IMG/VR virus record: IMGVR_UViG_3300032250_000070 | Location: 1 to 64,000 of that record | Source of the DNA: a virus | Taxonomy: Duplodnaviria; Heunggongvirae; Uroviricota; Caudoviricetes | Strand: one strand, 5' to 3' | Length of the DNA stretch: 64,000 nt | Part shown: positions 1 through 64,000 of the stretch, one piece after another | Layout of the letters: each line of letters begins with the position of its first letter | Numbering within the stretch: the stretch's first letter is position 1 | Translations under genes and position numbers: made by a program | Notes under the pieces: generated by a model | Database searches by the model: none | Told to the model about the DNA's origin: nothing | Seen by the model: the letters and a program-made list of their open reading frames with translations, nothing else

Positions 1-349
1 GGGGGTTGTGATATGGAGAAGGCTACTCCCCCATGGACACAAAAGGTGTATGGGGGCTAGGAAAATTTTGGGTGTCTAAGCAGGGGAATGTTCCACGTGG
101 AACGTTTGCATGAATTTTTCCAAAGTTTCATGCAGGGGGATTGTCAAGCTATAGCTTTCCCCTAGGGGATGTTTAGTCAAGGAATAGCTTTACATAATGT
201 GTCTTATAAGGGACATGTCAAGTTATAGGTTGTCCTTTTTATGGGACATTAAAAATAAATTTGGTTGGTATGAAAAAGATGTTTTATCTTTGGGGGGGAT
301 TTAGGGGGGGCCCCATTAATTCACTCTCTATTAATTAAAGCTTAGATAT
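1..349. repeat. G-tract-rich non-coding region with two copies of TGTCAAG(C/T)TATAG (142-154, 216-228), duplicated ATAGCTTT, a perfect 14-bp palindrome GTTCCACGTGGAAC (90-103), and GGGGG/CCCCC hairpin-prone tracts. Candidate genome terminus, pac site or origin.
   Basis: Read directly. At least 8 runs of G4-G7 sit in an otherwise AT-rich genome. No ORF is present. The region lies immediately upstream of the early genes and the terminase. Confidence 0.5.
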
Positions 350-595
350 ATGACAGTATTATTATTGGTCTCTTGGATTGTTGGTCTTTTAAGTGTTATT
401 GTAGTGGCATGGGGATTTATACACTTCGAGGAATGGGAGATAGGAATAGAGTTTCTCCCTAAGAATTATAACAACTTTGAACTAGGCATCTCCAATAGAA
501 ACTATGAGTTGACAGATGGAGGATTGGAACAAGAGCTTAGAATAGGGCTATTGTTATTCACCTTTTTAATCATCTTTAGGAGATTTGATGCATAA
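350..595 (+). CDS. hypothetical small protein with hydrophobic N-terminus (possible membrane protein)
   Basis: 81-aa ORF. Its N-terminal 30 aa are hydrophobic (LLLVSWIVGLLSVIVVAWGF). No recognisable motif. Confidence 0.3.
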   Translation: MTVLLLVSWIVGLLSVIVVAWGFIHFEEWEIGIEFLPKNYNNFELGISNRNYELTDGGLEQELRIGLLLFTFLIIFRRFDA

Positions 596-673
596 TATAG
601 CATTAACTTTTATAATAACTAATTTAGTTATTTGTGGGTATATGAAATGTACCTATCTTTGTATTAACTAATT

Positions 674-1024
674 ATGGAAGCAAAACCAATTGTACAACGA
701 CTAAAAACTTCATTGGAAGGAAACATTCCTATGGCTGAGAAGTATTATAGAATATTGTCAGCTGTGAATGATTTAAACCTTACAAGAAGGGAAATACAAT
801 TGATAGCCTTTGCTGCTATAAAGGGGAACATTTCTTATGCTAACATACGTAAGGAGTTTTGTGAGACATACGACAGTACGTCTCCAGCCATAAACAACAT
901 TATTTCCAAGCTGAAGAAGATGGGGATATTTGTAAAGGATGGTACAAAGGTGAAGGTAAATCCCATCATCTTGCTCAACTTCGAAAAGGATATTGTGTTA
1001 CAAATTACATTAGCACATGGATAA
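674..1024 (+). CDS. hypothetical early protein
   Basis: 116-aa ORF. It is co-directional and translationally coupled (ATGGATAA overlap) to the next gene. Confidence 0.5.
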   Translation: MEAKPIVQRLKTSLEGNIPMAEKYYRILSAVNDLNLTRREIQLIAFAAIKGNISYANIRKEFCETYDSTSPAINNIISKLKKMGIFVKDGTKVKVNPIILLNFEKDIVLQITLAHG

Positions 1025-1403
1025 GCCTATAAGTATGTCTGTCAAAGACTACCTAGTCAGAACCCTTGCTGTGAAGATGATGGTTTCTGAAAAGACAATT
1101 GAGACAGTGATAAACCACCAGTTTCAATCTGCCAACGAGGCGATGGACACAAATAACAGTATTGAAATCTCTGGGTTTGGGAAGTTTTATTTCAATGAGA
1201 AGAAAGCACAAAAACGTCTTGTAGACTTAACTAGGAAGAAAAACCTAATGCTTGAGTTCATAGCCAGTGCTGACACCTCTGAACAAAAGAAGCGTTCCTC
1301 TCAAGTGACACTAGAAAAAACAGAAGCTCTAATCAATTTGTTAAAAAGTAAAATTACATATGAAGATCAACTTCTCTCAGATATACGAGGGCTGGAAGAA
1401 TAA
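1017..1403 (+). CDS. HU/IHF-family DNA-binding protein
   Basis: 128 aa. The N-terminal half matches the HU fold pattern. This includes the signature beta-arm GFGKF (ISGFGKFYFNEKKAQKRL) and a basic arm. Confidence 0.65.
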   Translation: MDKPISMSVKDYLVRTLAVKMMVSEKTIETVINHQFQSANEAMDTNNSIEISGFGKFYFNEKKAQKRLVDLTRKKNLMLEFIASADTSEQKKRSSQVTLEKTEALINLLKSKITYEDQLLSDIRGLEE

Positions 1404-1422
1404 CCTATTCCCAGCTGATGAT

Positions 1423-1707
1423 ATGAAAAAGCAAATTAGAGAGATTAGCCAACAGCGTATGGCTATCTGTGATGCCTGTGAATGGTGTTCTGAAAACAGA
1501 CCTAAGAAACCTAGGAGATTTGATAAGCATTGTACACATTGTGGCTGTGTTCTATCAGCAAAGACTAAGTGTCTATCTTGTGCTTGCCCTATAGAAAAGT
1601 GGGTGGCAGAGATGGAATCAAGAGAGGAAGAAGAACAATTAATACAAACAGTATATGGAAAACAAGGAAGTGAAGATTCAAAAGATTCCACTGGACGCTC
1701 TAATTGA
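1423..1707 (+). CDS. Cys-rich (putative zinc-binding) small protein
   Basis: The ORF track starts at 1360 and overlaps the HU gene. The in-frame ATG at 1423 lies just after the HU stop. Cysteines: CDACEWC ... CTHCGC ... CLSCAC (about 9 Cys). The C-terminus is acidic. Confidence 0.45.
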   Translation: MKKQIREISQQRMAICDACEWCSENRPKKPRRFDKHCTHCGCVLSAKTKCLSCACPIEKWVAEMESREEEEQLIQTVYGKQGSEDSKDSTGRSN

Positions 1708-1915
1708 GACGTTAGTTAGCCTTTATAATCAAGGAATAGACTATATTGATATATCTGGAAAACCAGGTACAGCTTTTGATAGTATGGCAATAGTCTTTAC
1801 AGAAGAATATATGACAGAAGAAGGAAAGAAGAATTTTGCAGGAGGAGACATTGACTTCAATTTGGAGTTTGGTCCAAGCAAACTAACAGATGACGATATA
1901 AACCAGTTAATATAA
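1655..1915 (+). CDS. hypothetical protein
   Basis: 86-aa ORF, acidic. Confidence 0.4.
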   Translation: MENKEVKIQKIPLDALIETLVSLYNQGIDYIDISGKPGTAFDSMAIVFTEEYMTEEGKKNFAGGDIDFNLEFGPSKLTDDDINQLI

Positions 1916-1919
1916 TACA

Positions 1920-2207
1920 ATGAGTAAAAAGACTCACTATACAGAAGTGATATCTATATTGCAAGAACTACATAAAGACTTCCCTACATACAATTTGGGA
2001 AGACACTTAGCTACAGCTCTTGATGGATATGGTGACATTTGGGGTATAACAGATAAAGAATTAGCATTTGCTCTAAGCAAATATAAGTCTGAAATAGAAA
2101 TGGACATTCCTCATACAGAGGATTCTGAATTAGAAAAGATAATTAAAGAGGGGATGGACCTTGATAACATTCTAAAAGAAGAAGAAGAAGATTATGGCGA
2201 CTATTAA
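1920..2207 (+). CDS. hypothetical protein (acidic C-terminus)
   Basis: 95-aa ORF. Confidence 0.45.
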   Translation: MSKKTHYTEVISILQELHKDFPTYNLGRHLATALDGYGDIWGITDKELAFALSKYKSEIEMDIPHTEDSELEKIIKEGMDLDNILKEEEEDYGDY

Positions 2208-2526
2208 GAAAACTACATACATAAATACAGAGCTTGAATGGGCTGAGACACAACTTGCTTCATGGAAACAATATGTTGATGCTAATCCACTACATGAACT
2301 AAAGGATAGAATTGAGTGGAAACCTACAGCTAAAGGAGGCATGTTACCTATGGTCATAGCTTCTATTGAAGCACAAGGTAAGTTTGTACAAGAGACAATG
2401 AAAAACTACCTTGCCCTAGTGGAAGTGGTAGATAAGTTAAGAAACATGGAAGAAGCTAAGGTGGAAGTGAGAGGAAAAGGTGAGTTATCAGGAGCAGCTG
2501 CTGAGTTCTTAGCAAATAGAAAATGA
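2194..2526 (+). CDS. hypothetical protein; positional candidate for small terminase subunit
   Basis: 110 aa. It lies immediately upstream of, and is coupled (ATGATAG) to, the large terminase ORF. No motif support. Confidence 0.35.
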   Translation: MATIKKTTYINTELEWAETQLASWKQYVDANPLHELKDRIEWKPTAKGGMLPMVIASIEAQGKFVQETMKNYLALVEVVDKLRNMEEAKVEVRGKGELSGAAAEFLANRK

Positions 2527-4565
2527 TAGAACTACAAAACATAGATTACAAAGACTGGTTTATAAATCAGAAACGTATTCCTGACAAAGACTCTCAGGAG
2601 TGTAAGCCATTCTTTGACTTTCACAGAGAGCTATGTTTGAATGGAGCTATGATGGGGGGTGTTTACATTAACCCCTTTTTGTATTGGCACCTAAACATCT
2701 GGCATACAGAAGTTGACGTAATAGATGAAAGAGGAAGGATTGCACAGAAATATGCCAATCCTTTTTTAAGAGATAATGAATGGCTTGTGACAAATGAAAT
2801 TGACAGAGCTCAACAAGAAAAGAGAGGCTTAGTCATTCTAGGTATTAGACGTTTTGCCAAGTCAGTTTTAGAAGCATCCTATATTGCATGGGGTGCGACC
2901 TTTGATGAAAACAGTCAGAATATCATAGCAGGCTTAAATGCCCCAGATATTAAACTGATTACTGATAAGATTGACAAAGGATTGAATTTCATTCCTGAGT
3001 ATTGGAGATGGCAGAGAATTGAGGACAACTGGAAGAACCAAGTGACTCTAGGTATAAAGACCAAGTCTGGTGAACGTATCCCATTCTCTTCCATTCTAAT
3101 ACGTAACCTTGATGAAGGTAATAATGAAGAGGCAATTGCAGGTACAAAACCACGTAAATTAATTATAGATGAGATTGGTAAAGGTAATTTCCTTCGAGGC
3201 TTACAGGCTGCTATTCCAGGTTTCACAACACCCTATGGCTGGGGATGTTCTCCTATTCTTACTGGCACAGGCGGTGATATGAAGAAATTCATGGATGCAA
3301 AATCCTTGATGTTTGACGTAGACAATTTTAACTTCCTTACATATAATAACAGTAAAGATGACAAACGTGTACATGGGTTGTTCATCTCCCATAAATATAG
3401 AATGGAGGCAAAGGAGGATTCTACATTAGGGACATATTTGAACGAACCATCCACTTCAGACTTACATAATGTAAAGATGCTTGTAAGTAATGAAGAAAAG
3501 GCTACACAGATTACTAATGATAACTTAGAAAGACTTAAGAAAGCTGGAGATAGAATAGCCTACCTAAAAGAAAAAATGTACTATCCTCAGGAAGTGGATG
3601 ATATCTTCTTGAATGAGGACACAAACATATTTGATATTGATAGTGCTAAGAGACAGAAGATTAGATTGTTAAATCAAGAAAGAACAGGAACTCCTGTTGT
3701 CTTGTTTAATGATGGAGAGAAGATAGCTCATGAGTTTACAGATAAATTACCCATCTCTAACTTCCCTCTAAAAAACTCAGACCTAAAAGAAGCACCTGTT
3801 GTTATATATGAATTCCCTATAGATAATCCACCTTATGGATTGTACGTAGCAGGAGTCGATCCATATAGACAAGGTAAGTCTGCATATTCAAGTTCACTTG
3901 GATCTGTATACATATATAAGAGAATGCATGAAATTAGTGGTGAGAAATATCAAGATATGTTCGTAGCTTCGTATTGTGCAAGACCTGATAAGAAAGAAAC
4001 TTGGGAAGAACAAGCTAGATTTCTTATTAAATACTATAACGCTAGAACACTGTGTGAGAATGATGATATATCATTTATTGAATATATGAAGGCTAAAGGG
4101 GATGCTCACTATCTAGAGAGACAACCTGACTGGCTTAAAGAGATTGTTCCTAATACCACTGTAAAAAGAGATTATGGAATTCATCGTTCAAGTCAGAAGA
4201 TAATTGACTATCTTCACACGTGCTTGAAAAAGTATATGGAAGCCCCCATCTTTGTAGAGAAGAATGATGCAGGTGAAGTGATTAGAGAAGTCTTGGGTGT
4301 GAGTAAGATATTTGATCCTGTATTGCTTGAAGAGATTATTCAATACAATGATCAAGGTAACTTTGATAGAATCATTGCTGCAGAGTTAGCCATAGCACAA
4401 GCGTTAAAGATGGACCCAATAATGGGTAAGATAGGTGGTACATCAGATGAGAGAGTGGCTTCTATGTTTAATAAGAAAAGAGGTAATGTACTTTTCACTG
4501 AAACTAGGAACAACATGTTTGGACAATCAAGAAATAAATATAAACGAAATAAATTGTTTTCATAA
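2523..4565 (+). CDS. terL: terminase large subunit
   Basis: 680 aa. It has a deviant Walker A-like GIRRFAKS (compare T4 gp17 SRQLGKT) and a Walker B-like KLIIDEIG. It sits directly 5' of the portal-sized ORF, which is the canonical order. Confidence 0.6.
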   Translation: MIELQNIDYKDWFINQKRIPDKDSQECKPFFDFHRELCLNGAMMGGVYINPFLYWHLNIWHTEVDVIDERGRIAQKYANPFLRDNEWLVTNEIDRAQQEKRGLVILGIRRFAKSVLEASYIAWGATFDENSQNIIAGLNAPDIKLITDKIDKGLNFIPEYWRWQRIEDNWKNQVTLGIKTKSGERIPFSSILIRNLDEGNNEEAIAGTKPRKLIIDEIGKGNFLRGLQAAIPGFTTPYGWGCSPILTGTGGDMKKFMDAKSLMFDVDNFNFLTYNNSKDDKRVHGLFISHKYRMEAKEDSTLGTYLNEPSTSDLHNVKMLVSNEEKATQITNDNLERLKKAGDRIAYLKEKMYYPQEVDDIFLNEDTNIFDIDSAKRQKIRLLNQERTGTPVVLFNDGEKIAHEFTDKLPISNFPLKNSDLKEAPVVIYEFPIDNPPYGLYVAGVDPYRQGKSAYSSSLGSVYIYKRMHEISGEKYQDMFVASYCARPDKKETWEEQARFLIKYYNARTLCENDDISFIEYMKAKGDAHYLERQPDWLKEIVPNTTVKRDYGIHRSSQKIIDYLHTCLKKYMEAPIFVEKNDAGEVIREVLGVSKIFDPVLLEEIIQYNDQGNFDRIIAAELAIAQALKMDPIMGKIGGTSDERVASMFNKKRGNVLFTETRNNMFGQSRNKYKRNKLFS

Positions 4566-7147
4566 TGGCAATTATAAGATACACAAAAGACGCAACAATC
4601 AGGTATGCCTACCTTAATATCTTCCCTGATCAGTTCAAGACTGAGAAGGAAAAGATGGATGAGAGTTGGATTAAAAACTCAATGGATTACTTTGCTAACA
4701 AGGCTTATGCTGAGTATGTAAAGAACAGAGATACATTTGTTAAAAACTATGACCTTGTAAAAGGCATTTTAAGAAGAGAAGATTTCTACCAAGAACCAGA
4801 AGTAAGAAGCTTCACAGATGTGCTCACAGCAGATCTAGCTCTTCCTGCCTATGTAAAACATTATTCTATAATGACCACTCCTATTAATGAGTTAGTAGGA
4901 GAGATCAGTAAAAGACCTGATGCATTTCGTGTCAAAGCATTTGATGATGATAGTAAATCTGAAGAGCTTGAGTTTAAAACTCAACTATTACAAGACTATG
5001 TTGTTTCTCAAGCACAAAGAAAAATATTAGAGAAAGCAGCATTTGATGGTGTAGAAATTTCAGATGATGAGTTACAAGAGAAAACATTAGAACAAGTAAA
5101 GGATGAACTTGATAGCTACACCTCTGTAGCAGAGAAGTGGGCAAATCACATATTGACTGCTGAGAAAGCTGAGTTTGTATTAAAGGAAAAATCTGAAGAT
5201 GCCTTTAGAGATCTTTTGATTTCTTCTAGAGAATTCTTCCATATATATGAAGACAACTCAAAAACTGGATTTAATGTTGAGGTGGCTAATCCTAAGAACA
5301 CCTGGTTCTTAACCACTCCAGATAGAAAGTATATATCAGATACAACTGGTAGAAACCAAGGAGCATATGCTGCTGGTACTGTACAGGTTATGGAACTATC
5401 TGAAATCATTGAGTCTATTCCAGACTTAACTAAAGATGAGATAGATCACTTACGTAGTTCATTACAAGATTATGGTCTTATCAACGTACGTGAATCTAAC
5501 TTGGGTAATCCTGATGCTGTTCCTGGTAATGACTCTATTCAATATGATACATATGATCCATTAGTCCTACAGACTAGAATGATCATTGAGTCTGAGATGA
5601 AAGAGAACAATGATGGTCTTCAAGATTTCTTAGGACTAACGTCAAACGTTAGCTCTTTTGGTTACAAGTATGTTGTGGTAAGATCCTATTGGATTTCTAA
5701 AAAGAAGATAGGAAAGGTAATATATACAGATGAGATGGGTAATGAACAATCCATGTTAGTAGATGAAGACTATAAATCTAAAACAATTCCTACAGAAATT
5801 TCATTAGAGTGGGGATGGATTAACCAATGGTACCAAGGTATTAAGATTGGTCCAGATATCTATCATATCAAACCTTATAACTTATTACCTTACTGTCCAA
5901 TCATTGGTCAAGTATTTGAAGTGAAGAATACAGAGGCTAAGAGCCTTGTAGATATGATGAAGCCTTTCCAAGTTTTATATAATGTGTGTATGAACCAATT
6001 ATATAAGTTGCTTGAGAAGGAAGTGGGTAAGGTGCAATTAATGTCTATCAGACATATTCCTATTCCTAAGGATGGAGATGCACAAGATGCTCTTGATATT
6101 TGGGAAATGGAAGCTCGTAACAGAGGTGTGGTGTTTGTAGATGACAGCCCTGAGAACTTAAAGAGCCCAAGCTCATTTAATCAATATACTAGCTTAGACC
6201 TTACACGTACGCAGGAGATCCAAGCAAGATATACTTTAGCACAACAACTTAAGAATGAGTGTTGGGAATTGATAGGTATGTCAAGACAAAGACTTGGTTC
6301 TGTACAGGCTAGTGAATCAGCTACAGGTACTAACGCAGCTATTACACAATCTTATGCTCAGACAGAACCTTTGTTTGTAGCTCATGAATATGTATTAGGT
6401 CAGCTATATCAATCAATTATTGATGCAGCTTTATATGTTGAGAGTAAGAAGCCACAGTCTACTATATCTTATGTTACATCTGAGGGAGAATCTGCATTTG
6501 TATCTGTGAATGGTACAGACTTACGTTTTAGAGACTTAAAAGTATTCTTAACTAATAGACCTGAAGACAGACAAATGTTTAATGAAATTAGAGGATTGTC
6601 TCAAGCTGTTATACAAAATGGTGGAAGCTTACATGATGTAATTGAACTATATAGCACCAACTCAATGAGACAAATGAAGCAGGTGTTTAAGAAGTTGAAG
6701 GATAGACAAGAAGCTATACAGAATACTCAGATACAACAGAAGCAACAAGAGATTGAACAACAACAACAAATTGCTCAAGCTCAAATTGAAGCAGCTCAAG
6801 CACAAGCAGAAGAAAAACTAGCTAATGAAAACTATCAAGCTGAACTTGATAGAATCAACAAGAAGGAGATTGCTCTTATTGCAGCTGAGTCTAAGAGTGG
6901 TCCTTTATCAGATCTTGATACTAGTGGCACCCCTGATGTTTTAGAGATTGACAAACTAGCTTTGGCTCAGTCAAAGGCTGAAAGAGACTATCAAGCTAAG
7001 ATGATGGATGTACAAAGTAAGAATCAACTTGCTACTCAGAAGCTAGAAATAGAAAGAGAGAAGCTAAAGATAGCTAGAGAGAATCAAGCAAATGATCTTG
7101 CTGTAGCTAAAGAGAACGCTAAGGGCAGAGCTAAGAAAACCAAATAA
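4565..7147 (+). CDS. portal protein (putative) with Q/A/E-rich C-terminal coiled coil
   Basis: 860-aa ORF. It follows terL with a TAATG junction. A C-terminal low-complexity coiled coil (QQKQQEIEQQQQIAQAQIEAAQAQAEEK...) is present. The call is by position and size only. Confidence 0.5.
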   Translation: MAIIRYTKDATIRYAYLNIFPDQFKTEKEKMDESWIKNSMDYFANKAYAEYVKNRDTFVKNYDLVKGILRREDFYQEPEVRSFTDVLTADLALPAYVKHYSIMTTPINELVGEISKRPDAFRVKAFDDDSKSEELEFKTQLLQDYVVSQAQRKILEKAAFDGVEISDDELQEKTLEQVKDELDSYTSVAEKWANHILTAEKAEFVLKEKSEDAFRDLLISSREFFHIYEDNSKTGFNVEVANPKNTWFLTTPDRKYISDTTGRNQGAYAAGTVQVMELSEIIESIPDLTKDEIDHLRSSLQDYGLINVRESNLGNPDAVPGNDSIQYDTYDPLVLQTRMIIESEMKENNDGLQDFLGLTSNVSSFGYKYVVVRSYWISKKKIGKVIYTDEMGNEQSMLVDEDYKSKTIPTEISLEWGWINQWYQGIKIGPDIYHIKPYNLLPYCPIIGQVFEVKNTEAKSLVDMMKPFQVLYNVCMNQLYKLLEKEVGKVQLMSIRHIPIPKDGDAQDALDIWEMEARNRGVVFVDDSPENLKSPSSFNQYTSLDLTRTQEIQARYTLAQQLKNECWELIGMSRQRLGSVQASESATGTNAAITQSYAQTEPLFVAHEYVLGQLYQSIIDAALYVESKKPQSTISYVTSEGESAFVSVNGTDLRFRDLKVFLTNRPEDRQMFNEIRGLSQAVIQNGGSLHDVIELYSTNSMRQMKQVFKKLKDRQEAIQNTQIQQKQQEIEQQQQIAQAQIEAAQAQAEEKLANENYQAELDRINKKEIALIAAESKSGPLSDLDTSGTPDVLEIDKLALAQSKAERDYQAKMMDVQSKNQLATQKLEIEREKLKIARENQANDLAVAKENAKGRAKKTK

Positions 7148-7149
7148 CT

Positions 7150-7680
7150 ATGTTTGATAAACTAATTGATGTATTAATTGAATGGTGGAATCATATTCTA
7201 CCATTCATCATTGTTAGAGATTATGAACAAGCTGTACTTCTAAGATTTGGAAGGTTTAATCAAGTGTTGCTTCCAGGCATACATTTCAAGATACCTTTCT
7301 TTGATGAGGTGATTGATCAGCATGTTGTAGTTACAACACTTAGTTTGGATGCACAGTCTTTATACACCTTGGACAAACAAAACATTGTTGTCAAGGGGGT
7401 TGTAAAATACAAGATATCAGATGTAAAGATATTCCTACTTGAAGTGTTTGATGCCCAAGATGCATTGTCAGACATGTCTCAAAGCATAATAAAAAACGTT
7501 ATTATGTCAATGACCATGGAGGAATGTACAGATTCTGAGTTAGACAACACTTTAACAAAGAAGGTGAGAGTGGAAGCTAGGAAGTGGGGTGTTGATGTTC
7601 AACAAGTTACATTGACAGACCTTGCTCCAATTAGAAGCTATAGGCTTATAAATGACAATTTTCTTAACAAATTAGATTAG
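7150..7680 (+). CDS. SPFH (band 7 / stomatin-prohibitin-HflK/C) domain protein
   Basis: 176 aa. It matches the SPFH core along its whole length: ...YEQAVLLRFGRF..LPGIHFKIPFFDEVI...VVKGVVKYKISDV... and the C-terminal WGVDVQQVTLTDL (compare WGIxVxxVxIxDI). Confidence 0.8.
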   Translation: MFDKLIDVLIEWWNHILPFIIVRDYEQAVLLRFGRFNQVLLPGIHFKIPFFDEVIDQHVVVTTLSLDAQSLYTLDKQNIVVKGVVKYKISDVKIFLLEVFDAQDALSDMSQSIIKNVIMSMTMEECTDSELDNTLTKKVRVEARKWGVDVQQVTLTDLAPIRSYRLINDNFLNKLD

Positions 7681-7765
7681 AGTAAAAAATATTAATGCTA
7701 TATTATATTGAATAATGATCGATATAAAGGCTCCTCTCTTTGCTGTTAACTTAACTTAATATACT

Positions 7766-7802
7766 TTTACATACGAAACCAATTAAAACTCAACTACATA
7801 TG
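7766..7802 (+). promoter_or_regulatory. conserved leader/promoter-like element TTTACA-N(~28)-CAACTACATATG spanning the start codon of the 7800 ORF
   Basis: The same AACTACATATG start context recurs at 10851-10862 and 19531-19541. All three follow intergenic gaps or terminators. Confidence 0.4.
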
Positions 7803-9080
7803 GCTGAAAATCTAGATATGCCCCAAATGGGCAACTTCAGTATTCAAGATACTATGGATATGGGAATGGGAAATCAAGAGTTATTAAATGACTTATTATC
7901 TCCTGATAGTGCTACATCTAATCCTGATGACATTCAGGACATTAAAGATGAACCTGCTCCTGCTCCAACAAAGAAAACTACTTCTAAACAAACAGCTGCA
8001 TCAACTCCTGCTCCAGAAGAAGATAAGAAAGATGAAGCTCCTGAAAAGGACATTCAAAGTTTCTTATACGGAGAAGATGATGACACTGAAGAAGATGATG
8101 AAGAAGCAGCTGCACCAGCTAAAAAAGCTACGCAACCTGCTGATAATCAAGAAGATAGTAATGACGAGAATGATGAGGAAGGAGATAGTGCTCCTGAATC
8201 AACGTTTTCATCTTTATCCAAAGACCTTTTCAAACTTGGTGTATTCACCCAAGGAGAAGATGATGAAGAAGAACCAATTACAACTGCTGAAGAATTCTTA
8301 GAGCGTTTTAATGCTGAGAAGAAAAAAGGAGCAATTGAAGTGGTTGATAACTTCATTGGTCAGTTTGGAGAAGATTATCAAAAAGCATTTGATGCCATAT
8401 TTGTAAAAGGAGTTAGTCCAAAAGACTACTTTAGTGCATTTAATCAAATCCAATCTTTCTCTGAGATGGATTTAAGCGATGAGAGTAATCAAGTTGCTGT
8501 TATCAAACAAGCATTGACAGATCAAGGGTTTGATCCTGAAGATGTTACAACAGAGGTTGAAAGACTTAAAAACTATGGTGATTTAGAAACTGTTGCTGCT
8601 AAACATCATAAAGTCTTAATAAAGAAAGAAGCATCAAAGCTTCAACAATTAGAGCAAGATAAACAAGCTCAATTACAACAGCAACAAGCCATCAAGCAAC
8701 AATACTTACAGAATGTAAACAATGTTTTACAGGATAAGATCAAAGCTAAAGAATTTGATGGCATACCAATTAACCCTAAATTAGCTGGTGAACTACAAGA
8801 TTTCCTAGTAACAGACAAGTACAAGACAGCATCTGGAGAAACTCTTACAGATTTTGATCGTACTATACTGGAGCTGAAACGTCCTGAGAATCATGAGAAG
8901 AAAGTTAAACTTGCTCTATTGATGAAAATCATTGAGAAAGATCCTACACTATCTACAATTCAAAAGACAGGTATCACCAAAAAATCAAATGAGTTATTTG
9001 GTGAGGTTGCCAGACAAGCCCAGAAGAGTTCAGTGAAATCGAAACAGTCAGCTAGATCTACTTCTTCTTGGTTTCAATAA
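7800..9080 (+). CDS. acidic, D/E-rich coiled-coil protein; putative scaffolding protein
   Basis: 426 aa. It is highly acidic (EDDDTEEDDEE...) with a Q-rich coiled coil (QLEQDKQAQLQQQQAIKQQ). It lies between the portal and the putative major capsid protein. Confidence 0.5.
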   Translation: MAENLDMPQMGNFSIQDTMDMGMGNQELLNDLLSPDSATSNPDDIQDIKDEPAPAPTKKTTSKQTAASTPAPEEDKKDEAPEKDIQSFLYGEDDDTEEDDEEAAAPAKKATQPADNQEDSNDENDEEGDSAPESTFSSLSKDLFKLGVFTQGEDDEEEPITTAEEFLERFNAEKKKGAIEVVDNFIGQFGEDYQKAFDAIFVKGVSPKDYFSAFNQIQSFSEMDLSDESNQVAVIKQALTDQGFDPEDVTTEVERLKNYGDLETVAAKHHKVLIKKEASKLQQLEQDKQAQLQQQQAIKQQYLQNVNNVLQDKIKAKEFDGIPINPKLAGELQDFLVTDKYKTASGETLTDFDRTILELKRPENHEKKVKLALLMKIIEKDPTLSTIQKTGITKKSNELFGEVARQAQKSSVKSKQSARSTSSWFQ

Positions 9081-9115
9081 ACAATTTATATAACAAAAAT
9101 TAAAAAAGTATAACA

Positions 9116-10669
9116 ATGGCAATTCAAACAATTCCAGGTTTAACTGGATTTACTTATGCTCGTGTCGCTTCTATGGATAAGCGTGCAGTAGGTAAGTTAA
9201 CTGACTCAAACCATTTAGAGAGCTTTCACTCTACAGAGCCTGCAGACTATGATAAGAAGATTATCAGTTTGTACACTCAGAGTTCTCTTTATAGTAATGA
9301 TTTCTTAGACATGATTAACAAGTCTACTCCTTACTATATCGATAACAACAGTGATGCTTGGAAATGGCAAGTACAAGTTCCTTACAAATTCCCAAAAATC
9401 ATTGATGTTCCTACTTCAACTTTAGAGTTGTCAAAGCCAGGTATTGATGGTCAAGAGTTCCAATTGATCCTTGACACAAATGAGTTCTCTAAGAACGCTA
9501 TCATTTCTGTAGGTACTCGTCAGTATGGTCCTCGTTTCTATGTAGTAAAAGATCCTGTTCCTTGGAACATGGGCTTCTTGTACACTTTCACTTTAGTAAG
9601 TGACAACCCAACAGTTGATTTCGTAAGTGCTACTTTCTTACAAGTAGGTATCGAATTAGAATTGGTTGATGCTGCTATTGGTGAGTTCGATCAAGACTTA
9701 TTAGGTCTTCCTCGTTTAGGTGAGCAAATCACAATGTTTGAATCTTTAGGTTCTGCATATGGTTATGAGCACAAAATCACTGAGTGGGCTGATGACAAGA
9801 TGATGAGAGATGCTTCTGGCAAACCTTTAGATATCTTAGTATATGCTCCTCAAAGACGTAACCAATTACCTTTAACTCGTAATGATGTTAAGTGGGAACC
9901 ATTTATTGAGTTCTGGATGCGTAAGTCTATGTTAGAATTAAAAGTTAAGCGTATGATCTGGGCTCGTCCAGGTACTGTGAAGACTAATGGTTCTAAGCAA
10001 GAATTAAAGCGTACATCTGCTGGTGTTTACCACAGAATGCGTAACAATGGTAACTTAGTTCAATACAATCGTGGTGAGTTCACTGCAAACTTGATTCGTT
10101 CAGTGTTTGGTGACTTATTCTACAGACGTGTTGATGTTAAAGATAGAAGAGTTAAAATGTACACTAATGAAGCTGGTTTTGACGTGTTCCAACAAGCTTT
10201 GAAGAATGACGCTTTGAACTCTGGTTTAACTTTCATGGCTGATTCTGGTAACAGATACATGCAAGGTGAAGGTCAACATATCACTTACAACTTTGCATTC
10301 GATGCAATGGTAACTCGTGAGACTGGTCGTGTTGAATTAATTCACTTGAAAGAATTAGACTTACCTCAAACAAACTTAGAATTTGGACAAAACAAGAAGT
10401 CAACTCCAGTATTTATGGTGTTCGATGTATCTCCAATGTCTGATGGTTCTATGATCAATAACATTCGTGAAGTACGTATGAAGGGTGCTCCTTCTATGAC
10501 TTGGGGTTATATCGATGGTACTCGTCACCACTTAGGTTTTGCTAAGTCTCAAGGTATGAGTTCTGCGAACAAATTCCCTGGATATGAAATCTGGATGAAG
10601 GATCGTTGTGATGTATTCATTGAAGATTTATCTAGAACAGTATTGATTGAAGAGATTCCTCAATTCTAA
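9116..10669 (+). CDS. major capsid protein (putative)
   Basis: 517 aa. It follows the scaffold-like gene. Frequent GGT/CGT/TTC codon choices suggest codon usage of a highly expressed gene. A strong hairpin follows. Confidence 0.55.
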   Translation: MAIQTIPGLTGFTYARVASMDKRAVGKLTDSNHLESFHSTEPADYDKKIISLYTQSSLYSNDFLDMINKSTPYYIDNNSDAWKWQVQVPYKFPKIIDVPTSTLELSKPGIDGQEFQLILDTNEFSKNAIISVGTRQYGPRFYVVKDPVPWNMGFLYTFTLVSDNPTVDFVSATFLQVGIELELVDAAIGEFDQDLLGLPRLGEQITMFESLGSAYGYEHKITEWADDKMMRDASGKPLDILVYAPQRRNQLPLTRNDVKWEPFIEFWMRKSMLELKVKRMIWARPGTVKTNGSKQELKRTSAGVYHRMRNNGNLVQYNRGEFTANLIRSVFGDLFYRRVDVKDRRVKMYTNEAGFDVFQQALKNDALNSGLTFMADSGNRYMQGEGQHITYNFAFDAMVTRETGRVELIHLKELDLPQTNLEFGQNKKSTPVFMVFDVSPMSDGSMINNIREVRMKGAPSMTWGYIDGTRHHLGFAKSQGMSSANKFPGYEIWMKDRCDVFIEDLSRTVLIEEIPQF

Positions 10670-10731
10670 TAATGCCCCTCTAAGGATAGTATTCTTAGAC
10701 TGATACCCTTGGTGTTTCGCATAAAAAAATC

Positions 10732-10770
10732 AGAAGACTTTCCCCCCACCTCCAAGTGGGGGAGTCTTCT
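10732..10770 (+). terminator. very stable 15-bp interrupted hairpin (AGAAGACT..CCCCCAC/GTGGGGG..AGTCTTCT) after the capsid gene. It has an A7 run upstream and no T-run downstream on +. Likely terminator or RNA-stabilising stem-loop.
   Basis: Base pairing was worked out by eye: 10732-10739 pairs with 10763-10770, and 10743-10749 pairs with 10756-10762. Confidence 0.45.
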
Positions 10771-10825
10771 AACACAGATGGACAGGTACAAGTAAATGCT
10801 GTACAGTGTTCCCTTCGATGGGGAC

Positions 10826-10862
10826 CATCTGCAAATAAACCAAATAAAAACAACTACATATG
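10826..10862 (+). promoter_or_regulatory. second copy of the conserved start-context element ...CAACTACATATG
   Basis: AAAAACAACTACATATGGGC compares with AAACTCAACTACATATGGCT at 7785. Confidence 0.4.
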
Positions 10863-11825
10863 GGCAAGATAGGAAAAATTTCTACTATTAAAAAAGACTA
10901 CAACAATTCTCAGTTACAAACTATGCAGGGTGGACTTGCATCAAGAGGATACACAAGAATTCCTGGTACAGGAGTTTTTAAATATCCTTATAAAGAATTG
11001 GATGGTCAGTACAGAACAGGCTTAGATCCAAAAGCTGCTTACATCAGAAGAATCTCTGATCCTCTTGAAAGAGAGATGGAGGTTGAGAGAGTAACAGAAT
11101 TAAGAGATAAACTTGAAGCAGCATTAAATGTTGACTTAAATCCTCGTTCTAGTTTCTGGAACTATGGATTATCAACTTCTACTGATGATTCACTACATGT
11201 ACAACCTGTTAAGCTTATGGATGGCGACAATTTTTATGATTTGTCAATGCCATTGCAAGAGCTAGCATTCTCATGGTTGAGAGTTCATCCAACAATTGCT
11301 TCTAGCTATCAAGCTTGGGAGCGTGGTGAATTCCCTGCAGACATTCAATATTATGTTGCAGATGATGAGATTGAAAACAAGGTGATGTTTAAAAAGAAAC
11401 AACTTATTAATAAAGCTATTATTAAGTTTGATTCTATGACTCCTGAGAAGAAGAAGAAAGTGGCTCGTCTACTTGGTCTTCCAGTATCTGATGATTCTAA
11501 AGAAGAAGCAGTTTACAATCAGGTGGATAACCTCCTAAAACAAACAGAATTCAAGAATGGCAAATATCAAGGTTTGAACCCTATAGAAGTGTTCAACAGA
11601 TTTGCAGACATGAAGGAAAACTTGCTACATATCAAAGACCTAGTAAAACAAGCTGTTGCTCATTCAGTTTATAGAGTGAGACCTAATGGTAGAGTGTTTG
11701 AAGGTGAATTTGAAATAGCAGTTGATGAAGATGATTTAGTTAAGTTCCTTGCAGATGAAGACAACCAAGATCAATTATTGACTTTGGAAGGCAAGTTGAA
11801 AGGAAAAAAAATAGCCTCATTATGA
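10860..11825 (+). CDS. hypothetical virion/head-associated protein
   Basis: 321-aa ORF in the structural block. Confidence 0.5.
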   Translation: MGKIGKISTIKKDYNNSQLQTMQGGLASRGYTRIPGTGVFKYPYKELDGQYRTGLDPKAAYIRRISDPLEREMEVERVTELRDKLEAALNVDLNPRSSFWNYGLSTSTDDSLHVQPVKLMDGDNFYDLSMPLQELAFSWLRVHPTIASSYQAWERGEFPADIQYYVADDEIENKVMFKKKQLINKAIIKFDSMTPEKKKKVARLLGLPVSDDSKEEAVYNQVDNLLKQTEFKNGKYQGLNPIEVFNRFADMKENLLHIKDLVKQAVAHSVYRVRPNGRVFEGEFEIAVDEDDLVKFLADEDNQDQLLTLEGKLKGKKIASL

Positions 11826-12553
11826 TCCCAGTAGATAGTTTATTATATAAGATTGATCAGAAACTAAATAAACTATCAACAAATGAGCATCAACAAATTA
11901 ACCTAGAAGATAAGATTCTAGCACTTAACGAAGCTCAGATAAAGCTAATAAAGCAAAAGGTTGATGGTTCTAGTACAATCTCTGGTTATGGGTTGGATGC
12001 GTTTAAAAAACGCTATGAAGACCTTCAAAGCTTGGTTATGCCATATAACCATCAACCTTTAGCATTAGCAATAAAGAATGTAGAGTTGAATCAATGGTTT
12101 ACAAATATTCATCTTTTGACTCCAAAATATATGTTCTATCTTGATAGTTATATATTAGCAGACAAAGGAAGATGTACAGATAGAAAGATATGGATAAATA
12201 GAGATTTGGCTAAGCATGGTGATATACAGTTTATATTAACTAATAACAACTACAAGCCTTCTTTCGAATATCAAGAAACATTTAACTTTCTATCCTCTGA
12301 CGAGATATCTGTATTTACAGATGGTACGTTTACACCAAAAGATATTTACATATCATATATGAGATATCCAGTGTATATTAACAAGACAGGATATATCATG
12401 TTAGATGGAGAGCCTTCTTTTGATCAAGACTGTGAACTTGAAACTTACTTAGAAGATGAGTTATTAGATCTTACAGTACAAAACTTGGCAATGTATACAG
12501 AAAACCAAAGTGCTGTTCAAAGCTCAATCTATAGAATACAAACAAACGAATAA
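11822..12553 (+). CDS. hypothetical structural protein
   Basis: 243 aa, coupled by an ATGA overlap. Confidence 0.5.
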   Translation: MIPVDSLLYKIDQKLNKLSTNEHQQINLEDKILALNEAQIKLIKQKVDGSSTISGYGLDAFKKRYEDLQSLVMPYNHQPLALAIKNVELNQWFTNIHLLTPKYMFYLDSYILADKGRCTDRKIWINRDLAKHGDIQFILTNNNYKPSFEYQETFNFLSSDEISVFTDGTFTPKDIYISYMRYPVYINKTGYIMLDGEPSFDQDCELETYLEDELLDLTVQNLAMYTENQSAVQSSIYRIQTNE

Positions 12554-12579
12554 TTTTTCACAATTAAATATAAAGCAAA

Positions 12580-13740
12580 ATGGCTGATTTTTCATTAACT
12601 ACCCTCTTTGTAGTACCAGTAGGAAACACATTACCTAGCTCTGGATCTACACAGAATTTAACAGCTGGTCAAGTAGGTATTTTCCTAAATGACTACACTG
12701 TTGCAACAGCTGGTAACATCGCTGCTGCCCCTTATTTTTATGTTGCTCAAGGTAGAGTAAACACTTATTTACAAGGTTCTAAGCGTTCAGACAAAATCTC
12801 TGGATGTCCTGGTGGATCTTCTTGTAAGTCAAACGTAACAGAATGGTACAAATCTTTAGGTTGTCCTACTCCAGTGAATCAAGTAACTGATGTAGTTGGC
12901 TTCACAGTAAAACCTGGTGAGATTGTAACATTAACTTTACGTGGTTTCTCTAGCTACTTGAACACATTGTATTTCAATGGTTTCACTCGTTCAGTAACAG
13001 TAAACGCTCCATGTCTTGGATGTGGTGATGATCCTTGTGCTGACGTTGATGTACCTGCATTGATCGATCAATTGATTCTTAAATTAGAATCACATGCTCC
13101 TGGTGATAACCCAGACAACATTTATTTGACTCAGTTCTATCAGTTCCAAAGAATTGGTAACAATCAAAATGCGTTGTTACGTATCACTGGTAAGCCATTA
13201 ACTAAATATGGTCAGCCTTGTGATGTTGCTGCATTCCCTTTTGAGTATGACAGATTCTACTTCAGAACTTTCATCTTTGCTGGTCCAGCTACAACTGCTG
13301 ACTTCATTGTTGATGATCCTTGTAATAGAGTTGCTACTCCAGTAATCACACAACGTTCTAACTATGCTGTTGGTACTTCTGCTGAAGTTCAACAATTAGA
13401 GAAGAACTTCTATAGCTACCAAGCTGGTTACTTAAAGCATCTTTACAGAATGAATGGTTACAACGAGAACTTTGAGTCTTGGGTAACTGATGGTCAAATC
13501 TATGATTTGTACTATATCAAATTCAATGAGTATGATAAGAGTGCTTACCAATGGGGTGACTATATTATGGAAGATAGCATGGTAATCATTGCTGTTCCTG
13601 AGAACCAAACAACTGCTATCGAAGCTATTTTAGTAGCTGGTTTAGGAGCTGTAGCTGGTGACACAGATTGTATTACTACTACTAGTACTACAACTACTGT
13701 ATGGCCTAGCACTTCAACAACAACTACCTTGATCCCTTAA
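12580..13740 (+). CDS. major structural protein (candidate major tail/sheath or second capsid component) with Thr/Ser-rich C-terminal tail
   Basis: 386 aa. The C-terminus is ITTTSTTTTVWPSTSTTTTLIP. A clean intrinsic terminator follows. Confidence 0.5.
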   Translation: MADFSLTTLFVVPVGNTLPSSGSTQNLTAGQVGIFLNDYTVATAGNIAAAPYFYVAQGRVNTYLQGSKRSDKISGCPGGSSCKSNVTEWYKSLGCPTPVNQVTDVVGFTVKPGEIVTLTLRGFSSYLNTLYFNGFTRSVTVNAPCLGCGDDPCADVDVPALIDQLILKLESHAPGDNPDNIYLTQFYQFQRIGNNQNALLRITGKPLTKYGQPCDVAAFPFEYDRFYFRTFIFAGPATTADFIVDDPCNRVATPVITQRSNYAVGTSAEVQQLEKNFYSYQAGYLKHLYRMNGYNENFESWVTDGQIYDLYYIKFNEYDKSAYQWGDYIMEDSMVIIAVPENQTTAIEAILVAGLGAVAGDTDCITTTSTTTTVWPSTSTTTTLIP

Positions 13741-13766
13741 GATTTAAGATAAGATCATATTAACCT

Positions 13767-13812
13767 ATGCCAGAGGGTGAGAGGATATCTCAAATCCTCT
13801 GGCATTTTTATT
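13767..13812 (+). terminator. rho-independent terminator
   Basis: A perfect 10-bp stem ATGCCAGAGG/CCTCTGGCAT is followed by TTTTTATT. Confidence 0.7.
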
Positions 13813-13821
13813 ATATAAACC

Positions 13822-14379
13822 ATGACATTAGATTTTTTAGTAATCAATACATATGATACCAAAACATTAGGTATAGCTGATACGTCACTTTATGATAGCT
13901 ATCCACCTGTTGTAGTATCTCCAACAATGGCTATTACTGTTCCTGGATTTATTTCTCCTGTACTTATACCATTTGTACCTGATCAGTTTAATGTGTACAA
14001 TTCTGTAACATTAGGACTTAGTACATATCCCACTTTAAATCCTTTACCTGATGGTGTTTATTATATGGTGTACACAGTAGATCCTGCTCTCACGTATCGT
14101 GTAGAAAAGAACATAATGCGTACAGCACTTATACAAGAGAAGTTTGATGGAGCTTTTATGAAACTTGATATGATGGAATGTGATTCAGCTATTAGAACCC
14201 AAGCAAAGGTGGTTTTAAGCAGCATCAATTTTATGATTCAAGGCTCAATAGCAGCAGCTAATAATTGTGCTATTGATACAGCTAACAAGCTGTACATGCA
14301 AGCTAATAGACAACTAGATTATTTTATTGCAAACCAATGTGGTTGTACAGGAAACAATTACATAATAAATTTTCCTTAA
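13822..14379 (+). CDS. hypothetical tail-module protein
   Basis: 185-aa ORF. Confidence 0.5.
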   Translation: MTLDFLVINTYDTKTLGIADTSLYDSYPPVVVSPTMAITVPGFISPVLIPFVPDQFNVYNSVTLGLSTYPTLNPLPDGVYYMVYTVDPALTYRVEKNIMRTALIQEKFDGAFMKLDMMECDSAIRTQAKVVLSSINFMIQGSIAAANNCAIDTANKLYMQANRQLDYFIANQCGCTGNNYIINFP

Positions 14380-14380
14380 T

Positions 14381-14533
14381 ATGGCAAACTGTAGAGACTG
14401 TGGTATGAAGGTAGGATGTGGCTGTCAATTAATTAATGGCCTATGTTCAGCATGCAACAACAAACTTAAGAACGCTACAAATAGAATAAAAAATGTTATC
14501 ACCAAGATTAACAAATTGTGTAATCAATGGTAG
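14381..14533 (+). CDS. Cys-rich 50-aa mini-protein (possible zinc ribbon); below ORF-track size cutoff
   Basis: The manual read is MANCRDCGMKVGCGCQLINGLCSACNNKLKN...LCNQW*. An A-rich region precedes it. Confidence 0.35.
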   Translation: MANCRDCGMKVGCGCQLINGLCSACNNKLKNATNRIKNVITKINKLCNQW

Positions 14534-14768
14534 TATTCCATTTACATTAACACAAATTGATGAAAGACTAACATACTGGGCAACTCGCCAGTATAACAAT
14601 ATTATATTCTCCATGAATAATCATATTCCTGGAGATGTAATTAATGATCTACTAAATTATAAACAAATATTAACATATAGACTTTGTAATCCTGAGTATG
14701 CTATGGTGTGTGGAATCCCTAGTACATCTCAGGTTATAAGCAGAGTTAAAGTGTTAATTCATAAATAA
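14493..14768 (+). CDS. hypothetical protein (start may be downstream)
   Basis: 91-aa ORF. It overlaps the mini-ORF above in another frame. Confidence 0.35.
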   Translation: MLSPRLTNCVINGSIPFTLTQIDERLTYWATRQYNNIIFSMNNHIPGDVINDLLNYKQILTYRLCNPEYAMVCGIPSTSQVISRVKVLIHK

Positions 14769-14776
14769 ATTAAACC

Positions 14777-15892
14777 ATGTCTTGTGAAAGTTGTTACAAT
14801 GGGTGTGTTCAGATAGTATCTGATGAATGTGTTAGATATACAGGATTAGATTCTATACCTTTAGGTATTGAAACAGGAGATACTCTACTAAGTGTTGAAG
14901 AAACACTTATTAATAGAGTGGTATCTTTTTTAGATGGATCAGGTATTTCAATTACAGTTGACCCAAGTTATTATTGTACTCTTGTTAGTCAATATTTACC
15001 TGTAGGAGTTACTCCTAATGTTCCACAGTTATTTACAGCTTTAGTAAGAGCTGCTTGTAATTTACAAGGGCAAGTGGATACAATCAATAGTACATTAACT
15101 ACATTAAATGCTGATTATACAATTGGTTGTTTAACAGGAGTAACATCTAGCTCAGATACACATGCTATTGTCCAAGCTGTTATAAATAAGCTTTGTACAA
15201 CAGTGGCTGATCTTGATGCTCTTGAACTTGATGTAAATACAAACTATGTTAAGCTAGCAGATCTTGATGCTTTGATTGCTGCATATATAGCTAGTCAAGG
15301 TGGTGGTGACTCTAATCAACAGTATTTGAAAATGGTTCCTTATGTAGCCTATGAATATTATGGACCACTATCTAACTTTGACGCATCAGGTATTGGTATC
15401 CCAGAAAATGGTTTTTACAAAGTATATTTATGTAATGGTCTAAATGGCACTCCTGATAAAAGAGGACGTGTAGCTGTTGGAGCCATTCAAAATGTACCAG
15501 GTGGTCCATTAGATGCTTCAGTAAATCCTGCTAATCCTGGTAATCCAAACTATGCTTTGTATAATACATCAGGAGCAAACACTGTAACTTTGATTACTTC
15601 ACAAATCCCTTCACATTCACATAGTGCAATTGGAACCACCACTGTTACATTAAGTGATCCTGGTCACACTCATGCAATTGGACAAAGTGGTGTTACTGGT
15701 GGAGGTGGAACAATTGCTGTTGGTAATACAACTCCTAAAAATATTCAAGCTGTAAGTAGTACAACAGGTATTACAGTAACTTCTAATGCTGCTAATAATG
15801 TTTCTATTACAGTACAACCTACAGGTGATGGAGGAGCTCATCCAAACATACAACCTGTTATAGCTGCATATTATATTATGTACATTCTCTAA
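14777..15892 (+). CDS. tail fiber protein with phage Tail_collar (T4 gp12-like HxH) domain
   Basis: The sequence ...VTLITSQIPSHSHS...DPGHTHAIG matches the L-T-x-x-x-(L/I)P-x-H-x-H signature of tail collar / short tail fiber receptor-binding domains. The N-terminus is Cys-rich and shared with the 15914 and 52663 fibers. Confidence 0.7.
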   Translation: MSCESCYNGCVQIVSDECVRYTGLDSIPLGIETGDTLLSVEETLINRVVSFLDGSGISITVDPSYYCTLVSQYLPVGVTPNVPQLFTALVRAACNLQGQVDTINSTLTTLNADYTIGCLTGVTSSSDTHAIVQAVINKLCTTVADLDALELDVNTNYVKLADLDALIAAYIASQGGGDSNQQYLKMVPYVAYEYYGPLSNFDASGIGIPENGFYKVYLCNGLNGTPDKRGRVAVGAIQNVPGGPLDASVNPANPGNPNYALYNTSGANTVTLITSQIPSHSHSAIGTTTVTLSDPGHTHAIGQSGVTGGGGTIAVGNTTPKNIQAVSSTTGITVTSNAANNVSITVQPTGDGGAHPNIQPVIAAYYIMYIL

Positions 15893-15913
15893 TCTTTTTA
15901 AACTAACAATACA

Positions 15914-17860
15914 ATGGCTTGTAATCCTGGCGATCCTTGCTACAACGCATACTATCATCCAAGTGAAAACTGTGGTTCTTTTCCTTGTGAAACAACAGCA
16001 GATCGTGTTATATATAATGGACCTAACTTACCTAATACAGGAATCAACACTGGAGATAATCTAGACTGTGCTCTATTAAAAATAGATGAAACATTTAGTG
16101 GTGGTGTAGTGGGTATAAATGGTACATCTGGTAGTTCTGGATTAAATGGATCTAGTGGTAGATCTGGTACTTCTGCCACTGCTGGCACATCTGGAGCTAA
16201 TGGTGCAGCAGGTACTTCTGGAACAAATGGTACATCAGGAAACAATGGTACTAGTGGTATATCTGGTACAAATGGTGTATCTGGAAGCTCTGGTACATCT
16301 GGTCGTGAAGGTCAGCCTGGTACCTCTGGTAGTTCTGCATCAAGTGGTTCATCAGGCACTTCTGCCACTGCAGGAACATCTGGAAGAGATGCAACTTCTG
16401 GTTCATCTGGTCAAGATGGTAGCTCTGGTACGAGTGCAAGCTCAGGTACATCTGCATCTAGTGGAACTTCTGGAACTACTGGTACTACTGGTACAAGTGG
16501 TACAACTGGAACTACTGGTACATCAGGAACATCAGGTGTTGATGGTGGTCTTGCAATCTGGCAATATAGTTCAGATACTACTGATACATCTATTAATCCT
16601 GGAGCAGGAAGGTTTACATTAAATACTTTACTTTGGAACGTTGCTCCAACACAGATTGCTCTAAGCGACTTTGCACAAATTCCTGCAGCAGATTTCTCTT
16701 TATATTTAGAAGGTATTCAAACTGGTGTAGTGTTTAAGTTTGTAAGTACAATTGATCCAAACAGATTCAAAATACTTCAAGTTATAGCTACAGCACCTTT
16801 TGAAACAGGGTTTGAAACATATGTTGTAAGTGAAATAGCGTGGAATGGTACAGCTCCAGCAAATGGTGAGCAATTTGTGTTCACTGTAACAAGTATTCCT
16901 GGTGCAGCTGGATCATCTGGCACATCTGGATCTTCAGCATCTAGTGGTACATCTGCGTCTAGTGGTACGTCTGCATCATCTGGAACCTCAGCATCTTCTG
17001 GAACAAGTGGAACCTCTGGTACCAACGGTACTAGTGGAACTAATGGAACTAGTGGTTCTAGTGCGACTAGTGGTTCTAGTGGAACTTCAGGTACTAATGG
17101 TACATCTGCTACTGCTGGAACAAATGGTACGTCTGCATCTAGTGGAACTAGTGGTTCTACAGGCACATCAGGTACTAATGGTACTAGTGGTTCTAATGGC
17201 ACCTCTGGAACAAATGGTACCACTGGAACATCAGCTTCTAGCGGTACATCTGCATCGTCTGGAACTAGTGCAGCAAATGGAGCAAACGGATCTAGTGGAA
17301 CAAGTGGAGCAAATGGTGGTAATGGATCTTCTGGAACCTCTGGAGCTAATGGTGGAGCTGGATCTTCTGGAACCTCTGGAGCTAATGGCGGAGCTGGTGG
17401 AGATGGATCTAGTGGAACTAGTGGAGCCAGTGGTGGAAGTGGTTCATCAGGAACTTCTGGAGTAGGGTTTACTTCCATTTCACCAACTAATTCAGGAGCT
17501 GTGCTAACAGCTAATGGAACATCTAATAGTGCAACAGCAAATACAGGTGTAACAATAAGTGGTTCTAATCTTACTGCCGCAGCATTTTTTGAAAGTTCAG
17601 ATGTAAGATTTAAAAATGTAATTGAAACCAATCCTCAAATAGATTTAACAGATATAGATATAATTAAGTTTACAAGAACTGATGATGATACCAATGCAGT
17701 AAGATATGGATATTCAGCACAACAAGTGCAATCTATATTACCAGATGCTGTGACAGGAGAAGACAAATTAAGTGTAAACTATATGGATGTTCACACATTG
17801 AAAATAGCAGCATTAGAAAAACGTATTGCAGAATTAGAAGCTAAATTGAGTAACTTATGA
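15914..17860 (+). CDS. collagen-like (G-X-Y, X-Y mostly T/S/N/A) tail fiber with C-terminal intramolecular chaperone / peptidase S74 auto-cleaving domain
   Basis: Two long GTSGTNGTSG... triple-helix repeat arrays lie at about nt 16120-16545 and 16900-17460. The C-terminal ~87 aa begin SDVRFKNVIE ... YGYSAQQ ... LPDAV ... VNYMDVHTLKIAALEKRIAELEAKL. This is the SDxRxKxNI start motif and coiled-coil tail of endosialidase/T5 L-shaped tail fiber chaperone domains. Confidence 0.85.
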   Translation: MACNPGDPCYNAYYHPSENCGSFPCETTADRVIYNGPNLPNTGINTGDNLDCALLKIDETFSGGVVGINGTSGSSGLNGSSGRSGTSATAGTSGANGAAGTSGTNGTSGNNGTSGISGTNGVSGSSGTSGREGQPGTSGSSASSGSSGTSATAGTSGRDATSGSSGQDGSSGTSASSGTSASSGTSGTTGTTGTSGTTGTTGTSGTSGVDGGLAIWQYSSDTTDTSINPGAGRFTLNTLLWNVAPTQIALSDFAQIPAADFSLYLEGIQTGVVFKFVSTIDPNRFKILQVIATAPFETGFETYVVSEIAWNGTAPANGEQFVFTVTSIPGAAGSSGTSGSSASSGTSASSGTSASSGTSASSGTSGTSGTNGTSGTNGTSGSSATSGSSGTSGTNGTSATAGTNGTSASSGTSGSTGTSGTNGTSGSNGTSGTNGTTGTSASSGTSASSGTSAANGANGSSGTSGANGGNGSSGTSGANGGAGSSGTSGANGGAGGDGSSGTSGASGGSGSSGTSGVGFTSISPTNSGAVLTANGTSNSATANTGVTISGSNLTAAAFFESSDVRFKNVIETNPQIDLTDIDIIKFTRTDDDTNAVRYGYSAQQVQSILPDAVTGEDKLSVNYMDVHTLKIAALEKRIAELEAKLSNL

Positions 17861-18693
17861 ATTGGGTAGATGTAGCAAGTAATCAATGTTTTAGTGGTAA
17901 CACATTGCAAAATGCAGTTGACAACGGATATTTTGTGCTTAAAAGTGCTATACCTGCAAACGGTAGAATGATTACTAAGGAAGGAGCAGAGAGTTATGTA
18001 TATATTAATCCTATACCAAGTAAAACATCTAACCAATTAGTAGTTAAGTCTAATCTTACAGCAGCTTCACTTCTTCCTTATTCTTATACACTTTATATTG
18101 ACTTCAATGATGATTCTGCTTTAGTAGGGTTTGATACAAGTGGTCAAGCGTGTGCGTCAACTAATGGTGTTACAGTATATTCAAGTTCAAGCAGTATAGG
18201 AATAGGTACAGCTTTGTATAGTGACGCTTATGGAACAGAGTCAATAATAGCTTCAGCATGTAATCAAAATTATTTTAAAATTGGTAGTAATTATATAACA
18301 TTTCAACCAAGATATCCATTGCAATGTGATGGATATATAATTGATTCAATAGGAAGTTGTTCTGTATCATATACAATTAATTGGACAAACAATAATATAA
18401 CTAGTGGAACAAACCAATTAGAAATCTTAAAGAATGGTATTCAGATTGTATATGTAGGTGGGTTGGCTAGTGGATCTTTCTCAGTAACTTCTAGTGACGT
18501 AATCACTTATAATTTGGCTTCAAGCACTCCTAATTACACTTATGCATTAATAAGTGTTAATACAGGTGGAACAGGAACTGTTTCTGATTGTAATTTTAAT
18601 AGTGCTTATGCATCAGAAAATGCAGGTATAACATTTAGTGCAAACGGAACAATAGATGGTGTTACAATTGATTATGAAGATGGATGTCCATAG
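17857..18693 (+). CDS. hypothetical fiber-associated/receptor-binding protein
   Basis: 278 aa, coupled (ATGA) to the fiber gene. Ser/Thr/Asn/Gly-rich beta-type composition. Confidence 0.45.
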   Translation: MNWVDVASNQCFSGNTLQNAVDNGYFVLKSAIPANGRMITKEGAESYVYINPIPSKTSNQLVVKSNLTAASLLPYSYTLYIDFNDDSALVGFDTSGQACASTNGVTVYSSSSSIGIGTALYSDAYGTESIIASACNQNYFKIGSNYITFQPRYPLQCDGYIIDSIGSCSVSYTINWTNNNITSGTNQLEILKNGIQIVYVGGLASGSFSVTSSDVITYNLASSTPNYTYALISVNTGGTGTVSDCNFNSAYASENAGITFSANGTIDGVTIDYEDGCP

Positions 18694-18728
18694 ATTTAAT
18701 TCTTTTATAATATATTAAATAAACCAAT

Positions 18729-19355
18729 ATGACAGTATTAATAACATTAACATTAGCAGGGACAGATGTAGGTCCCTTCAACCTTTATTCAAACGTGGAT
18801 GGATATACCACTCCATTAGCAACAGGAGTATCTAGAGCTGCATTAATAGCAGGATATAATCTTTTAAATGTCCCAGATACAGCTGCTGTTATCAGAGCAC
18901 AATCTACAGGCACTTGTACAAATTATCTTGATATGCTTTTGAGTGGAGGAACAACCACTACAACTAGTAGTACATCTTCTACTTCTACAACAACTTCTAC
19001 CACTACACCAGCTGTAGCATGTCTTACTGGTGACACAAGTGCTGTGGCATCATGTGCAGGTGGAGAATCAGCTTTATTTACAGTCTCTTCAGGTAACACA
19101 GCTCTTATCACTCCTGGTGGATATTACTACTCTGGATCTGGTACAAGAACTTATACAGCATACATTATGAATGCTGCTAATGATACAGTGTTGTACACAT
19201 TTAACTATACCCAAATAGGTTCTTCTCCAGGTAGTTGGACATCTGATTTGCCTCTTAACACATTGTCTGCAGGTAGCTATCGCTTAAGAACAGATACAGT
19301 GAACTGTTTCTCTAGCTCTGGTTCATTTAGTCTGAATGCTACATGTAATTCATAA
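18729..19355 (+). CDS. member 1 of a paralogous virion protein family (shared ~70-aa N-domain) with a poly-T/S linker
   Basis: The N-terminus is ...GTDVGPFNLYSNVDGY...AGY..NVPD...R.QSTGTCTNYLDM. This aligns with the N-termini of ORFs 28448 and 28887. It is followed by a TTTTTSSTSSTSTTTSTTTP linker. Confidence 0.55.
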   Translation: MTVLITLTLAGTDVGPFNLYSNVDGYTTPLATGVSRAALIAGYNLLNVPDTAAVIRAQSTGTCTNYLDMLLSGGTTTTTSSTSSTSTTTSTTTPAVACLTGDTSAVASCAGGESALFTVSSGNTALITPGGYYYSGSGTRTYTAYIMNAANDTVLYTFNYTQIGSSPGSWTSDLPLNTLSAGSYRLRTDTVNCFSSSGSFSLNATCNS

Positions 19356-19394
19356 ATAGTTAAAAACCTCTGTTTGTTGGTTTACAGAAGGTCT

Positions 19395-19426
19395 CCCCTA
19401 GGGTTTCTACCCTGGGGGTTTTTTGT
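19395..19426 (+). terminator. rho-independent terminator
   Basis: CCCCTAGGG-TTTCTA-CCCTGGGGG (9-bp stem with one G.U pair) followed by TTTTTTG. Confidence 0.8.
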
Positions 19427-19506
19427 TTAAACTCTAACTAAAAAAGTTATTCTATATAATTAAATTAGTTAGTAAAATTTTGAAAATGTCAGAAATAGTT
19501 CTTATC

Positions 19507-19541
19507 TTTACAATAATTTTAATCAAAATAAACTACATATG
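19507..19541 (+). promoter_or_regulatory. third copy of the TTTACA-N-AACTACATATG start-context element
   Basis: CTTTACAATAATTTTAATCAAAATAAACTACATATGCC. The spacing from TTTACA to ATG (32 nt) is similar to the 7766 copy (34 nt). Confidence 0.4.
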
Positions 19542-20789
19542 CCTGAAAATCAATCCTTGCTGCAACAGTTAGAAGAGATCTTACATTGGAAAAAGAGTAA
19601 AAAATTCTATGCTGATAAGCTTGGAATTACAGAGATTGAGGTGGAAGAGTTATTAAAAGAATTAAGAAATCAGGAACAAAGTGAAGAAGCTGCTGAGATA
19701 GGCAACTATGTTGCTGAGTTAGAAAACGCAGTGATTAAGTTTACAGAAGATCTGGCTAAGGGTACAGGAGAGGTTGTAGCCAATTTTAGTGAAGAGGTTA
19801 AGAGCCTTGATGAACTCATTGAGAAGTGTAAGATAGATACAGAGAAGTGGGAGATAACCAAATATGTCCAAAACTTCTGGGGAAATGGAAACAATCCTCA
19901 TTGGCAAGTCAAAGCATGGTTAGGGAAGAAGTCTACAGAACAAGTTTTTCAAGATGTGTTTGTAGACTTTTTAGCTTCATATAAGCCTGTTAGTCAAGAA
20001 GTTATGAGTCCTAAGGTTGACTTTAACAAACCAAATGGTATGTTAGTTATCAACAAACAAGACTCTCACTTAAACAAATGGGACATAGATGGTAACAATA
20101 ATGTGGCAGATAGATTAGCTAACATTATGTACAAGGTGGAACTGATAGCTAATCAAGCTCAGTTGTCCAATAACTTAGAGAACATAACTTACATAATAGG
20201 ATCTGATGAGTTTAACAGTGAGTATACCAATGCCACTACAAAAGGAACTCCTCAACAGAATACACATACATATCATACATCTTTTGAATACATCTGTGGA
20301 CATGAGGTGCTAATGATTACAATGTTATTACAATATGCTCAGACTGTAAATGTTGTATATGTAGCAGGTAACCATGATGAGTTTGTAGGATGGCATATGG
20401 TTAATTGGTTACAAACCTATTTTAGGAACGTAGAAAGATTAACATTTGACTGTTCTCCTAAGTATAGAAAGTATGTAAGTTATGGTGATTCAGCAATGAT
20501 GTTTAACCATGGAGATGCTATCAAACCAGCTAAGCTTGCAGCTTTATTCCCAATAGAGTTTAGAGAACACTGGTCTAGTCATAGCAAGTTCTACATCTTC
20601 ACAGGAGACAAACACCATGAGGTGAGTCATGATTTTAATGGTATAAAGTTTTATCAAATTCCAGCATTTTCAAATGCTAAAAGTCTTTGGGACGACAAGA
20701 TGGGTCACACAATGTCCAAGGCAGAAGTAACAGGATTTTTAATAGATGACTGTGATGGAATGACAAATATATTCAAACAGTATTTATAA
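19539..20789 (+). CDS. calcineurin-like metallophosphoesterase
   Basis: 416 aa. The motifs VYVAGNHDEF (GNHD/E) and MFNHGDA are typical of the metallophosphatase fold. Confidence 0.65.
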   Translation: MPENQSLLQQLEEILHWKKSKKFYADKLGITEIEVEELLKELRNQEQSEEAAEIGNYVAELENAVIKFTEDLAKGTGEVVANFSEEVKSLDELIEKCKIDTEKWEITKYVQNFWGNGNNPHWQVKAWLGKKSTEQVFQDVFVDFLASYKPVSQEVMSPKVDFNKPNGMLVINKQDSHLNKWDIDGNNNVADRLANIMYKVELIANQAQLSNNLENITYIIGSDEFNSEYTNATTKGTPQQNTHTYHTSFEYICGHEVLMITMLLQYAQTVNVVYVAGNHDEFVGWHMVNWLQTYFRNVERLTFDCSPKYRKYVSYGDSAMMFNHGDAIKPAKLAALFPIEFREHWSSHSKFYIFTGDKHHEVSHDFNGIKFYQIPAFSNAKSLWDDKMGHTMSKAEVTGFLIDDCDGMTNIFKQYL

Positions 20790-21526
20790 TGGCAACATTA
20801 AGACAAATGGTTTCAGATGTACGTTCAGTACATAAATTGCTCACTACAGATAATCTAATTACTGATAGAGTGGTTGCGTCTGAAATTAAGAACAACACAT
20901 ATTTACTAATCAAACGTGAGACTAATCTCAGAAAGCTTTGGGCTACTGACACTGTATTCCAAACACTTCCTTGTTTGGAAATGATAGAGGTGCCTATTTC
21001 TGATTGTTGTGAATATGTGGACCCTTGTCAAGTTGCAAGAAGCAAATATAAACTTCCTCGCATGAGTGAAGGAAACTATCAATACTTAATCCAGGGTGTT
21101 TATTCTATAAACGCTATGGGAGGTAATGCTAAAAGATTCAAAGAGATTACAATCAATAGATACTTAAATCTATTAAAACTACCTATTATCAAAGCTGAAC
21201 AATACTATTGGATAGCTAATGGTGGGTATTTATATATTAACAATCCAAACTTACAATCAGTTAGAATATCTGCATTCTTTGAAGAAGATGTTCCAAACAG
21301 TATTTTATATCCTGATGGTTGTTCTTGTGGAAACATTCCTCAAGTTAGTAATGAAGATTACTGTATGAATCCATTAGACAAAGAATTTGGATGCCCAGGA
21401 TACTTAATAACACAAGTGTTACAACTTACTTCTCAAAAACTATTATCGACATACTTTAGCATTAAAACAGATCAAACATTTGATGGCATTGACGGACAAG
21501 CTCCCAATGCAAAACCAACAAGCTAA
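20789..21526 (+). CDS. hypothetical protein
   Basis: 245 aa, TAATG-coupled. Confidence 0.5.
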   Translation: MATLRQMVSDVRSVHKLLTTDNLITDRVVASEIKNNTYLLIKRETNLRKLWATDTVFQTLPCLEMIEVPISDCCEYVDPCQVARSKYKLPRMSEGNYQYLIQGVYSINAMGGNAKRFKEITINRYLNLLKLPIIKAEQYYWIANGGYLYINNPNLQSVRISAFFEEDVPNSILYPDGCSCGNIPQVSNEDYCMNPLDKEFGCPGYLITQVLQLTSQKLLSTYFSIKTDQTFDGIDGQAPNAKPTS

Positions 21527-22002
21527 TGCGTACTAAGATAGACTGGAGAAGCTCTAGTAAAGAAAACTACAGTAACTTTTGTAAGAAACATCCCACCATA
21601 AAAATTACATTTGATGAGTGGCGAAACATTATATATCTATATAATGACAATTTTAAAAACTACATTCTAGAAACAGGAGAGAAAGCAAGACTTCCTTTTG
21701 GCTTTGGTGAGTTCTCTATCAATAAGAAGAAGAGAAGAAAAACAAAGACAGTTGATGGAAAGGAGATGGTCAACCTACCAGTAGACTGGCAGAAGACAAA
21801 ACAAAAGGGAAAGATTATTTACAACTTCAACTTCCATACAGAGGGATTCTTTTTTGGATGGATTTGGTTTAAAGAGTCCACTAGGATACGTAATATAAAT
21901 CTTTGGTATTTCAAACCTTGTCGCACAACTTCTAGATTGCTGTCACATTACATAAAAACAGATGATAAATACCAACACATTTATTGTGAATGGAAAAAAT
22001 AA
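21526..22002 (+). CDS. hypothetical basic protein
   Basis: 158 aa. It has a basic patch, KKKRRKTKTVDGKEM. TAATG-coupled. Confidence 0.5.
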   Translation: MRTKIDWRSSSKENYSNFCKKHPTIKITFDEWRNIIYLYNDNFKNYILETGEKARLPFGFGEFSINKKKRRKTKTVDGKEMVNLPVDWQKTKQKGKIIYNFNFHTEGFFFGWIWFKESTRIRNINLWYFKPCRTTSRLLSHYIKTDDKYQHIYCEWKK

Positions 22003-22008
22003 AAGAAC

Positions 22009-22977
22009 ATGGCATATTACTACAAATACAATTTTGTCTCACCTGAACCAATTTATTCAATTGTTAAGGAAGAGTTAAAATCTTATTTTGACACAGGGGC
22101 AGTGGATGATTTGCTTTTCCCTACTTATTTAGACAAATGTCTACAGAAGTTAGGTAGGTCAAGTTATGTTATTGCTGAACAGACATTGGATATTTCTGGT
22201 TATGAGGCTAGGCTTCCTGACAACTTCTTTGCTGTTAGAGAAGCTTGGATGTGTACAGAGCTTCCTCAACGTCCATACCAAACCCCTAACTCATTCTATT
22301 CTCAAGCTGCTTCTCAAACAACAATACAAATAAGTCCTATCATTAGTGGTGGGGTTCCTTGTGTAGAACCTAATTGTACAACAGGATGTCCTACATGTAT
22401 GCCTGATATCATCCAAGCAGTGTATAAAACCAATCAGCAAATAGCTAGAGGTATAAAAAAAGAATACTTATTAAAACCAGGTAATATATCTTGTCAAGGC
22501 AAATGTGATGTGAGTTATACAGATGCTTGGCAGTTTTATTCAACTGCCCCTCCTGTGCATGAATTCACTCCAGGAAGTGCTGGATATGATAGCTTTGATA
22601 TTAGAGATAATAAGTTTGTTACCAATTTTAGTTGTGGTGTGGTTCATATGATATTCTATGCTACAGACTATGATGCTGTTGGTAATCAATTAATTCCTGA
22701 TAACTATCGTGTAAGAGAGTTTATAGAAGCATTTATTAAGTTCAAGGTGTTTGAAACTTTAACAAATCAAACTAATGATGAAACCTTTAACCAACTTCAA
22801 ACTAAGTTAGCTTATTACAAACAGTTACATGATGAGGCATTCATTATGGCTAGTATTGAAATAAAGAAACAAGACGCATGGACTAAACAAAGAAGAGTAA
22901 GAAATGACTTACAACGCTTTGGACAATATGAATTACCAAATAGAAGCTCAAGATATGGCAGTGGATGGAACAGATAA
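22009..22977 (+). CDS. hypothetical structural protein (Cys-containing)
   Basis: 322 aa. Its 3' end overlaps the next giant ORF in the +1 frame. Confidence 0.5.
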   Translation: MAYYYKYNFVSPEPIYSIVKEELKSYFDTGAVDDLLFPTYLDKCLQKLGRSSYVIAEQTLDISGYEARLPDNFFAVREAWMCTELPQRPYQTPNSFYSQAASQTTIQISPIISGGVPCVEPNCTTGCPTCMPDIIQAVYKTNQQIARGIKKEYLLKPGNISCQGKCDVSYTDAWQFYSTAPPVHEFTPGSAGYDSFDIRDNKFVTNFSCGVVHMIFYATDYDAVGNQLIPDNYRVREFIEAFIKFKVFETLTNQTNDETFNQLQTKLAYYKQLHDEAFIMASIEIKKQDAWTKQRRVRNDLQRFGQYELPNRSSRYGSGWNR

Positions 22978-25900
22978 TCAAGGAACATCTAACGTAAGAC
23001 AAGAATACAATCTTGGCAGAGTTGGATTAGATATGGACTCTTCTGTAAATCAAGTACAGAAGGGTAAGCTTTCTTATGCTCTAAACGCAGCATTAGAAAA
23101 CTTTGACTCTAATTCTGTAAGTTATCAGAATGAGCCAAGTAATGAGGCTTGCTTAGAGTTTCCTGAAGGCTACCAACTTATTGGAACACATTTCATACAA
23201 GAGAAAAACAAACACATATTCTTCTTAGCTAATCCTCAAACAGGAGGAAGTGAGATAGGATATATGGATAACAATGATTGTGTATATCGCACGCTATGTA
23301 CAGAATATCCTGATTTAGAAATCACTGTATGTGCTAACTCAGACTGTTTAAACTTTGATATAGATCATCCAATACACAAAGCTGTACATAAGATAACTAA
23401 CTGTACTACAGAAGTTTATTGGACTGATGGATTGAATCCAAGAAGATTCATCAACATTGAACAAGTTCCTTACATCACCACCTATCTAAACAATCAGACT
23501 TGTGATCCACAGATCCAAGCAGTATTAGATTGTAATAAGTTAAATGTACAACCTAACTTTCAAATTCCTAATATAGAAGTTTCTGATATTGTTGTAGGAG
23601 GAGATTTAAAAGCAGGCACTTATCAGTTTGCTGTTCAATATGGTAATGCTTCAGGAGATGCTTATACATCCTACTATTCTGTAACCAACCCTGCATCTAT
23701 TGCTAATACAGAAATAACAACTCCTGACTTTCAATATTCTGTAGGTCAATCTATTGTATTAGACATTACTAACTTAGATGTTTCAGGATACTTCCAATAT
23801 TTTAACTTGGCTGTTATTAAAACCATTAATAATGGTACCACTGTAGAATTAGTGGGAACATATAGTATTCAAGAAAAAGAAACACTTATTACTTACACAG
23901 GACAGAACATGACTCAGATTCCTTTGAGTCTTGGAGATGTTCTTGAAAAGTTTCCTTATTATGATATTGCTCAAGATGTAACAAATGTACAAGATTATAT
24001 AGTTTGGGACAATCTTACTTCTATTGATAGAATCAACTATCAAAGCATTGCTAATCAAATACAACTTCAATGGGAGACATATAAGCTACCAGCTGGTAAT
24101 ACCTATGCTGATGCTTTTTACACTGCTAATTTGAGAGGATATTTGAGAGATGAGGTGTATGCTTTTGAAATTGTATTCTTATTAAATAATGGTAAACAAA
24201 CAGATGGTTTCCATATTCCTGGTAGAGTTAAGAACTTCAATGAGCTATCTGAGCCAGATGTAACTACAGCTAATAATGATTATATTGGAGATGGAACTCC
24301 TCAACCTTATTGGAAGATATATAACACTGCTAGTGTATCTACAACCTATCCTGCTCCTACAGATGGTAGTAGGAAGATAGGAGATGCATATCCTTATCAA
24401 TCTGGAGAATTTGCATATTGGGAGTCTACTGATAGGTACCCATGCAATGTAGACGTGTGGGGAGACTTAGCTGATGAACCTATCAGGCACCATAAATTTC
24501 CTGATGTTCTTGTAAGTCCTTACTTTGAGAGCCCAACCATTATATATTCTGGAGGTCAGATAGACCCTGTAATGCAAGTTGCTAATGCTACTTATCCAAT
24601 AGGTGTAAAGATAGATGTACAACAAGTAGCTTTTGCTATTCAAAGGTCTAGTTTAACAGATGCAGAAAAAGCATCTATTGTTGGATTTAAAATAGTAAGA
24701 GGTAATAGAAGTGCAAACAAATCTATTATTGCTAAAGGTATCCTTAGAAACGTAGGTAAATATACTAGAGAAGATCCTACTGATCCAGATGCTACATACT
24801 ATTACTATCCTAACTATCCATATAATGACTTAAGTGAAGATCCATTCTTACTTGAGAGAAACAATGCATACAACTCTCAATGTGATACATACTCTGTATC
24901 AGTGACAACTGCTGGTACATTACAATATACAAACTGTTTTACAGGAGAACCAGATACACAAGCTTTTAATAGTAGCACCACTGAAATATGTTCTATTACG
25001 CTTCCTGTTGTAAATAGTGGAGAAGCTACATTTACAAATGTTACAACTACGTCATATACAATCACTGTAAATAGTAGTATACTTAGTACTACATTTAATT
25101 ATACAGATCCAGTTACAGATGCTTTACGAAGCATTGTAGTTCCTAAATCAAGTTCTCGTTCAGTAAACTCTAACACTGTTCCTGTACGTACATCAGGAAC
25201 TACTAACTATACAATGGTTGCTAGCAATAGTGGTCAAAACAATGAATGTTATCCTGCTAAGTTAAATGGATTTAACAATCCTGATTCTGCTTACAGACAA
25301 GTATTTAATTCTCCTGAGACATCTTTTGGACAGCCTACATTAGGTAATGTTCTTAAATTAGAAAGTGTATTGTTTGGTGGAGGAAGAGCTCATTTTGTTG
25401 AAGTGCAGAAGCATGCTATGTATAAGCTTATCACTAAACAAACACAAATTGATGCTTTAGATTCTAGTAAGAGAATAGCTGATCTTGGAGGATTTAGTCC
25501 TGTAGCGTTCTTCACAGCATATCAAACTTACTTACAGATTTATATTAATGGAATTAGTAGACAAAACTTTGCATATTCATTTAACTCTAGATCTAGTTAT
25601 GACTATAGTGCAGATGTTCCTAATGATCAAGGAATTAAACAAAGACAGCTTGATAAAGTTCAATATGTATTTCCAGGTGTACAGAATGTAGGTGATAATT
25701 ATGATCTTAATAACTGGAATAGAGAATCTTCAGTTTATATTAAAACTATTGATAATAGAAACGGTGTACCTTTTACAGTGTCTCCTTTACCATATCCTAA
25801 CCAAACTTCTTCTCTTGTTGTAGCAGGTGTAAGTCAGATTAGTGATAATTCAAGATTTACAATTTCAGAAGCAGAAAACTGTGCTAGCCCTGAAGCTCAG

Positions 25901-28423
25901 AGAGATATCAAAGTGGTATCTTATTATGGTTCTATAAAGACTATTAATAATGCTCAATGGGGACAGATATATTCATATCAAACAATTGATACAGGATTCC
26001 AAAGAATATTCAGTGCAATATCTGCTAATGATCCTGAAGTGGTATTTGGTGGTGATACATATATTGGTAAGTTTGGATTTAAAACAAAGCTTCCTTTCTT
26101 TATTGACAACAGAGTTAATGCTCCTGATGATTCTGATATATACTATGATGAGGTTGGTAATGTAGCCTATCCACAATATTGGTATTCAGCTAGATCTATA
26201 CTATCTGATTACTATGTAGGAAGCACATTGATGAAGAATATAATCTCTACCAAAGCAAATTATTTAGACTGTCCTGATGATAATATTGTTGATAATACTT
26301 CTACAAGTACAACAACTACATCAACTACACCTCCTCCTGGAACAGTAACAGCTGGTTCTTTGAATTATGTATATAGTGGTAAGATGTATTTGTTTGCTTA
26401 TGGTATTCCTTACTTCTATGTAGAGAGTTCTATTAATGTAGATTTACGTCAAGCATTCAATAACTTAGAAGGTGACTTCTACCCACACGTAAGTTCAGGT
26501 ATTCCTGATAGCTGGTTCCAAGAAAGTAGAGTTCCTATTGCTTTTGATAACACATATTATTACAATACAACCTTCTCTAAGCAGAATACAGAAAACTTCT
26601 TTTCTCATTTACCAGCAGACTGGATAAAGCAACTGTGTTATAGAAACTTTCCATTCAGAGCAATATACTCTGACAGACAAGAAAGTTATTCTGATAATAG
26701 AATAAATAGCTGGTTGATATATCGTCCAGTGAGCTTCTTTGATTTCCCTCAAAATTATGGTAATCTTATATCTTTAGATGGTATTCAGAACAGAGCTACA
26801 TTAGCTAGATTTGAGAATAAGACATTGCTATATGGTAACTTATTAACTATTGATACAAGTAACCCTCAATCTGCATATGTAGGAAATCCTTATTTGTTTG
26901 GTGGTCCTGGTGGAACTCCTCCAGTAGATTATGCTGAGACAGACCTTGGATTTGTTGGTTGTCAGAATAAGTTTTTACTCAAGATACCTCAAGGACAAAT
27001 AACTATTGATGCTAAGAGAGGTCAGATATTTTTAATTCAAGGAACGCAAGCACAAGATATTTCAGGATTTGGTTCTGGTCTTAATAGATTCTTTACAGAT
27101 CATTTGGCATTTGAAATCTTAAGATATTTCCCAACAGTGGATACAGACAACCATTTTAAAAACATTGGATTACATGGTGTATTTGATAGTAAGTTTGAGA
27201 GAGTTATTATCACTAAGTTAGACTACATTCCTCAGCCAAATAAAGATGTGCTTTATGATGAGGTGGCTAAAGAGTTTTATGTTAACCAACCTGTGGCTGG
27301 TGATATTTCAGTTAAGAAATACGTTGAGGTGACAGATCTTGAATACTTCTGTAATAAATCATGGACTGCATCATTTAACTTGAATACAAAGAGCTGGGTG
27401 AGCTTCCATACATACCTACCTAACTTCTACATAGGAGAAAACAATTTCTTCTATTCTGGATTAAATGAAGGTTGTGATATCACAGCATTGGCAGTTACAG
27501 AAATACCTTCTCCTACCACAACTACTACAACAACAGTAATTCTATATTGTAACTTGTCTGGTACAGCAGTGGTAACAGGATACCCTTGTGAATTAGAAGG
27601 AACAGCTGTAGAAGAAACTACTACTACCACGACTAGCACTAGCACTACTAGCACAACATCAACTACTACTACTGTTGCTCCTTCATGCTTTCTTGTACCA
27701 GGATCTTTTACAAGAGAACCAAGTTGTGTATTAGTAGCAGGAGAATTTATACGTACAGGAGGTACAACTACTACCACGTCTACATCCACATCTACTACAA
27801 CCACTACAACTACACTACAACCATCTCTTTATAGATATAGTTCAGCAAGCTTTGAAGATGCTTGTGCTACTGGATTAGAAATGGACAATGTAGTATTAAC
27901 TGATCCACCATTCTGTTCTGCAACTGCAATACAATGTGATGAGTTTGTATTAGCTCCAGCTGGTGTAGAAGTATGGGTTCGCACTGGTAATAGTTATAGA
28001 GCTGCAACAATTAATGATCCTAATACATCTGGAATTGCTACATTCACTGCAACAACATGTGTTTTATGTCCAACAACTACAACTAGTACTTCTTCTACTA
28101 CTACTACCACTACAACTGCGGCACCTGTTACAAGAACTGTAACTAACCTTGGTGCAAGTGCTTCTGATATATTAGGAGAAATTTATATAAATGCATCAGT
28201 AACTCTTAGTGGTAATGTAAATGCAGATACTATAATAGAAGTAGTTGTATCTACTGTTCCATATGGTAATGTCACTGTATATGTTACAATACTTAATGGT
28301 AATTCTTCAGGCAGTGGTTCAACTTTTGTTGGACAGGGAAGTGTTCCTTCTGCAATTGATGGTCAATGTATTGCAGCTTCTGATAACGTATATGTAACTT
28401 TCACTGGATTTCAATGTGTTTAA
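22904..28423 (+). CDS. giant (about 1820-1839 aa) virion structural protein with at least five poly-Thr/Ser linkers; candidate baseplate/fiber/adhesin
   Basis: The start is uncertain: in-frame ATGs lie at 22904, 22928 and 22955. Linkers: TSTTTTSTTPPPGT (about 26290), TTTTTTTV (about 27510), TTTTTSTSTTSTTSTTTTVAP (about 27620), TTTTTSTSTSTTTTTTTLQP (about 27770), TTTTSTSSTTTTTTTAAP (about 28080). Confidence 0.6.
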   Translation: MTYNALDNMNYQIEAQDMAVDGTDNQGTSNVRQEYNLGRVGLDMDSSVNQVQKGKLSYALNAALENFDSNSVSYQNEPSNEACLEFPEGYQLIGTHFIQEKNKHIFFLANPQTGGSEIGYMDNNDCVYRTLCTEYPDLEITVCANSDCLNFDIDHPIHKAVHKITNCTTEVYWTDGLNPRRFINIEQVPYITTYLNNQTCDPQIQAVLDCNKLNVQPNFQIPNIEVSDIVVGGDLKAGTYQFAVQYGNASGDAYTSYYSVTNPASIANTEITTPDFQYSVGQSIVLDITNLDVSGYFQYFNLAVIKTINNGTTVELVGTYSIQEKETLITYTGQNMTQIPLSLGDVLEKFPYYDIAQDVTNVQDYIVWDNLTSIDRINYQSIANQIQLQWETYKLPAGNTYADAFYTANLRGYLRDEVYAFEIVFLLNNGKQTDGFHIPGRVKNFNELSEPDVTTANNDYIGDGTPQPYWKIYNTASVSTTYPAPTDGSRKIGDAYPYQSGEFAYWESTDRYPCNVDVWGDLADEPIRHHKFPDVLVSPYFESPTIIYSGGQIDPVMQVANATYPIGVKIDVQQVAFAIQRSSLTDAEKASIVGFKIVRGNRSANKSIIAKGILRNVGKYTREDPTDPDATYYYYPNYPYNDLSEDPFLLERNNAYNSQCDTYSVSVTTAGTLQYTNCFTGEPDTQAFNSSTTEICSITLPVVNSGEATFTNVTTTSYTITVNSSILSTTFNYTDPVTDALRSIVVPKSSSRSVNSNTVPVRTSGTTNYTMVASNSGQNNECYPAKLNGFNNPDSAYRQVFNSPETSFGQPTLGNVLKLESVLFGGGRAHFVEVQKHAMYKLITKQTQIDALDSSKRIADLGGFSPVAFFTAYQTYLQIYINGISRQNFAYSFNSRSSYDYSADVPNDQGIKQRQLDKVQYVFPGVQNVGDNYDLNNWNRESSVYIKTIDNRNGVPFTVSPLPYPNQTSSLVVAGVSQISDNSRFTISEAENCASPEAQRDIKVVSYYGSIKTINNAQWGQIYSYQTIDTGFQRIFSAISANDPEVVFGGDTYIGKFGFKTKLPFFIDNRVNAPDDSDIYYDEVGNVAYPQYWYSARSILSDYYVGSTLMKNIISTKANYLDCPDDNIVDNTSTSTTTTSTTPPPGTVTAGSLNYVYSGKMYLFAYGIPYFYVESSINVDLRQAFNNLEGDFYPHVSSGIPDSWFQESRVPIAFDNTYYYNTTFSKQNTENFFSHLPADWIKQLCYRNFPFRAIYSDRQESYSDNRINSWLIYRPVSFFDFPQNYGNLISLDGIQNRATLARFENKTLLYGNLLTIDTSNPQSAYVGNPYLFGGPGGTPPVDYAETDLGFVGCQNKFLLKIPQGQITIDAKRGQIFLIQGTQAQDISGFGSGLNRFFTDHLAFEILRYFPTVDTDNHFKNIGLHGVFDSKFERVIITKLDYIPQPNKDVLYDEVAKEFYVNQPVAGDISVKKYVEVTDLEYFCNKSWTASFNLNTKSWVSFHTYLPNFYIGENNFFYSGLNEGCDITALAVTEIPSPTTTTTTTVILYCNLSGTAVVTGYPCELEGTAVEETTTTTTSTSTTSTTSTTTTVAPSCFLVPGSFTREPSCVLVAGEFIRTGGTTTTTSTSTSTTTTTTTLQPSLYRYSSASFEDACATGLEMDNVVLTDPPFCSATAIQCDEFVLAPAGVEVWVRTGNSYRAATINDPNTSGIATFTATTCVLCPTTTTSTSSTTTTTTTAAPVTRTVTNLGASASDILGEIYINASVTLSGNVNADTIIEVVVSTVPYGNVTVYVTILNGNSSGSGSTFVGQGSVPSAIDGQCIAASDNVYVTFTGFQCV

Positions 28424-28447
28424 TCTTTATATATAAAATAAAATAAT

Positions 28448-28876
28448 ATGGCATTTTCAGCAACAATAAGTTTAAGTTCAGCAGGAGCAGATACTGGTCC
28501 ATTTAATCTGTATTCAAATGCAGATAGTTATGTTACAGCATTTGCATCAGCAGTTCCTAAAGCATCTATACTTGCAGGATATTTATCAAATGCTGTTCCT
28601 GATTTAACAACAATTTGTAGAGTTAAATCTACAGGTACCTGTACTAATTATGTAGACATGCCTATTGATGATCCTTATATTTACGTTTATCAAAAGTGTG
28701 GTACAACGCAGTATTTTTATAATCCAGGAGTGATAGCAGTTAAAGTGCAAGATGATAATTCTCCTACACCTAATTGTTATGAAAAAGTAAATGAAGGTTT
28801 ACTAAGTGCAATGGACGTATTGTACGCTCTTACACTTAATTTAACATTAGTTAGCTCAACTTGTGATTGTGTTTAA
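28448..28876 (+). CDS. member 2 of the paralogous N-domain family
   Basis: MAFSATISLSSAGADTGPFNLYSNADSY...STGTCTNYVDM. This is strongly similar to the 18729 N-terminus. Confidence 0.55.
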   Translation: MAFSATISLSSAGADTGPFNLYSNADSYVTAFASAVPKASILAGYLSNAVPDLTTICRVKSTGTCTNYVDMPIDDPYIYVYQKCGTTQYFYNPGVIAVKVQDDNSPTPNCYEKVNEGLLSAMDVLYALTLNLTLVSSTCDCV

Positions 28877-28886
28877 AATAATATAA

Positions 28887-29753
28887 ATGGCTAAAACAGT
28901 AATAATAAGATTGACATGTTCAGGTGGCAGAACAGGACCCTTTGATATCTCAGATAACTTAGGGACTGTCTTGGGCACTAACATAACTAAACAAAATCTA
29001 ATTGATGGGTACACTGTCAGTGTAGATGATTCTGTTACTACTATTATTATAACCTCTGTAGGTAAATGTCATACAGTTTTACAAGTTACAATTGGCACTG
29101 CCACTAAAGAACAACTTGCTGCTTTAGATTACACTGTATGTAATACAGGATCTATGTGGAGACATTTAACAGATGTAGTTAACTATAACAAATACTATGG
29201 TAATGTAGAACCATATATAATTGAATATCCATTTGCTTACCAAAGCTATGATGAAATACTTCAGAATGTAAAAGACTATAGTAAGGTATTTAACTACTTA
29301 CCTATTCCAGATGGTGTGTTTAATGACAATGCTCAGATACAGGTTGATAATCAATGGTTTAACAAGGCTGTTCTATACAATGGTCAACAGTCTACAGGTG
29401 TACTTGAATTGGTACCAAAGCCTATGAACAACCTAAAACAATACTTAGCTTACCCAATATACAATGAGTTTAGCAAGACTATCACTTATACTAAGTCAGA
29501 TAATTTCTATCAATATAATACTTTCTGGGGGTTAGTTAAGAATAAAGCATTACCTTTGTTTACAACAAGTTGTGAAACTTTATCAATAGATAAGGTTGTA
29601 AACCAAGTGAATATGGATTATGGAAAACGTTCATTTAAGAAAGAACCATTGAGAGCTAAAGATCTTAAGGTGAGACACATTCTTGACAATAGCTCTCAAG
29701 CACATATAGTTTCTCAATTCATTGTTGCACCTGCAATGATTAGTTATAAATAA
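28887..29753 (+). CDS. member 3 (divergent) of the paralogous N-domain family
   Basis: The N-terminus is ...GGRTGPFDISDN...DGY...SVGKCHT. A distinct 200-aa C-terminal domain follows. Confidence 0.5.
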   Translation: MAKTVIIRLTCSGGRTGPFDISDNLGTVLGTNITKQNLIDGYTVSVDDSVTTIIITSVGKCHTVLQVTIGTATKEQLAALDYTVCNTGSMWRHLTDVVNYNKYYGNVEPYIIEYPFAYQSYDEILQNVKDYSKVFNYLPIPDGVFNDNAQIQVDNQWFNKAVLYNGQQSTGVLELVPKPMNNLKQYLAYPIYNEFSKTITYTKSDNFYQYNTFWGLVKNKALPLFTTSCETLSIDKVVNQVNMDYGKRSFKKEPLRAKDLKVRHILDNSSQAHIVSQFIVAPAMISYK

Positions 29754-29757
29754 TATT

Positions 29758-30279
29758 ATGGAAATCTGGAAAAATATACCTAGTCTTAACAATTTATATG
29801 AAGCAAGTAATCTTGGTAGAATAAGATCTGCATATGGTAAAAACAAAGGTAAGGTTCTAAAAGAGTATATTAAACATCCTTCAAATATTAATTATAATTT
29901 TGTAGAAGTACATATAGATGGTAAAAAATGGGCAAAGAAAGTACACAGACTTGTAGCTGAAGTATTTTGTGAAAATTCTGAAAATTATCCTATTGTGATG
30001 CATTTAGATAATGATAGAAGAAACAATAGAGTAGATAATTTACAATGGGGTACATTAAAGATGAATTCTCAACAAATGATTACTGAAGGAAGAGGAAATA
30101 AATCTAAAGGTAGTGATCATTATTTTTCAAAACTAACTGAGGATCAAGTAGTTGAAATAAGAAAAAAGTATATTCCTAGAAAATATACTTTACAACAATT
30201 AGCTAATGAGTATAGTGTAAGTTTTGGTTTAATTGGACATGTAGTAAAAAATAGAAATTGGAAACACGTAATTGCATAA
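29758..30279 (+). CDS. HNH homing endonuclease (NUMOD4-like N-terminus + HNH_3)
   Basis: IWKNIPSLNNLYEASNLGRIRS matches the IPGFEGYYEVSNxGRVRS-type motif. HRLVAEVF...HLDNDRRNNRVDNLQWGT is the HNH_3 core. It is a free-standing selfish element inside the structural module. Confidence 0.8.
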   Translation: MEIWKNIPSLNNLYEASNLGRIRSAYGKNKGKVLKEYIKHPSNINYNFVEVHIDGKKWAKKVHRLVAEVFCENSENYPIVMHLDNDRRNNRVDNLQWGTLKMNSQQMITEGRGNKSKGSDHYFSKLTEDQVVEIRKKYIPRKYTLQQLANEYSVSFGLIGHVVKNRNWKHVIA

Positions 30280-30282
30280 ATA

Positions 30283-30864
30283 ATGGCTAACTGGTTAGAT
30301 AAATATGAACAAGGAGGATTAGTCTTAAAGAAAAAGACTAAGGATAACTATGGCAAACGAGAGAATGCCAATGCAGGACATTCCACTGCTGGCCCAGGTT
30401 GGGTTGGTGAAGGAACAACTAACAGAGGGTTTAACTACAATGGAGCATGGGGAGGCACTATGGAGATGGGTGGATCTATGCCAGGTGCTGTAGGTTTCAC
30501 GTACGCACGTGTGGTTGGCTCAGCTCCTGCTAATGGTAAGTATACAAAGAAGACAAAAGCAAGTGCTCAGAATGGTACAGAGATGAAATTCTACCAAGAA
30601 GGACTAGACTTCAAACCTAAGACTATATCTAAGAATGGTTCTGTGATTAAAGATGATATGGGACAATGGGCTCACCCAGGTGAGATAACACAGATAGGTT
30701 CTAATGAAATAACAATGAAGGGAGTTGAGTATCCTGTACTTGGTATATCTGATACAGGTGATAGGAAGATGATGTATCCTGGTAAGGATTATAAGTTTGA
30801 TGGTAATATGGTTACAGAATACCCACTGGCTCAAGATGGTGGCTGGTTAAACAAATATAAATAA
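30283..30864 (+). CDS. hypothetical Gly-rich protein with near-identical terminal motifs (NWLDKYEQGG ... DGGWLNKYK)
   Basis: 193-aa ORF. Confidence 0.45.
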   Translation: MANWLDKYEQGGLVLKKKTKDNYGKRENANAGHSTAGPGWVGEGTTNRGFNYNGAWGGTMEMGGSMPGAVGFTYARVVGSAPANGKYTKKTKASAQNGTEMKFYQEGLDFKPKTISKNGSVIKDDMGQWAHPGEITQIGSNEITMKGVEYPVLGISDTGDRKMMYPGKDYKFDGNMVTEYPLAQDGGWLNKYK

Positions 30865-30884
30865 ATCATACAATAGAGTATAAT

Positions 30885-33812
30885 ATGAAAGACCAAATGT
30901 TAAAGATTGCTAAAGTAAAGTCTGAAAAGGAATTCTACAAGAAGTATCCTACAGAAGAAGCATTTATGAAAGCTCATGGTAAAGAGTTAAAGAAAGCTGC
31001 TATGGGTAAGTCTATGGTGAACAAACAGTTACACCAACTTACAGACTTTGGCAATCCTCCTATTGCTCAATATGGAATAGGAATGACAACTAAGCCACAG
31101 GACTTTAGTAAGTATTTGCAAGGAACAAATCAATTTGGTTTGAATCCAGATGGTACTATAAAACAAGTTGGAGGTGCTTTTAATAATGCATCTATGGCCC
31201 AGATGAGTGGGCAACAGATGGCATCTAATATGTCATCTCAGTTTGCTACACCTTCTTCTGATACATTATCAGGAGTTAATGATATTAATGCAGGAGCTGA
31301 CGCAGGTGGAGGTAAAGGAGCTAATGTAGCTGCAGCAGCTATAGGAGCAATACCAGGAATCATAGCTGGTATCGAAGCAATTGGTTCACAAAGAAAAGCA
31401 ATAAACAAAGCATATCAAGCTAGAGAGTTATCAGAACTAAACTTACAAGCTAACTCTACAAGAGAGAAAGTTAAACGTAAATATGTAAGACCAGAGGATA
31501 ATATTGCACAGCCTGGACAGTTAGGTAATCCTTATGGATCAGGTACAAACTTCTTAGCTAAGAATGGTAAGATGATTGGTGGCAATCCTACAGAGATTCA
31601 GAACATGTACAATCCTGGCGATATTTATACAGATGCTGGATATGAACCATTAGAGTCTCAGAAATTAAAACAATATAAACAAGGTGGCAATCTTCCTGAA
31701 GCAGAGTTTGGAGATTACTTCCAAAATTCTGGTCAAGCACAGATTGGTAGTGCTACAGGTACAGCCATTGGTAGTCTTGTAGGTGGACCATTAGGTGGTG
31801 CAATTGGTGGACTTATTGGTACAGTGGGTGGTAACCTATTTGGTGGTGCTAAACAAGCTAGAGAATTACAAAAAGAAAAAGACAAAGCTGAGATGAACAC
31901 TCAACAAGCTGCTTATCAACAAACTATGCAAAATCAGTTTGGTGCATATATGGAGCAAGGTGGTAAGGTGGATGTTGGAGATGAATATAAGTGGGTTAGC
32001 CATACGTGGCAACCACAGACAATTACTAAGTTTGGTGAGTATAATGTTAAAGACTTATTAAAGCCTCCTCATGATGCAGATATGCTAAGAAGTGGTGGTC
32101 ATTTAAAAGATGAGTATTATACACCTCCTAGTGCAGAAGCTATGTTTACTGGCAGACCTGAGCGAAAGCCTTTAACTATGGAACATGGTGGACAGATGGC
32201 TATGGGTGGTGACTTAGAAGTAATTGAAGGTGGTAAGGCAGAAACAATCTCTTACAATCCTTTCCTACCAGATGGTGGTGAGACTGTAATGTTTAAAGGT
32301 AGGTCTCATGACAATGGTGGTATTCCTATTAACTTTGGTGAGAACGGTGTAGAGGTTGAAGGTGGTGAACCAGCAGTTAAGTTAAGAGATGGTGGAAATG
32401 AAAGCAATATGGTTGTCTTTGGTAACATGAAATTATCAAAGATGGCTGCTGATGAGTTTGGTATCCCAGATGCAAAAGGTAAGAAGTTTAAACATGTTGC
32501 TGAAGAAATAAGCAAGGTGGAGAAAAAACAAAACAAGTTAATAGAAAAGGCCACAGAAAGAGCAGACATGACTACAGGAAGCAGTGGCTTTGATCAATTG
32601 AAAATGAATACAAGTGAGGCTCAACTTATAGGTGCTAATATGAAATTAAGAAACGCAGCTATTTTAAAACAAAACCTAGGGGCTGTTCAAAATGCTATTC
32701 TTGATACAGCTAGTGAACTAGGTGTAAAAAGTGATGAGTTAGCTCAAGGCAAGTTGGTAAAAGAAAAAGATCCTCGTATGATGGCACAAGCAGGTACTAA
32801 TGTTCCTTACAGTGGTACACCATTTTTAGATGCACCTCAGTTATATCCTGGTCCTACTCCTAGAGAGTTAGTAACCAATATTGTATCTGATGCATTAAAA
32901 GGAGTTCCTCCTATGCAAGAGTACACTCAAATACCTTATCAACCAGGATTTGGTTCAAGTAGTGTATTACCTGATGTTACAGTAACTGGTGATAAGCTAA
33001 GCAGTACAGCTAACTTATCTCCTATATCAGACGATGCTCTTATGTCAGATAAAGGTAAATTTGATTGGAAAGGATTAGGTCAAATGGCTCTATCTAACTT
33101 AGCTCCATTCTTAAGACCTAGAACTAAATTAGGTCTTGATCCTGAAGAACTATATCCTGAATACTTTGCTATGGCTACCAATCAGTTAGAACCTGTACAG
33201 GCTCAGACGTTCCAGCCAATGCTAGATACTCCTATGGACATTTCTTTGAATGATCAGCTTAATGCTATTGATTCTCAATCTAGAGCAGCCATCAGAGCAG
33301 CAGGTTCAAATCCATCTGCCCAAGCAATGATTATGGCTCAAAGCTTAGAAGCTAAGAACAAAGTGTTAGGAGAACAAACAAGAATCAACGCTGCAAATAA
33401 GATGCAGGTATATGATAAGAATAGAGCTTTGTTAAACGAAGCTCAGCTTAAAAACTTACAAATCCTTGATAAACAATATGTTAGACAATCTGAAGCTAAG
33501 TCTAATACTAAGGCTCAAACTCTTGAAGCTCTTAAATCTATTGCTGCAAAGACTGCTCAGAATAAACTTGAGAATAAAACACTTAATACCTATGAGAACA
33601 TGTACAACTACAGATTCTCTCCAAGTGGTGTAGCCTTTAATACAAACGCTCCTGCTCAGTTTAACATCCCTGGAGCATCAGGATCTCAAAATACTACAGA
33701 TGCAAAAGGAAATGATCTTCTTCCTATCTATAATAAGAAAGGAAAGGTTACAGGATATAAAGTTAAAGAAGCCAGAAATGGTGCAATTGTTCAAGCTCTA
33801 AAAAATCTATAA
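30885..33812 (+). CDS. large virion protein (975 aa) with glycine-zipper hydrophobic segment; tape-measure/ejection-protein candidate
   Basis: GSATGTAIGSLVGGPLGGAIGGLIGTVGGNLFGG. It also has recurrent QGG/GG motifs and long predicted helices. Confidence 0.45.
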   Translation: MKDQMLKIAKVKSEKEFYKKYPTEEAFMKAHGKELKKAAMGKSMVNKQLHQLTDFGNPPIAQYGIGMTTKPQDFSKYLQGTNQFGLNPDGTIKQVGGAFNNASMAQMSGQQMASNMSSQFATPSSDTLSGVNDINAGADAGGGKGANVAAAAIGAIPGIIAGIEAIGSQRKAINKAYQARELSELNLQANSTREKVKRKYVRPEDNIAQPGQLGNPYGSGTNFLAKNGKMIGGNPTEIQNMYNPGDIYTDAGYEPLESQKLKQYKQGGNLPEAEFGDYFQNSGQAQIGSATGTAIGSLVGGPLGGAIGGLIGTVGGNLFGGAKQARELQKEKDKAEMNTQQAAYQQTMQNQFGAYMEQGGKVDVGDEYKWVSHTWQPQTITKFGEYNVKDLLKPPHDADMLRSGGHLKDEYYTPPSAEAMFTGRPERKPLTMEHGGQMAMGGDLEVIEGGKAETISYNPFLPDGGETVMFKGRSHDNGGIPINFGENGVEVEGGEPAVKLRDGGNESNMVVFGNMKLSKMAADEFGIPDAKGKKFKHVAEEISKVEKKQNKLIEKATERADMTTGSSGFDQLKMNTSEAQLIGANMKLRNAAILKQNLGAVQNAILDTASELGVKSDELAQGKLVKEKDPRMMAQAGTNVPYSGTPFLDAPQLYPGPTPRELVTNIVSDALKGVPPMQEYTQIPYQPGFGSSSVLPDVTVTGDKLSSTANLSPISDDALMSDKGKFDWKGLGQMALSNLAPFLRPRTKLGLDPEELYPEYFAMATNQLEPVQAQTFQPMLDTPMDISLNDQLNAIDSQSRAAIRAAGSNPSAQAMIMAQSLEAKNKVLGEQTRINAANKMQVYDKNRALLNEAQLKNLQILDKQYVRQSEAKSNTKAQTLEALKSIAAKTAQNKLENKTLNTYENMYNYRFSPSGVAFNTNAPAQFNIPGASGSQNTTDAKGNDLLPIYNKKGKVTGYKVKEARNGAIVQALKNL

Positions 33813-33831
33813 CTAATTAAGTTATAGTGAT

Positions 33832-33870
33832 TTACCAAAAAATGTTATACCTCTTGGTAATTCTAATATT
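33832..33870 (+). terminator. weak hairpin TTACCAA-N15-TTGGTAA followed by T-rich tract (possible terminator/attenuator)
   Basis: Read directly. 7-bp stem. Confidence 0.3.
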
Positions 33871-33898
33871 TTAAATTAAATTTGCTAATTATAATACC

Positions 33899-36676
33899 AT
33901 GGCATCGTTTACTGATCAAATACAAACATTTAACCCTTACGTCTCCCAGGCTCCTTTGATAGAAGCTATGGTCGCTGTTGGCACTCAAAAGCAACAACAG
34001 TATGACCAAGGTGTGCAAAAGATTCAAGGGTATGTAGATAGCATTGCTGGTATGGATGTTGTTAATGACGCTGACAAAAAGTATTTACAGTCCAAGCTAA
34101 ATGACTTGGGTAGTAAGTTAAAGACTGTTGCAGCAGGAGACTTCTCTAACCAACAACTAGTTAACTCTGTTGGTGGTATGGCTACTCAGATTGTTAAAGA
34201 TCCTACAGTTCAGAATGCTGTATACTCTACAGCTAATTATAGAAAAGAATTAGCTAGATTACAGAAAGATGTAGAAGAAGGAAAGTCTAGTCCAGCTAAT
34301 ATTGAGTTCTTTAACAAAAGAGCTAACAGTTGGTTATCTTCTGATAAAGCTGGTCAAAAGTTTTCAGCAAGTTATATTCCTTATTTTGATGTACAGAAGT
34401 TTGCTAAAGAAACATTTGATTCTGTAAAGCCTGATGGTTTTACAATTGATCAAGTGTATGAAACAGATACTCAGGGTAATATCAAACTTGATAAAGCAGG
34501 TAGACCTATCTATTCTCCAACAATGAAAAGAATGGAACAAGAAGGTAGATTTCCAGAGAAGGTAAAACAAACTATAGAACAAATCTTCTCTGATAGTAGA
34601 GTGGGTCAACAATTAGATATTTCAGGCCAATATGAATATAGAGGTTACTCTCCAGAGATGTTAACTCAAAAAGTCAACTTACAAAAAGAAGGACTTATAT
34701 CTAAATATGATGAACAGATAAATGAACTTGCTTTACAAAAAGGTACAGGTAAGGATGTCCAAGCTCAGATAGATCAACTTGAGTTAAGAAAGAATAACAT
34801 TAGAAGTCAGTATGATGATATAATGACTGTAGCTCAAGATAATCCAGATGCTATCAGATCTCTTTTATATAAGGATGATGTTAAAGGTAGATTCACCACA
34901 ATGTTTGGTGAGATGAAAACTAAAGAAACTTTGATGAACAATCCAGGTTGGGAAGCTAACTTCAAGTTACAACAAGAAGCTAATGAACAATCTAGATGGG
35001 CTCAAGGAATGGCATGGGATGTTAAGAAGTTTAACATAGGATTATCAGAGGCAGAGAAAAATCGCAACTTACAAGTACTTCTTGCTCAAATGAAAGGAAC
35101 CAAAGGTAAAGGTGTTGATACTAATGGTGATGGTATTCCTGATGATTTTGGAGCAGGTGCTGGTTTTGAACAAGGTGATATGCCAGGTAATGTTGATCTT
35201 ATTGCTAGATTTGAATCAGAGTTAACTAATGCTGCAGATGACTTTACTAATGCTTCTGATAACTTTATTTGGAATGCAGCTATATCTAAAGTGCCTGGAA
35301 ACCAGGCTAAGCTTGATTCTATGATGAAGCAAGGAATTGGTAAAGACCAAGCTATTAAAAACTTACTTGATAATACAGCAGCTCAAAATAAAGAAACTCC
35401 AGAAAACTTTAGAGCTAGATGGGGAGATAAAGCTACAGTGGCTTATAATAATATGACTGCTGAACAAAAGAAAAGAAACCCAGATCTTCAAGATGCTTAT
35501 TATCTATATGGTGAATCAAGAAGAAACTATGATGTATTAAATACTGTTAAAACTAAAGTTAACGAGGTTACAGGAAATATACTAGGAAAGGATGTTGATA
35601 AGACAAAAGTAATTGAAGGAGTTAAACCTGTTACAGGTTTCATTAAAGGTAAACCTGTTCAACTTACTCCAGAAGACTTTTATGATATGGCAATTTATCT
35701 AAAAGGTAATGCCTCTTCTGCTGGATTCTTAAATGATAAAACTGCAAGAGAACAAGCTAAGAAAGCTGAAGCTAGATTAGACTTAAGAGGTAAATCAGAA
35801 TTATTACCTATATTATTAGAACAACAAGGTAAAACTAAAGGAGGACTTATAACAGGTGCTATAAGAGGAGTAAAAGCTTTAGCAAGTTTAGCAACAGCAG
35901 GAGGACCTGTTCCAAATATGGGTGCAATGAATCTTGTTGATTTATCTCAAGTTAATAAGATATATGATAAGTTAGGAGATGATTATGCAGGAGCTTTAAA
36001 AACAAAAGCAGATGTTGTAAAACAATACTATAACATTCAGCCAAACTTAAAAGCTGGTTTATTAACTGGAGATGCTGGTGATGATAAAGTTATGTTAGAT
36101 AAGTTAACAAGATATGCTGCTAATTATAACACAGCAGGAAAAAACCTTTCCCCTGACTTTAAAGCGTTTGCTTCTAATGTTGGTGGTAAAGATGTTACTT
36201 ATGAAGCACAAGTTATTACAGGTCCTGGAAGCAAACCAGTAGTAGAAATTGTAGCATATGGTGGAGAAGATAATAAGAGATTAGGTGGTATGATTGTAGC
36301 TGATGATGAGTCTACTAGACTTGGTATTAATCCTGCAACCTTGTATGAACCAAAGCAAGTAACTAATCTTAGAACTTATATCCAAGCAAATGGTGACCAA
36401 ACTTCTAAGGGAGATCCTAAAGAAAAGCAAACTTACATGCAAGGAGACAGTTATCTTAAGACTCCTAATTTTATAAACTTGAGAGGAAGTGGATATGATG
36501 CAGCTGCTAACATTACATATAAAAATGGTTTATATTATGCAAACATATTTGGAAGCGATGGCAGAAGATCAAACATAATGACTATGCCAGGTAGTCCAAA
36601 CTTGCAAGCTGTTCTTCAGAACTTAACAAATAACGTAAACACACAGTGGATTGAAGCACTTTTAACTGAAAGATAA
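33899..36676 (+). CDS. large virion-associated protein (925 aa), function unknown
   Basis: It is TAATG-coupled to the next giant ORF. Confidence 0.5.
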   Translation: MASFTDQIQTFNPYVSQAPLIEAMVAVGTQKQQQYDQGVQKIQGYVDSIAGMDVVNDADKKYLQSKLNDLGSKLKTVAAGDFSNQQLVNSVGGMATQIVKDPTVQNAVYSTANYRKELARLQKDVEEGKSSPANIEFFNKRANSWLSSDKAGQKFSASYIPYFDVQKFAKETFDSVKPDGFTIDQVYETDTQGNIKLDKAGRPIYSPTMKRMEQEGRFPEKVKQTIEQIFSDSRVGQQLDISGQYEYRGYSPEMLTQKVNLQKEGLISKYDEQINELALQKGTGKDVQAQIDQLELRKNNIRSQYDDIMTVAQDNPDAIRSLLYKDDVKGRFTTMFGEMKTKETLMNNPGWEANFKLQQEANEQSRWAQGMAWDVKKFNIGLSEAEKNRNLQVLLAQMKGTKGKGVDTNGDGIPDDFGAGAGFEQGDMPGNVDLIARFESELTNAADDFTNASDNFIWNAAISKVPGNQAKLDSMMKQGIGKDQAIKNLLDNTAAQNKETPENFRARWGDKATVAYNNMTAEQKKRNPDLQDAYYLYGESRRNYDVLNTVKTKVNEVTGNILGKDVDKTKVIEGVKPVTGFIKGKPVQLTPEDFYDMAIYLKGNASSAGFLNDKTAREQAKKAEARLDLRGKSELLPILLEQQGKTKGGLITGAIRGVKALASLATAGGPVPNMGAMNLVDLSQVNKIYDKLGDDYAGALKTKADVVKQYYNIQPNLKAGLLTGDAGDDKVMLDKLTRYAANYNTAGKNLSPDFKAFASNVGGKDVTYEAQVITGPGSKPVVEIVAYGGEDNKRLGGMIVADDESTRLGINPATLYEPKQVTNLRTYIQANGDQTSKGDPKEKQTYMQGDSYLKTPNFINLRGSGYDAAANITYKNGLYYANIFGSDGRRSNIMTMPGSPNLQAVLQNLTNNVNTQWIEALLTER

Positions 36677-39600
36677 TGCCAGATAAAATAGTAAACTTAG
36701 GGGGTACAATTGAGGGTTTTCCAAATACACCTGTAGTAAATACAGATATTAGACAATCTAAAGGACCTACTCCTTCTATAACTGATTTGTATACACAAGG
36801 ATTAGGCACTGTTAAACCAGCAGGTATAGAGGCTATTCCTACGTCCAATCTATATGTTGGAGAAAGATATGCTGCTGTTAGACCTGGTGAAGACTTAGAA
36901 GAAATGTATGGTCAGCAACAATCTAGTGCAGATAAATGGAAGAACGGTGCTATTAAGTTTTTTGGTACTGCAACTGCTTCTCTTGTTTCTGGTACAGCTG
37001 GTCTTGTTTATGGTGTGGGTTCTGCTATAAAAGATGGAAAGTTTTCTAGTCTTTATAATAATGATTTGACTAGAAAGATGGATGAGACATTTATCCAAGG
37101 TTTAGACAATACTGCTCCTAACTATTATACAACAAAAGAAAGAGATGCTGAGTGGTGGTCTCCTGATAACATATGGACTGCTAACTTCTTCTCAGATAAG
37201 CTGATGAAGAACTTAGGTTACACAGTGGGTGCTTTAGCAGGTGGTGTGGGTTGGGCTAAGTTATTAAAAACATTAGGTACAACAAATGCATTAGTTAGAG
37301 GTGGGTATGGTTTAGAAGCTGTAACTGCTGCAGAAAATGCAATGCAAGCTGTTCCTAAAGTAAATCAATTTGCTGCATTTGATGGTGCAGTTAATTCTAT
37401 AGCTCAGAAATATTTAAAGACTCCTTTAGCTAAGGTATTAAGTGATCCTGAAAGAATTGTTGCTTCTACAATGGGTACGTTTGGTGAAGCTTCATTAGAG
37501 GCTTTGCAAAATGCAAATGAGTTTAGAAAAGGAGCAATAGAACAATATGTAAGAAAGTATGGTAAAAATCCTACAGGTGCTGACCTAGAAGAGATTGATG
37601 AGTACGTAAGTAGTGTTGGTAACTTCACTTGGGGAATGAATACTTTATTATTAACTGGCACAAACTATATTCAACTTCCAAAGATATTAGGTTCTTCTAA
37701 TAGAGCTGATAAGATGTTACTTAATCAGATTGAAAAGAAAGGACAAGGTGCTGCCTTCACAGAAGTGATGCCAGCTACTAAGTTTGGAAAAGTGTTACAA
37801 AGATCAAAGGATGTTTCAAAACTATTCTTTGCTCCATCAGAAGCATTTGAAGAAGGTGCACAGTTTGCCATCCAAGTAGGTACAAATGATTATTTCAATA
37901 GAGCCTTTAGAAACAGACAAGGTACACAAGACTTCTTGACTGCTCTAAGTGGTACTATGGGTAATGTACTTGGTAAAGGTGTAGAAGAGACTATATCTAC
38001 TAAAGAAGGTTTAGAAAGTATATTGATTGGTGGCTTGTCTGGTGGATTACAACAAGCTAGAAATACAATTAGAGAGCAAGGTGTATTAGGTACAGGAGGA
38101 TTAAGAAGAGCTAATACAGATATTGCTCTAGGTGCTTTAAATCAAAGTAATGTTGAAACTGTACTTGGAGACTATGCTAGATATATTGGTATTGGTATTG
38201 GTTCTCAAAAGGCTAGACAACAAGCTATTGTAAATAATGATAAGGTTTCTGAGAAAGACTTTGAGAATGACTTCACTCTATCTTACATTATGCCAAGAGT
38301 TAAGTATGGTAAGGTGGATTCTATTGGAGAAGAACTTTCATACTACTCTCAACAATCATCTACAGAAGAAGGCTTCCAACAATTGGTTGCAAATGGTATT
38401 GTAAATGCTGGTGAAAGTAGAGAAGATTTCTTAGCTAGAATTACAAATGTTGGAAGAATCACTAAGAACATTAATGATCTTTATGATTCATTAGGTAGAA
38501 AATATAGTAATCAACCTGGCTATACATCAGAGATCTTAGATAAGATGGTGTATTCTTTAGCCAAGGTAGGTAGTTATGATGTACGTATTCCTGAAGTAAA
38601 CAGTCTATTGTTCACAGCAGGAGTTAATACACAAGACATATTACAAAGTGTTATCAAGGAAAACAAACCTAACAAAGAAGCTGTAGAAGAATCATTGAAA
38701 CAAATCAATGAGATGGATGTAACTTCTGAGACTAAGGATGATCTTAAGACAGCATTGTCTGACATCATTGAGTTAGGCTTACGTAGGAAAATGTTTATTG
38801 ATGAGTATGATGCTATCAAGGCTAATCCTACAGAATTCCAATTCAAGCCTGATGTAGAGTTTGGTGCTACAGAAGAGGTGCCTGTAACAGTGTTAGAAGG
38901 AGAAGAGGAGGCAGTTACTCCAGAAGGACAGATTGAATTATTCCCTACAAAGAAAGAAAGAAAACTAGAGGTTGGTAAAGAATACTTCTTGAAACAACCT
39001 GTTAGAAAAGAAGAGAATACACTTACCCTAGCACCTAAGATTAAGGTGTTATCTCAAACATTGGGTGGTGAGTTTGAAGTGCAACTACCTAAAGGTAATG
39101 TCAGCTTCTTGACTCCTGAAGATTTTGCAACATTAGATTTGGCAGATGAAGGTGCAGAATCACCAGAGTTGAAAGACATCATGGATGCTGCTATTGATAA
39201 CGTATTATCTAAACCAGAGTTTGCAGATGTAACACTTCCTGAGGGAGAAGATAAGTTAGCATCTCTTAACTCTTTAAACAATGCACAATTAGTTGATGCT
39301 GTTGAGACTGAGTTCAATGCACTTTCAGAAACATATTTGAAAGAACAAGCTGATCTTCAAGCTAATAGAGATAAGATGAACGCTGTAGCAGATAAGATTA
39401 AATCTGCACAAACTGATATTGCTGCTACATCTGGAGTTGTCCCAACAGGCAACAATGATGAAGACTTAATGAATACTCCTAAGGAGACTCCTAAGAAAGA
39501 TGTAGGTATATTGTTTACCTCTTCTACGTCTGCTTCTGTTGACTGGGAGAAAGTATTAGCTCCTAACGTTACACGTTATAATGAGTTTATAAACAAGGTA

Positions 39601-42600
39601 AAGACCTTTAAGAATAATAAGAACATCAAAGCTATTGTTGTCACTCAGAAACAAGAAGCTGCATTAGGACTAGCTGGTCTTGGTGAACTATCTTTTAGAG
39701 AAGGTAACTTTGATACAGATTTATTGAATGATCCTATTGAAGGATTCATTGGTCTTGTGTTTGTAGAAGATAAGAAAGGAGAAAGACAATTTGTAGATAA
39801 GGATGGTAATCCTATTGGTAAGGTGGGTGAGCAAGTAGAATTAAACAAGGTGGTATTTACAAGCATGCCTGCTGCTAAACTAACTAATAGTAAAGGTGAA
39901 CCTAGAAATAGAGCTGGTCAAGAAGAACAAGCTGCATTAGAGTTAGCTGCATACGAAGTATATCGTAAAGACTTAAGAGAAGCTGCTGAAGAAGAATATC
40001 CAATATTTAACTTCACTCCATCTAAAGGTATTGCTATTACAGATGACGTTAAGAAATCTGTAGGTGGTGTTCTTATTCCTGAGAATCAAATTACTACACA
40101 ACAAGTTTTGACTGTTGTGACTAAAGGAGGTGTTGACCATGTAGATGGTATAACTTATAACTTTCCTAATGGCAGACCTGTATTCCAAGACCAAGATACA
40201 TTAGAATATCTAAACAACTCTAACTTAACTAAAGACCAAGCAAGTGCAGTTTATAATGTACTTAAAGCTATGTCTAATGAAGCTAAGCAACAAATTGCTG
40301 CTAAGAAGCCAGTTAAGTTTAATGAGATATATAAGAGATTTTTACAAGGTGTTACATTCTATACCAACGCAGATGCTGTAGCAAAGGGTGTGGGTGAAGG
40401 AAGTGGCAATCGTATTTATATAGAGGGATCTGTATTACACATTGGAACTAATACATATGACTTTGCTAATATAGACAAACAAGAAATTCCTATTGTAAGT
40501 GATTTACAAGGAGTGTTTCATAATGTAAATAGCTTCACAGTTAACTTAGGACTAGGTGAACCATTTGTAGAGTTTTATGTAGACAATAATAAATTACAAC
40601 AAAGAAGTTGGAAGAACTATCAGTCTTATTTGTTAGCAAGTAAGAACCCTGATGGATCTGGACGTATAGCTCCTTTGACAACAAATGTGGTTAAGCCTAC
40701 AGTGGCTGTTCCTTATACACACAAACAAAAGTACATCATTCTAAATGGCTTAGAACTTCCAAAACAATCTGTAGTTAAACCTGCAGAACCTGGAGTGGAG
40801 ACATATAAGTCTAATGTAGGAAACATTACATATAAAGTTACTACAGATGAGAAAGGTGACTTCACTGTAGAGTTGGTTGGTGAGAATCCAAACGTTCAGA
40901 AGATTGTAGACAGTCCAGAATTAATGGCTGTAGCTACACAACAACTTAAAGACTTAGGCAAGTTTGATGAGTTAGATCAACCTGTTGAGACTGCTGCTAA
41001 GTTTGCTGTTGAGTTCATTACAGCTAAGCTTGTTAAAGATAAAGCAGAGGTGGCTCCTGTTGAAGAAAAACCTGAACAAACAGAACAACCTAAGAACATC
41101 AACATTGGTGATGCTGAATATAGAAGAATTGGTAGAACAGATGTAGATAGAATAAGTGATACTGAGCTTGCGTTGTTTAAAGAATGGCACGCTAAGAATG
41201 CTAAAACTATTCCTTACGAAGTGTTAGAGAATGTTATTAACATCAATAGCACAGAGAAGGCATGGGGAGCATTTGAGAATGGTGTGGCTAAGTTCTTTAA
41301 AGGAGCTCAAAGAGGTACAGAATACCATGAGATATTTGAAGGTATCTGGAAAGGTTTCTTATCTCAAGGAGAACAACAATCTATCCTTGATGAGTTCAAA
41401 TCTCAAACAGGTTCTTTCTTAGATAGAGAGTCTGGTAGAAGAATAGATTATGCAAACGCTACAGATCAACAAGCTAAGGAAAGAATAGCTGATGACTTTG
41501 CTGAGTTCAGACTTGGTAAGTTACCTGCTAGAAACCTTACAGAAAAGATTAAGAACTTCTTCAAAGCTATTATGGATTTCTTCAAATCATTTGTAAATAA
41601 ACCTACATTGAAAGAAGACTTATTCAAAGCTATAGATACAGGTGAGTTTGCAGATAGAACCCTTCCTGAAACTATTAAGAATGAAGCTGCTGAGTATAGA
41701 AAGATTGAAGGTATAAATGCTAAGCAAACTAATGAGTTTGTACAAGACATTACAGCTAGAGTATTTGGTGAGATATTTGCCAACAACAGCTCTTTGTTTA
41801 ATATAGAAGATATTACAGCTTCTGATTTATTTAATAGAATCAAGGAGAAATACATACAGAACAATGTTATAGGTGACAATCCTGCAACACAAATCACTGA
41901 GAATCAATACGTTAAGTTAGTTGAAAGAACTAAAGAGTTCTTGAAGACATACAGAATTGAGTTTGATGAAGATAGTAGAGTTACAGTTAATGATGATGGA
42001 GCTAATAGAAAAGACTATGCAGCTGAAGCATTCACTGTTAATTTCAAGAAGTCTTCTCCATACGCTGTTAAGTTATTGATTGGTACTTTGATTAAGACTA
42101 AAGGTTTGAATCAAGAAGCAGTTGCAACACTTAAACGTCCTGAAGCTGATACGTCTAGTATTGGTGGACTTAAGTTGTTACCCTTCAATCAAGCGTTCAC
42201 AACTTTGATGAATAGACTTTCTAACACAAGAAGTATCCCTGAGTTTGTGTCTAAGCTACATGAGTTAGCTAAACAGAACAGTGACTACGTTAGATTGTTT
42301 GAGCGTTTAGGTGGTAACTTAACCACTGGTAAGATTGACTTTAATTCTTATAAACCTCATGACATTAGATTGTTTACTAACTTCTATCAAGTGTTTACAA
42401 AACAAAGACCTGATGCGTTAGCTATGTTCATGGATGGTAATAATGTATACTCTGCTCCTGCTAATCAGGCTTCTGCTATTGCTGCAACAAGATCTGAGTG
42501 GATAGAGAATATGAAGACTAAGGCTGAACAGCCTGGTTCTATTATTAGTTATGATGAGAAGAAGAAAATCTATACAGTTAAGAAAGAGGATTACAACATT

Positions 42601-45600
42601 AAGACTCCTCAAGATAAGGTAGAGTTCTTAGCACAATTGGGTATTGAGTTCCCAATGGCTGTATACAATAAGGTGAAGAACAAGAAAGCTTTCTCTGATG
42701 CTGTAAGTGGTATTAAGTTAGGTCTTAGTAAGACAGATGAGTTGATGAGCTTTGGTGGTAGAAAGCTTGGTATTCGTACACAGTTAAATGAGTTAGCTAA
42801 GTTATATACAATAGCTGCTTCTCCTGCAGAAGACAGCACGTACTTTGGTGTAGATGGTAATAGAATACAATCTGACACAGATGCAAACTATCCTTCTTTA
42901 TTAGAATACGTATTTAACTCTTCTGACACGTTAGAAGAATTGAAGCAGAACATGCCTCAGTTAAATGATGTATTCTCTACAAACAGCCAAGTGTTAAAGC
43001 TAGGTGGTAAGTTCTTTGATGAAGAAGGTAATAGAATTGCTGAGATCAAGTTACAATACATACAGGGAGTTAAGGATGTTGTAGACAATGAAGGACAATC
43101 AACATCTTCTCTAAGCATAGGTGATAGGTACATTACAGAAATGAACCAAAACCTAGATGGTAGATATTATGTATTAATCCCTGCAGATAGTTCTAGAGAG
43201 TGGATGATGGACTTAGGTAATACAATTGCCTACACAGATGTAGCTGCTGGTAATGCAGATAAGCTATTCACTGATACATTCTTAGGATACTTAAAGGATG
43301 AGATTAAGTTAGCTCAAGATAGTACTAACAGAACTAAGCTTAGAAACGTAGGAGATAAAGCTACAGAGCTTAGATTCTTAAAGGATATGCTTCCTGCTAC
43401 ATTATTAAATAAGATACAAAAGCTTATTGATAACAGAGCATCAGAAGAAAGCATTAATGATTTTATTAATACAAATCGTGAAGATTTAGATGCAGCTATA
43501 TTAAAGTCATTAGATAACACTGTTGTTAAGACTAGACAAAACTTAGTGGAGACACAAAAGGTTATTGCTAGTAAAGAAGCAGGTAGTTTCTTAATGCCTG
43601 AGTTAGAGAACAGATTCACTGAAAAGGCTGGCTTGAATAAGTTAGGTTTGGCAGATCAAGATGTTAATAATGTTATCAAGTTTGCTAATGCTAACTACAT
43701 GATTAACAACGTGGAGTTCCACAAGATCTTATTTGGTGATCCATATCAGTTTGAGGTTAAGGGCAATCAGTTAGATGAGACTAAGCGTATTAAGTCTTTC
43801 TTATCTCCAAGAAGAATCACTGTAAACTCTGATGAGTTTAACAACTTATTTAATAGTGAATACAATACAGTGGCTGGTGTTCAATTAACACCTAATGATT
43901 ATGGATATCATGAGCATAAGAACTTTGCTAAGACATTCACAGCTGCTGACGTAAATGTAACAGATAGTTTCTATCCTAAATCAAATGAAGCAGATGCTGC
44001 TTCTTGGATTATGGATGCTGCATATAAAGAGGTAAAGTTAAAGAATGGTCAATGGTCAGATGAGGCTGAAGATTGGCATCAATGGCAAATGGCTTATACA
44101 AGACAAAATGTTCCTGGCTACAAATATTCTAGTGATGCTCTTCGCAAACATGATGAAGCGTTAGTAGAACAACCTGAACCTTTATATGTTACAGATGTAT
44201 TGAAACCTATTGTATCTGGTAACAAGTTTGGTAAAGCAAACTTTGATCTAGTTTTGGATAAGTTTTCACAAATGCCTTTGTACTATAAAGCTGTAGAAGG
44301 AACTAACCTTGGCAAGTTCTATGAGAAGATGTTTAAGGAAGGTTATGACTATGCTGTAGTAGTTTCTGGTAGAAAGGTGGGTGCTGAGAAGTTACACAAA
44401 CTATATGTAGATGGTAACTTTAATGAAGAAGCATTTAACAATACAATCAATGTTGGCTGGGATACTTATGGTATCCAAGTAGAGAATAGCTATGACAAAG
44501 ATAGCAAACAAACTCTTGGTTCTCAGTTAACTAAGCTTGCCACTGTTGACTTATACAGTGATGGTAAGGCTAATAATGAAGCTGCTAGAAAAGCAGTAGA
44601 GAAGAACACTGAGGTGTTGAAAGAGATGTTACTTAATGGATATCAAGAGTTATTAAGAAAGCTTGGTATTGAAGATCTAGGTGACAACTTTGTTGTTAAA
44701 GACAAAACTGTTGTAGCTGATACATTAAGACAAGAAATGCTTAAGAGAGAAATGTCTGAGAATGGTATTGATAGTATATCTATTGATCCTGAAACTGGAG
44801 AGTTTTATATGCCATTCGAAGCATCTACAAACTACATTCAGATCAAGAACATCTTGTATTCAATTGTAGACAAGTCTATTGTATCTCCTAAGGTGAGTGG
44901 TTTCCCTGCTGTACAGGTTCCTGTAACAATGTGGGAGAAAGCTGGTGAGTCTAGAGGAGAAGGATTAAAGAAGTCTGCTCTTAAGTTCTATAGCAAAGAA
45001 GATAAATACATGGAGGTATATCTTCCTGCATGGTTCAAGAAACAATTACCTAAGGGTAAAACTGATGAAGAGTTAATTGAGTTATTAAAAGATTCAGAGA
45101 TATTAAAAGGTATAGGATTTCGTATCCCAACACAGGGCTTAAACTCTGCAGAGGTATTTAAAATCAAAGGTTTCCTACCTGAGTTTATGGGTAAGACAAT
45201 TGTGGTTCCTTCTGAGATTACTACAAAGGCTGGATCTGACTTTGACATAGATAAATTAAATCTATACTTAAAGAATATATATGTAACTCCTTCTGGTGAG
45301 ATTAAGTCTGTACCATTCTTTGGATATGGAGATCAAGCTAAAGAGGCTATCAAGAAGTTTATTCTTGAAGAAGATATCAAAGCAATGTTAGATATCAATA
45401 GTGAAATCTCTGGAAGCAGAGTGGATGACTATGGTACATTAGCAGATAAGCTTTACAAACAATCTCTTGAGAATGAATACTTTAGATCTATTGAAGAGTT
45501 ATTAACTCTACCAGAGAACTTTGATAGATTGACTTCTCCTAATACAGACAAGACTCTTAAAGAGATTGCTGATGATTTAGATACATTAAGAGGAGAGAAT

Positions 45601-47643
45601 GAAGGTGATATCAAGAATAGATTGCTAGATAGAAACTACATGACTAATCAAAGACATGCGTTCCTAACTGGTAAGAAATGGATTGGTATTGCTGCTGTAA
45701 ACATTACAGGTAATTCCCTTGCACAAAAGACAGATGTGTTTGTAGAGAATCCACAAACAGAAATGGCTTTAGAACATAATAAGTTTAAAGATGGTGGCTT
45801 TGAGCATATATCACTTTCTGGCATGTTAGACCAGGATGGTAAATACATCTCTGATAAGTTATCAATGTATGCGAATGCTTTTGTAGATATTGCTAAAGAC
45901 CCATACATCATGAAGATCATCTATAGCAATAGAGTTGTAGGTACATTCATGTTGTTAGAGCGTGCAGGTGTTCCTATGAAGACAGTGGCTATGTTTATGA
46001 ACCAGCCTATTGTAAGAGAACACATTAAGAACTTAGATGCTAATGGTGCTCCTAGATATGCAATAAGCAATGTTGATTATATTAAACAAGCTGGGATAAA
46101 CTTCCCTGCAAGTACAAAAGCCATCCAAGCAGCTACAGTTGCTGAAGGTAACTTTGAAGATAATATATCTTCTTATGCTAAGAATACAATGACTGAAGCT
46201 CAGAATGCTGAACAACACAAGATATTAAATGAGTTCTTATCTTATGTTGCCCTAGCTGATGAGAACTTCAACTTTACACAGGCTATCAATTATGATACTA
46301 GTACATTTAGAAATGCAGATGATTTCTATAGAAAAGAAATGATGACTGATCGTGCACAAGAGAAAGGAGCTATTAGCTCTCCACAAAAGGTGTTAGACAG
46401 TTCTTTCTTAGGTACAGAAAAGACTGTGTTAGATCAATCTAATACAGCGTTGGGTGCTATCCTTAAGTTTAACCAATCTGAATTCAGAGGAGTGCTTGAG
46501 AATACTATTCAACAATATGCTGAGAAGTTTTACATGGCTAAGGATACATTCAATAGAGTGGCTGAGAAAGCTACAGCAAGCCTACTTGATTATATTATTC
46601 AAACAGGTAGAAAGAACGCATTGAATATCAGTGAGTTATCTTTTGGTCCAGAGTCTGTAGCAGTGAAGTTAGAAGAAGCTAAACAAAAATATCCTAATGT
46701 ACAAATACTACAAGACTTAGTTGTAGTGTCTGCAGAAAGACCAAACAGTCCTAAGACTATTAAGCTTAAAGCTAATGTCAAAGAAGCTTATGATGAGAAT
46801 ATGTATATTGGTATGATGAGAGAGTTGAGAGACAATCCAGACACTAACCAACTATACAAAGATCTTATCAAAGTAGCTATCATACAAGGTACATATCAAT
46901 CTGCTGTATCTATCAAGAATATTATTCCTATTGAAGACTATTCTGCAGAGGTAAAGAATATTGTAAACACAGCTGTAGTAGATACAAACGTTCAAGAGTT
47001 TGCTAATAACAATTGGTTCCAAAGAAACAATTGGAAGAACCCAGATATCACTCCTGCTATTGCTCCTTATATTGATGAAGAGTCTGTAACAGAGATTGGT
47101 GAGTTTAAGAATCAAATAGTTTCTCAATACAAGTTTACAGGATTTGTAGAAATCCCAGAGATTGGAATTGGTGAAAATGATAAACTTGTACTATCTGTAG
47201 GAGAAAGATCCAAAGCTGCTGGCTATGATATGATAACTATTCCACGCATTATCACTACTAAGTATGGTGAGATGATTGACTTCATGACTGGTAAGACTAT
47301 TACAAGAGCAGGATATGCAGAATTAAAAGCTAAGGGTGATCCTATTATTGGACAAATGTTTGGTTATCAGAAAGTTAAGTTTGTAAGTGGTGAAGCGTTG
47401 AGAACATATAAAGGAAAGTTTGTATTCAAGATGGTAAACTTATATGGAGATGGACAATTCACTTCTGAATATTATAAATTCAACAAACTTTCTGAGCTAG
47501 ATAATAATACAGGTAAGGTGAACAATGAAATCCCTAATTCAGAAATCATCAAATACTTTACAGGTATTGTTGAAAATGAAGTATCTTCACAGCCTGAAAC
47601 AGAAACAGATCTAAGTACTAAAGACTTTAAATGTAAATTCTAA
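36676..47643 (+). CDS. giant 3655-aa protein; candidate virion-packaged multidomain protein, possibly a crAss-like two-barrel RNA polymerase (DFDID motif)
   Basis: Single uninterrupted ORF of 10,968 nt. DxDxD motif SDFDIDK at nt 45238-45255. The size and position (after the tail genes, in a run of huge ORFs) parallel crAss-like and N4-like virion RNAP/ejection proteins. Confidence 0.55.
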   Translation: MPDKIVNLGGTIEGFPNTPVVNTDIRQSKGPTPSITDLYTQGLGTVKPAGIEAIPTSNLYVGERYAAVRPGEDLEEMYGQQQSSADKWKNGAIKFFGTATASLVSGTAGLVYGVGSAIKDGKFSSLYNNDLTRKMDETFIQGLDNTAPNYYTTKERDAEWWSPDNIWTANFFSDKLMKNLGYTVGALAGGVGWAKLLKTLGTTNALVRGGYGLEAVTAAENAMQAVPKVNQFAAFDGAVNSIAQKYLKTPLAKVLSDPERIVASTMGTFGEASLEALQNANEFRKGAIEQYVRKYGKNPTGADLEEIDEYVSSVGNFTWGMNTLLLTGTNYIQLPKILGSSNRADKMLLNQIEKKGQGAAFTEVMPATKFGKVLQRSKDVSKLFFAPSEAFEEGAQFAIQVGTNDYFNRAFRNRQGTQDFLTALSGTMGNVLGKGVEETISTKEGLESILIGGLSGGLQQARNTIREQGVLGTGGLRRANTDIALGALNQSNVETVLGDYARYIGIGIGSQKARQQAIVNNDKVSEKDFENDFTLSYIMPRVKYGKVDSIGEELSYYSQQSSTEEGFQQLVANGIVNAGESREDFLARITNVGRITKNINDLYDSLGRKYSNQPGYTSEILDKMVYSLAKVGSYDVRIPEVNSLLFTAGVNTQDILQSVIKENKPNKEAVEESLKQINEMDVTSETKDDLKTALSDIIELGLRRKMFIDEYDAIKANPTEFQFKPDVEFGATEEVPVTVLEGEEEAVTPEGQIELFPTKKERKLEVGKEYFLKQPVRKEENTLTLAPKIKVLSQTLGGEFEVQLPKGNVSFLTPEDFATLDLADEGAESPELKDIMDAAIDNVLSKPEFADVTLPEGEDKLASLNSLNNAQLVDAVETEFNALSETYLKEQADLQANRDKMNAVADKIKSAQTDIAATSGVVPTGNNDEDLMNTPKETPKKDVGILFTSSTSASVDWEKVLAPNVTRYNEFINKVKTFKNNKNIKAIVVTQKQEAALGLAGLGELSFREGNFDTDLLNDPIEGFIGLVFVEDKKGERQFVDKDGNPIGKVGEQVELNKVVFTSMPAAKLTNSKGEPRNRAGQEEQAALELAAYEVYRKDLREAAEEEYPIFNFTPSKGIAITDDVKKSVGGVLIPENQITTQQVLTVVTKGGVDHVDGITYNFPNGRPVFQDQDTLEYLNNSNLTKDQASAVYNVLKAMSNEAKQQIAAKKPVKFNEIYKRFLQGVTFYTNADAVAKGVGEGSGNRIYIEGSVLHIGTNTYDFANIDKQEIPIVSDLQGVFHNVNSFTVNLGLGEPFVEFYVDNNKLQQRSWKNYQSYLLASKNPDGSGRIAPLTTNVVKPTVAVPYTHKQKYIILNGLELPKQSVVKPAEPGVETYKSNVGNITYKVTTDEKGDFTVELVGENPNVQKIVDSPELMAVATQQLKDLGKFDELDQPVETAAKFAVEFITAKLVKDKAEVAPVEEKPEQTEQPKNINIGDAEYRRIGRTDVDRISDTELALFKEWHAKNAKTIPYEVLENVININSTEKAWGAFENGVAKFFKGAQRGTEYHEIFEGIWKGFLSQGEQQSILDEFKSQTGSFLDRESGRRIDYANATDQQAKERIADDFAEFRLGKLPARNLTEKIKNFFKAIMDFFKSFVNKPTLKEDLFKAIDTGEFADRTLPETIKNEAAEYRKIEGINAKQTNEFVQDITARVFGEIFANNSSLFNIEDITASDLFNRIKEKYIQNNVIGDNPATQITENQYVKLVERTKEFLKTYRIEFDEDSRVTVNDDGANRKDYAAEAFTVNFKKSSPYAVKLLIGTLIKTKGLNQEAVATLKRPEADTSSIGGLKLLPFNQAFTTLMNRLSNTRSIPEFVSKLHELAKQNSDYVRLFERLGGNLTTGKIDFNSYKPHDIRLFTNFYQVFTKQRPDALAMFMDGNNVYSAPANQASAIAATRSEWIENMKTKAEQPGSIISYDEKKKIYTVKKEDYNIKTPQDKVEFLAQLGIEFPMAVYNKVKNKKAFSDAVSGIKLGLSKTDELMSFGGRKLGIRTQLNELAKLYTIAASPAEDSTYFGVDGNRIQSDTDANYPSLLEYVFNSSDTLEELKQNMPQLNDVFSTNSQVLKLGGKFFDEEGNRIAEIKLQYIQGVKDVVDNEGQSTSSLSIGDRYITEMNQNLDGRYYVLIPADSSREWMMDLGNTIAYTDVAAGNADKLFTDTFLGYLKDEIKLAQDSTNRTKLRNVGDKATELRFLKDMLPATLLNKIQKLIDNRASEESINDFINTNREDLDAAILKSLDNTVVKTRQNLVETQKVIASKEAGSFLMPELENRFTEKAGLNKLGLADQDVNNVIKFANANYMINNVEFHKILFGDPYQFEVKGNQLDETKRIKSFLSPRRITVNSDEFNNLFNSEYNTVAGVQLTPNDYGYHEHKNFAKTFTAADVNVTDSFYPKSNEADAASWIMDAAYKEVKLKNGQWSDEAEDWHQWQMAYTRQNVPGYKYSSDALRKHDEALVEQPEPLYVTDVLKPIVSGNKFGKANFDLVLDKFSQMPLYYKAVEGTNLGKFYEKMFKEGYDYAVVVSGRKVGAEKLHKLYVDGNFNEEAFNNTINVGWDTYGIQVENSYDKDSKQTLGSQLTKLATVDLYSDGKANNEAARKAVEKNTEVLKEMLLNGYQELLRKLGIEDLGDNFVVKDKTVVADTLRQEMLKREMSENGIDSISIDPETGEFYMPFEASTNYIQIKNILYSIVDKSIVSPKVSGFPAVQVPVTMWEKAGESRGEGLKKSALKFYSKEDKYMEVYLPAWFKKQLPKGKTDEELIELLKDSEILKGIGFRIPTQGLNSAEVFKIKGFLPEFMGKTIVVPSEITTKAGSDFDIDKLNLYLKNIYVTPSGEIKSVPFFGYGDQAKEAIKKFILEEDIKAMLDINSEISGSRVDDYGTLADKLYKQSLENEYFRSIEELLTLPENFDRLTSPNTDKTLKEIADDLDTLRGENEGDIKNRLLDRNYMTNQRHAFLTGKKWIGIAAVNITGNSLAQKTDVFVENPQTEMALEHNKFKDGGFEHISLSGMLDQDGKYISDKLSMYANAFVDIAKDPYIMKIIYSNRVVGTFMLLERAGVPMKTVAMFMNQPIVREHIKNLDANGAPRYAISNVDYIKQAGINFPASTKAIQAATVAEGNFEDNISSYAKNTMTEAQNAEQHKILNEFLSYVALADENFNFTQAINYDTSTFRNADDFYRKEMMTDRAQEKGAISSPQKVLDSSFLGTEKTVLDQSNTALGAILKFNQSEFRGVLENTIQQYAEKFYMAKDTFNRVAEKATASLLDYIIQTGRKNALNISELSFGPESVAVKLEEAKQKYPNVQILQDLVVVSAERPNSPKTIKLKANVKEAYDENMYIGMMRELRDNPDTNQLYKDLIKVAIIQGTYQSAVSIKNIIPIEDYSAEVKNIVNTAVVDTNVQEFANNNWFQRNNWKNPDITPAIAPYIDEESVTEIGEFKNQIVSQYKFTGFVEIPEIGIGENDKLVLSVGERSKAAGYDMITIPRIITTKYGEMIDFMTGKTITRAGYAELKAKGDPIIGQMFGYQKVKFVSGEALRTYKGKFVFKMVNLYGDGQFTSEYYKFNKLSELDNNTGKVNNEIPNSEIIKYFTGIVENEVSSQPETETDLSTKDFKCKF

Positions 47644-50600
47644 TGAGTTGTCAAACAGGTATAAAAACTGCAGTTGAGAAATATGTACAGAACAAACCTT
47701 ACTTGAAATTTGATAGTAAGGACTTTATAGAAGTGAGGACATCTCCTAAAGAGAAAGTTAATCCTGAGAACTACTATGGAGTGGCACGTTCTGTAGCAGA
47801 CACTCTTAATAAAGCAATCAATTCTGAAATTGCCCTAGGAAAGGTATTCTATCCCAAAGCATATTCAGATAAGGTGGGAGTTATTATTGCTCCTACAGTG
47901 AAGCAGTTGGATGCTTTGAATGCAAAAGATGCAGCTGAGCTTGACCAAGCTTTGGCTGAATTAGATCTTGAGATACCTGAGGCTAATAGATTAGATCTTG
48001 AGAATGATACCAACTTTGGTGTTAACTCTGATGGAGATAGTCTGTTATTACAAACAGGAGAGATACCTGCTTCTAAAGCAGCACCTCAAACTGTAAGTCT
48101 TGTTAAAGATCTTTTAAATAGAATAGGTGTAGATATTAAAACACTACAAGCCATAGAGGTAGATGGTGTTAAGCAAGACGTAAATGGTGTTGCTGACATC
48201 ATGCAAAAGCTTGTAAAGGTAACTCAAGGTAAAGAAGATGTAGCTCTTACAGAAGAAGCTATGCACTTTGTTGTAGAAATTCTAGAGCAAAAGAACCCTC
48301 AGTTATTTAATAAGTTACTAGGAGAAATCAATAGCTACAAAATGTACTCTGATGTCCTAGCTACATATGGTAAGTATAAACAATATCAAACTGCTGATGG
48401 CAAACCTAACATCAGAAAGTTAAAGGTGGAGGCTATTGGTAAAATATTAGCTGAAACTATTATTAGAAAGAATGAAGGTTCTACAGAGAAGCCAGAACTA
48501 TTGGCTAGTGTAGAAGGTTGGTGGAACCAAATAGTTGACTTTATCAAAGGATTATTTGTTAAGTCTGGTTTTGACCAGGCTGCAATGATGGTACTTGGTG
48601 GTGAAGAAATTGGAAATGTTGATGATATTAGAAACACTGAGGGTGTGTATTTCCAACAAAACATTAATTCTCAACAGGCTATAATTGATAAGTTAAGATT
48701 TACTAGTGATCAGATTACAAAAGATGACACTGGCTATTTAATCAATGGTAATAGAATCAAGAGAAGAGTTACTGACTTTGTTAAGGATTGGTACAGCACA
48801 AGATTTTCTAATAAAGACTTAACTAAGTCTGAGTATGACCAAGCTGTAGATGATCTTAAGAAAGAAAAAGGTACAGCAGGACATGCTGATATTGAGCACA
48901 TGCTTAAAGACTATTTCTTAAATGAAGATGGTACATTAAGACCTGAGAATGAAAGACCTGATGACAATGGATATGTATCTCAGTTGAATCCTAAGAACAA
49001 GGATATGTATAACATTCTTAAAAGAAACATGGCAGCTCGTTTGGAAACATTCCCTGCTAACACAAAGTTTCTTGCTGAGATGACTGTATATGATGCATCA
49101 CGTGATGTAGCTGGTACTATAGACTTTATTGTTGTTACTCCTGAAGGAAAGGTGAGCATCTTAGACTGGAAGTTTATGGATCTTAATGTTCAAAGATATA
49201 AAGATGTTCCTTGGTATAAGGTTAGTGGTTGGAGACAACAAATGAAACAATACAAGTCTATTGTAGAAAAGGGATATGGTGTTAAGCCAGAAGACTTTGA
49301 ACAAACAAGAATGATTCCTATCAGAGCAATCTATTCTGGAGCTATTCCTAAAGAAGGTGTGCTACCACAATTAACAGGTGTTCAGATAGGAGATGTAGAT
49401 TTAAAGAAAGAAGAACTAGCATACTTACTACCTGTAGGATTAGAAACTGAAAAGACTAGTAGTAAGAAATTAGATACATTGATTGAGAAGCTTAATAAGA
49501 TATATGATACTATATCATCTAAGAAAGCTACTCCTGAAGAAAAGAGAAGCAAGGCTGAGTTGTTGAATTCATTGTATGAGTCTATTAGACAATTACAAAT
49601 AAGAGAAAATGTTGAACCTCTTGTTAGACAAGCTAAGTTATTAAACGCTGATGTTCAAAGAGTTATAGATACATATAATAATGAGTGGAAAGGTAAAGAG
49701 GCTGGATCATTTACAGACAAACAAAAGAGTGAACTATCTGATAGAATTCTATCTTATGAAACATCTCTAATGGTTTATACATCTTTAGCAACAGACTTAA
49801 AGAGTGTGTTTAAAAAAGATATGTCTGAGAAAGATCAAGCAATATGGCAAGATATTAGAGACACTGCAGAAAGTGCAAATGAACTTGAGGCTGATCTTGA
49901 AGAAGTAAGAAAAGACTTTGCTGAGAACGTTATTGCTAAGGATGCGAACGTTATGGACTATTTAAAACCTGAAAAGGTTATTAAAGGGTTTAGTAAGTTA
50001 TTCAACTCTACGTCTATCATTCAGCTTAAGTCTACTGAGATTTTATATAAGATGGCTAATAAAGCATTTGGTCTTGCGTCTATTGAAACATCAGAACAAG
50101 GAAATAAACTTGTAGCTATTAAAGAGAAGTATGATGTTTGGGCTAAGTCTAAAGGACTTACAAACAAAAACTACTTTGATATTATCAAGAAGAAGGGTAA
50201 GAATGAGTTGATAAATGAATATAGTCCTGAGTTCTATAAGACATTAAAGAGCAAGATTGCTGAGAAAGATACACAATGGGTTAGAGATAACATTGATGTA
50301 TCTGCTTACAATGAATTCTTAAAAGAACAGAAGGAAAAAGAATTTAAGAGAATAGAAGATAAGACTAGATTTGGTGATGAAGAGACTATAAACAAGGATA
50401 AGAAAAGAGAGATTGCTGAGACTAATGCATTATATAATACGTCAACAGCTGATTCTCCTGGTTGGTTATTATATGACCTTACTAAAAAGTTTCCTAAAAA
50501 GGAAACTTGGCAGTCTGAAGAATGGAAAGAACTTAACAAAGCAGAGAACAAACCTGCTAAAGAATTCTTTGATTATATTAGAGAAAGAAATGAATACCTA

Positions 50601-52643
50601 GATCAGATTGGTTATATTAACAAAGCTGATGCTAGAGTGTTTTTACCTTTTATAAGAAAGAGTCTTACAGAGAAGATTGTAATGGGTGGTGATTTTAGAT
50701 TGGGAGAATCCTTCCTAAGAAACATTACTATTACAGAAGGTGATGTTGGCTATGGTCAAATAGATCCTATTACTAAAGAACCAGTGTATTCTATTCCTAA
50801 ATACTTTACTAGAGAAACTGTAGAAGAAGCAAGTGAAGACTTGTTTAGAAACATGACTCTATTAAATAACATGGCTATTCGTTATGAATACCTAAGCAAT
50901 ATTGAGAACCAGTTAAACTTAATTGTAAAGACTGAAGGAAATAAGGAATCTATAAAGACATCTTACTTTGGTAAAACTAAATATAGACCTGATGGTACAC
51001 TTGAGACTACATCAGATAACTCTGACAACACTAAGCTTGTAAGAGATATGATGGCAGCTATTGTATATGGTCAGAAGTATGTAGAGAGTGAAAACTTTGA
51101 TCAGCTATTAGGAGGTATAAGTAACTTTGGTAAGAGAGCAAATAAGGTGTTAGGTAGAAAGATATTTACAGAAGACTATGATGATGCTCAGATATCTTTA
51201 AACAAGACAATCACACAGTTAAATACTGTATTCCAAATGAAGACATTAGGATTGAATCCTATCTCAGCATTATCAAACTTCTTAGGTGGTAGTTTTCAGA
51301 GTTATATTAATGCTGGTAAATTCTTTACAAAGGCAGACTTTGTACGTAATGAGTTTATGATGGCAGGTAAAATGAATGGTGTAGATTCTAAGAAATATAT
51401 AGGAGCTTTACAATACTTCCAACCTTTGACAGAAAACTATAATAGCATCCTTGCTAAAGAATTGTCTGTTAGTAAGTTTAGCCAAGAAGGAATACAAGAC
51501 TTCTTAATGATATTGATGAGAACTGGAGATCAGTATGTACAGTCTATCAACTTCTTTAGCTATCTAGAAAATTCTATTGTAGAAGATGGTAAGGTGTTTA
51601 ATGTAAGAGAATATCTTAAGAAACAGCCAGAGTTTGCTAACATGTTTACAGGCACAGCTGAACAAAGAAGTCAATTAAAAGAGAAGTTTGAATCAGAGGT
51701 AAAGAGACTAATTGAAGAGAAAGGATTTTTAAAACTAGCTAAGGTAGAAAACAATGAGCTTGTAGTGGAAGGCTTGGATAGAAAGTCTGATAGTGTGATT
51801 GAACTTAGAAGAAAGGTACAGGCTATTACTAAAGATGCATTAGGTAACCTATCTGAGGATGACCTTAGAAAGATTAACTTAAATATATATGGTAAGTCAT
51901 TCATGGTGTTCAAGAACTGGATACCAAGACTTGTAGATGTAAGATTTGGTAACCTGAAATATAACTCAGCTACAGAAGCTTATGAGTGGGGTAGAACTAG
52001 AAACATGTTTAGACTTCTGACAGAAGACTTCATGGGATCTGTTGATAGCTTAATTAGTTCTATAAAAGGAGATGACCAAAAGTTTGTCGATCAAATAAAG
52101 AAGCTTTATGAATCAAAAAGATCTGACTATGAGAAAGATACAGGTAAAGAACTAAGGATGACAGAAGGTGAGTTTGTAGAATTGGTAAGTAATAACGTAC
52201 GTAATCAAATGACAGACTTCATGTTCTATCTTGCATTGTCTACATTAATCATAGGGGCTAAAGCTGCTCAACCTGGAGATGATGATGATAGAGCCACAAA
52301 GAATAGATATAAGTATATGCTTAGAGTGATGGATAAAATACGAGATGAGGTTGCTTATTTCTACAATCCAACATCCTTCTTAGGCTTAACCACTTCAGGT
52401 ATCTTCCCAGCAATAAGTTACTTGGAAAACTTCAAGAAACTATTCCTAAACTTTGGTACAGAGATGTATGCTCTAGGTGTGGGAGATGAAGAGTTGGCAA
52501 AGAAAACTCAAGTGGTTAAATATGCATTAAAAGGATTCCCTATAGCTTCACAAGTAGATGCTGTTCTGTTAATGTTCTATCCAGACATAGCTAAAGACTT
52601 AGGTATGAAGGCACAATCTGAGGCCAAGCCATTTGGTAAATAA
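47643..52643 (+). CDS. giant 1666-aa virion/ejection-associated protein
   Basis: It is TAATG-coupled to the 3655-aa ORF. It contains a possible PD-(D/E)xK-like segment, IDFIVVTPEGKVSILDWK. Confidence 0.55.
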   Translation: MSCQTGIKTAVEKYVQNKPYLKFDSKDFIEVRTSPKEKVNPENYYGVARSVADTLNKAINSEIALGKVFYPKAYSDKVGVIIAPTVKQLDALNAKDAAELDQALAELDLEIPEANRLDLENDTNFGVNSDGDSLLLQTGEIPASKAAPQTVSLVKDLLNRIGVDIKTLQAIEVDGVKQDVNGVADIMQKLVKVTQGKEDVALTEEAMHFVVEILEQKNPQLFNKLLGEINSYKMYSDVLATYGKYKQYQTADGKPNIRKLKVEAIGKILAETIIRKNEGSTEKPELLASVEGWWNQIVDFIKGLFVKSGFDQAAMMVLGGEEIGNVDDIRNTEGVYFQQNINSQQAIIDKLRFTSDQITKDDTGYLINGNRIKRRVTDFVKDWYSTRFSNKDLTKSEYDQAVDDLKKEKGTAGHADIEHMLKDYFLNEDGTLRPENERPDDNGYVSQLNPKNKDMYNILKRNMAARLETFPANTKFLAEMTVYDASRDVAGTIDFIVVTPEGKVSILDWKFMDLNVQRYKDVPWYKVSGWRQQMKQYKSIVEKGYGVKPEDFEQTRMIPIRAIYSGAIPKEGVLPQLTGVQIGDVDLKKEELAYLLPVGLETEKTSSKKLDTLIEKLNKIYDTISSKKATPEEKRSKAELLNSLYESIRQLQIRENVEPLVRQAKLLNADVQRVIDTYNNEWKGKEAGSFTDKQKSELSDRILSYETSLMVYTSLATDLKSVFKKDMSEKDQAIWQDIRDTAESANELEADLEEVRKDFAENVIAKDANVMDYLKPEKVIKGFSKLFNSTSIIQLKSTEILYKMANKAFGLASIETSEQGNKLVAIKEKYDVWAKSKGLTNKNYFDIIKKKGKNELINEYSPEFYKTLKSKIAEKDTQWVRDNIDVSAYNEFLKEQKEKEFKRIEDKTRFGDEETINKDKKREIAETNALYNTSTADSPGWLLYDLTKKFPKKETWQSEEWKELNKAENKPAKEFFDYIRERNEYLDQIGYINKADARVFLPFIRKSLTEKIVMGGDFRLGESFLRNITITEGDVGYGQIDPITKEPVYSIPKYFTRETVEEASEDLFRNMTLLNNMAIRYEYLSNIENQLNLIVKTEGNKESIKTSYFGKTKYRPDGTLETTSDNSDNTKLVRDMMAAIVYGQKYVESENFDQLLGGISNFGKRANKVLGRKIFTEDYDDAQISLNKTITQLNTVFQMKTLGLNPISALSNFLGGSFQSYINAGKFFTKADFVRNEFMMAGKMNGVDSKKYIGALQYFQPLTENYNSILAKELSVSKFSQEGIQDFLMILMRTGDQYVQSINFFSYLENSIVEDGKVFNVREYLKKQPEFANMFTGTAEQRSQLKEKFESEVKRLIEEKGFLKLAKVENNELVVEGLDRKSDSVIELRRKVQAITKDALGNLSEDDLRKINLNIYGKSFMVFKNWIPRLVDVRFGNLKYNSATEAYEWGRTRNMFRLLTEDFMGSVDSLISSIKGDDQKFVDQIKKLYESKRSDYEKDTGKELRMTEGEFVELVSNNVRNQMTDFMFYLALSTLIIGAKAAQPGDDDDRATKNRYKYMLRVMDKIRDEVAYFYNPTSFLGLTTSGIFPAISYLENFKKLFLNFGTEMYALGVGDEELAKKTQVVKYALKGFPIASQVDAVLLMFYPDIAKDLGMKAQSEAKPFGK

Positions 52644-52662
52644 ATATTAAAAATAAATTAAA

Positions 52663-55600
52663 ATGGAAATTAGTTGTTCTAGTAAAGTTTGTCCAGTAAT
52701 ATTAGATTCTTCCTGCGTATTTTATGAAGGTCCTAATTTAATATATACAGGAATTAACACTAATGATAATCTTGAAACAGCTTTAGAAAAAATTGATGCT
52801 AAGTTTGGAGATGCCAACGTAGGATACATATTTAATAATGGTGTGTTTCAATCAACCCCTGGTGCACCTGTTGGACTAGGTGGTAGCATGGCAGCTAATA
52901 CAATCATTGTTGATAGTGGATATACATTAACCTATACAGGTGATTTCTATGCAGCGAAACATATAACGCTTGGAGGAACATCTTCAGATTTTGTAAAAGG
53001 AGATGGTTCTTTAGATTCAACATCATATCAACCAACTGGTAATTATATAACTAATTTAACAGGTGATGTAACAGCTAACGGACCAGGTTCTGTAACTGCT
53101 ACATTAGCAACAGTATTTGGTGCACCTGGTACATATGGTGATTCAGGAAATGTTCCTAGAATTACAGTGGATGGTAAGGGTAGAGTTACAAATGTAACCC
53201 CTGTAGCAATTAACTATCCATCTCAATCATTAAGTTTTGTAGGAGATGTAACTGGATTAGGATATACAGGATCTCCTGTAACACTAACCTTAGATACAGT
53301 TAATTCTGATGTATACGGAAGTGATACCTTCCTTAAATTTGCTGTGAATGGTAAAGGATTAGTTACATCAGCTGCTCCTATTACAAGTCTAGATATTGAC
53401 TCTGTACTAGGATATACTCCTGTTCCTACAACTAGGACAATAGATATAAATGGTGTAACACAAAACTTGGCATCTAATAGAAGTTGGTCTGTAGGAACTG
53501 TAACAAGTGTAGGGGTAACAATGCCTTCTGCATTTAGCGTAGGACCTCCTGTTACATCAAGTGGAAATATTGCCATCACAGCAATTGGTTCAACCTCTCA
53601 ATATATAAGAGGAGATGGTAGTCTTGGTAATGTTATAGGTGGTACATCAGGTACTAGTGGTATCAATGGTTCTTCAGGAATCAATGGTACAAGTGGACTT
53701 TCAGGAACCAATGGAACAAGTGGATTTAGTGGTACGAACGGATTAACTGGAACTAGTGGAATATCAGGCACATCTGGTACTAATGGAGCTAATGGAACAC
53801 GTGGAACTTCTGGATCTAGTGGTGTAGATGGAAGTTCAGGCACATCAGGAAGTGATGGTTCTAACGGAACATCTGGAATAAATGGTATAGATGGTTCTTC
53901 AGGTACTGCAGGTACTTCAGGTCAAGATGCAACAGCTGGTACATCAGGAACAAATGGCACCTCAGGAACATCAGCTTCTTCAGGTACAGTTGGTTCTAGT
54001 GGTACGTCTGGATCTTCTGGTTTATCTGGTACAAATGGCACATCTGGTACTACTGGTACCTCTGGTACAAGTGGAACAAATGGCACTTCTGGAACTTCAG
54101 GTTCTAGTGGAAATAGTGGAACATCTGGTACTAATGGAACAAGTGGAACAGTTGGAACCTCTGGAACTAATGGAACCTCAGCATCATCTGGATCTTCAGG
54201 TGCTAATGGAAGGTCAACTGAGTTGTTTCCATACAATGCTAGAACAACTGCTACATCAGGAGACCCTGGTGTTACAAATATAATTTGGAACAATGCTATT
54301 CAAATCTCAGCAACTCAAATTGGTATATCACACTTAGATAGCGATGGTGTTGATGTTGATGTATTTTTATCATTGATACCTACAGGAACAATGGTAATTA
54401 TACAAGATAGAACTAATAGTACTAATTATCAAAAATGGACTTTTGGAGCAGGAGTGGAAGTAGCACCAAATACATATTGGGAATTCCCAGCAACATATGT
54501 TGATGGTGGTTATTCTTTCTCAGATGGTCAAGATGTATTATTAATAGTAGCACAAACACCTTCAGGTACAAGTGGTACAAGTGGTATAAATGGCACAAGT
54601 GGTGTCTCTGGAACAAGTGGAAGCTCAGGAGTATCAGGAACTAATGGTGTATCTGGATCTTCAGGAACCACTGGTTCTTCTGGAACCTCAGGAGTAAGTG
54701 GTACAACAGGAACCTCTGCTAGCAGTGGGTCTAGTGGAACAACAGGTACTAGTGGAACGAATGGTGTCTCAGGAACAGCAGGTACTAGTGGTACTAATGG
54801 AACTTCTGCTACTAGTGGTATAAATGGTACGTCAGGAACAACAGGTACAAGCGGTACTAATGGAACAAGTGGTACCAATGGTACATCAGGAACAAATGGT
54901 ATTGATGGTTCTTCAGGATCAAGCGGTGCATCTGGAACACGTGGTACATCTGGCACCAATGGAACTTCAGGAACTAGTGGTACAACTGGAACTTCAGGTA
55001 CTTCTGCTTTATCAGGAACTAATGGAACCTCTGCATCTTCTGGTACATCTGGTACTAATGGAACTACTGGTACATCTGGCATTAGTGGTACAAATGGCAC
55101 CACTGGTACAAGTGGAACTAATGGAGCTAATGGTACATCAGGAGTGAGTGGCACATCTGGAACCAATGGCACCTCTGGAGTTGATGGATTAAATGGAACA
55201 TCAGGAACAAATGGAACTAGTGGTGTTGATGGAGCTAATGGAACCTCTGGGACCAATGGTACAAGTGGTACATCTGTATCTGTATCTGGTACTACTAATG
55301 ATATAGTTAAGTTTACAAGTGCATCCACTATAGGTGATAGTAATATAACAGATACAGGAACTTTAGTTACTATTGACTCAACCCATCGTTTTAATGGATT
55401 AGGAACTGTTCAAGGAACAACTGCTTCAGACACTGCACCATTGGGAGCAGAGTTAGCAGCAGTGACAGCTTCAGGTACTAACTGGACATTAGCAGGAACT
55501 AACTTAAACGTAGGTGGATACACGCACACCACTGGTTCTACAGCTAACTTAGTAAGTACATTAGCAGCAGTTATTGGAACGTATTACCAAGTGGTTTGGA

Positions 55601-56679
55601 CCATTACAGGAAGAACTACTGGTTCTGTTACTATAAATTATGGTGGTGCATCTACTGGAGCAAACATAGTTGCTTCAGGAACAACTGGTCCTTTGGCTAC
55701 AGCCACTGCTGTATTGACTGTTATTCCAACGACAGACTTTAATGGTACTGTAGCAATCAGTGTTAAGACCATTGGACTATCAAGTGCTTCTATTACTTAT
55801 TTAGATAGTGTAGGAACTATTAGAAATGAATTTAGAATTAATGATCTAAGTAATTTCTCTTTTGGAGTAGGGGCAGGTAGAAGAACTACAACAGCAACAA
55901 ATAATACAGCAGTTGGTGTAAGTGCATTACAAAATAACACAACAGGATCAAATAATGTAGCAATTGGTGCAAGTGCAATGCCTTTTAATAATACAGCATC
56001 TAACAATATAGCAATTGGTCAAAATGCATTGTTTAATAATACAACAGGAGCACCTAATATAGCAATTGGTACATCTGCATTGTCTGCTAGTGTAGGAGCA
56101 TCTAATAATGTAGCAATTGGACAGAGTGCATTGAGTCCTACTACAACCAATGGTAACACAGCAGTTGGTTCATTTGCAATGAGTGCTAATACAATAGGAA
56201 CATTTAATACAGCGATGGGTCAACTTGTAATGTCAACTGCTACAACAGGATCTAATAACATAGCTATGGGAAGAGAGGCTGGTCGTTACATAGCAAATAA
56301 AACTGGAGCAGTGGTTTTAGTAAACAATAGTGTATTTCTTGGATGGAGAACGTCTCCATTAGGAGATAACCAAACTAACCAAATTGTTATAGGATATGAC
56401 TCAATAGGACTAGGTTCTAACACAACTGTCTTAGGTAACACATCCACTACATTAACTGCTTTATACGGTGCTGTGATAACAGGAGGAACAGCTACTGATG
56501 CTTCTGCACAATTGCAAGCAGACTCTACAACTAAAGGTTTCTTACCTCCACGTATGACTTCTGCACAAAGAACAGCTATTGCATCTCCTGCAACAGGATT
56601 GATGGTTTATCAAACAGATGGTACAGAAGGTCTATATGTGAAAACATCAACAGTTTGGAGATTATTAACAATGACTTAA
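52663..56679 (+). CDS. collagen-like tail fiber (1338 aa) with two G-X-Y arrays, Hep_Hag/YadA-head-like NxAIG repeats and conserved C-terminal FLPPRMTSAQRTAIASP...YQTDG motif
   Basis: G-X-Y arrays at about 53640-54215 and 54570-55275. Repeats NNTAVGVSALQNNTTGSNNVAIGASAM...NNIAIGQNAL... at about 55860-56300. The N-terminus (Y.GPNL.YTGINT.DNL..ALEKID) is shared with the 15914 fiber. Confidence 0.8.
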   Translation: MEISCSSKVCPVILDSSCVFYEGPNLIYTGINTNDNLETALEKIDAKFGDANVGYIFNNGVFQSTPGAPVGLGGSMAANTIIVDSGYTLTYTGDFYAAKHITLGGTSSDFVKGDGSLDSTSYQPTGNYITNLTGDVTANGPGSVTATLATVFGAPGTYGDSGNVPRITVDGKGRVTNVTPVAINYPSQSLSFVGDVTGLGYTGSPVTLTLDTVNSDVYGSDTFLKFAVNGKGLVTSAAPITSLDIDSVLGYTPVPTTRTIDINGVTQNLASNRSWSVGTVTSVGVTMPSAFSVGPPVTSSGNIAITAIGSTSQYIRGDGSLGNVIGGTSGTSGINGSSGINGTSGLSGTNGTSGFSGTNGLTGTSGISGTSGTNGANGTRGTSGSSGVDGSSGTSGSDGSNGTSGINGIDGSSGTAGTSGQDATAGTSGTNGTSGTSASSGTVGSSGTSGSSGLSGTNGTSGTTGTSGTSGTNGTSGTSGSSGNSGTSGTNGTSGTVGTSGTNGTSASSGSSGANGRSTELFPYNARTTATSGDPGVTNIIWNNAIQISATQIGISHLDSDGVDVDVFLSLIPTGTMVIIQDRTNSTNYQKWTFGAGVEVAPNTYWEFPATYVDGGYSFSDGQDVLLIVAQTPSGTSGTSGINGTSGVSGTSGSSGVSGTNGVSGSSGTTGSSGTSGVSGTTGTSASSGSSGTTGTSGTNGVSGTAGTSGTNGTSATSGINGTSGTTGTSGTNGTSGTNGTSGTNGIDGSSGSSGASGTRGTSGTNGTSGTSGTTGTSGTSALSGTNGTSASSGTSGTNGTTGTSGISGTNGTTGTSGTNGANGTSGVSGTSGTNGTSGVDGLNGTSGTNGTSGVDGANGTSGTNGTSGTSVSVSGTTNDIVKFTSASTIGDSNITDTGTLVTIDSTHRFNGLGTVQGTTASDTAPLGAELAAVTASGTNWTLAGTNLNVGGYTHTTGSTANLVSTLAAVIGTYYQVVWTITGRTTGSVTINYGGASTGANIVASGTTGPLATATAVLTVIPTTDFNGTVAISVKTIGLSSASITYLDSVGTIRNEFRINDLSNFSFGVGAGRRTTTATNNTAVGVSALQNNTTGSNNVAIGASAMPFNNTASNNIAIGQNALFNNTTGAPNIAIGTSALSASVGASNNVAIGQSALSPTTTNGNTAVGSFAMSANTIGTFNTAMGQLVMSTATTGSNNIAMGREAGRYIANKTGAVVLVNNSVFLGWRTSPLGDNQTNQIVIGYDSIGLGSNTTVLGNTSTTLTALYGAVITGGTATDASAQLQADSTTKGFLPPRMTSAQRTAIASPATGLMVYQTDGTEGLYVKTSTVWRLLTMT

Positions 56680-56704
56680 TTTTTAACAAATAAAACAAAA
56701 CAAC

Positions 56705-56923
56705 ATGGCAACAGTACAAGAGTTACAAGCTCAATTAGAAGCTAAACAAAAACAAGTGAGAGAAGCTCAAGAAGCTAAAATGCAAGCTCGCATTGCAGCT
56801 AGAAAAGCTGAAGAAGAAGCTAAAGCAGCAGCTGAAGCAGCTAAGTCTGATGAAGAAAAGGCAGCTGACTTACAAGCTAAGCTTGCAGAATTAGATGTTC
56901 ATTTAGCAGAATTGCAAAAATAA
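56705..56923 (+). CDS. small A/E/K-rich coiled-coil protein
   Basis: 72 aa: MATVQELQAQLEAKQKQVREAQEAK... Confidence 0.45.
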   Translation: MATVQELQAQLEAKQKQVREAQEAKMQARIAARKAEEEAKAAAEAAKSDEEKAADLQAKLAELDVHLAELQK

Positions 56924-56975
56924 ATTTGGTTGTTTAACCTGGGTTAACTACCTTTGTTAACAAAACTAAATTTAG

Positions 56976-57842
56976 ATGAACATAATATTTCAAATTAATG
57001 GCGGTATTGGCAAGGTGATTGCTGGTACTGCCATTTGTGCTTCTATAAAGGCACAATACCCTGACGCTAAACTTATTGTTGTCTCTGGTTATCCAGATGT
57101 ATTCTTAGGTAATAAGAATGTGGACAGAGCTTATGCTTTTGGTCAACAAGCTTATTTCTATAAGGAATACATTGAGAATCAAGAGATTATGGTGTTTGGA
57201 CATGATCCATATTTAGATGCAAAACACATTAAGCAAGAAGAACACCTGATTGAAACATGGTGTAGAATCTATGATTTACCAGTGACAAAGACTGTTGGAG
57301 AACTATTCCTTACGCAAAGGGAAATAGATTTCTTCTCTAAGAAGTTTGTATCTGATAAGCCTATTTTTTTGATGCAAACTAATGGTGGTGCTGAAGCAGA
57401 CCAAAAGTATTCATGGGCTAGAGATATTCCTAGCTATGTAGTGGAGAATGTTATACATGAGTTCAAAGAACAATATAACATAGTACACATCAGAAGAGAT
57501 GATCAATTGCAATATGAAGGAACATTTGGTGTATCTGATACATTCAGAGCTCTTGTTGTGCTTATGAATCTTAGTGAGAAAAGATTGTTGATGGATAGCT
57601 TTGGTGAACATGCTGCAGCTGCTCTTAATAAACCTTCTACAGTGTTATGGATTGCTAATAGCCCTAAGGTGTTTGGTTATGACTTACATACAAACATTGT
57701 AGCTAAACCAGAAACAGTTGTTCCTGAATTACGCAATGCTTATTTAGGTAAATATAACATTGGAGGAGACCCTGTTGAGTTTCCTTACAACAATGAGTCT
57801 GAAATATTTGATGTAGACGCTGTAATTAAATCTTTTAAATAA
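56976..57842 (+). CDS. GT9-like (heptosyltransferase-family) glycosyltransferase
   Basis: A C-terminal region resembles the GT9 donor-binding segment ...ND(S)GpmHlAaAlg.P.v.lfG: LVVLMNLSEKRLLMDSFGEHAAAALNKPSTVLWIANSP. There is also a Rossmann-like N-terminus. Confidence 0.5.
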   Translation: MNIIFQINGGIGKVIAGTAICASIKAQYPDAKLIVVSGYPDVFLGNKNVDRAYAFGQQAYFYKEYIENQEIMVFGHDPYLDAKHIKQEEHLIETWCRIYDLPVTKTVGELFLTQREIDFFSKKFVSDKPIFLMQTNGGAEADQKYSWARDIPSYVVENVIHEFKEQYNIVHIRRDDQLQYEGTFGVSDTFRALVVLMNLSEKRLLMDSFGEHAAAALNKPSTVLWIANSPKVFGYDLHTNIVAKPETVVPELRNAYLGKYNIGGDPVEFPYNNESEIFDVDAVIKSFK

Positions 57843-57848
57843 CCCAAC

Positions 57849-58670
57849 ATGGAAAAAATATTCTATCAAAGCTCTTTACCTAGAGCAGGTTCTACATTAT
57901 TACAAAACATATTAGCTCAGAATCCTGATATATATGCTACACCTACAAGTGGTGTTCTTGAATTAGTGTTTGGAGCACGTGCAAATTATACTAATAGTGC
58001 AGAGTTCAAAGCACAAGATGCTGAACTTATGAAGAAGGGATGGCAAGCTTTTGCAAAGAATGGTATGGATGGTTTCTACAATGCTATTACAGATAAGAAA
58101 TATGTTATTGATAAAAGCAGAGGTTGGGGCATACACTATGACTTCTTACAGTTTGTACAAGGTGGTGAGCCTAAGGTTATATGTATGGTGAGAGACCTAC
58201 GTGATATCTTTGCTTCTATGGAAGGTAACTTTAGAAAGCATCCTGAGAAGCAATCTGACATATTAGATTGGTCAAAGGGACAAGGAACCACTACACCTAA
58301 GCGTATTGATATCTGGGCTCAAGGTCCTCCTGTAGGACTAGCTATTGAAAGACTTAGTGAGATATTTAGAACTGGTGTAAATAGTAAAATGTTATTTGTT
58401 AAGTTTGAAGACTTGTGTTTATATCCAGAAAGAGAAATGGCTAAGATATATCACTACTTAGATATTCCTTACTTTGAACATGACTTTGATAACATTGAGC
58501 AAGTGACCAAGGAAGATGATGAAATCTATGGTGCATTTGGTGACCATGTTATTCGTACAAAGCTTGAGCCTGTAAGAAGTAGAGCTAAAGAATTATTAGG
58601 TAAGGATGTTAGTGATTGGATCTATACAAATTACAAATGGTTCTTTGACCAATTTAGATATACTAAGTAA
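57849..58670 (+). CDS. PAPS-dependent sulfotransferase
   Basis: An N-terminal 5'-PSB-like loop SLPRAGSTLLQNIL (compare PRSGSTLL). The downstream sequence MVRDLRDIFASM resembles the 3'-PB RDPRD region. Confidence 0.7.
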   Translation: MEKIFYQSSLPRAGSTLLQNILAQNPDIYATPTSGVLELVFGARANYTNSAEFKAQDAELMKKGWQAFAKNGMDGFYNAITDKKYVIDKSRGWGIHYDFLQFVQGGEPKVICMVRDLRDIFASMEGNFRKHPEKQSDILDWSKGQGTTTPKRIDIWAQGPPVGLAIERLSEIFRTGVNSKMLFVKFEDLCLYPEREMAKIYHYLDIPYFEHDFDNIEQVTKEDDEIYGAFGDHVIRTKLEPVRSRAKELLGKDVSDWIYTNYKWFFDQFRYTK

Positions 58671-59464
58671 TGAAAACTAAGTTTGATATAAACATATACA
58701 AAATACAAAAGAAAGATTTTGTTAATGCGTTTCACAGCAATACATTAAAGTATGCATTGTTCCCTAATGATAATGCTGTAACAAGTTCTATTATACAGGG
58801 ATGGCAGTATGAGAAGTATATGTTTGACTTCTTGAATAGAAATCAGATAGATTGTGAGGGTAAAACAATACTTGACATTGGTGCTAACAATGGTTCCTTT
58901 GCTATAGACTTTGCCCATTTAGTTGGAGACAACGGAATGGTACATAGCTTTGAACCTCAGAGACTAGTGTATTATCAACTATGTGGTAATGTGTTTATGA
59001 ATGGATTGGATAATGTATATTGTTATAACAATGCTATTGGTAGCTGTGTAGACAGTGTATATATAGAATCTCCAAATTACTTTGATAAAGGAGCTGTTAA
59101 CTTTGGTAATGTCAAAGTTAGTACAGAAGGAGAAAGAGTTGTACAGGTTCCTTTGGATTCTTTCACCTTTGACAATGTTGTATTCATTAAAATTGATGTA
59201 CAAGGATATGAGTTAAATGTAATCAAGGGAGCTGTAAATACTATTGCTAAAAATAGACCTTATCTATTTGTAGAGTTTGAAGAAGACTTGTTAATAGAAG
59301 CTAAGACTAGTGAAAAGGAATTACAAAAAGAAATAGAAGACTTAGGATATATAGTTAAGAGGTTTCAAGAAGGCATACCATATCAAACAACCAGTGGTAA
59401 GTGTCTAGACTGTGTATGTATACCTAAAGAAAAGTTTGAAGAATTTAATCACATTATACCATGA
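58670..59464 (+). CDS. FkbM-family SAM-dependent methyltransferase
   Basis: ILDIGANNGSFAIDFA...GMVHSFEPQRLVYYQLCGNVFMNGLDNV...NNAIG is the FkbM_methyltransferase signature (D[IV]GAN.G...EP.P). Confidence 0.8.
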   Translation: MKTKFDINIYKIQKKDFVNAFHSNTLKYALFPNDNAVTSSIIQGWQYEKYMFDFLNRNQIDCEGKTILDIGANNGSFAIDFAHLVGDNGMVHSFEPQRLVYYQLCGNVFMNGLDNVYCYNNAIGSCVDSVYIESPNYFDKGAVNFGNVKVSTEGERVVQVPLDSFTFDNVVFIKIDVQGYELNVIKGAVNTIAKNRPYLFVEFEEDLLIEAKTSEKELQKEIEDLGYIVKRFQEGIPYQTTSGKCLDCVCIPKEKFEEFNHIIP

Positions 59465-59910
59465 TAACAGTATTATTTGGACAGCCTCATTCAGGCAAGA
59501 CAACTCTATCTCATGAGTTAGAAAGTTGGACATTAGATGGAGACAAGCTTAGGGCTGTGTTCCAGGACAAAGATTTCTCTAGAGAAGGACGTATTAAAAA
59601 CCTAAATAGAGCTAGTGACATTGCTGTGTTTATGCATTCAATATACAAGAATATCTCAATAGCTATGGTCTATCCATATAAAGAAGCTAGAGATTATTTA
59701 AACAACCTGTGTACTAAGCTAGGAGTAGAGATTGTATGGGTACACTTATATTATTCTGAACAAAGAGGTAGAGAAGCTTTTCATGTACAAGATTTTGAAT
59801 TAGATCTTTTAGAAGAAAATGTTCTATCTTTGAACACTTCAATGTATTCAATAGAAGAATGTATTGCTCAAATTAAAAACTATACAAATGAATATTCTAG
59901 CAAAAGGTAA
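59461..59910 (+). CDS. cysC: adenylylsulfate (APS) kinase
   Basis: P-loop VLFGQPHSGKTTLSHELE. LDGDKLRAVFQDKDFSREGRIKNLNRASDIAVFM aligns with the CysC LDGDNVRHGLN.DLGFS..DR.ENIRRIGEVAKLF block. Confidence 0.85.
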   Translation: MITVLFGQPHSGKTTLSHELESWTLDGDKLRAVFQDKDFSREGRIKNLNRASDIAVFMHSIYKNISIAMVYPYKEARDYLNNLCTKLGVEIVWVHLYYSEQRGREAFHVQDFELDLLEENVLSLNTSMYSIEECIAQIKNYTNEYSSKR

Positions 59911-60271
59911 TGGTAATGGAAGTGGACATGCAATGTTTATTGGTAGATGGCAGCCATGGCACAAAGGTCATAGATGGTTAATAGACCAAGCATTAAATGA
60001 AGGAAAGAATGTACTCCTATGTATAAGAGATGTCACTCCTGATGAAAAGAATCCATGGTCTCCTATTGAGGTGATGATGAATCTAACAGAAGAATTAATG
60101 GATCTTATTGAGAAAGGAAGAGTTAAACTCATGATTATACCTGATATTGAATCTATCAATATTGGTAGAGGTATAGGATATGATGTTATAGAACACACAC
60201 CTCCACAAGATATACATGACATCTCAGCAACTAAGATTAGAGAACAAATGAAAGCAGAAGGTAAGTTATGA
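59888..60271 (+). CDS. minimal HIGH-motif nucleotidyltransferase, NadM/NMNAT-like (cytidylyltransferase superfamily)
   Basis: FIGRWQPWHKGH compares with GRFQPFHKGH. A C-terminal ISATKIREQM compares with YSGTEIRRRM of archaeal NadM. The start is uncertain: in-frame ATGs at 59864, 59888 and 59933. Confidence 0.65.
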   Translation: MNILAKGNGNGSGHAMFIGRWQPWHKGHRWLIDQALNEGKNVLLCIRDVTPDEKNPWSPIEVMMNLTEELMDLIEKGRVKLMIIPDIESINIGRGIGYDVIEHTPPQDIHDISATKIREQMKAEGKL

Positions 60272-60477
60272 TAGTAGAAAAGAAAAGACACTTAGCTAAG
60301 ACAATAAGCTATAGAGTGTTAAGCACAGCAATAGGCTTTGGAATTATGTGGGCTATCAGTGGGTCTATAAAGGTGGGTGCTGCCTTTGGTGTAGCTGAAC
60401 TAGTTTACAAACCAATTCAATACTACATCCATGAGCGTATATGGTATAAGTGGATTAAGTATGGATTAAAGAAGTAA
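60268..60477 (+). CDS. DUF2061-like small membrane protein
   Basis: 69 aa. AKTISYRVLSTAIGFGIMWAI...YYIHERIWYKW fits the DUF2061 pattern (KT..WR..T...........HER.W), a family often found with or fused to APS kinase. Confidence 0.55.
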   Translation: MIVEKKRHLAKTISYRVLSTAIGFGIMWAISGSIKVGAAFGVAELVYKPIQYYIHERIWYKWIKYGLKK

Positions 60478-61531
60478 CCACACCAATAACATCATTAACA
60501 GAAATACTCTTATGACATTCAAATTGTCTAGGAGTATTTTCATTTTCAGGACACCAGTTCCAATTGCCCTTATCAAATTTAAACAGAGGATTGTTCCAAC
60601 AACCATTGCACACTTCTGGATTGGTTATACGAGTGCAGTCTTCTTGGAACTCATGGTCTGATGTAGTGAAGTTAGAGATCATTACAGTGTGCTTGCCAAC
60701 AGCCCAGTTTAACCAACTGATGCCACTAGAAAGACCAATGAAAAGATCTGCATGGTGTAGATAGTTCATTACGTTCTGTAAGGATTTATCTTCTAATATC
60801 TCAGCACCATAGTCATCTGCTTCTTGAGACATCTCAATCACTCTATATCCCCAAGTCTTTAACTGAGCAATTAACTCTGGCCAGTAGTACCAGTGCTTAC
60901 ATTGTGATGTAGATCTAGTAGATATACAGATATACTCATTCACTATAGGTCTTTCTCCTGGTGTAAATGCTAGTCTAGGTCTTGTTTCTTTAAATGGTAA
61001 AGCTAATACATTACTAGCTGTCTGTTGTAAAGGAATGGTGACAGGATTTACAGGTTCTTTATACTCATCCCAAAACCAACCAAACTCCACTCTTGCTATA
61101 ATATTATGCACTACAATTCCTCTTCCTACAAACTCTAGTTCAGGATACACCTTCTCAAATAGGAAATTCTTGAATGTAGATACTACAACCTTACATTTAT
61201 ACTTCTCTTGGAATTCTAAACAGTATGGCATCCAAGCAAGGGTATCACCTAAACTACTAGACTCAAATACAATAAACACACGCTTGTCTTTGAGCTCATC
61301 TAGTATATTGATTTGTTTTATTATACGTCCTTCATACTTAACAAATATGGCTATATCAGATATATATTTCCTACTAAGCTTAGACCAAGTTCCTGGTTTT
61401 AACTTGCTTTCATATATGCTACTTTTAGAATCTCTATCTACAAACTGTACATCATACTCTCTATTCTTTCCTCCATCATCTAACAACTCAAAGTAAAGTC
61501 CATCAACGTGGTGTAGGTTATAAGTTATCAT
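60455..61531 (-). CDS. GT9-like (heptosyltransferase-family) glycosyltransferase
   Basis: LFIGLSSGISWLNWAVGKHTVMISNFTT compares with the GT9 lvigNDSGpmHLAaAlg.PtvalFGpT block. Confidence 0.55.
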   Translation of the reverse strand: MITYNLHHVDGLYFELLDDGGKNREYDVQFVDRDSKSSIYESKLKPGTWSKLSRKYISDIAIFVKYEGRIIKQINILDELKDKRVFIVFESSSLGDTLAWMPYCLEFQEKYKCKVVVSTFKNFLFEKVYPELEFVGRGIVVHNIIARVEFGWFWDEYKEPVNPVTIPLQQTASNVLALPFKETRPRLAFTPGERPIVNEYICISTRSTSQCKHWYYWPELIAQLKTWGYRVIEMSQEADDYGAEILEDKSLQNVMNYLHHADLFIGLSSGISWLNWAVGKHTVMISNFTTSDHEFQEDCTRITNPEVCNGCWNNPLFKFDKGNWNWCPENENTPRQFECHKSISVNDVIGVVTSLIHT

Positions 61532-62531
61532 ATGCGTTTATATATAATTGTTTTGTTCTTTCTGATGTATATCCTTCATTAATCTTTAGTACATTCTGGT
61601 AGTACTTCTTTAATATCTTAGCCACTTCAAACCAACTTCTACTCTCACGTACAGCCATCATCTCTTGTCTCCTTTTATCATAGCTTAGAAGAGTCTCGAC
61701 TATACCTTTTGTAACTGTCTCTGTACTAATACTTGGAATCACCCACATACCATCCATGTGCCTAGAGCCTTTGTAAGTTCCTACAATAGGAAGAGCACTG
61801 GCTGTAGCTTCCATAAGTGTTAGGTTTGGATGACCAGCTTCTAAGAAAGAAGGATGTAAGAATATTGTATGTGATTGATATAGATCTCTCATCTCTTCAT
61901 CTGTAGGATTTGTTAACTTTAAAGTTAACTTTGGATAGTCTAATAAGTCTTTATGGTGTTCAAAGAACTTATTGTTATCAGGATGACCAGCTACTGTAAT
62001 AGGTAGATCTAACTCCTTAGCTGCTTCAATACCATATCTAAATCCTTTTCTATCTATACTACTATTTCCTGCTAATCCATTATTAGCTATCATTAATAAC
62101 TTGTGGTTCTTAGGACTATGATCTGGTGTAAAGAAATCTGTGTTAGCCCCATGTGATAAATAGAATAACTTATCAGTAGTATCAAAGTAATTTATATAAT
62201 GCTCAGTGTGAGTCAATGAAATAATACTTCCTTTAATAGCTTCTAGGTTTTGTTTAAACACCCAGCTATCTTTACCATACCACTCAACATGGTGATCATG
62301 TAGAGAGTAGATGTAAGGAATACCAAGATCTCTACAGTGAATAGCCTGGTTAGCTAAGTGAGTATGTACAATTGTATCTGGCCATTTCTCTAGCTCATTC
62401 ATATATTTGATGTCAACTTGGACATCTAACTTTTCTAAGTTTTGTTTATACTCCCATATAAGTCTTTCTACAGCTCCCCATCCATTTGGTGGTATGGTTA
62501 TTAACCCTGTAGCTACGTGTACTATTCTCAT
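61518..62531 (-). CDS. GT4-family (GT-B) glycosyltransferase
   Basis: It has the EX7E-type motif HPSFLEAGHPNLTLMEATASALPIVGT. The N-terminus, MRIVHVATGLITIPPNGWGAVERLI, is typical of GT4. Confidence 0.75.
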   Translation of the reverse strand: MRIVHVATGLITIPPNGWGAVERLIWEYKQNLEKLDVQVDIKYMNELEKWPDTIVHTHLANQAIHCRDLGIPYIYSLHDHHVEWYGKDSWVFKQNLEAIKGSIISLTHTEHYINYFDTTDKLFYLSHGANTDFFTPDHSPKNHKLLMIANNGLAGNSSIDRKGFRYGIEAAKELDLPITVAGHPDNNKFFEHHKDLLDYPKLTLKLTNPTDEEMRDLYQSHTIFLHPSFLEAGHPNLTLMEATASALPIVGTYKGSRHMDGMWVIPSISTETVTKGIVETLLSYDKRRQEMMAVRESRSWFEVAKILKKYYQNVLKINEGYTSERTKQLYINAYDNL

Positions 62532-64000
62532 TTTCTAAATGTTTTATGTGTATTATCAATTAAGGAGAACCCATCTGCTTGGGTAGTAAGTCTGTTATGT
62601 ACAATCCCCATAGGATGCCCCATAAAGATATTATTAAAATACATATCAGCTGCATCCCACTTGTGCAATCTAAGCACATCTTTTAACCATGGAGCAGTCT
62701 TAATAGGGAACATAATACATTGTAAACCAATAATGTGGTCTGTAACATACATTGTTTCATTGACTTCTTGCCTTACAGGAGACTGAGGCCAGCCCTGTTC
62801 TAAGGTGTCTTTATCTCCAAAGGACATGATGTCTATGTTGTTTGGTCCCAATAAGTGTGCACATTCCTCAACTTTTTGTACGAAAAAGTGTATGTCTGTC
62901 TCAATGATACAATCCCCTTCACATACAATCAGATAGTCACAGTCATGGAATTCCATTAGGATGGCATTCTTGAATGCTTCGTAGCATCCATAATGTGCTG
63001 GGGTAAGTGCAGTACCATGCTGTTGAACTTGCTGTTCATTGAAGAGTTCCATTGAAACGCATAGTGGTCGCATACAGTTGTGAGCTGGTGGTAAAGACTT
63101 ATAGGGCTCGTTAGTGTGTAGGATATATTCCCACCCATGGTCTGCCACTTGTTCAAGGGATGCTCTACTTGCTTGTTCTCTTTCATCATTTAATGTAGTT
63201 TGTATGTGAACTAATTTTATTCTTGGTCTATCTGTTTTCTTCCACATAAACTTACCTGTATTTTCGTACAGGTGTAATGTATCTTTATCTAAGTAAAACT
63301 CTTCCACCTTATAAGAAAGATCTCCATCATAGAAATCTAGTCTCACTGTAATAGGTTTTCCTTTGAATTCAAACTGATAAACCCATTCATGTGACTGTGA
63401 AGGAATTATTCTCTTTGACATATCTTCTCCAACACTTACGTATATCTTTCTATTGTCTCTATTATATGTAAAGAAATAGAACACATAAGTGTTTGGTTTT
63501 CCAACAACAGGAATGATAGAATAATACTCACTATTAGATGCTACACCTAATCCACTGTGAACCAGGAAGGTATCCTTGTCATTAGTAACTAATTGTATAT
63601 CATTAGGATTGAAGCTAAAGATAACCTTTGATAAGTAGTCTTCTAGATAGTTCTCACATCCTCTTCTCTTACACACGTCATTCCACTGCTCTGGTGTACG
63701 TACATCATCAAACTCCTTTAGGAAGAAGTCTGTGTCAAACATAATACCATTGGTCTGAATTCCCTTACCCTGAGGTGTAGGGAGTGTAGCAGCATACAAC
63801 TTCTTATCTGTTCTAAATGCTTCATTCACTGCAGGTATATCTCTAGGATCTAATGTAACATCATATGTAGTGTAGAAGAATCTCTTGAATCCAAGTTCTC
63901 TAGCAACCTTAGCTGCGTTATATATGTTAGTTAAGACAGTGAGAGATTGGTTACTACTCTTCAGTCCATTGATGTTGATCTCAGCAAAGTAGTCTGGTCT
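62528..64000 (-). CDS. putative glycosyltransferase / polysaccharide-modifying enzyme, 5'-truncated by window end
   Basis: The reading frame remains open to nt 64000 upstream of the GTG chosen by the ORF track (manual translation ...RPDYFAEININGLKSSNQSLTVLTNIYNAAKVARELGFKRFFYTTYDVTLDPRDIPAVNEAF...). The C-terminal half has a GT-A-like acidic segment, FHDCDYLIVCEGDCII. Confidence 0.4.
   Translation of the reverse strand, partial: RPDYFAEININGLKSSNQSLTVLTNIYNAAKVARELGFKRFFYTTYDVTLDPRDIPAVNEAFRTDKKLYAATLPTPQGKGIQTNGIMFDTDFFLKEFDDVRTPEQWNDVCKRRGCENYLEDYLSKVIFSFNPNDIQLVTNDKDTFLVHSGLGVASNSEYYSIIPVVGKPNTYVFYFFTYNRDNRKIYVSVGEDMSKRIIPSQSHEWVYQFEFKGKPITVRLDFYDGDLSYKVEEFYLDKDTLHLYENTGKFMWKKTDRPRIKLVHIQTTLNDEREQASRASLEQVADHGWEYILHTNEPYKSLPPAHNCMRPLCVSMELFNEQQVQQHGTALTPAHYGCYEAFKNAILMEFHDCDYLIVCEGDCIIETDIHFFVQKVEECAHLLGPNNIDIMSFGDKDTLEQGWPQSPVRQEVNETMYVTDHIIGLQCIMFPIKTAPWLKDVLRLHKWDAADMYFNNIFMGHPMGIVHNRLTTQADGFSLIDNTHKTFRK

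What the first reader, a model, noticed from the sequence alone, without database searches (positions are those of the whole stretch)
56976..64000. Phage-encoded glycan sulfation/glycosylation island: APS kinase + sulfotransferase + FkbM methyltransferase + minimal nucleotidyltransferase + 4-5 glycosyltransferases
After the last tail-fiber gene the genome switches to an accessory block arranged convergently (+ genes 56976-60477, - genes 60455->64000). Within about 7 kb it encodes five functions.

- A bona fide APS kinase, which makes the sulfate donor PAPS.
- A PAPS-type sulfotransferase.
- An FkbM O-methyltransferase.
- Two GT9-like and one GT4 glycosyltransferases, plus a further putative GT.
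- A DUF2061 membrane protein that commonly accompanies cysC.

A virus carrying its own PAPS-generating kinase together with a sulfotransferase and a glycan-building/methylating toolkit is highly unusual. It implies the phage synthesises or remodels a sulfated, methylated glycan.

Two non-exclusive targets are plausible. (a) The host envelope: LPS inner core (GT9 enzymes are heptosyl/Kdo-transferases) or capsular/O-glycan, for example seroconversion/superinfection exclusion, or unmasking/creating its own receptor. (b) The phage's own virion proteins, analogous to chlorovirus-encoded capsid glycosylation. The structural proteins here carry many poly-Thr/Ser linkers that look like O-glycosylation substrates.
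Basis: partly seen in the sequence, partly recalled or inferred. Interest (0 to 1): 0.9.

Follow-up and report, generated by a model that had tools for sequence, protein, structure and literature searches.

The report
Phage fibre glycosylation and sulfation island
A freshwater crAss-like phage carries, next to its serine/threonine-rich collagen-like tail fibres, a gene block that most likely makes activated sulfate itself and puts a heptose-based, methylated, sulfated sugar coat on its own particle proteins. One small enzyme in the block looks like a previously unrecognised kind of ATP sulfurylase.

Summary
All nine ORFs exist at the stated coordinates, and profile or structure searches support every family call, with corrections.

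- **60455-61531 (-)** is not a generic GT9. It is an equivalog-level member of the Aah/TibC protein O-heptosyltransferase family (BAHT).
- **The APS kinase** is a divergent short-lid variant, not a canonical CysC.
- **The last ORF** is cut by the window end. It is the GT-A half of a roughly 880-aa GT4+GT-A fusion.
- **56976-57842** is GT9-like in fold but has Lys where the catalytic Asp should be.
- **The "minimal nucleotidyltransferase"** belongs to a large unnamed family that is fused or adjacent to APS kinases, in both orders, in phages and in many bacterial phyla. It also sits next to APS-reductase CysH. It is most likely a minimal ATP sulfurylase, which would make sulfate-to-PAPS synthesis self-contained.

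Relatives show the island lies inside the phage genome, between tail fibre and endolysin. It is modular. Some relatives also carry a full ADP-heptose pathway.

BAHT genes co-localise with Ser/Thr-rich collagen-like fibre genes: 32 of 47 loci with BAHT against 0 of 36 without.

Best reading: cytoplasmic O-heptosylation of virion proteins, with extension, methylation and sulfation of the glycan. None of this has been tested experimentally.

The parts
52663..56679 (+). Tail fibre (1338 aa). It has long collagen-like Gly-X-Y tracts whose X/Y positions are almost all Ser/Thr. It is the candidate acceptor of O-glycosylation.
   Evidence: Pfam Collagen 181 bits. Ser+Thr is 32% of residues, with six GXY tracts. 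BAHT genes co-localise with such ORFs in relatives.
56705..56923 (+). 72-aa Ala/Glu/Lys-rich coiled-coil protein that follows the fibre gene. Its role is unknown.
   Evidence: ORF. Only weak alanine-zipper-like hits. A 73-aa gene sits in the same place in L040.
56976..57842 (+). GT9-like GT-B fold protein (288 aa). An invariant Lys13 sits where GT9/BAHT enzymes have the catalytic Asp. It travels with the sulfotransferase.
   Evidence: No Pfam or PDB sequence hit. hhalign against the BAHT family gives 71% probability, E 3.6e-5 over 182 columns. Lys aligns to Asp and is invariant in 6 homologues. It co-occurs with the ST273 family in viral loci.
57849..58670 (+). PAPS-type sulfotransferase (273 aa). 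It has a PRAGST 5'-phosphosulfate loop and an RDLRD 3'-phosphate motif.
   Evidence: Sulfotransfer_3 58 bits, Sulfotransfer_1 38 bits. Weak NoeE match and weak TPST1 match. Homologues are annotated as sulfotransferase in Synechococcus phages S-SKS1, S-SCSM1 and S-SRM01.
58670..59464 (+). FkbM-family SAM-dependent methyltransferase (264 aa).
   Evidence: Methyltransf_21 65 bits; TIGR01444 89 bits against a cut-off of 37.7.
59461..59910 (+). Short-lid APS-kinase-like P-loop kinase (149 aa).
   Evidence: APS_kinase 33 bits against a cut-off of 21. Best PDB match is the Aeropyrum APS kinase 2yvu, E 8e-5. The P-loop, LDGDxLR and FSxxGRxxNxxR motifs are kept; about 18 lid residues are missing.
59888..60271 (+). 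Minimal HxGH/ISxTxxR nucleotidyltransferase (127 aa from the ATG at 59888). Proposed ATP sulfurylase analogue.
   Evidence: See the full report for how each bears on the assignment.
60268..60477 (+). DUF2061 small membrane protein (69 aa, two hydrophobic helices). It is a frequent third member of the APSK-NT cassette. Its role is unknown.
   Evidence: PF09834 62 bits. It lies within 2.5 kb of NT in 44 of 74 viral loci. It is 90% identical in an unrelated myovirus-like contig.
60455..61531 (-). BAHT-type (Aah/TibC family) protein O-heptosyltransferase (358 aa).
   Evidence: TIGR04414 250 bits against a cut-off of 200. TibC structure 4rap, E 1e-48 over residues 25-355. Conserved: D96 (TibC D110); C308/C311/C327/C339 (iron finger); T208, K212, W273 (sugar-binding). 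TibC R286 is Val here.
61518..62531 (-). GT4 (GT-B) glycosyltransferase (337 aa). It belongs to the conserved core together with BAHT.
   Evidence: Glyco_trans_1_4 33.5 bits and Glycos_transf_1 26.7 bits. It is syntenic with BAHT in about 22 viral loci.
62528..64000 (-). C-terminal roughly 490 aa of a two-domain glycosyltransferase that is cut by the window end. The GT-A (GT25/GT13-like) domain lies at 62531-63262. The N-terminal GT4 domain lies beyond base 64000.

Best explanation
The block is a virus-encoded, cytoplasmic system that modifies the phage's own structural proteins. The step-by-step pathway and its mix of shown and inferred steps are in the full report.

**Proposed steps**
1. The TibC/Aah-type enzyme (60455-61531) puts heptose from ADP-heptose on Ser/Thr of phage structural proteins. 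The most likely acceptors are the Ser/Thr-rich collagen-like tail fibres encoded just upstream, and possibly the poly-Thr/Ser linkers of other virion proteins.
2. The GT4 enzyme, the GT4+GT-A fusion and the further GT9 enzymes seen in relatives extend the glycan.
3. FkbM methylates it.
4. The sulfotransferase sulfates it. The sulfotransferase always travels with the GT9-like 288-aa protein.

**Sulfate donor.** The phage makes the donor itself. The 127-aa nucleotidyltransferase acts as a minimal ATP sulfurylase (sulfate + ATP gives APS). The short-lid kinase converts APS to PAPS. DUF2061 is a membrane accessory of unknown role.

**Shown here:** the family memberships, conserved catalytic residues, gene fusions, synteny, and location inside a phage genome.

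**Inferred:** the donor sugar, the acceptor, the order of steps, and the sulfurylase activity.
For: **Protein-directed heptosylation**
- TIGR04414 scores 250 bits against a cut-off of 200, and TibC matches at E 1e-48.
- The catalytic Asp, the four iron-finger Cys and three of four sugar-binding residues are conserved. These residues are defined in PMC4358343.
- Close relatives L040, L133 and L135 insert a complete ADP-heptose pathway into the same island: cupin, HAD phosphatase, HldC-like, HldA-like and HldD-like genes.
- BAHT is fused to GT4 and a methyltransferase in L040, and to GT4 in Microcystis phage Mel-JY01. These enzymes therefore act on one substrate.

**Acceptor**
- Among viral loci of at least 10 kb, 32 of 47 with BAHT also hold a Ser/Thr-rich collagen-like ORF. 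The figure for loci without BAHT is 0 of 36.
- Mucin-like linkers occur in the muzzle protein and other virion proteins.
- No lipid-carrier, flippase or polymerase genes were seen.

**Sulfate activation**
- Of 33 multidomain NT representatives, 30 carry an APS-kinase domain, and both domain orders occur. Some of these kinase domains are canonical CysC scoring 230 bits.
- An APS kinase lies immediately upstream of NT in 73 of 79 viral loci. It is adjacent or fused in 45 of 80 cellular loci.
- NT follows an APS-reductase-type CysH in Nitrospirota.
- Neighbours of cellular APSK-NT pairs are enriched in sulfotransferases and sulfatases. No canonical sulfurylase genes appear among the top families.
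- L040 has both an HldC-like enzyme and NT, so NT is not the heptose adenylyltransferase.

**Location.** The island lies between the fibre and the endolysin on large viral contigs.
Against: - There is no biochemical evidence at all.
- One group of viral contigs has APSK-NT among DNA methylase and nucleotide-metabolism genes, with no sulfotransferase seen.
- Salvovirus kinase-NT fusions sit next to a gene annotated COG3236 / GTP cyclohydrolase II. I read that annotation as a possible link to NAD or riboflavin metabolism.
- Many Dadabacteria and SAR11 copies stand alone in housekeeping contexts.
- TibC R286, a heptose-binding residue, is Val here.
- The ADP-heptose genes are absent from the visible 64 kb.
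- Known BAHT acceptors are beta-helical autotransporters, not collagen-like repeats.
- The collagen/BAHT association is partly inherited synteny within one phage lineage.
- GT9, GT4 and GT25-like enzymes are also typical LPS-core enzymes acting at the cytoplasmic face of the membrane.
Confidence: 0.5

Rival explanations
1. Host-envelope remodelling. The glycosyltransferases, methyltransferase and sulfotransferase rebuild the host's LPS core or a surface polysaccharide during infection. The purpose would be superinfection exclusion, or stopping progeny from adsorbing to debris. Phage proteins would not be the target.
For: - GT9, GT4 and GT25-like families are classic LPS/LOS core enzymes.
- One homologue of the GT-A domain is named a GR25 LPS glycosyltransferase by JGI.
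- Core assembly happens at the cytoplasmic face and needs no phage-encoded flippase (established knowledge).
- DUF2061 is a membrane protein.
Against: - The GT9 member that scores above an equivalog cut-off belongs to the protein-modifying Aah/TibC family, with the N-terminal barrel region and iron finger used for protein-substrate handling.
- It scores only 24 bits on LPS heptosyltransferase I.
- There is tight co-localisation with Ser/Thr-rich fibre genes.
- No integrase or lysogeny signal appears in the window. The phage is crAss-like.
Confidence: 0.22
2. The nucleotidyltransferase is not a sulfurylase. It would be an NMN/NaMN adenylyltransferase or another small-molecule adenylyltransferase, for example for NAD salvage against NAD-depleting defences. 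The phage kinase would then rely on host-made APS.
For: - The best sequence and fold matches are archaeal NMNAT/NadM. JGI names some members NMNAT.
- Salvovirus kinase-NT fusions neighbour a gene annotated COG3236 / GTP cyclohydrolase II, which I read as a possible NAD/riboflavin link.
- There are stand-alone copies in housekeeping contexts.
- One viral group lacks any visible sulfotransferase.
Against: - NMNAT similarity covers only the ATP-binding N-terminal 77 profile positions.
- The protein is about 50 residues shorter than NMNAT. An invariant Gly-Arg sits where the HMM alignment places the NMNAT nicotinamide site (the role of that site is from memory).
- Repeated fusion to canonical CysC in both orders has no rationale for an NMNAT. 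The same holds for adjacency to APS-reductase CysH and to sulfotransferases.
Confidence: 0.3
3. Two unrelated cargoes sit side by side. In this reading, the sulfate-activation cassette (APSK-NT-DUF2061, with or without the sulfotransferase) is an auxiliary metabolic module. It would act on host sulfur metabolism or on a small molecule. The BAHT/GT4/GT-A core would be a separate glycosylation module, and no sulfated glycan would be made.
For: - The two sets vary independently. The BAHT core occurs without the sulfation set in most relatives.
- The cassette occurs without BAHT in 65 of 80 viral NT loci.
- The two sets lie on opposite strands in the window.
Against: - The sulfotransferase is consistently paired with a GT-B-fold protein.
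- In L038, L040 and the window, the set is interleaved with GT4 and FkbM genes.
- The ADP-heptose cassette is inserted between APSK and NT in three relatives.
- The sulfotransferase's nearest named relatives act on glycans (NoeE) or proteins (TPST), both weak matches.
Confidence: 0.15
4. The sulfotransferase sulfates protein side chains directly, for example tyrosine as TPST or RaxST do, on virion proteins rather than on a sugar.
For: - The only PDB sequence matches are protein-tyrosine sulfotransferases. These share the PR(S/A)G(S/T)T loop, at E about 1e-3.
- The enzyme belongs to the Sulfotransfer_3 family.
Against: - The matches are weak and confined to PAPS-binding motifs.
- NoeE, a sugar sulfotransferase, is an equally weak hit.
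- There is obligate pairing with a glycosyltransferase-fold protein.
Confidence: 0.12

Closest known systems
Aah/AIDA-I and TibC/TibA: bacterial autotransporter heptosyltransferases (BAHT; TIGR04414; PDB 4rap)
   Same: - Same enzyme family at equivalog score.
- Catalytic Asp, Fe(Cys)4 finger and N-terminal region are conserved.
- It acts in the cytoplasm, and the gene lies beside the gene for a large repetitive surface protein.
   Different: - It is encoded by a lytic-type phage.
- No autotransporter is present. The neighbouring candidate acceptor is a collagen-like Ser/Thr fibre.
- TibC R286 is not conserved.
- It comes with further GTs, a methyltransferase and a sulfation set, so the product would be an elaborated glycan rather than a single heptose.
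Virus-encoded virion glycosylation: mycobacteriophage capsid/tail glycosylation and chlorovirus PBCV-1 A064R (my own knowledge; mycobacteriophage work is cited in papers found)
   Same: - Virus-encoded cytoplasmic glycosyltransferases decorate the virus's own structural proteins.
- There are multi-domain GT+methyltransferase fusions, as in L040.
- PBCV-1 A64R and Mimivirus R655/R699 are among the top structural neighbours of the GT-A domain.
   Different: - Heptose and a BAHT initiator have not been reported for phages in the library searched.
- No known phage system includes sulfate activation and a sulfotransferase.
Dedicated PAPS supply for a glycan sulfotransferase: rhizobial NodP/NodQ with NodH/NoeE (established knowledge)
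   Same: Private sulfate-activation genes are clustered with a carbohydrate sulfotransferase. NoeE is the only NCBIfam hit of the phage enzyme.
   Different: NodPQ are CysD/CysN-CysC homologues. Here the sulfurylase candidate is an unrelated 127-aa HxGH nucleotidyltransferase, and the kinase lacks the lid.
Bifunctional PAPS synthases (animal PAPSS kinase-sulfurylase; bacterial/fungal Sat-CysC)
   Same: A nucleotidyltransferase-superfamily domain is fused to an APS kinase in either order. This is the architecture found in 30 of 33 multidomain NT-family representatives.
   Different: The NT domain is about 110 aa. It lacks the PUA-like domain and the QxRNPxHxxH/GRDHAG signatures of Sat. It does not match PF01747 above threshold (E 0.0026).
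Archaeal-type NMN adenylyltransferase (NadM; PDB 1f9a, 1ej2)
   Same: Closest sequence and fold. The GRxQPxHxGH and ISxTxxR motifs are shared.
   Different: The similarity covers only the ATP-binding half. NT is about 50 residues shorter, has an invariant GRxVGY motif in place of the NMN pocket, and sits in a genomic context of sulfate activation rather than NAD synthesis.
Cyanophage sulfotransferases (Synechococcus phages S-SKS1, S-SCSM1, S-SRM01)
   Same: Same sulfotransferase family at 27-30% identity, annotated in isolated phages.
   Different: These records matched the sulfotransferase query only. None of them appeared in the NT or BAHT searches of the phage collection.

Membership tests
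BAHT (Aah/TibC autotransporter O-heptosyltransferase) | Scores above the curated equivalog cut-off of TIGR04414 | tested here: met
   250.3 bits against a cut-off of 200. LPS heptosyltransferase I scores only 24 bits.
BAHT (Aah/TibC autotransporter O-heptosyltransferase) | Catalytic base Asp-110 and the four iron-finger cysteines (TibC C339, C342, C358, C370) | tested here: met
   D96 and C308/C311/C327/C339 align to these residues and are invariant in 10 phage homologues. The residues are defined in PMC4358343.
BAHT (Aah/TibC autotransporter O-heptosyltransferase) | ADP-heptose-binding residues T226, K230, R286, W305 | tested here: inconclusive
   T208, K212 and W273 are conserved; R286 aligns to Val. 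Relatives carry an ADP-heptose pathway.
BAHT (Aah/TibC autotransporter O-heptosyltransferase) | Acceptor is a beta-helical self-associating autotransporter; the enzyme is a dodecamer | not testable with these tools
   No autotransporter gene is in the window. The acceptor and oligomeric state need experiments.
APS kinase (CysC, PF01583) | Pfam gathering score; P-loop, LDGD and FSxE(D)RxxNIRR motifs | tested here: met
   33.1 bits against a cut-off of 21.1. Motifs are GQPHSGKTT, LDGDKLR and FSREGRIKNLNR.
APS kinase (CysC, PF01583) | Full-length equivalog (NCBIfam cut-offs) including the mobile lid (DPKGLYKKAR...FTGI) | tested here: not met
   29-31 bits against cut-offs of 127-139. About 18 lid residues are absent in the whole phage-type subfamily.
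ATP sulfurylase, Sat type (PF01747) | Profile match above threshold; QxRNPxHxxH and GRDHAG motifs; PUA-like N-domain | tested here: not met
ATP sulfurylase (functional class, any fold) | Catalyses ATP + sulfate to APS + PPi | not testable with these tools
   Only contextual evidence exists: fusions or adjacency to CysC, to CysH and to sulfotransferases.
NMN adenylyltransferase (NadM type) | Full-length similarity including the NMN-binding C-terminal half | tested here: not met
   The profile match covers positions 5-77 only. The protein is 127 aa against 168-181 aa. The GRxVGY motif replaces the pocket region.
PAPS-dependent sulfotransferase (Sulfotransfer_3/1) | Pfam gathering score; 5'-PSB loop and 3'-PB motif | tested here: met
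   58 and 38 bits against cut-offs of 27 and 22. PRAGST lies at residues 11-16 and RDLRD at 114-118.
FkbM methyltransferase (TIGR01444 / PF05050) | Curated cut-offs | tested here: met
   89 bits against 37.7, and 65 bits against 22.7.
GT9 glycosyltransferase (for 56976-57842) | PF01075 match | tested here: not met
   No Pfam hit at E 0.1. The only link is hhalign 71%, E 3.6e-5, to the BAHT family.
GT9 glycosyltransferase (for 56976-57842) | Catalytic Asp in the N-terminal GD motif | tested here: not met
   An invariant Lys13 (GGIGK) aligns to the Asp of a bona fide GT9 and of BAHT.
GT-A glycosyltransferase (for 62531-63262) | GT-A fold with an acidic DxD-type motif | tested here: met
crAss-like phage (Crassvirales-like) | Crassvirus muzzle protein and crAss-type terminase/portal | tested here: inconclusive
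   PF25731 scores 136 bits. Terminase and portal match phrog_6681 and phrog_6547. The terminase is only 27% identical to gut crAss phages and 40% to Leptolyngbya phage Lbo-JY46.

The most novel reading that the evidence does not exclude
The 127-aa nucleotidyltransferase defines a third, minimal class of ATP sulfurylase, unrelated in sequence signature to Sat and CysD. Together with a lid-less APS kinase it would form a two-gene (or fused) PAPS synthase. This module is mobile among aquatic phages and is also used by Marinimicrobia, Bacteroidota, Planctomycetota, Omnitrophota, Nitrospirota and some SAR11. In this phage it would feed a sulfotransferase that sulfates a heptose-initiated, methylated O-glycan on collagen-like tail fibres. 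That would be the first sulfated glycoprotein virion of a bacterial virus.
Probability: 0.3. Interest if true: 0.9.

Novelty: new variant of a known kind. Interest (0 to 1): 0.78.

Why it matters
**Virion chemistry.** Virion glycosylation by phage-encoded enzymes is known from very few systems, and none involves heptose, a BAHT enzyme or sulfate. A negatively charged, methylated glycan on tail fibres would change how environmental phages stick to mucus, polysaccharide and host surfaces. It would also change how they evade recognition.

**Sulfur metabolism.** If the small nucleotidyltransferase is an ATP sulfurylase, it is a case of non-orthologous displacement in the first step of sulfate activation. 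The database search returned more than 7,500 proteins at E up to 0.001. The family occurs in abundant aquatic lineages whose sulfur metabolism is inferred from the presence or absence of sat/cysDN. Genome-based predictions of sulfate assimilation and sulfation capacity would then need revision.

**Practical use.** A roughly 280-aa two-domain PAPS synthase would also be a compact tool for enzymatic sulfation.

Tried and rejected
- **Megablast of 56000-64000 against isolated phages:** no match.
- **tRNA scan:** none found.
- **Promoter/terminator scan of the island:** no more sites than in shuffles, so uninformative.
- **PDB sequence and profile searches for the 288-aa protein:** nothing. I used hhalign instead.
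- **Genome scan with the 44-sequence NT alignment:** failed for lack of a conserved word. I repeated it with 12 sequences.
- **NT as heptose-1-phosphate adenylyltransferase:** rejected, because L040, L133 and L135 carry a separate HldC-like gene as well as NT.
- **NT as PPAT/CoA synthase partner:** rejected, because the fused kinases are canonical CysC (230 bits on PF01583).
- **Fold comparison:** cannot separate NMNAT, PPAT and ATP sulfurylase.
- **The NT+DHHA1 fusion (P0255) as a link to pAp phosphatase:** weak. DHHA1 is below the Pfam cut-off and has no PDB match, so I did not rely on it.
- **DUF2061:** no functional literature. It was not found next to the cellular APSK-NT loci, apart from one probable phage contig.
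- **Literature searches:** no paper describes phage BAHTs, phage sulfotransferases as a phrase, or cytidylyltransferase-like partners of APS kinase.

Full report
**1. What is in the sequence**

The window is one phage structural arm. Every ORF of 150 aa or more in bases 1-56679 is on the + strand.

- Terminase, portal and major head protein are recognisable.
- A crAss-type muzzle protein matches PF25731 at 136 bits.
- There are very large fibre proteins.
- No tRNA is present, and no isolated phage is similar at the DNA level.
- The nearest isolate by terminase is Leptolyngbya phage Lbo-JY46 at 40% identity. Cellulophaga phages follow at 31% and gut crAss phages at 27%.

Six + strand genes run from 56976 to 60477. 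They meet three - strand genes whose first stop is at 60455.

**2. Family assignments**

Searches confirm the following.

| ORF | Assignment | Support |
|---|---|---|
| 57849-58670 | Sulfotransferase | Sulfotransfer_3, 58 bits; PRAGST and RDLRD motifs |
| 58670-59464 | FkbM methyltransferase | TIGR01444, 89 bits |
| 60268-60477 | DUF2061 | 62 bits |
| 61518-62531 | GT4 glycosyltransferase | Glyco_trans_1_4, 33.5 bits |

*The kinase (59461-59910).* It passes the Pfam APS_kinase cut-off (33 bits against 21) but not the NCBIfam equivalog cut-offs. Aligned with canonical CysC domains, it keeps the P-loop, LDGDxLR and FSxxGRxxNxxR motifs. It belongs to a subfamily that lacks about 18 residues of the lid. 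"APS-kinase-like, probably active" is fair. "Bona fide" is too strong.

*The 288-aa protein (56976-57842).* It has no Pfam or PDB sequence hit. Profile-profile comparison links it to the GT9/BAHT fold at 71% probability, E 3.6e-5 over 182 columns, including the DSxxxHxAAA signature. The residue aligned with the catalytic Asp is an invariant Lys.

*The last ORF.* It is cut by the window end.
- Its orthologue in L001 is 884 aa, with a GT4 domain in front.
- The C-terminal 244 aa give a confident model with pLDDT 87.

**3. The key correction: a protein heptosyltransferase**

The ORF at 60455-61531 scores 250 bits on TIGR04414, the Aah/TibC autotransporter O-heptosyltransferase model, against a cut-off of 200. 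It scores only 24 bits on LPS heptosyltransferase I. It aligns with the TibC crystal structure over residues 25-355 at E 1e-48.

The TibC paper (PMC4358343) defines three sets of functional residues. Here and in ten phage homologues the picture is as follows.

- The catalytic base Asp-110 is conserved as D96.
- The Fe-binding cysteines 339/342/358/370 are conserved as C308, C311, C327 and C339.
- Of the sugar-binding residues T226, K230, R286 and W305, three are conserved (T208, K212, W273). R286 is Val.

Three close relatives (L040, L133, L135) insert a five-gene ADP-heptose pathway into the same island: a cupin, a HAD phosphatase, and HldC-like, HldA-like and HldD-like genes. Heptose is therefore the likely sugar. 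The visible part of this phage lacks those genes.

In L040 the BAHT domain is fused to a methyltransferase and a GT4 domain. In Microcystis phage Mel-JY01 it is fused to GT4. No paper in the library mentions a phage BAHT.

**4. Is it phage or host, and is it conserved?**

The BAHT query found 37 IMG/VR loci. A core of the GT4+GT-A fusion, GT4 and BAHT is syntenic next to the fibre gene in about 20 of them. The sulfation set comes and goes.

In L001, a 117-kb contig, the island continues with GT9, FkbM and DUF6165, then a GH19 endolysin. L040, a 112-kb contig binned into a Cytophagia MAG, has the same order. The refutation condition "flanked by host genes" is therefore not met.

Four such contigs were binned into Bacteroidota MAGs. 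That is a weak hint about the host.

**5. The nucleotidyltransferase**

The family is large. The first search returned 7,550 proteins at E up to 0.001, the closest being 127-128 aa. A search of cluster representatives returned 1,076.

*What genomic context says.*
- Of the 150 best representatives, 33 are multidomain. Thirty of those carry an APS-kinase domain, N- or C-terminal, and some are canonical CysC at 230 bits.
- In 80 viral loci, an APS-kinase gene lies immediately upstream in 73 of the 79 that could be tested. DUF2061 lies within 2.5 kb in 44 of 74.
- In 80 cellular loci spanning many phyla, a kinase is adjacent or fused in 45.
- In Nitrospirota, NT directly follows an APS-reductase-type CysH with no kinase. 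That is the arrangement expected for sulfurylase plus APS reductase.
- Neighbours of the cellular APSK-NT pairs include eight sulfotransferases and three sulfatases. No Sat, CysD or CysN family appears among the top families.
- L040 keeps NT alongside an HldC-like enzyme, so NT is not the heptose adenylyltransferase.

*Supporting detail.* The invariant GRxVGY motif falls where the HMM alignment places the nicotinamide pocket of NMNAT. The pocket residue itself is recalled from memory.

*Inference.* NT makes APS from ATP and sulfate. This step is thermodynamically unfavourable, and coupling to the kinase pulls it forward (established enzymology).

*Caveats.*
- One viral group has the pair among DNA methylases, with no sulfotransferase seen.
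- Salvovirus fusions neighbour a gene annotated COG3236 / GTP cyclohydrolase II. I read that as a possible link to NAD or riboflavin metabolism.
- Dadabacteria and some SAR11 copies stand alone in housekeeping contexts.

**6. The acceptor**

Two fibre proteins, 15914-17860 and 52663-56679, are 32-34% Ser+Thr. Their Gly-X-Y tracts are made almost only of Ser/Thr. The muzzle protein and two smaller structural proteins carry poly-Thr/Ser linkers.

I compared viral loci of at least 10 kb.

| Loci | With a Ser/Thr-rich collagen-like ORF |
|---|---|
| With BAHT | 32 of 47 |
| NT-bearing, without BAHT | 0 of 36 |

Fisher p is about 1e-11. The test is not corrected for shared ancestry, and part of the contrast reflects where in the genome each locus lies.

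All enzymes in the island are soluble cytoplasmic types. No flippase, polymerase or lipid-carrier transferase was seen. BAHTs act in the cytoplasm (PMC4358343). This favours modification of virion proteins before assembly. LPS-core remodelling at the inner face of the membrane remains possible.

**7. Proposed mechanism**

- *Donor supply.* Sulfate is converted to APS by NT (inferred). APS is converted to PAPS by the short-lid kinase (probable).
- *Initiation.* BAHT transfers heptose from ADP-heptose to Ser/Thr of the fibres. The enzyme family is shown; the acceptor is inferred.
- *Extension.* GT4, the GT4+GT-A fusion and, in relatives, GT9 extend the glycan (inferred).
- *Methylation.* FkbM O-methylates it (inferred).
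- *Sulfation.* The sulfotransferase, working with the GT9-like Lys13 protein that always accompanies it, adds sulfate (inferred).
- *Unknown.* The role of DUF2061.

**8. Novelty**

Known already:
- phage-encoded virion glycosylation;
- sulfur auxiliary genes;
- cyanophage sulfotransferases.

Not reported in the library searched:
- a phage BAHT;
- a self-contained PAPS pathway linked to a glycosylation island;
- the NT family as a sulfurylase candidate.

I rate the island a new variant of a known kind. The sulfurylase hypothesis is the more far-reaching lead.

Noticed in passing
window 56976-57842; homologues in L001, L022, L035, L038, L040: The GT9-like protein has an invariant Lys (GGIGK) where GT9 and BAHT enzymes have the catalytic Asp. 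It is almost always next to the ST273-type sulfotransferase. It may be an adaptor, or use different chemistry, rather than being a conventional glycosyltransferase.
   Followed up: partly
L040:7526-10136; L133:7475-10088; L135:873-3465: A five-gene ADP-L-glycero-D-manno-heptose pathway is inserted between the APS kinase and NT in three relatives. The genes are a cupin in place of GmhA, a HAD phosphatase, and HldC-, HldA- and HldD-like genes. It is absent from this window.
   Followed up: partly
L123:1-16228 and L124: Another viral lineage has APSK-NT, three or four prolyl-hydroxylase-like 2OG-Fe(II) oxygenases, DUF2061 and radical SAM/SPASM genes beside a 1661-aa protein. This suggests a different package of protein modifications built around the same sulfate-activation cassette.
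   Followed up: no
L137-L163 and similar viral loci (e.g. L145:9541-11229): In a second group of viral contigs, the APSK-NT pair sits among N6/N4 DNA methylases, DUF3310 and nucleotide-metabolism genes. No recognisable sulfotransferase or DUF2061 is present. What PAPS (or the pair) does there is unexplained.
   Followed up: partly
L082, L060, L115, L099 (cellular genomes): Stand-alone NT homologues (126-152 aa, 42-48% identical) occur in Thermodesulfobacteriota/Dadabacteria and Pelagibacteraceae in housekeeping neighbourhoods. Other SAR11 single-cell genomes have a short APS-kinase-like gene just upstream.
   Followed up: partly
L053:5039-6411; L057: In Nitrospirota MAGs, NT directly follows an APS-reductase-type CysH (CC...CxxC cluster motif) with no APS kinase. 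This looks like a two-gene assimilatory APS pathway.
   Followed up: partly
window 52663-56679, C-terminal third: The fibre ends with tandem NNxA(I/V)GxxA(L/M) repeats that resemble YadA-head/Hep_Hag repeats of trimeric autotransporter adhesins. Pfam did not report them.
   Followed up: no
window 53891-55328, both strands: The collagen-like repeat DNA keeps several overlapping frames open on both strands, with ORFs of 107-266 aa. These are almost certainly artefacts of the repeat, not genes.
   Followed up: no
window 36676-47643: A single 3655-aa ORF, with 1666-aa and 975/925-aa neighbours and no Pfam hits. It is presumably a crAss-type tail or ejected protein.
   Followed up: no
window 60455-60477: The 3' ends of DUF2061 (+) and the BAHT gene (-) overlap by 23 bases in convergent orientation. 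No terminator-like hairpin lies between them.
   Followed up: no
L121 (Xylella phage Bacata 29138-29878): Salvovirus siphophages of Xylella, Xanthomonas and Stenotrophomonas encode a 246-aa kinase-NT fusion (phrog_10255). It is about 30% identical to the window's NT and lies next to a gene annotated COG3236 / GTP cyclohydrolase II. These are cultivable systems in which the pair could be tested.
   Followed up: partly

Follow-up and report, generated by a model that had tools for sequence, protein, structure and literature searches.

The window, by which the whole analysed stretch of 64,000 nucleotides is meant, belongs to a tailed phage and encodes a large terminase (2523-4565), a portal protein (4565-7147) and a major head protein (9116-10669). 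Its right end carries six plus-strand genes that abut or overlap one another from 56976 to 60477:

56976..57842, + strand: first gene of the operon, 288 aa, no Pfam or PADLOC match
57849..58670, + strand: sulfotransferase, 273 aa, presumed PAPS consumer (Sulfotransfer_3, 2.1e-15; Sulfotransfer_1, 1.7e-9)
58670..59464, + strand: FkbM-type methyltransferase, 264 aa (Pfam Methyltransf_21, 9.5e-18)
59461..59910, + strand: short, lid-less APS-kinase-like gene, 149 aa (Pfam APS_kinase, 6.9e-8)
59888..60271, + strand: mini nucleotidyltransferase (mini-NT), 127 aa, candidate ATP sulfurylase
60268..60477, + strand: DUF2061 small membrane protein, 69 aa (Pfam DUF2061, 9.7e-17)

The FkbM methyltransferase gene is inserted between the sulfotransferase and kinase genes with start and stop codons overlapping on either side, the 3' end of the APS-kinase-like gene overlaps the start of the mini-NT gene, and the mini-NT stop codon TGA overlaps the DUF2061 start codon (ATGA). 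The mini-NT thus sits between an APS kinase and a DUF2061 protein, as had been claimed from the DNA sequence, and both neighbours were recovered at the Pfam E-values listed above. Minus-strand genes for a GT9 (heptosyltransferase-like) and a GT1 glycosyltransferase converge with the six-gene operon. The 288-aa ORF is also found at the same position in a related phage contig (L005). The GC content of the module resembles that of its surroundings, and promoter and terminator scans of the module stayed at chance level. Searched at DNA level against 50,697 phage records, the operon gave no match, so context from a cultured close relative is absent. PADLOC returned no match for the mini-NT, the kinase, DUF2061 or the 288-aa ORF, and the module therefore corresponds to no known defence system. 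Homologues retrieved with DUF2061 were all close relatives about 70 aa long, with no fusion among them, and the literature on this domain was uninformative.

Gene model and conserved motifs

The ORF listing places the mini-NT at 59864..60271 (+) with a TTG start and a length of 135 aa. Judged by homologue lengths, which are 127-128 aa in nearly all of the 120 closest relatives, and by an N-terminal 'M.N(I/V)L.K' motif that is kept in distant relatives, including the GC-rich relative P0141, the real start is most likely ATG 59888, giving a protein of 127 aa; TTG 59864 (135 aa) and ATG 59933 (112 aa) are the alternative starts. All residue numbers given here refer to the 127-aa form. The overlap with the 3' end of cysC proposed in the original prediction is real and amounts to 23 nt from ATG 59888 or 47 nt from TTG 59864. 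The protein is also, as predicted, shorter than known NMNATs (127 aa versus 168-181 aa for archaeal NMNATs in the PDB), and its length is comparable with that of the smallest HIGH-motif transferases; glycerol-3-phosphate cytidylyltransferase, for example, has 129-132 aa (chains 1coz and 2b7l). With more than 7500 homologues and a confident AF2 model (pLDDT 90.6), the mini-NT is not a chance ORF.

Both signatures that had been reported for this ORF, GRxQPxHxGH and SxTxIR, can be read directly from the sequence as GRWQPWHKGH and ISATKIR; the first lies within residues 17-28, FIGRWQPWHKGH. Two further motifs are specific to the family:

59942..59971, + strand: GRWQPWHKGH, HxGH nucleotide-binding signature, residues 19-28 (from the sequence)
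60023..60031, + strand: I-R-D, residues 46-48, with the family-specific Arg47-Asp48 (from alignment to 1ej2)
60164..60181, + strand: GRGIGY, family-specific loop, residues 93-98 (from conservation and profile alignment to 1f9a)
60221..60241, + strand: ISATKIR, second nucleotidyltransferase signature, residues 112-118 (from the sequence)

Across 69 diverse family members, G19, R20, H25, H28, G93, G97 and R118 are invariant. Positions conserved at 90% or more in the family are Q22, G27, R47, P56, D86, R94, V96, Y98, I112, S113 and T115, with R47 being invariant in one alignment (A1) and at least 90% conserved in the other (A2).

Fold and family assignment

The mini-NT belongs to the HIGH-motif nucleotidyltransferase superfamily: it exceeds the cut-offs of both PF01467 (CTP_transf_like, 27.8 bits, cut-off 21) and TIGR00125 (32.7 bits, cut-off 27.7), and shows a Rossmann-like fold with HxGH following strand 1 and an ISxT-type motif preceding the last helix. 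A search of the BFVD viral fold collection with the mini-NT returned nothing at E <=0.001.

More specific assignments stop short of curated families. NMNATs are the closest relatives in both sequence and structure, ahead of ATP sulfurylases, and the top NCBIfam models are NMNAT models, with scores far below their cut-offs (TIGR01527, 35.8 vs 127 bits; NF002243, 29.4 vs 181.2 bits) and matches confined to profile positions 2-82, that is, the N-terminal half. Cellular members of the family likewise fall below the NMNAT cut-offs. The ATP-sulfurylase profile PF01747 matches at profile positions 29-91 only and below threshold (17.6 vs 24.3 bits, E 0.0026), and the fused relatives scanned also remain below this cut-off. 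The mini-NT is therefore placed outside the curated NMNAT families and outside the Sat families, and its substrate is not fixed by fold alone.

Of the archaeal NMNAT 1f9a, the family profile covers residues 4-76 and 110-137 only. Eight residues (profile positions 82-89, including the start of the GRxVGY motif) replace 33 residues (77-109) of 1f9a, a segment that in NMNATs contains the nicotinamide-contacting helix as well as a Trp stacked against the nicotinamide ring. In a pairwise alignment to 1ej2, Gly38-Ser39 of the NMNAT 'IGSAQ' motif correspond to Arg47-Asp48 of the mini-NT. This conservation pattern indicates that the signatures on the ATP side are intact and that the acceptor side has been rebuilt, with two arginines gained. 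Sat-type ATP sulfurylases are characterized by the motifs QxRNPxHxxH and GRDHAG. The mini-NT lacks QxRNP and GRDHAG and carries GRWQPWHKGH and GRGIGY instead. NMNATs as nearest relatives, a score below the PF01747 cut-off and the missing QxRNP and GRDHAG motifs count against an assignment as ATP sulfurylase.

Family size and linkage to APS kinase in viruses

A first homologue search with the mini-NT found 7550 proteins, a separate search of 1.84 billion 50%-identity representatives gave 1078 clusters at E <=0.001, and a profile search extended the NT family to at least 8000 proteins. Scanning one genome per species, at least 564 species genomes with confirmed relatives were identified. Members that bear a name are called 'cytidyltransferase-like', 'nicotinamide mononucleotide adenylyltransferase' or 'phosphopantetheine adenylyltransferase', and kinase fusions are simply called 'adenylyl-sulfate kinase'. 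The name sulfate adenylyltransferase was given to none of the 240 family proteins listed; the family is thus widespread and, in these entries, without annotation as a sulfate enzyme. The literature searched, which excluded subscription journals, contained no NMNAT-like or 'novel' ATP sulfurylase and no biochemistry for any family member.

Fusions to APS kinase are present in 34 of the 150 best 50%-identity representatives and occur in both orders (24 kinase-NT, 10 NT-kinase). The kinase halves are canonical, with Pfam E-values down to 9.5e-69 over the full profile, and two of them pass the NCBIfam apsK cut-off of 138.7 bits (182.6 and 257 bits). PHROG 10255 (annotated 'kinase', 230 positions), whose members include Xylella phage Salvo gp32 and Stenotrophomonas phage DLP_6 AAY80_227, represents such a fusion, with the mini-NT matching positions 134-229 and the window kinase positions 5-62.

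The partner kinase of the window is a short form in which the P-loop and the motifs LDGDxLR, DFSxxGRxxNxxR and PY..AR are retained and the lid 'RDxKGLYKKAR..FTGI' is missing; some fusions in the NT family carry full-length kinases with a lid. The partner kinase is APS-kinase-like and unlike nicotinamide riboside kinase, which argues against NadR-like (NAD) and CoA-synthase-like readings of the gene pair. Conversion of APS to PAPS would be the task of this lid-less kinase.

In viruses, APS kinase is adjacent or fused to the NT in 147 of 154 loci, comprising 74 of 76 loci from close relatives, the two exceptions having the NT at a contig end, and 73 of 78 loci that a broader profile recovered. 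The check proposed in the original prediction, whether cysC co-occurs in other phages, therefore came out strongly positive. A few short phage contigs, such as P0255 and P0191, contain an NT but no kinase in the sequence at hand. DUF2061 follows the NT within 1.5 kb in 106 of the 154 viral loci as opposed to 1 of 80 cellular genome loci, and a sulfotransferase is encoded within 6 kb of the NT in 62 viral loci. The order sulfotransferase - (methyltransferase) - kinase - NT - DUF2061 is kept in two phage contigs (L003 and L005), and in another a kinase-NT fusion is followed by DUF2061. None of the 154 viral loci contained CysD, CysN, CysH or an ORF with Sat motifs.

This linkage also bears on what had been named beforehand as grounds for abandoning an APS-forming role, namely top matches to NMNATs only and no linkage to cysC in related genomes. 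The top matches are indeed NMNATs, but their scores lie far below the family cut-offs, a stretch of 33 NMNAT residues is missing, and cysC is linked to the NT almost universally.

Cellular and metagenomic NT loci

Each locus was viewed over 6-10 kb on either side of the NT. Among the best 80 genome loci, APS kinase is fused in 14 and adjacent in 21 (35/80, at least seven phyla). These kinase-linked loci belong to Acidobacteriota, several Bacteroidota families, Marinimicrobia, Omnitrophota, Planctomycetota, a Nomurabacteria genome, and marine group III and other archaea. Of the others, about 43 have, judged by reading the sequences, housekeeping neighbours only; they stem from Dadabacteria/'Thermodesulfobacteriota', essentially one lineage, and are uninformative on function. 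In the 79 metagenome loci, a kinase is found in 68 and Sir-CysH in 4, and the other 7 have the NT at the end of a contig or close to it. Sulfotransferases are encoded near the NT in Marinimicrobia (Sulfotransfer_5, 3e-51), Pyrinomonadaceae, Omnitrophota and an Acidobacteriota polysaccharide cluster. Further, cultured haloarchaea (Halostagnicola, Natrinema, Haladaptatus and others) carry the arrangement sulfotransferase - kinase-NT fusion - YqcI/YcgG on megaplasmids.

A different arrangement without any kinase, Rrf2 - sulfite reductase - APS reductase - NT, was found in two Nitrospiraceae genomes and four metagenome contigs (L024, L025, L253-L256). The sulfite reductase of this operon combines NIR_SIR and TusA domains, and the APS reductase is of the thioredoxin-dependent type (TIGR02055, 271.9 bits vs cut-off 235.3). 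NTs that are 78-85% identical to the APS-reductase-linked NT directly follow a full-length APS kinase (apsK, 284.9 bits), with a CysQ PAP phosphatase (TIGR01331, 255.9 vs 228.8 bits) and a polysaccharide flippase nearby. The mini-NT of the window is 56% and 54% identical to these APS-reductase-linked and kinase-linked NTs. Orthologous NTs thus pair with either an APS-reducing or an APS-phosphorylating enzyme. APS is the one substrate common to APS reductase and APS kinase. At the position that the NT occupies in the CysH operon, the enzyme to be expected is an ATP sulfurylase.

Canonical sulfurylases are nearly absent from these neighborhoods. Using a regular expression for Sat motifs (RNPxHxxH or GRD[HP]AG; both motifs required in one ORF for viral loci), no Sat-type ORF was detected in 313 loci (80 genome, 154 viral, 79 metagenome). 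Among the loci examined, CysDN is limited to L006 and L009, which are the same contig and hence one genomic place. In L006 (Acidobacteriota), CysD (344 vs 195 bits) and CysN (344.3 vs 336.1 bits) adjoin an NT-kinase fusion; the PAPS_reduct gene beside this fusion is not a CysH, as NCBIfam identifies it as CysD and CysN lies next to it. In one family member the NT is fused to a region that matches DHHA1 weakly (7.4e-5, under the Pfam cut-off). A DHH/DHHA1 enzyme of Methanothermococcus is a proven PAP phosphatase (PMC10322725).

Proposed function and alternatives

The almost constant pairing or fusion with APS kinase makes the mini-NT most likely a very small, hitherto unrecognized enzyme that catalyses the initial step of sulfate activation. 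Based on genomic context and structure, we propose, at a probability of roughly 0.65, that it forms APS as an ATP sulfurylase of a new kind, so that the phage would have a two-step PAPS pathway to serve its sulfotransferase. The original suggestion of a stripped-down adenylyltransferase feeding APS to the adjacent APS kinase is the best-supported reading, given the viral loci (147 of 154), the fusions in both orders and the APS reductase operon without kinase.

We hypothesize that the mini-NT is a minimal HIGH-motif adenylyltransferase whose core spans about 112 residues and which descended from the archaeal/NadM-type NMNAT lineage. Its acceptor pocket has been rebuilt: Arg47-Asp48 stands in for Gly-Ser after strand 2, and a short loop, which takes in the beginning of the conserved GRxVGY motif, replaces the 33-residue segment after strand 4. 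The acceptor would then be sulfate (ATP + sulfate -> APS + PPi), with R47 and R94 as presumed contributors. APS would be converted to PAPS by the short APS kinase encoded in the overlapping upstream gene, and PAPS may in turn be used by the sulfotransferase encoded two genes further upstream. The target of sulfation is probably a glycan built by the neighboring methyl- and glycosyltransferases, so that a sulfated glycan would be the end product.

An acceptor other than sulfate within the same PAPS pathway is an unlikely alternative. It might be another oxyanion, a small phospho-compound whose adenylylated product is 3'-phosphorylated by APS kinase, or APS/PAPS itself. The linkage data prove association with the pathway and not the substrate, which leaves room for this idea, and the Sat sulfate-site motifs are absent from the mini-NT. 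Under the sulfurylase reading, the NT would be redundant in L006, where canonical CysD/CysN adjoin the NT-kinase fusion, and a non-redundant role of the NT fits this locus equally well. It should be noted that duplicate sulfate-activation systems exist, for example NodPQ alongside CysDN in rhizobia. A non-sulfate acceptor, however, leaves unexplained both the sulfite reductase - APS reductase - NT operon without kinase and the absence of canonical ATP sulfurylase genes from all loci but one, and we know of no metabolite or pathway that would accommodate it.

Activation of a sugar by a sugar-phosphate or glycerol-phosphate nucleotidyltransferase (TagD- or RfaE-domain-II-like) for nearby glycosyltransferases, one of the alternatives originally listed, is improbable. 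The size of the mini-NT does match the 129-132-aa TagD chains, and GT9 (heptosyltransferase-like) and GT1 genes flank the operon. Similarity to TagD is, however, marginal (E 0.08-0.24 in the PDB), and the linkage is to APS kinase, in fusions as well as through the CysH operon and CysQ, and not to glycosyltransferases. Moreover, related loci assign the sugar-activating job to a separate protein: phage contig L005 encodes a distinct CTP_transf_like paralogue together with a PfkB kinase and an epimerase, and in marine Bacteroidota loci (cluster c46) a paralogue lies between APS kinase and NT. In both cases the mini-NT stays beside the kinase or DUF2061.

We give very little credence to the NT being a non-catalytic partner, for instance an APS/PAPS-binding domain by which the lid-less kinase is stabilized or regulated. 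In fungal ATP sulfurylase, a regulatory APS-kinase-like domain offers the analogy in reverse; the window kinase does lack a lid, its gene overlaps that of the NT, and co-occurrence with CysDN in L006 would fit. On the other hand, the catalytic residues H25, H28, R20 and R118 are invariant across the diverse representatives aligned, the NT is also fused to full-length kinases with a lid, and it occurs without a kinase in the CysH operon and stand-alone in Dadabacteria. Equally hard to credit is a trimmed NMN adenylyltransferase for NAD+ salvage in infection, another option considered at the outset, with the upstream P-loop kinase acting as a nicotinamide riboside kinase as in NadR: the closest relatives are NMNATs, but the NMNAT model scores given above are far too low, NMNAT residues 77-109 are deleted and the partner kinase is APS-kinase-like.

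Returning to the mini-NT as an ATP sulfurylase, the proposal can be extended to the family. All sulfate assimilation and all sulfation start with sulfate activation. To our knowledge, only two types of ATP sulfurylase are recognized, Sat and CysDN, and metabolic reconstructions search for those alone. We lean towards the view that the NT family constitutes a third class, the smallest known with its core of about 112 residues, that was recruited from an NMNAT-like ancestor. It would carry out sulfate activation in many marine and hypersaline lineages (Dadabacteria, Marinimicrobia, marine Bacteroidota, MGIII archaea, haloarchaeal megaplasmids and some Nitrospiraceae) and in thousands of phages, where it would form part of a portable APS kinase-NT-DUF2061 module making PAPS independently of the host. 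If this is true, genomes and phages now scored as being without ATP sulfurylase would be competent for sulfate activation, at least 8000 database proteins would need re-annotation, and a sulfurylase of about 115-130 aa could become a useful part for engineered PAPS regeneration. Since cultured haloarchaea carry the kinase-NT fusion, the claim is directly testable. Auxiliary 'cysC' genes of phages are currently read as boosting host assimilation (PMC10914622). If our proposal holds, phage 'cysC' would rather belong to a PAPS synthase that is self-sufficient and supplies the sulfotransferases of the phage.

Comparison with known systems

With NadM-type NMNATs (M. jannaschii MJ0541, PDB 1f9a; M. 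thermautotrophicus, PDB 1ej2) the NT family shares the GRxQPxHxGH and SxTxxR signatures, which are conserved throughout the family. It reaches, however, just 23-28% of the NMNAT family cut-offs (16-28% for the window protein), and its genomic partners in the loci examined are sulfur-activation genes and never NAD genes. Compared with homo-oligomeric ATP sulfurylases of the Sat/MET3 type (PF01747; PDB 1r6x, 1v47, 2gks), the mini-NT is about one third of the size, lacks the PUA-like N-terminal domain and resembles NMNAT more than Sat in sequence. The GTP-coupled ATP sulfurylase CysD/CysN has the same predicted product (APS) and occupies the same operon position as the NT, whereas the folds are unrelated, CysD being a PP-loop ATP pyrophosphatase, and the NT has no GTPase partner.

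The NT-kinase pairs invite comparison with bifunctional PAPS synthases (human PAPSS1, PDB 1x6v; Aquifex SAT/APS kinase, PDB 2gks), from which they differ in having an NMNAT-like mini-domain where those have a Sat domain; the window moreover encodes the two halves in separate genes that overlap, and its kinase has no lid. Counterparts in annotated phages are the PHROG 10255 proteins, which are a kinase-NT fusion version of the gene pair of the window with about 30-34% identity. They are annotated as 'kinase' or 'adenylylsulfate kinase' and are located among DNA-metabolism genes, with no annotated sulfotransferase nearby.

Genomic context of the nucleotidyltransferase

Four very large ORFs (22904-56679, + strand) lie directly upstream of the sulfation/glycosylation operon. 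Their products are presumably components of the tail or its fibres, and the glycan-modifying genes could act on them. Two further conserved ORFs of the glycan cluster have no Pfam match, and one of these, the 288-aa ORF that opens the operon, also yielded no match in a PADLOC search. An ORF of equal size occupies the corresponding position in the phage-like locus L005.

Window features flanking and within the operon
22904-28423, +, very large ORF, 1839 aa
36676-47643, +, very large ORF, 3655 aa
47643-52643, +, very large ORF, 1666 aa
52663-56679, +, very large ORF, 1338 aa
56976-57842, +, conserved glycan-cluster ORF, 288 aa
59461-59910, +, APS kinase, short variant, 147-149 aa
60268-60477, +, DUF2061 membrane protein, 69 aa
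62528-63829, -, conserved glycan-cluster ORF, 433 aa

The pair formed by the APS kinase and the mini-nucleotidyltransferase, the candidate ATP sulfurylase, has a third partner specific to phages, DUF2061. It is found within 1.5 kb of the nucleotidyltransferase in 106 of 154 viral loci (L089-L248) and 39 of 79 metagenome loci. Among the 80 cellular genome loci the only such case is L075, which itself looks phage-derived. A role of DUF2061 in sulfate entry is pure speculation.

The short APS kinase retains the P-loop, LDGD and APS-binding motifs and is devoid of the canonical 'RDxKGLYKKAR..FTGI' lid. The same lid-less form is present in related phage contigs, in the fusion protein P0129 and in gp32 of Xylella phage Salvo, a kinase-nucleotidyltransferase fusion. 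Salvo has no annotated sulfotransferase; its sulfur-metabolism genes include, besides gp32, gp24 (L001:1381-2076), annotated as a cysteine dioxygenase and located a few genes upstream of gp32.

Variation in gene order and domain composition

Locus L005 is collinear with the window apart from a cassette between kinase and nucleotidyltransferase (L005:5114-8650), encoding a cupin, a second CTP_transf_like protein (133 aa), a PfkB-type kinase and an RmlD-like epimerase, which together look like a heptose-nucleotide pathway. The contig (RFPH01000002.1) is labelled as a 'Cytophagia bacterium' MAG, probably a binning artefact. In protein P0149 (192 aa, from an ENA contig of 1463 nt), the nucleotidyltransferase domain is duplicated in tandem within a single ORF, with two matched stretches; the duplication may be genuine or may have arisen during assembly.

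Cellular systems

In the Nitrospiraceae-type sulfate-reduction operon (L024:6179-11487; L025, L253-L256), the sulfite reductase is extended C-terminally by HEPN and TusA domains, and the nucleotidyltransferase is immediately followed by a gene for a TrpD-like family 3 glycosyl transferase (351 aa). In marine Bacteroidota SAGs and MAGs (L012-L022, L057) and a marine group III archaeon (L071), genes adjoining the pair look like S-adenosylmethionine synthetase and adenosylhomocysteinase, in some cases with an apparent methionine synthase nearby, as judged by reading the sequences by eye rather than by profile search. Because the archaeon shares these neighbours with the Bacteroidota loci, there is a hint of lateral transfer of the block.

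Cultured haloarchaea encode a conserved three-gene megaplasmid cluster consisting of a sulfotransferase, a kinase-nucleotidyltransferase fusion and a member of the YqcI/YcgG family:
L333:7011-10121, Halostagnicola larsenii XH-48 plasmid NZ_CP007057.1
L334:7018-10120, Natrinema zhouii

Here, the fusion is annotated only as cysC. These cultured strains offer immediately usable experimental handles.
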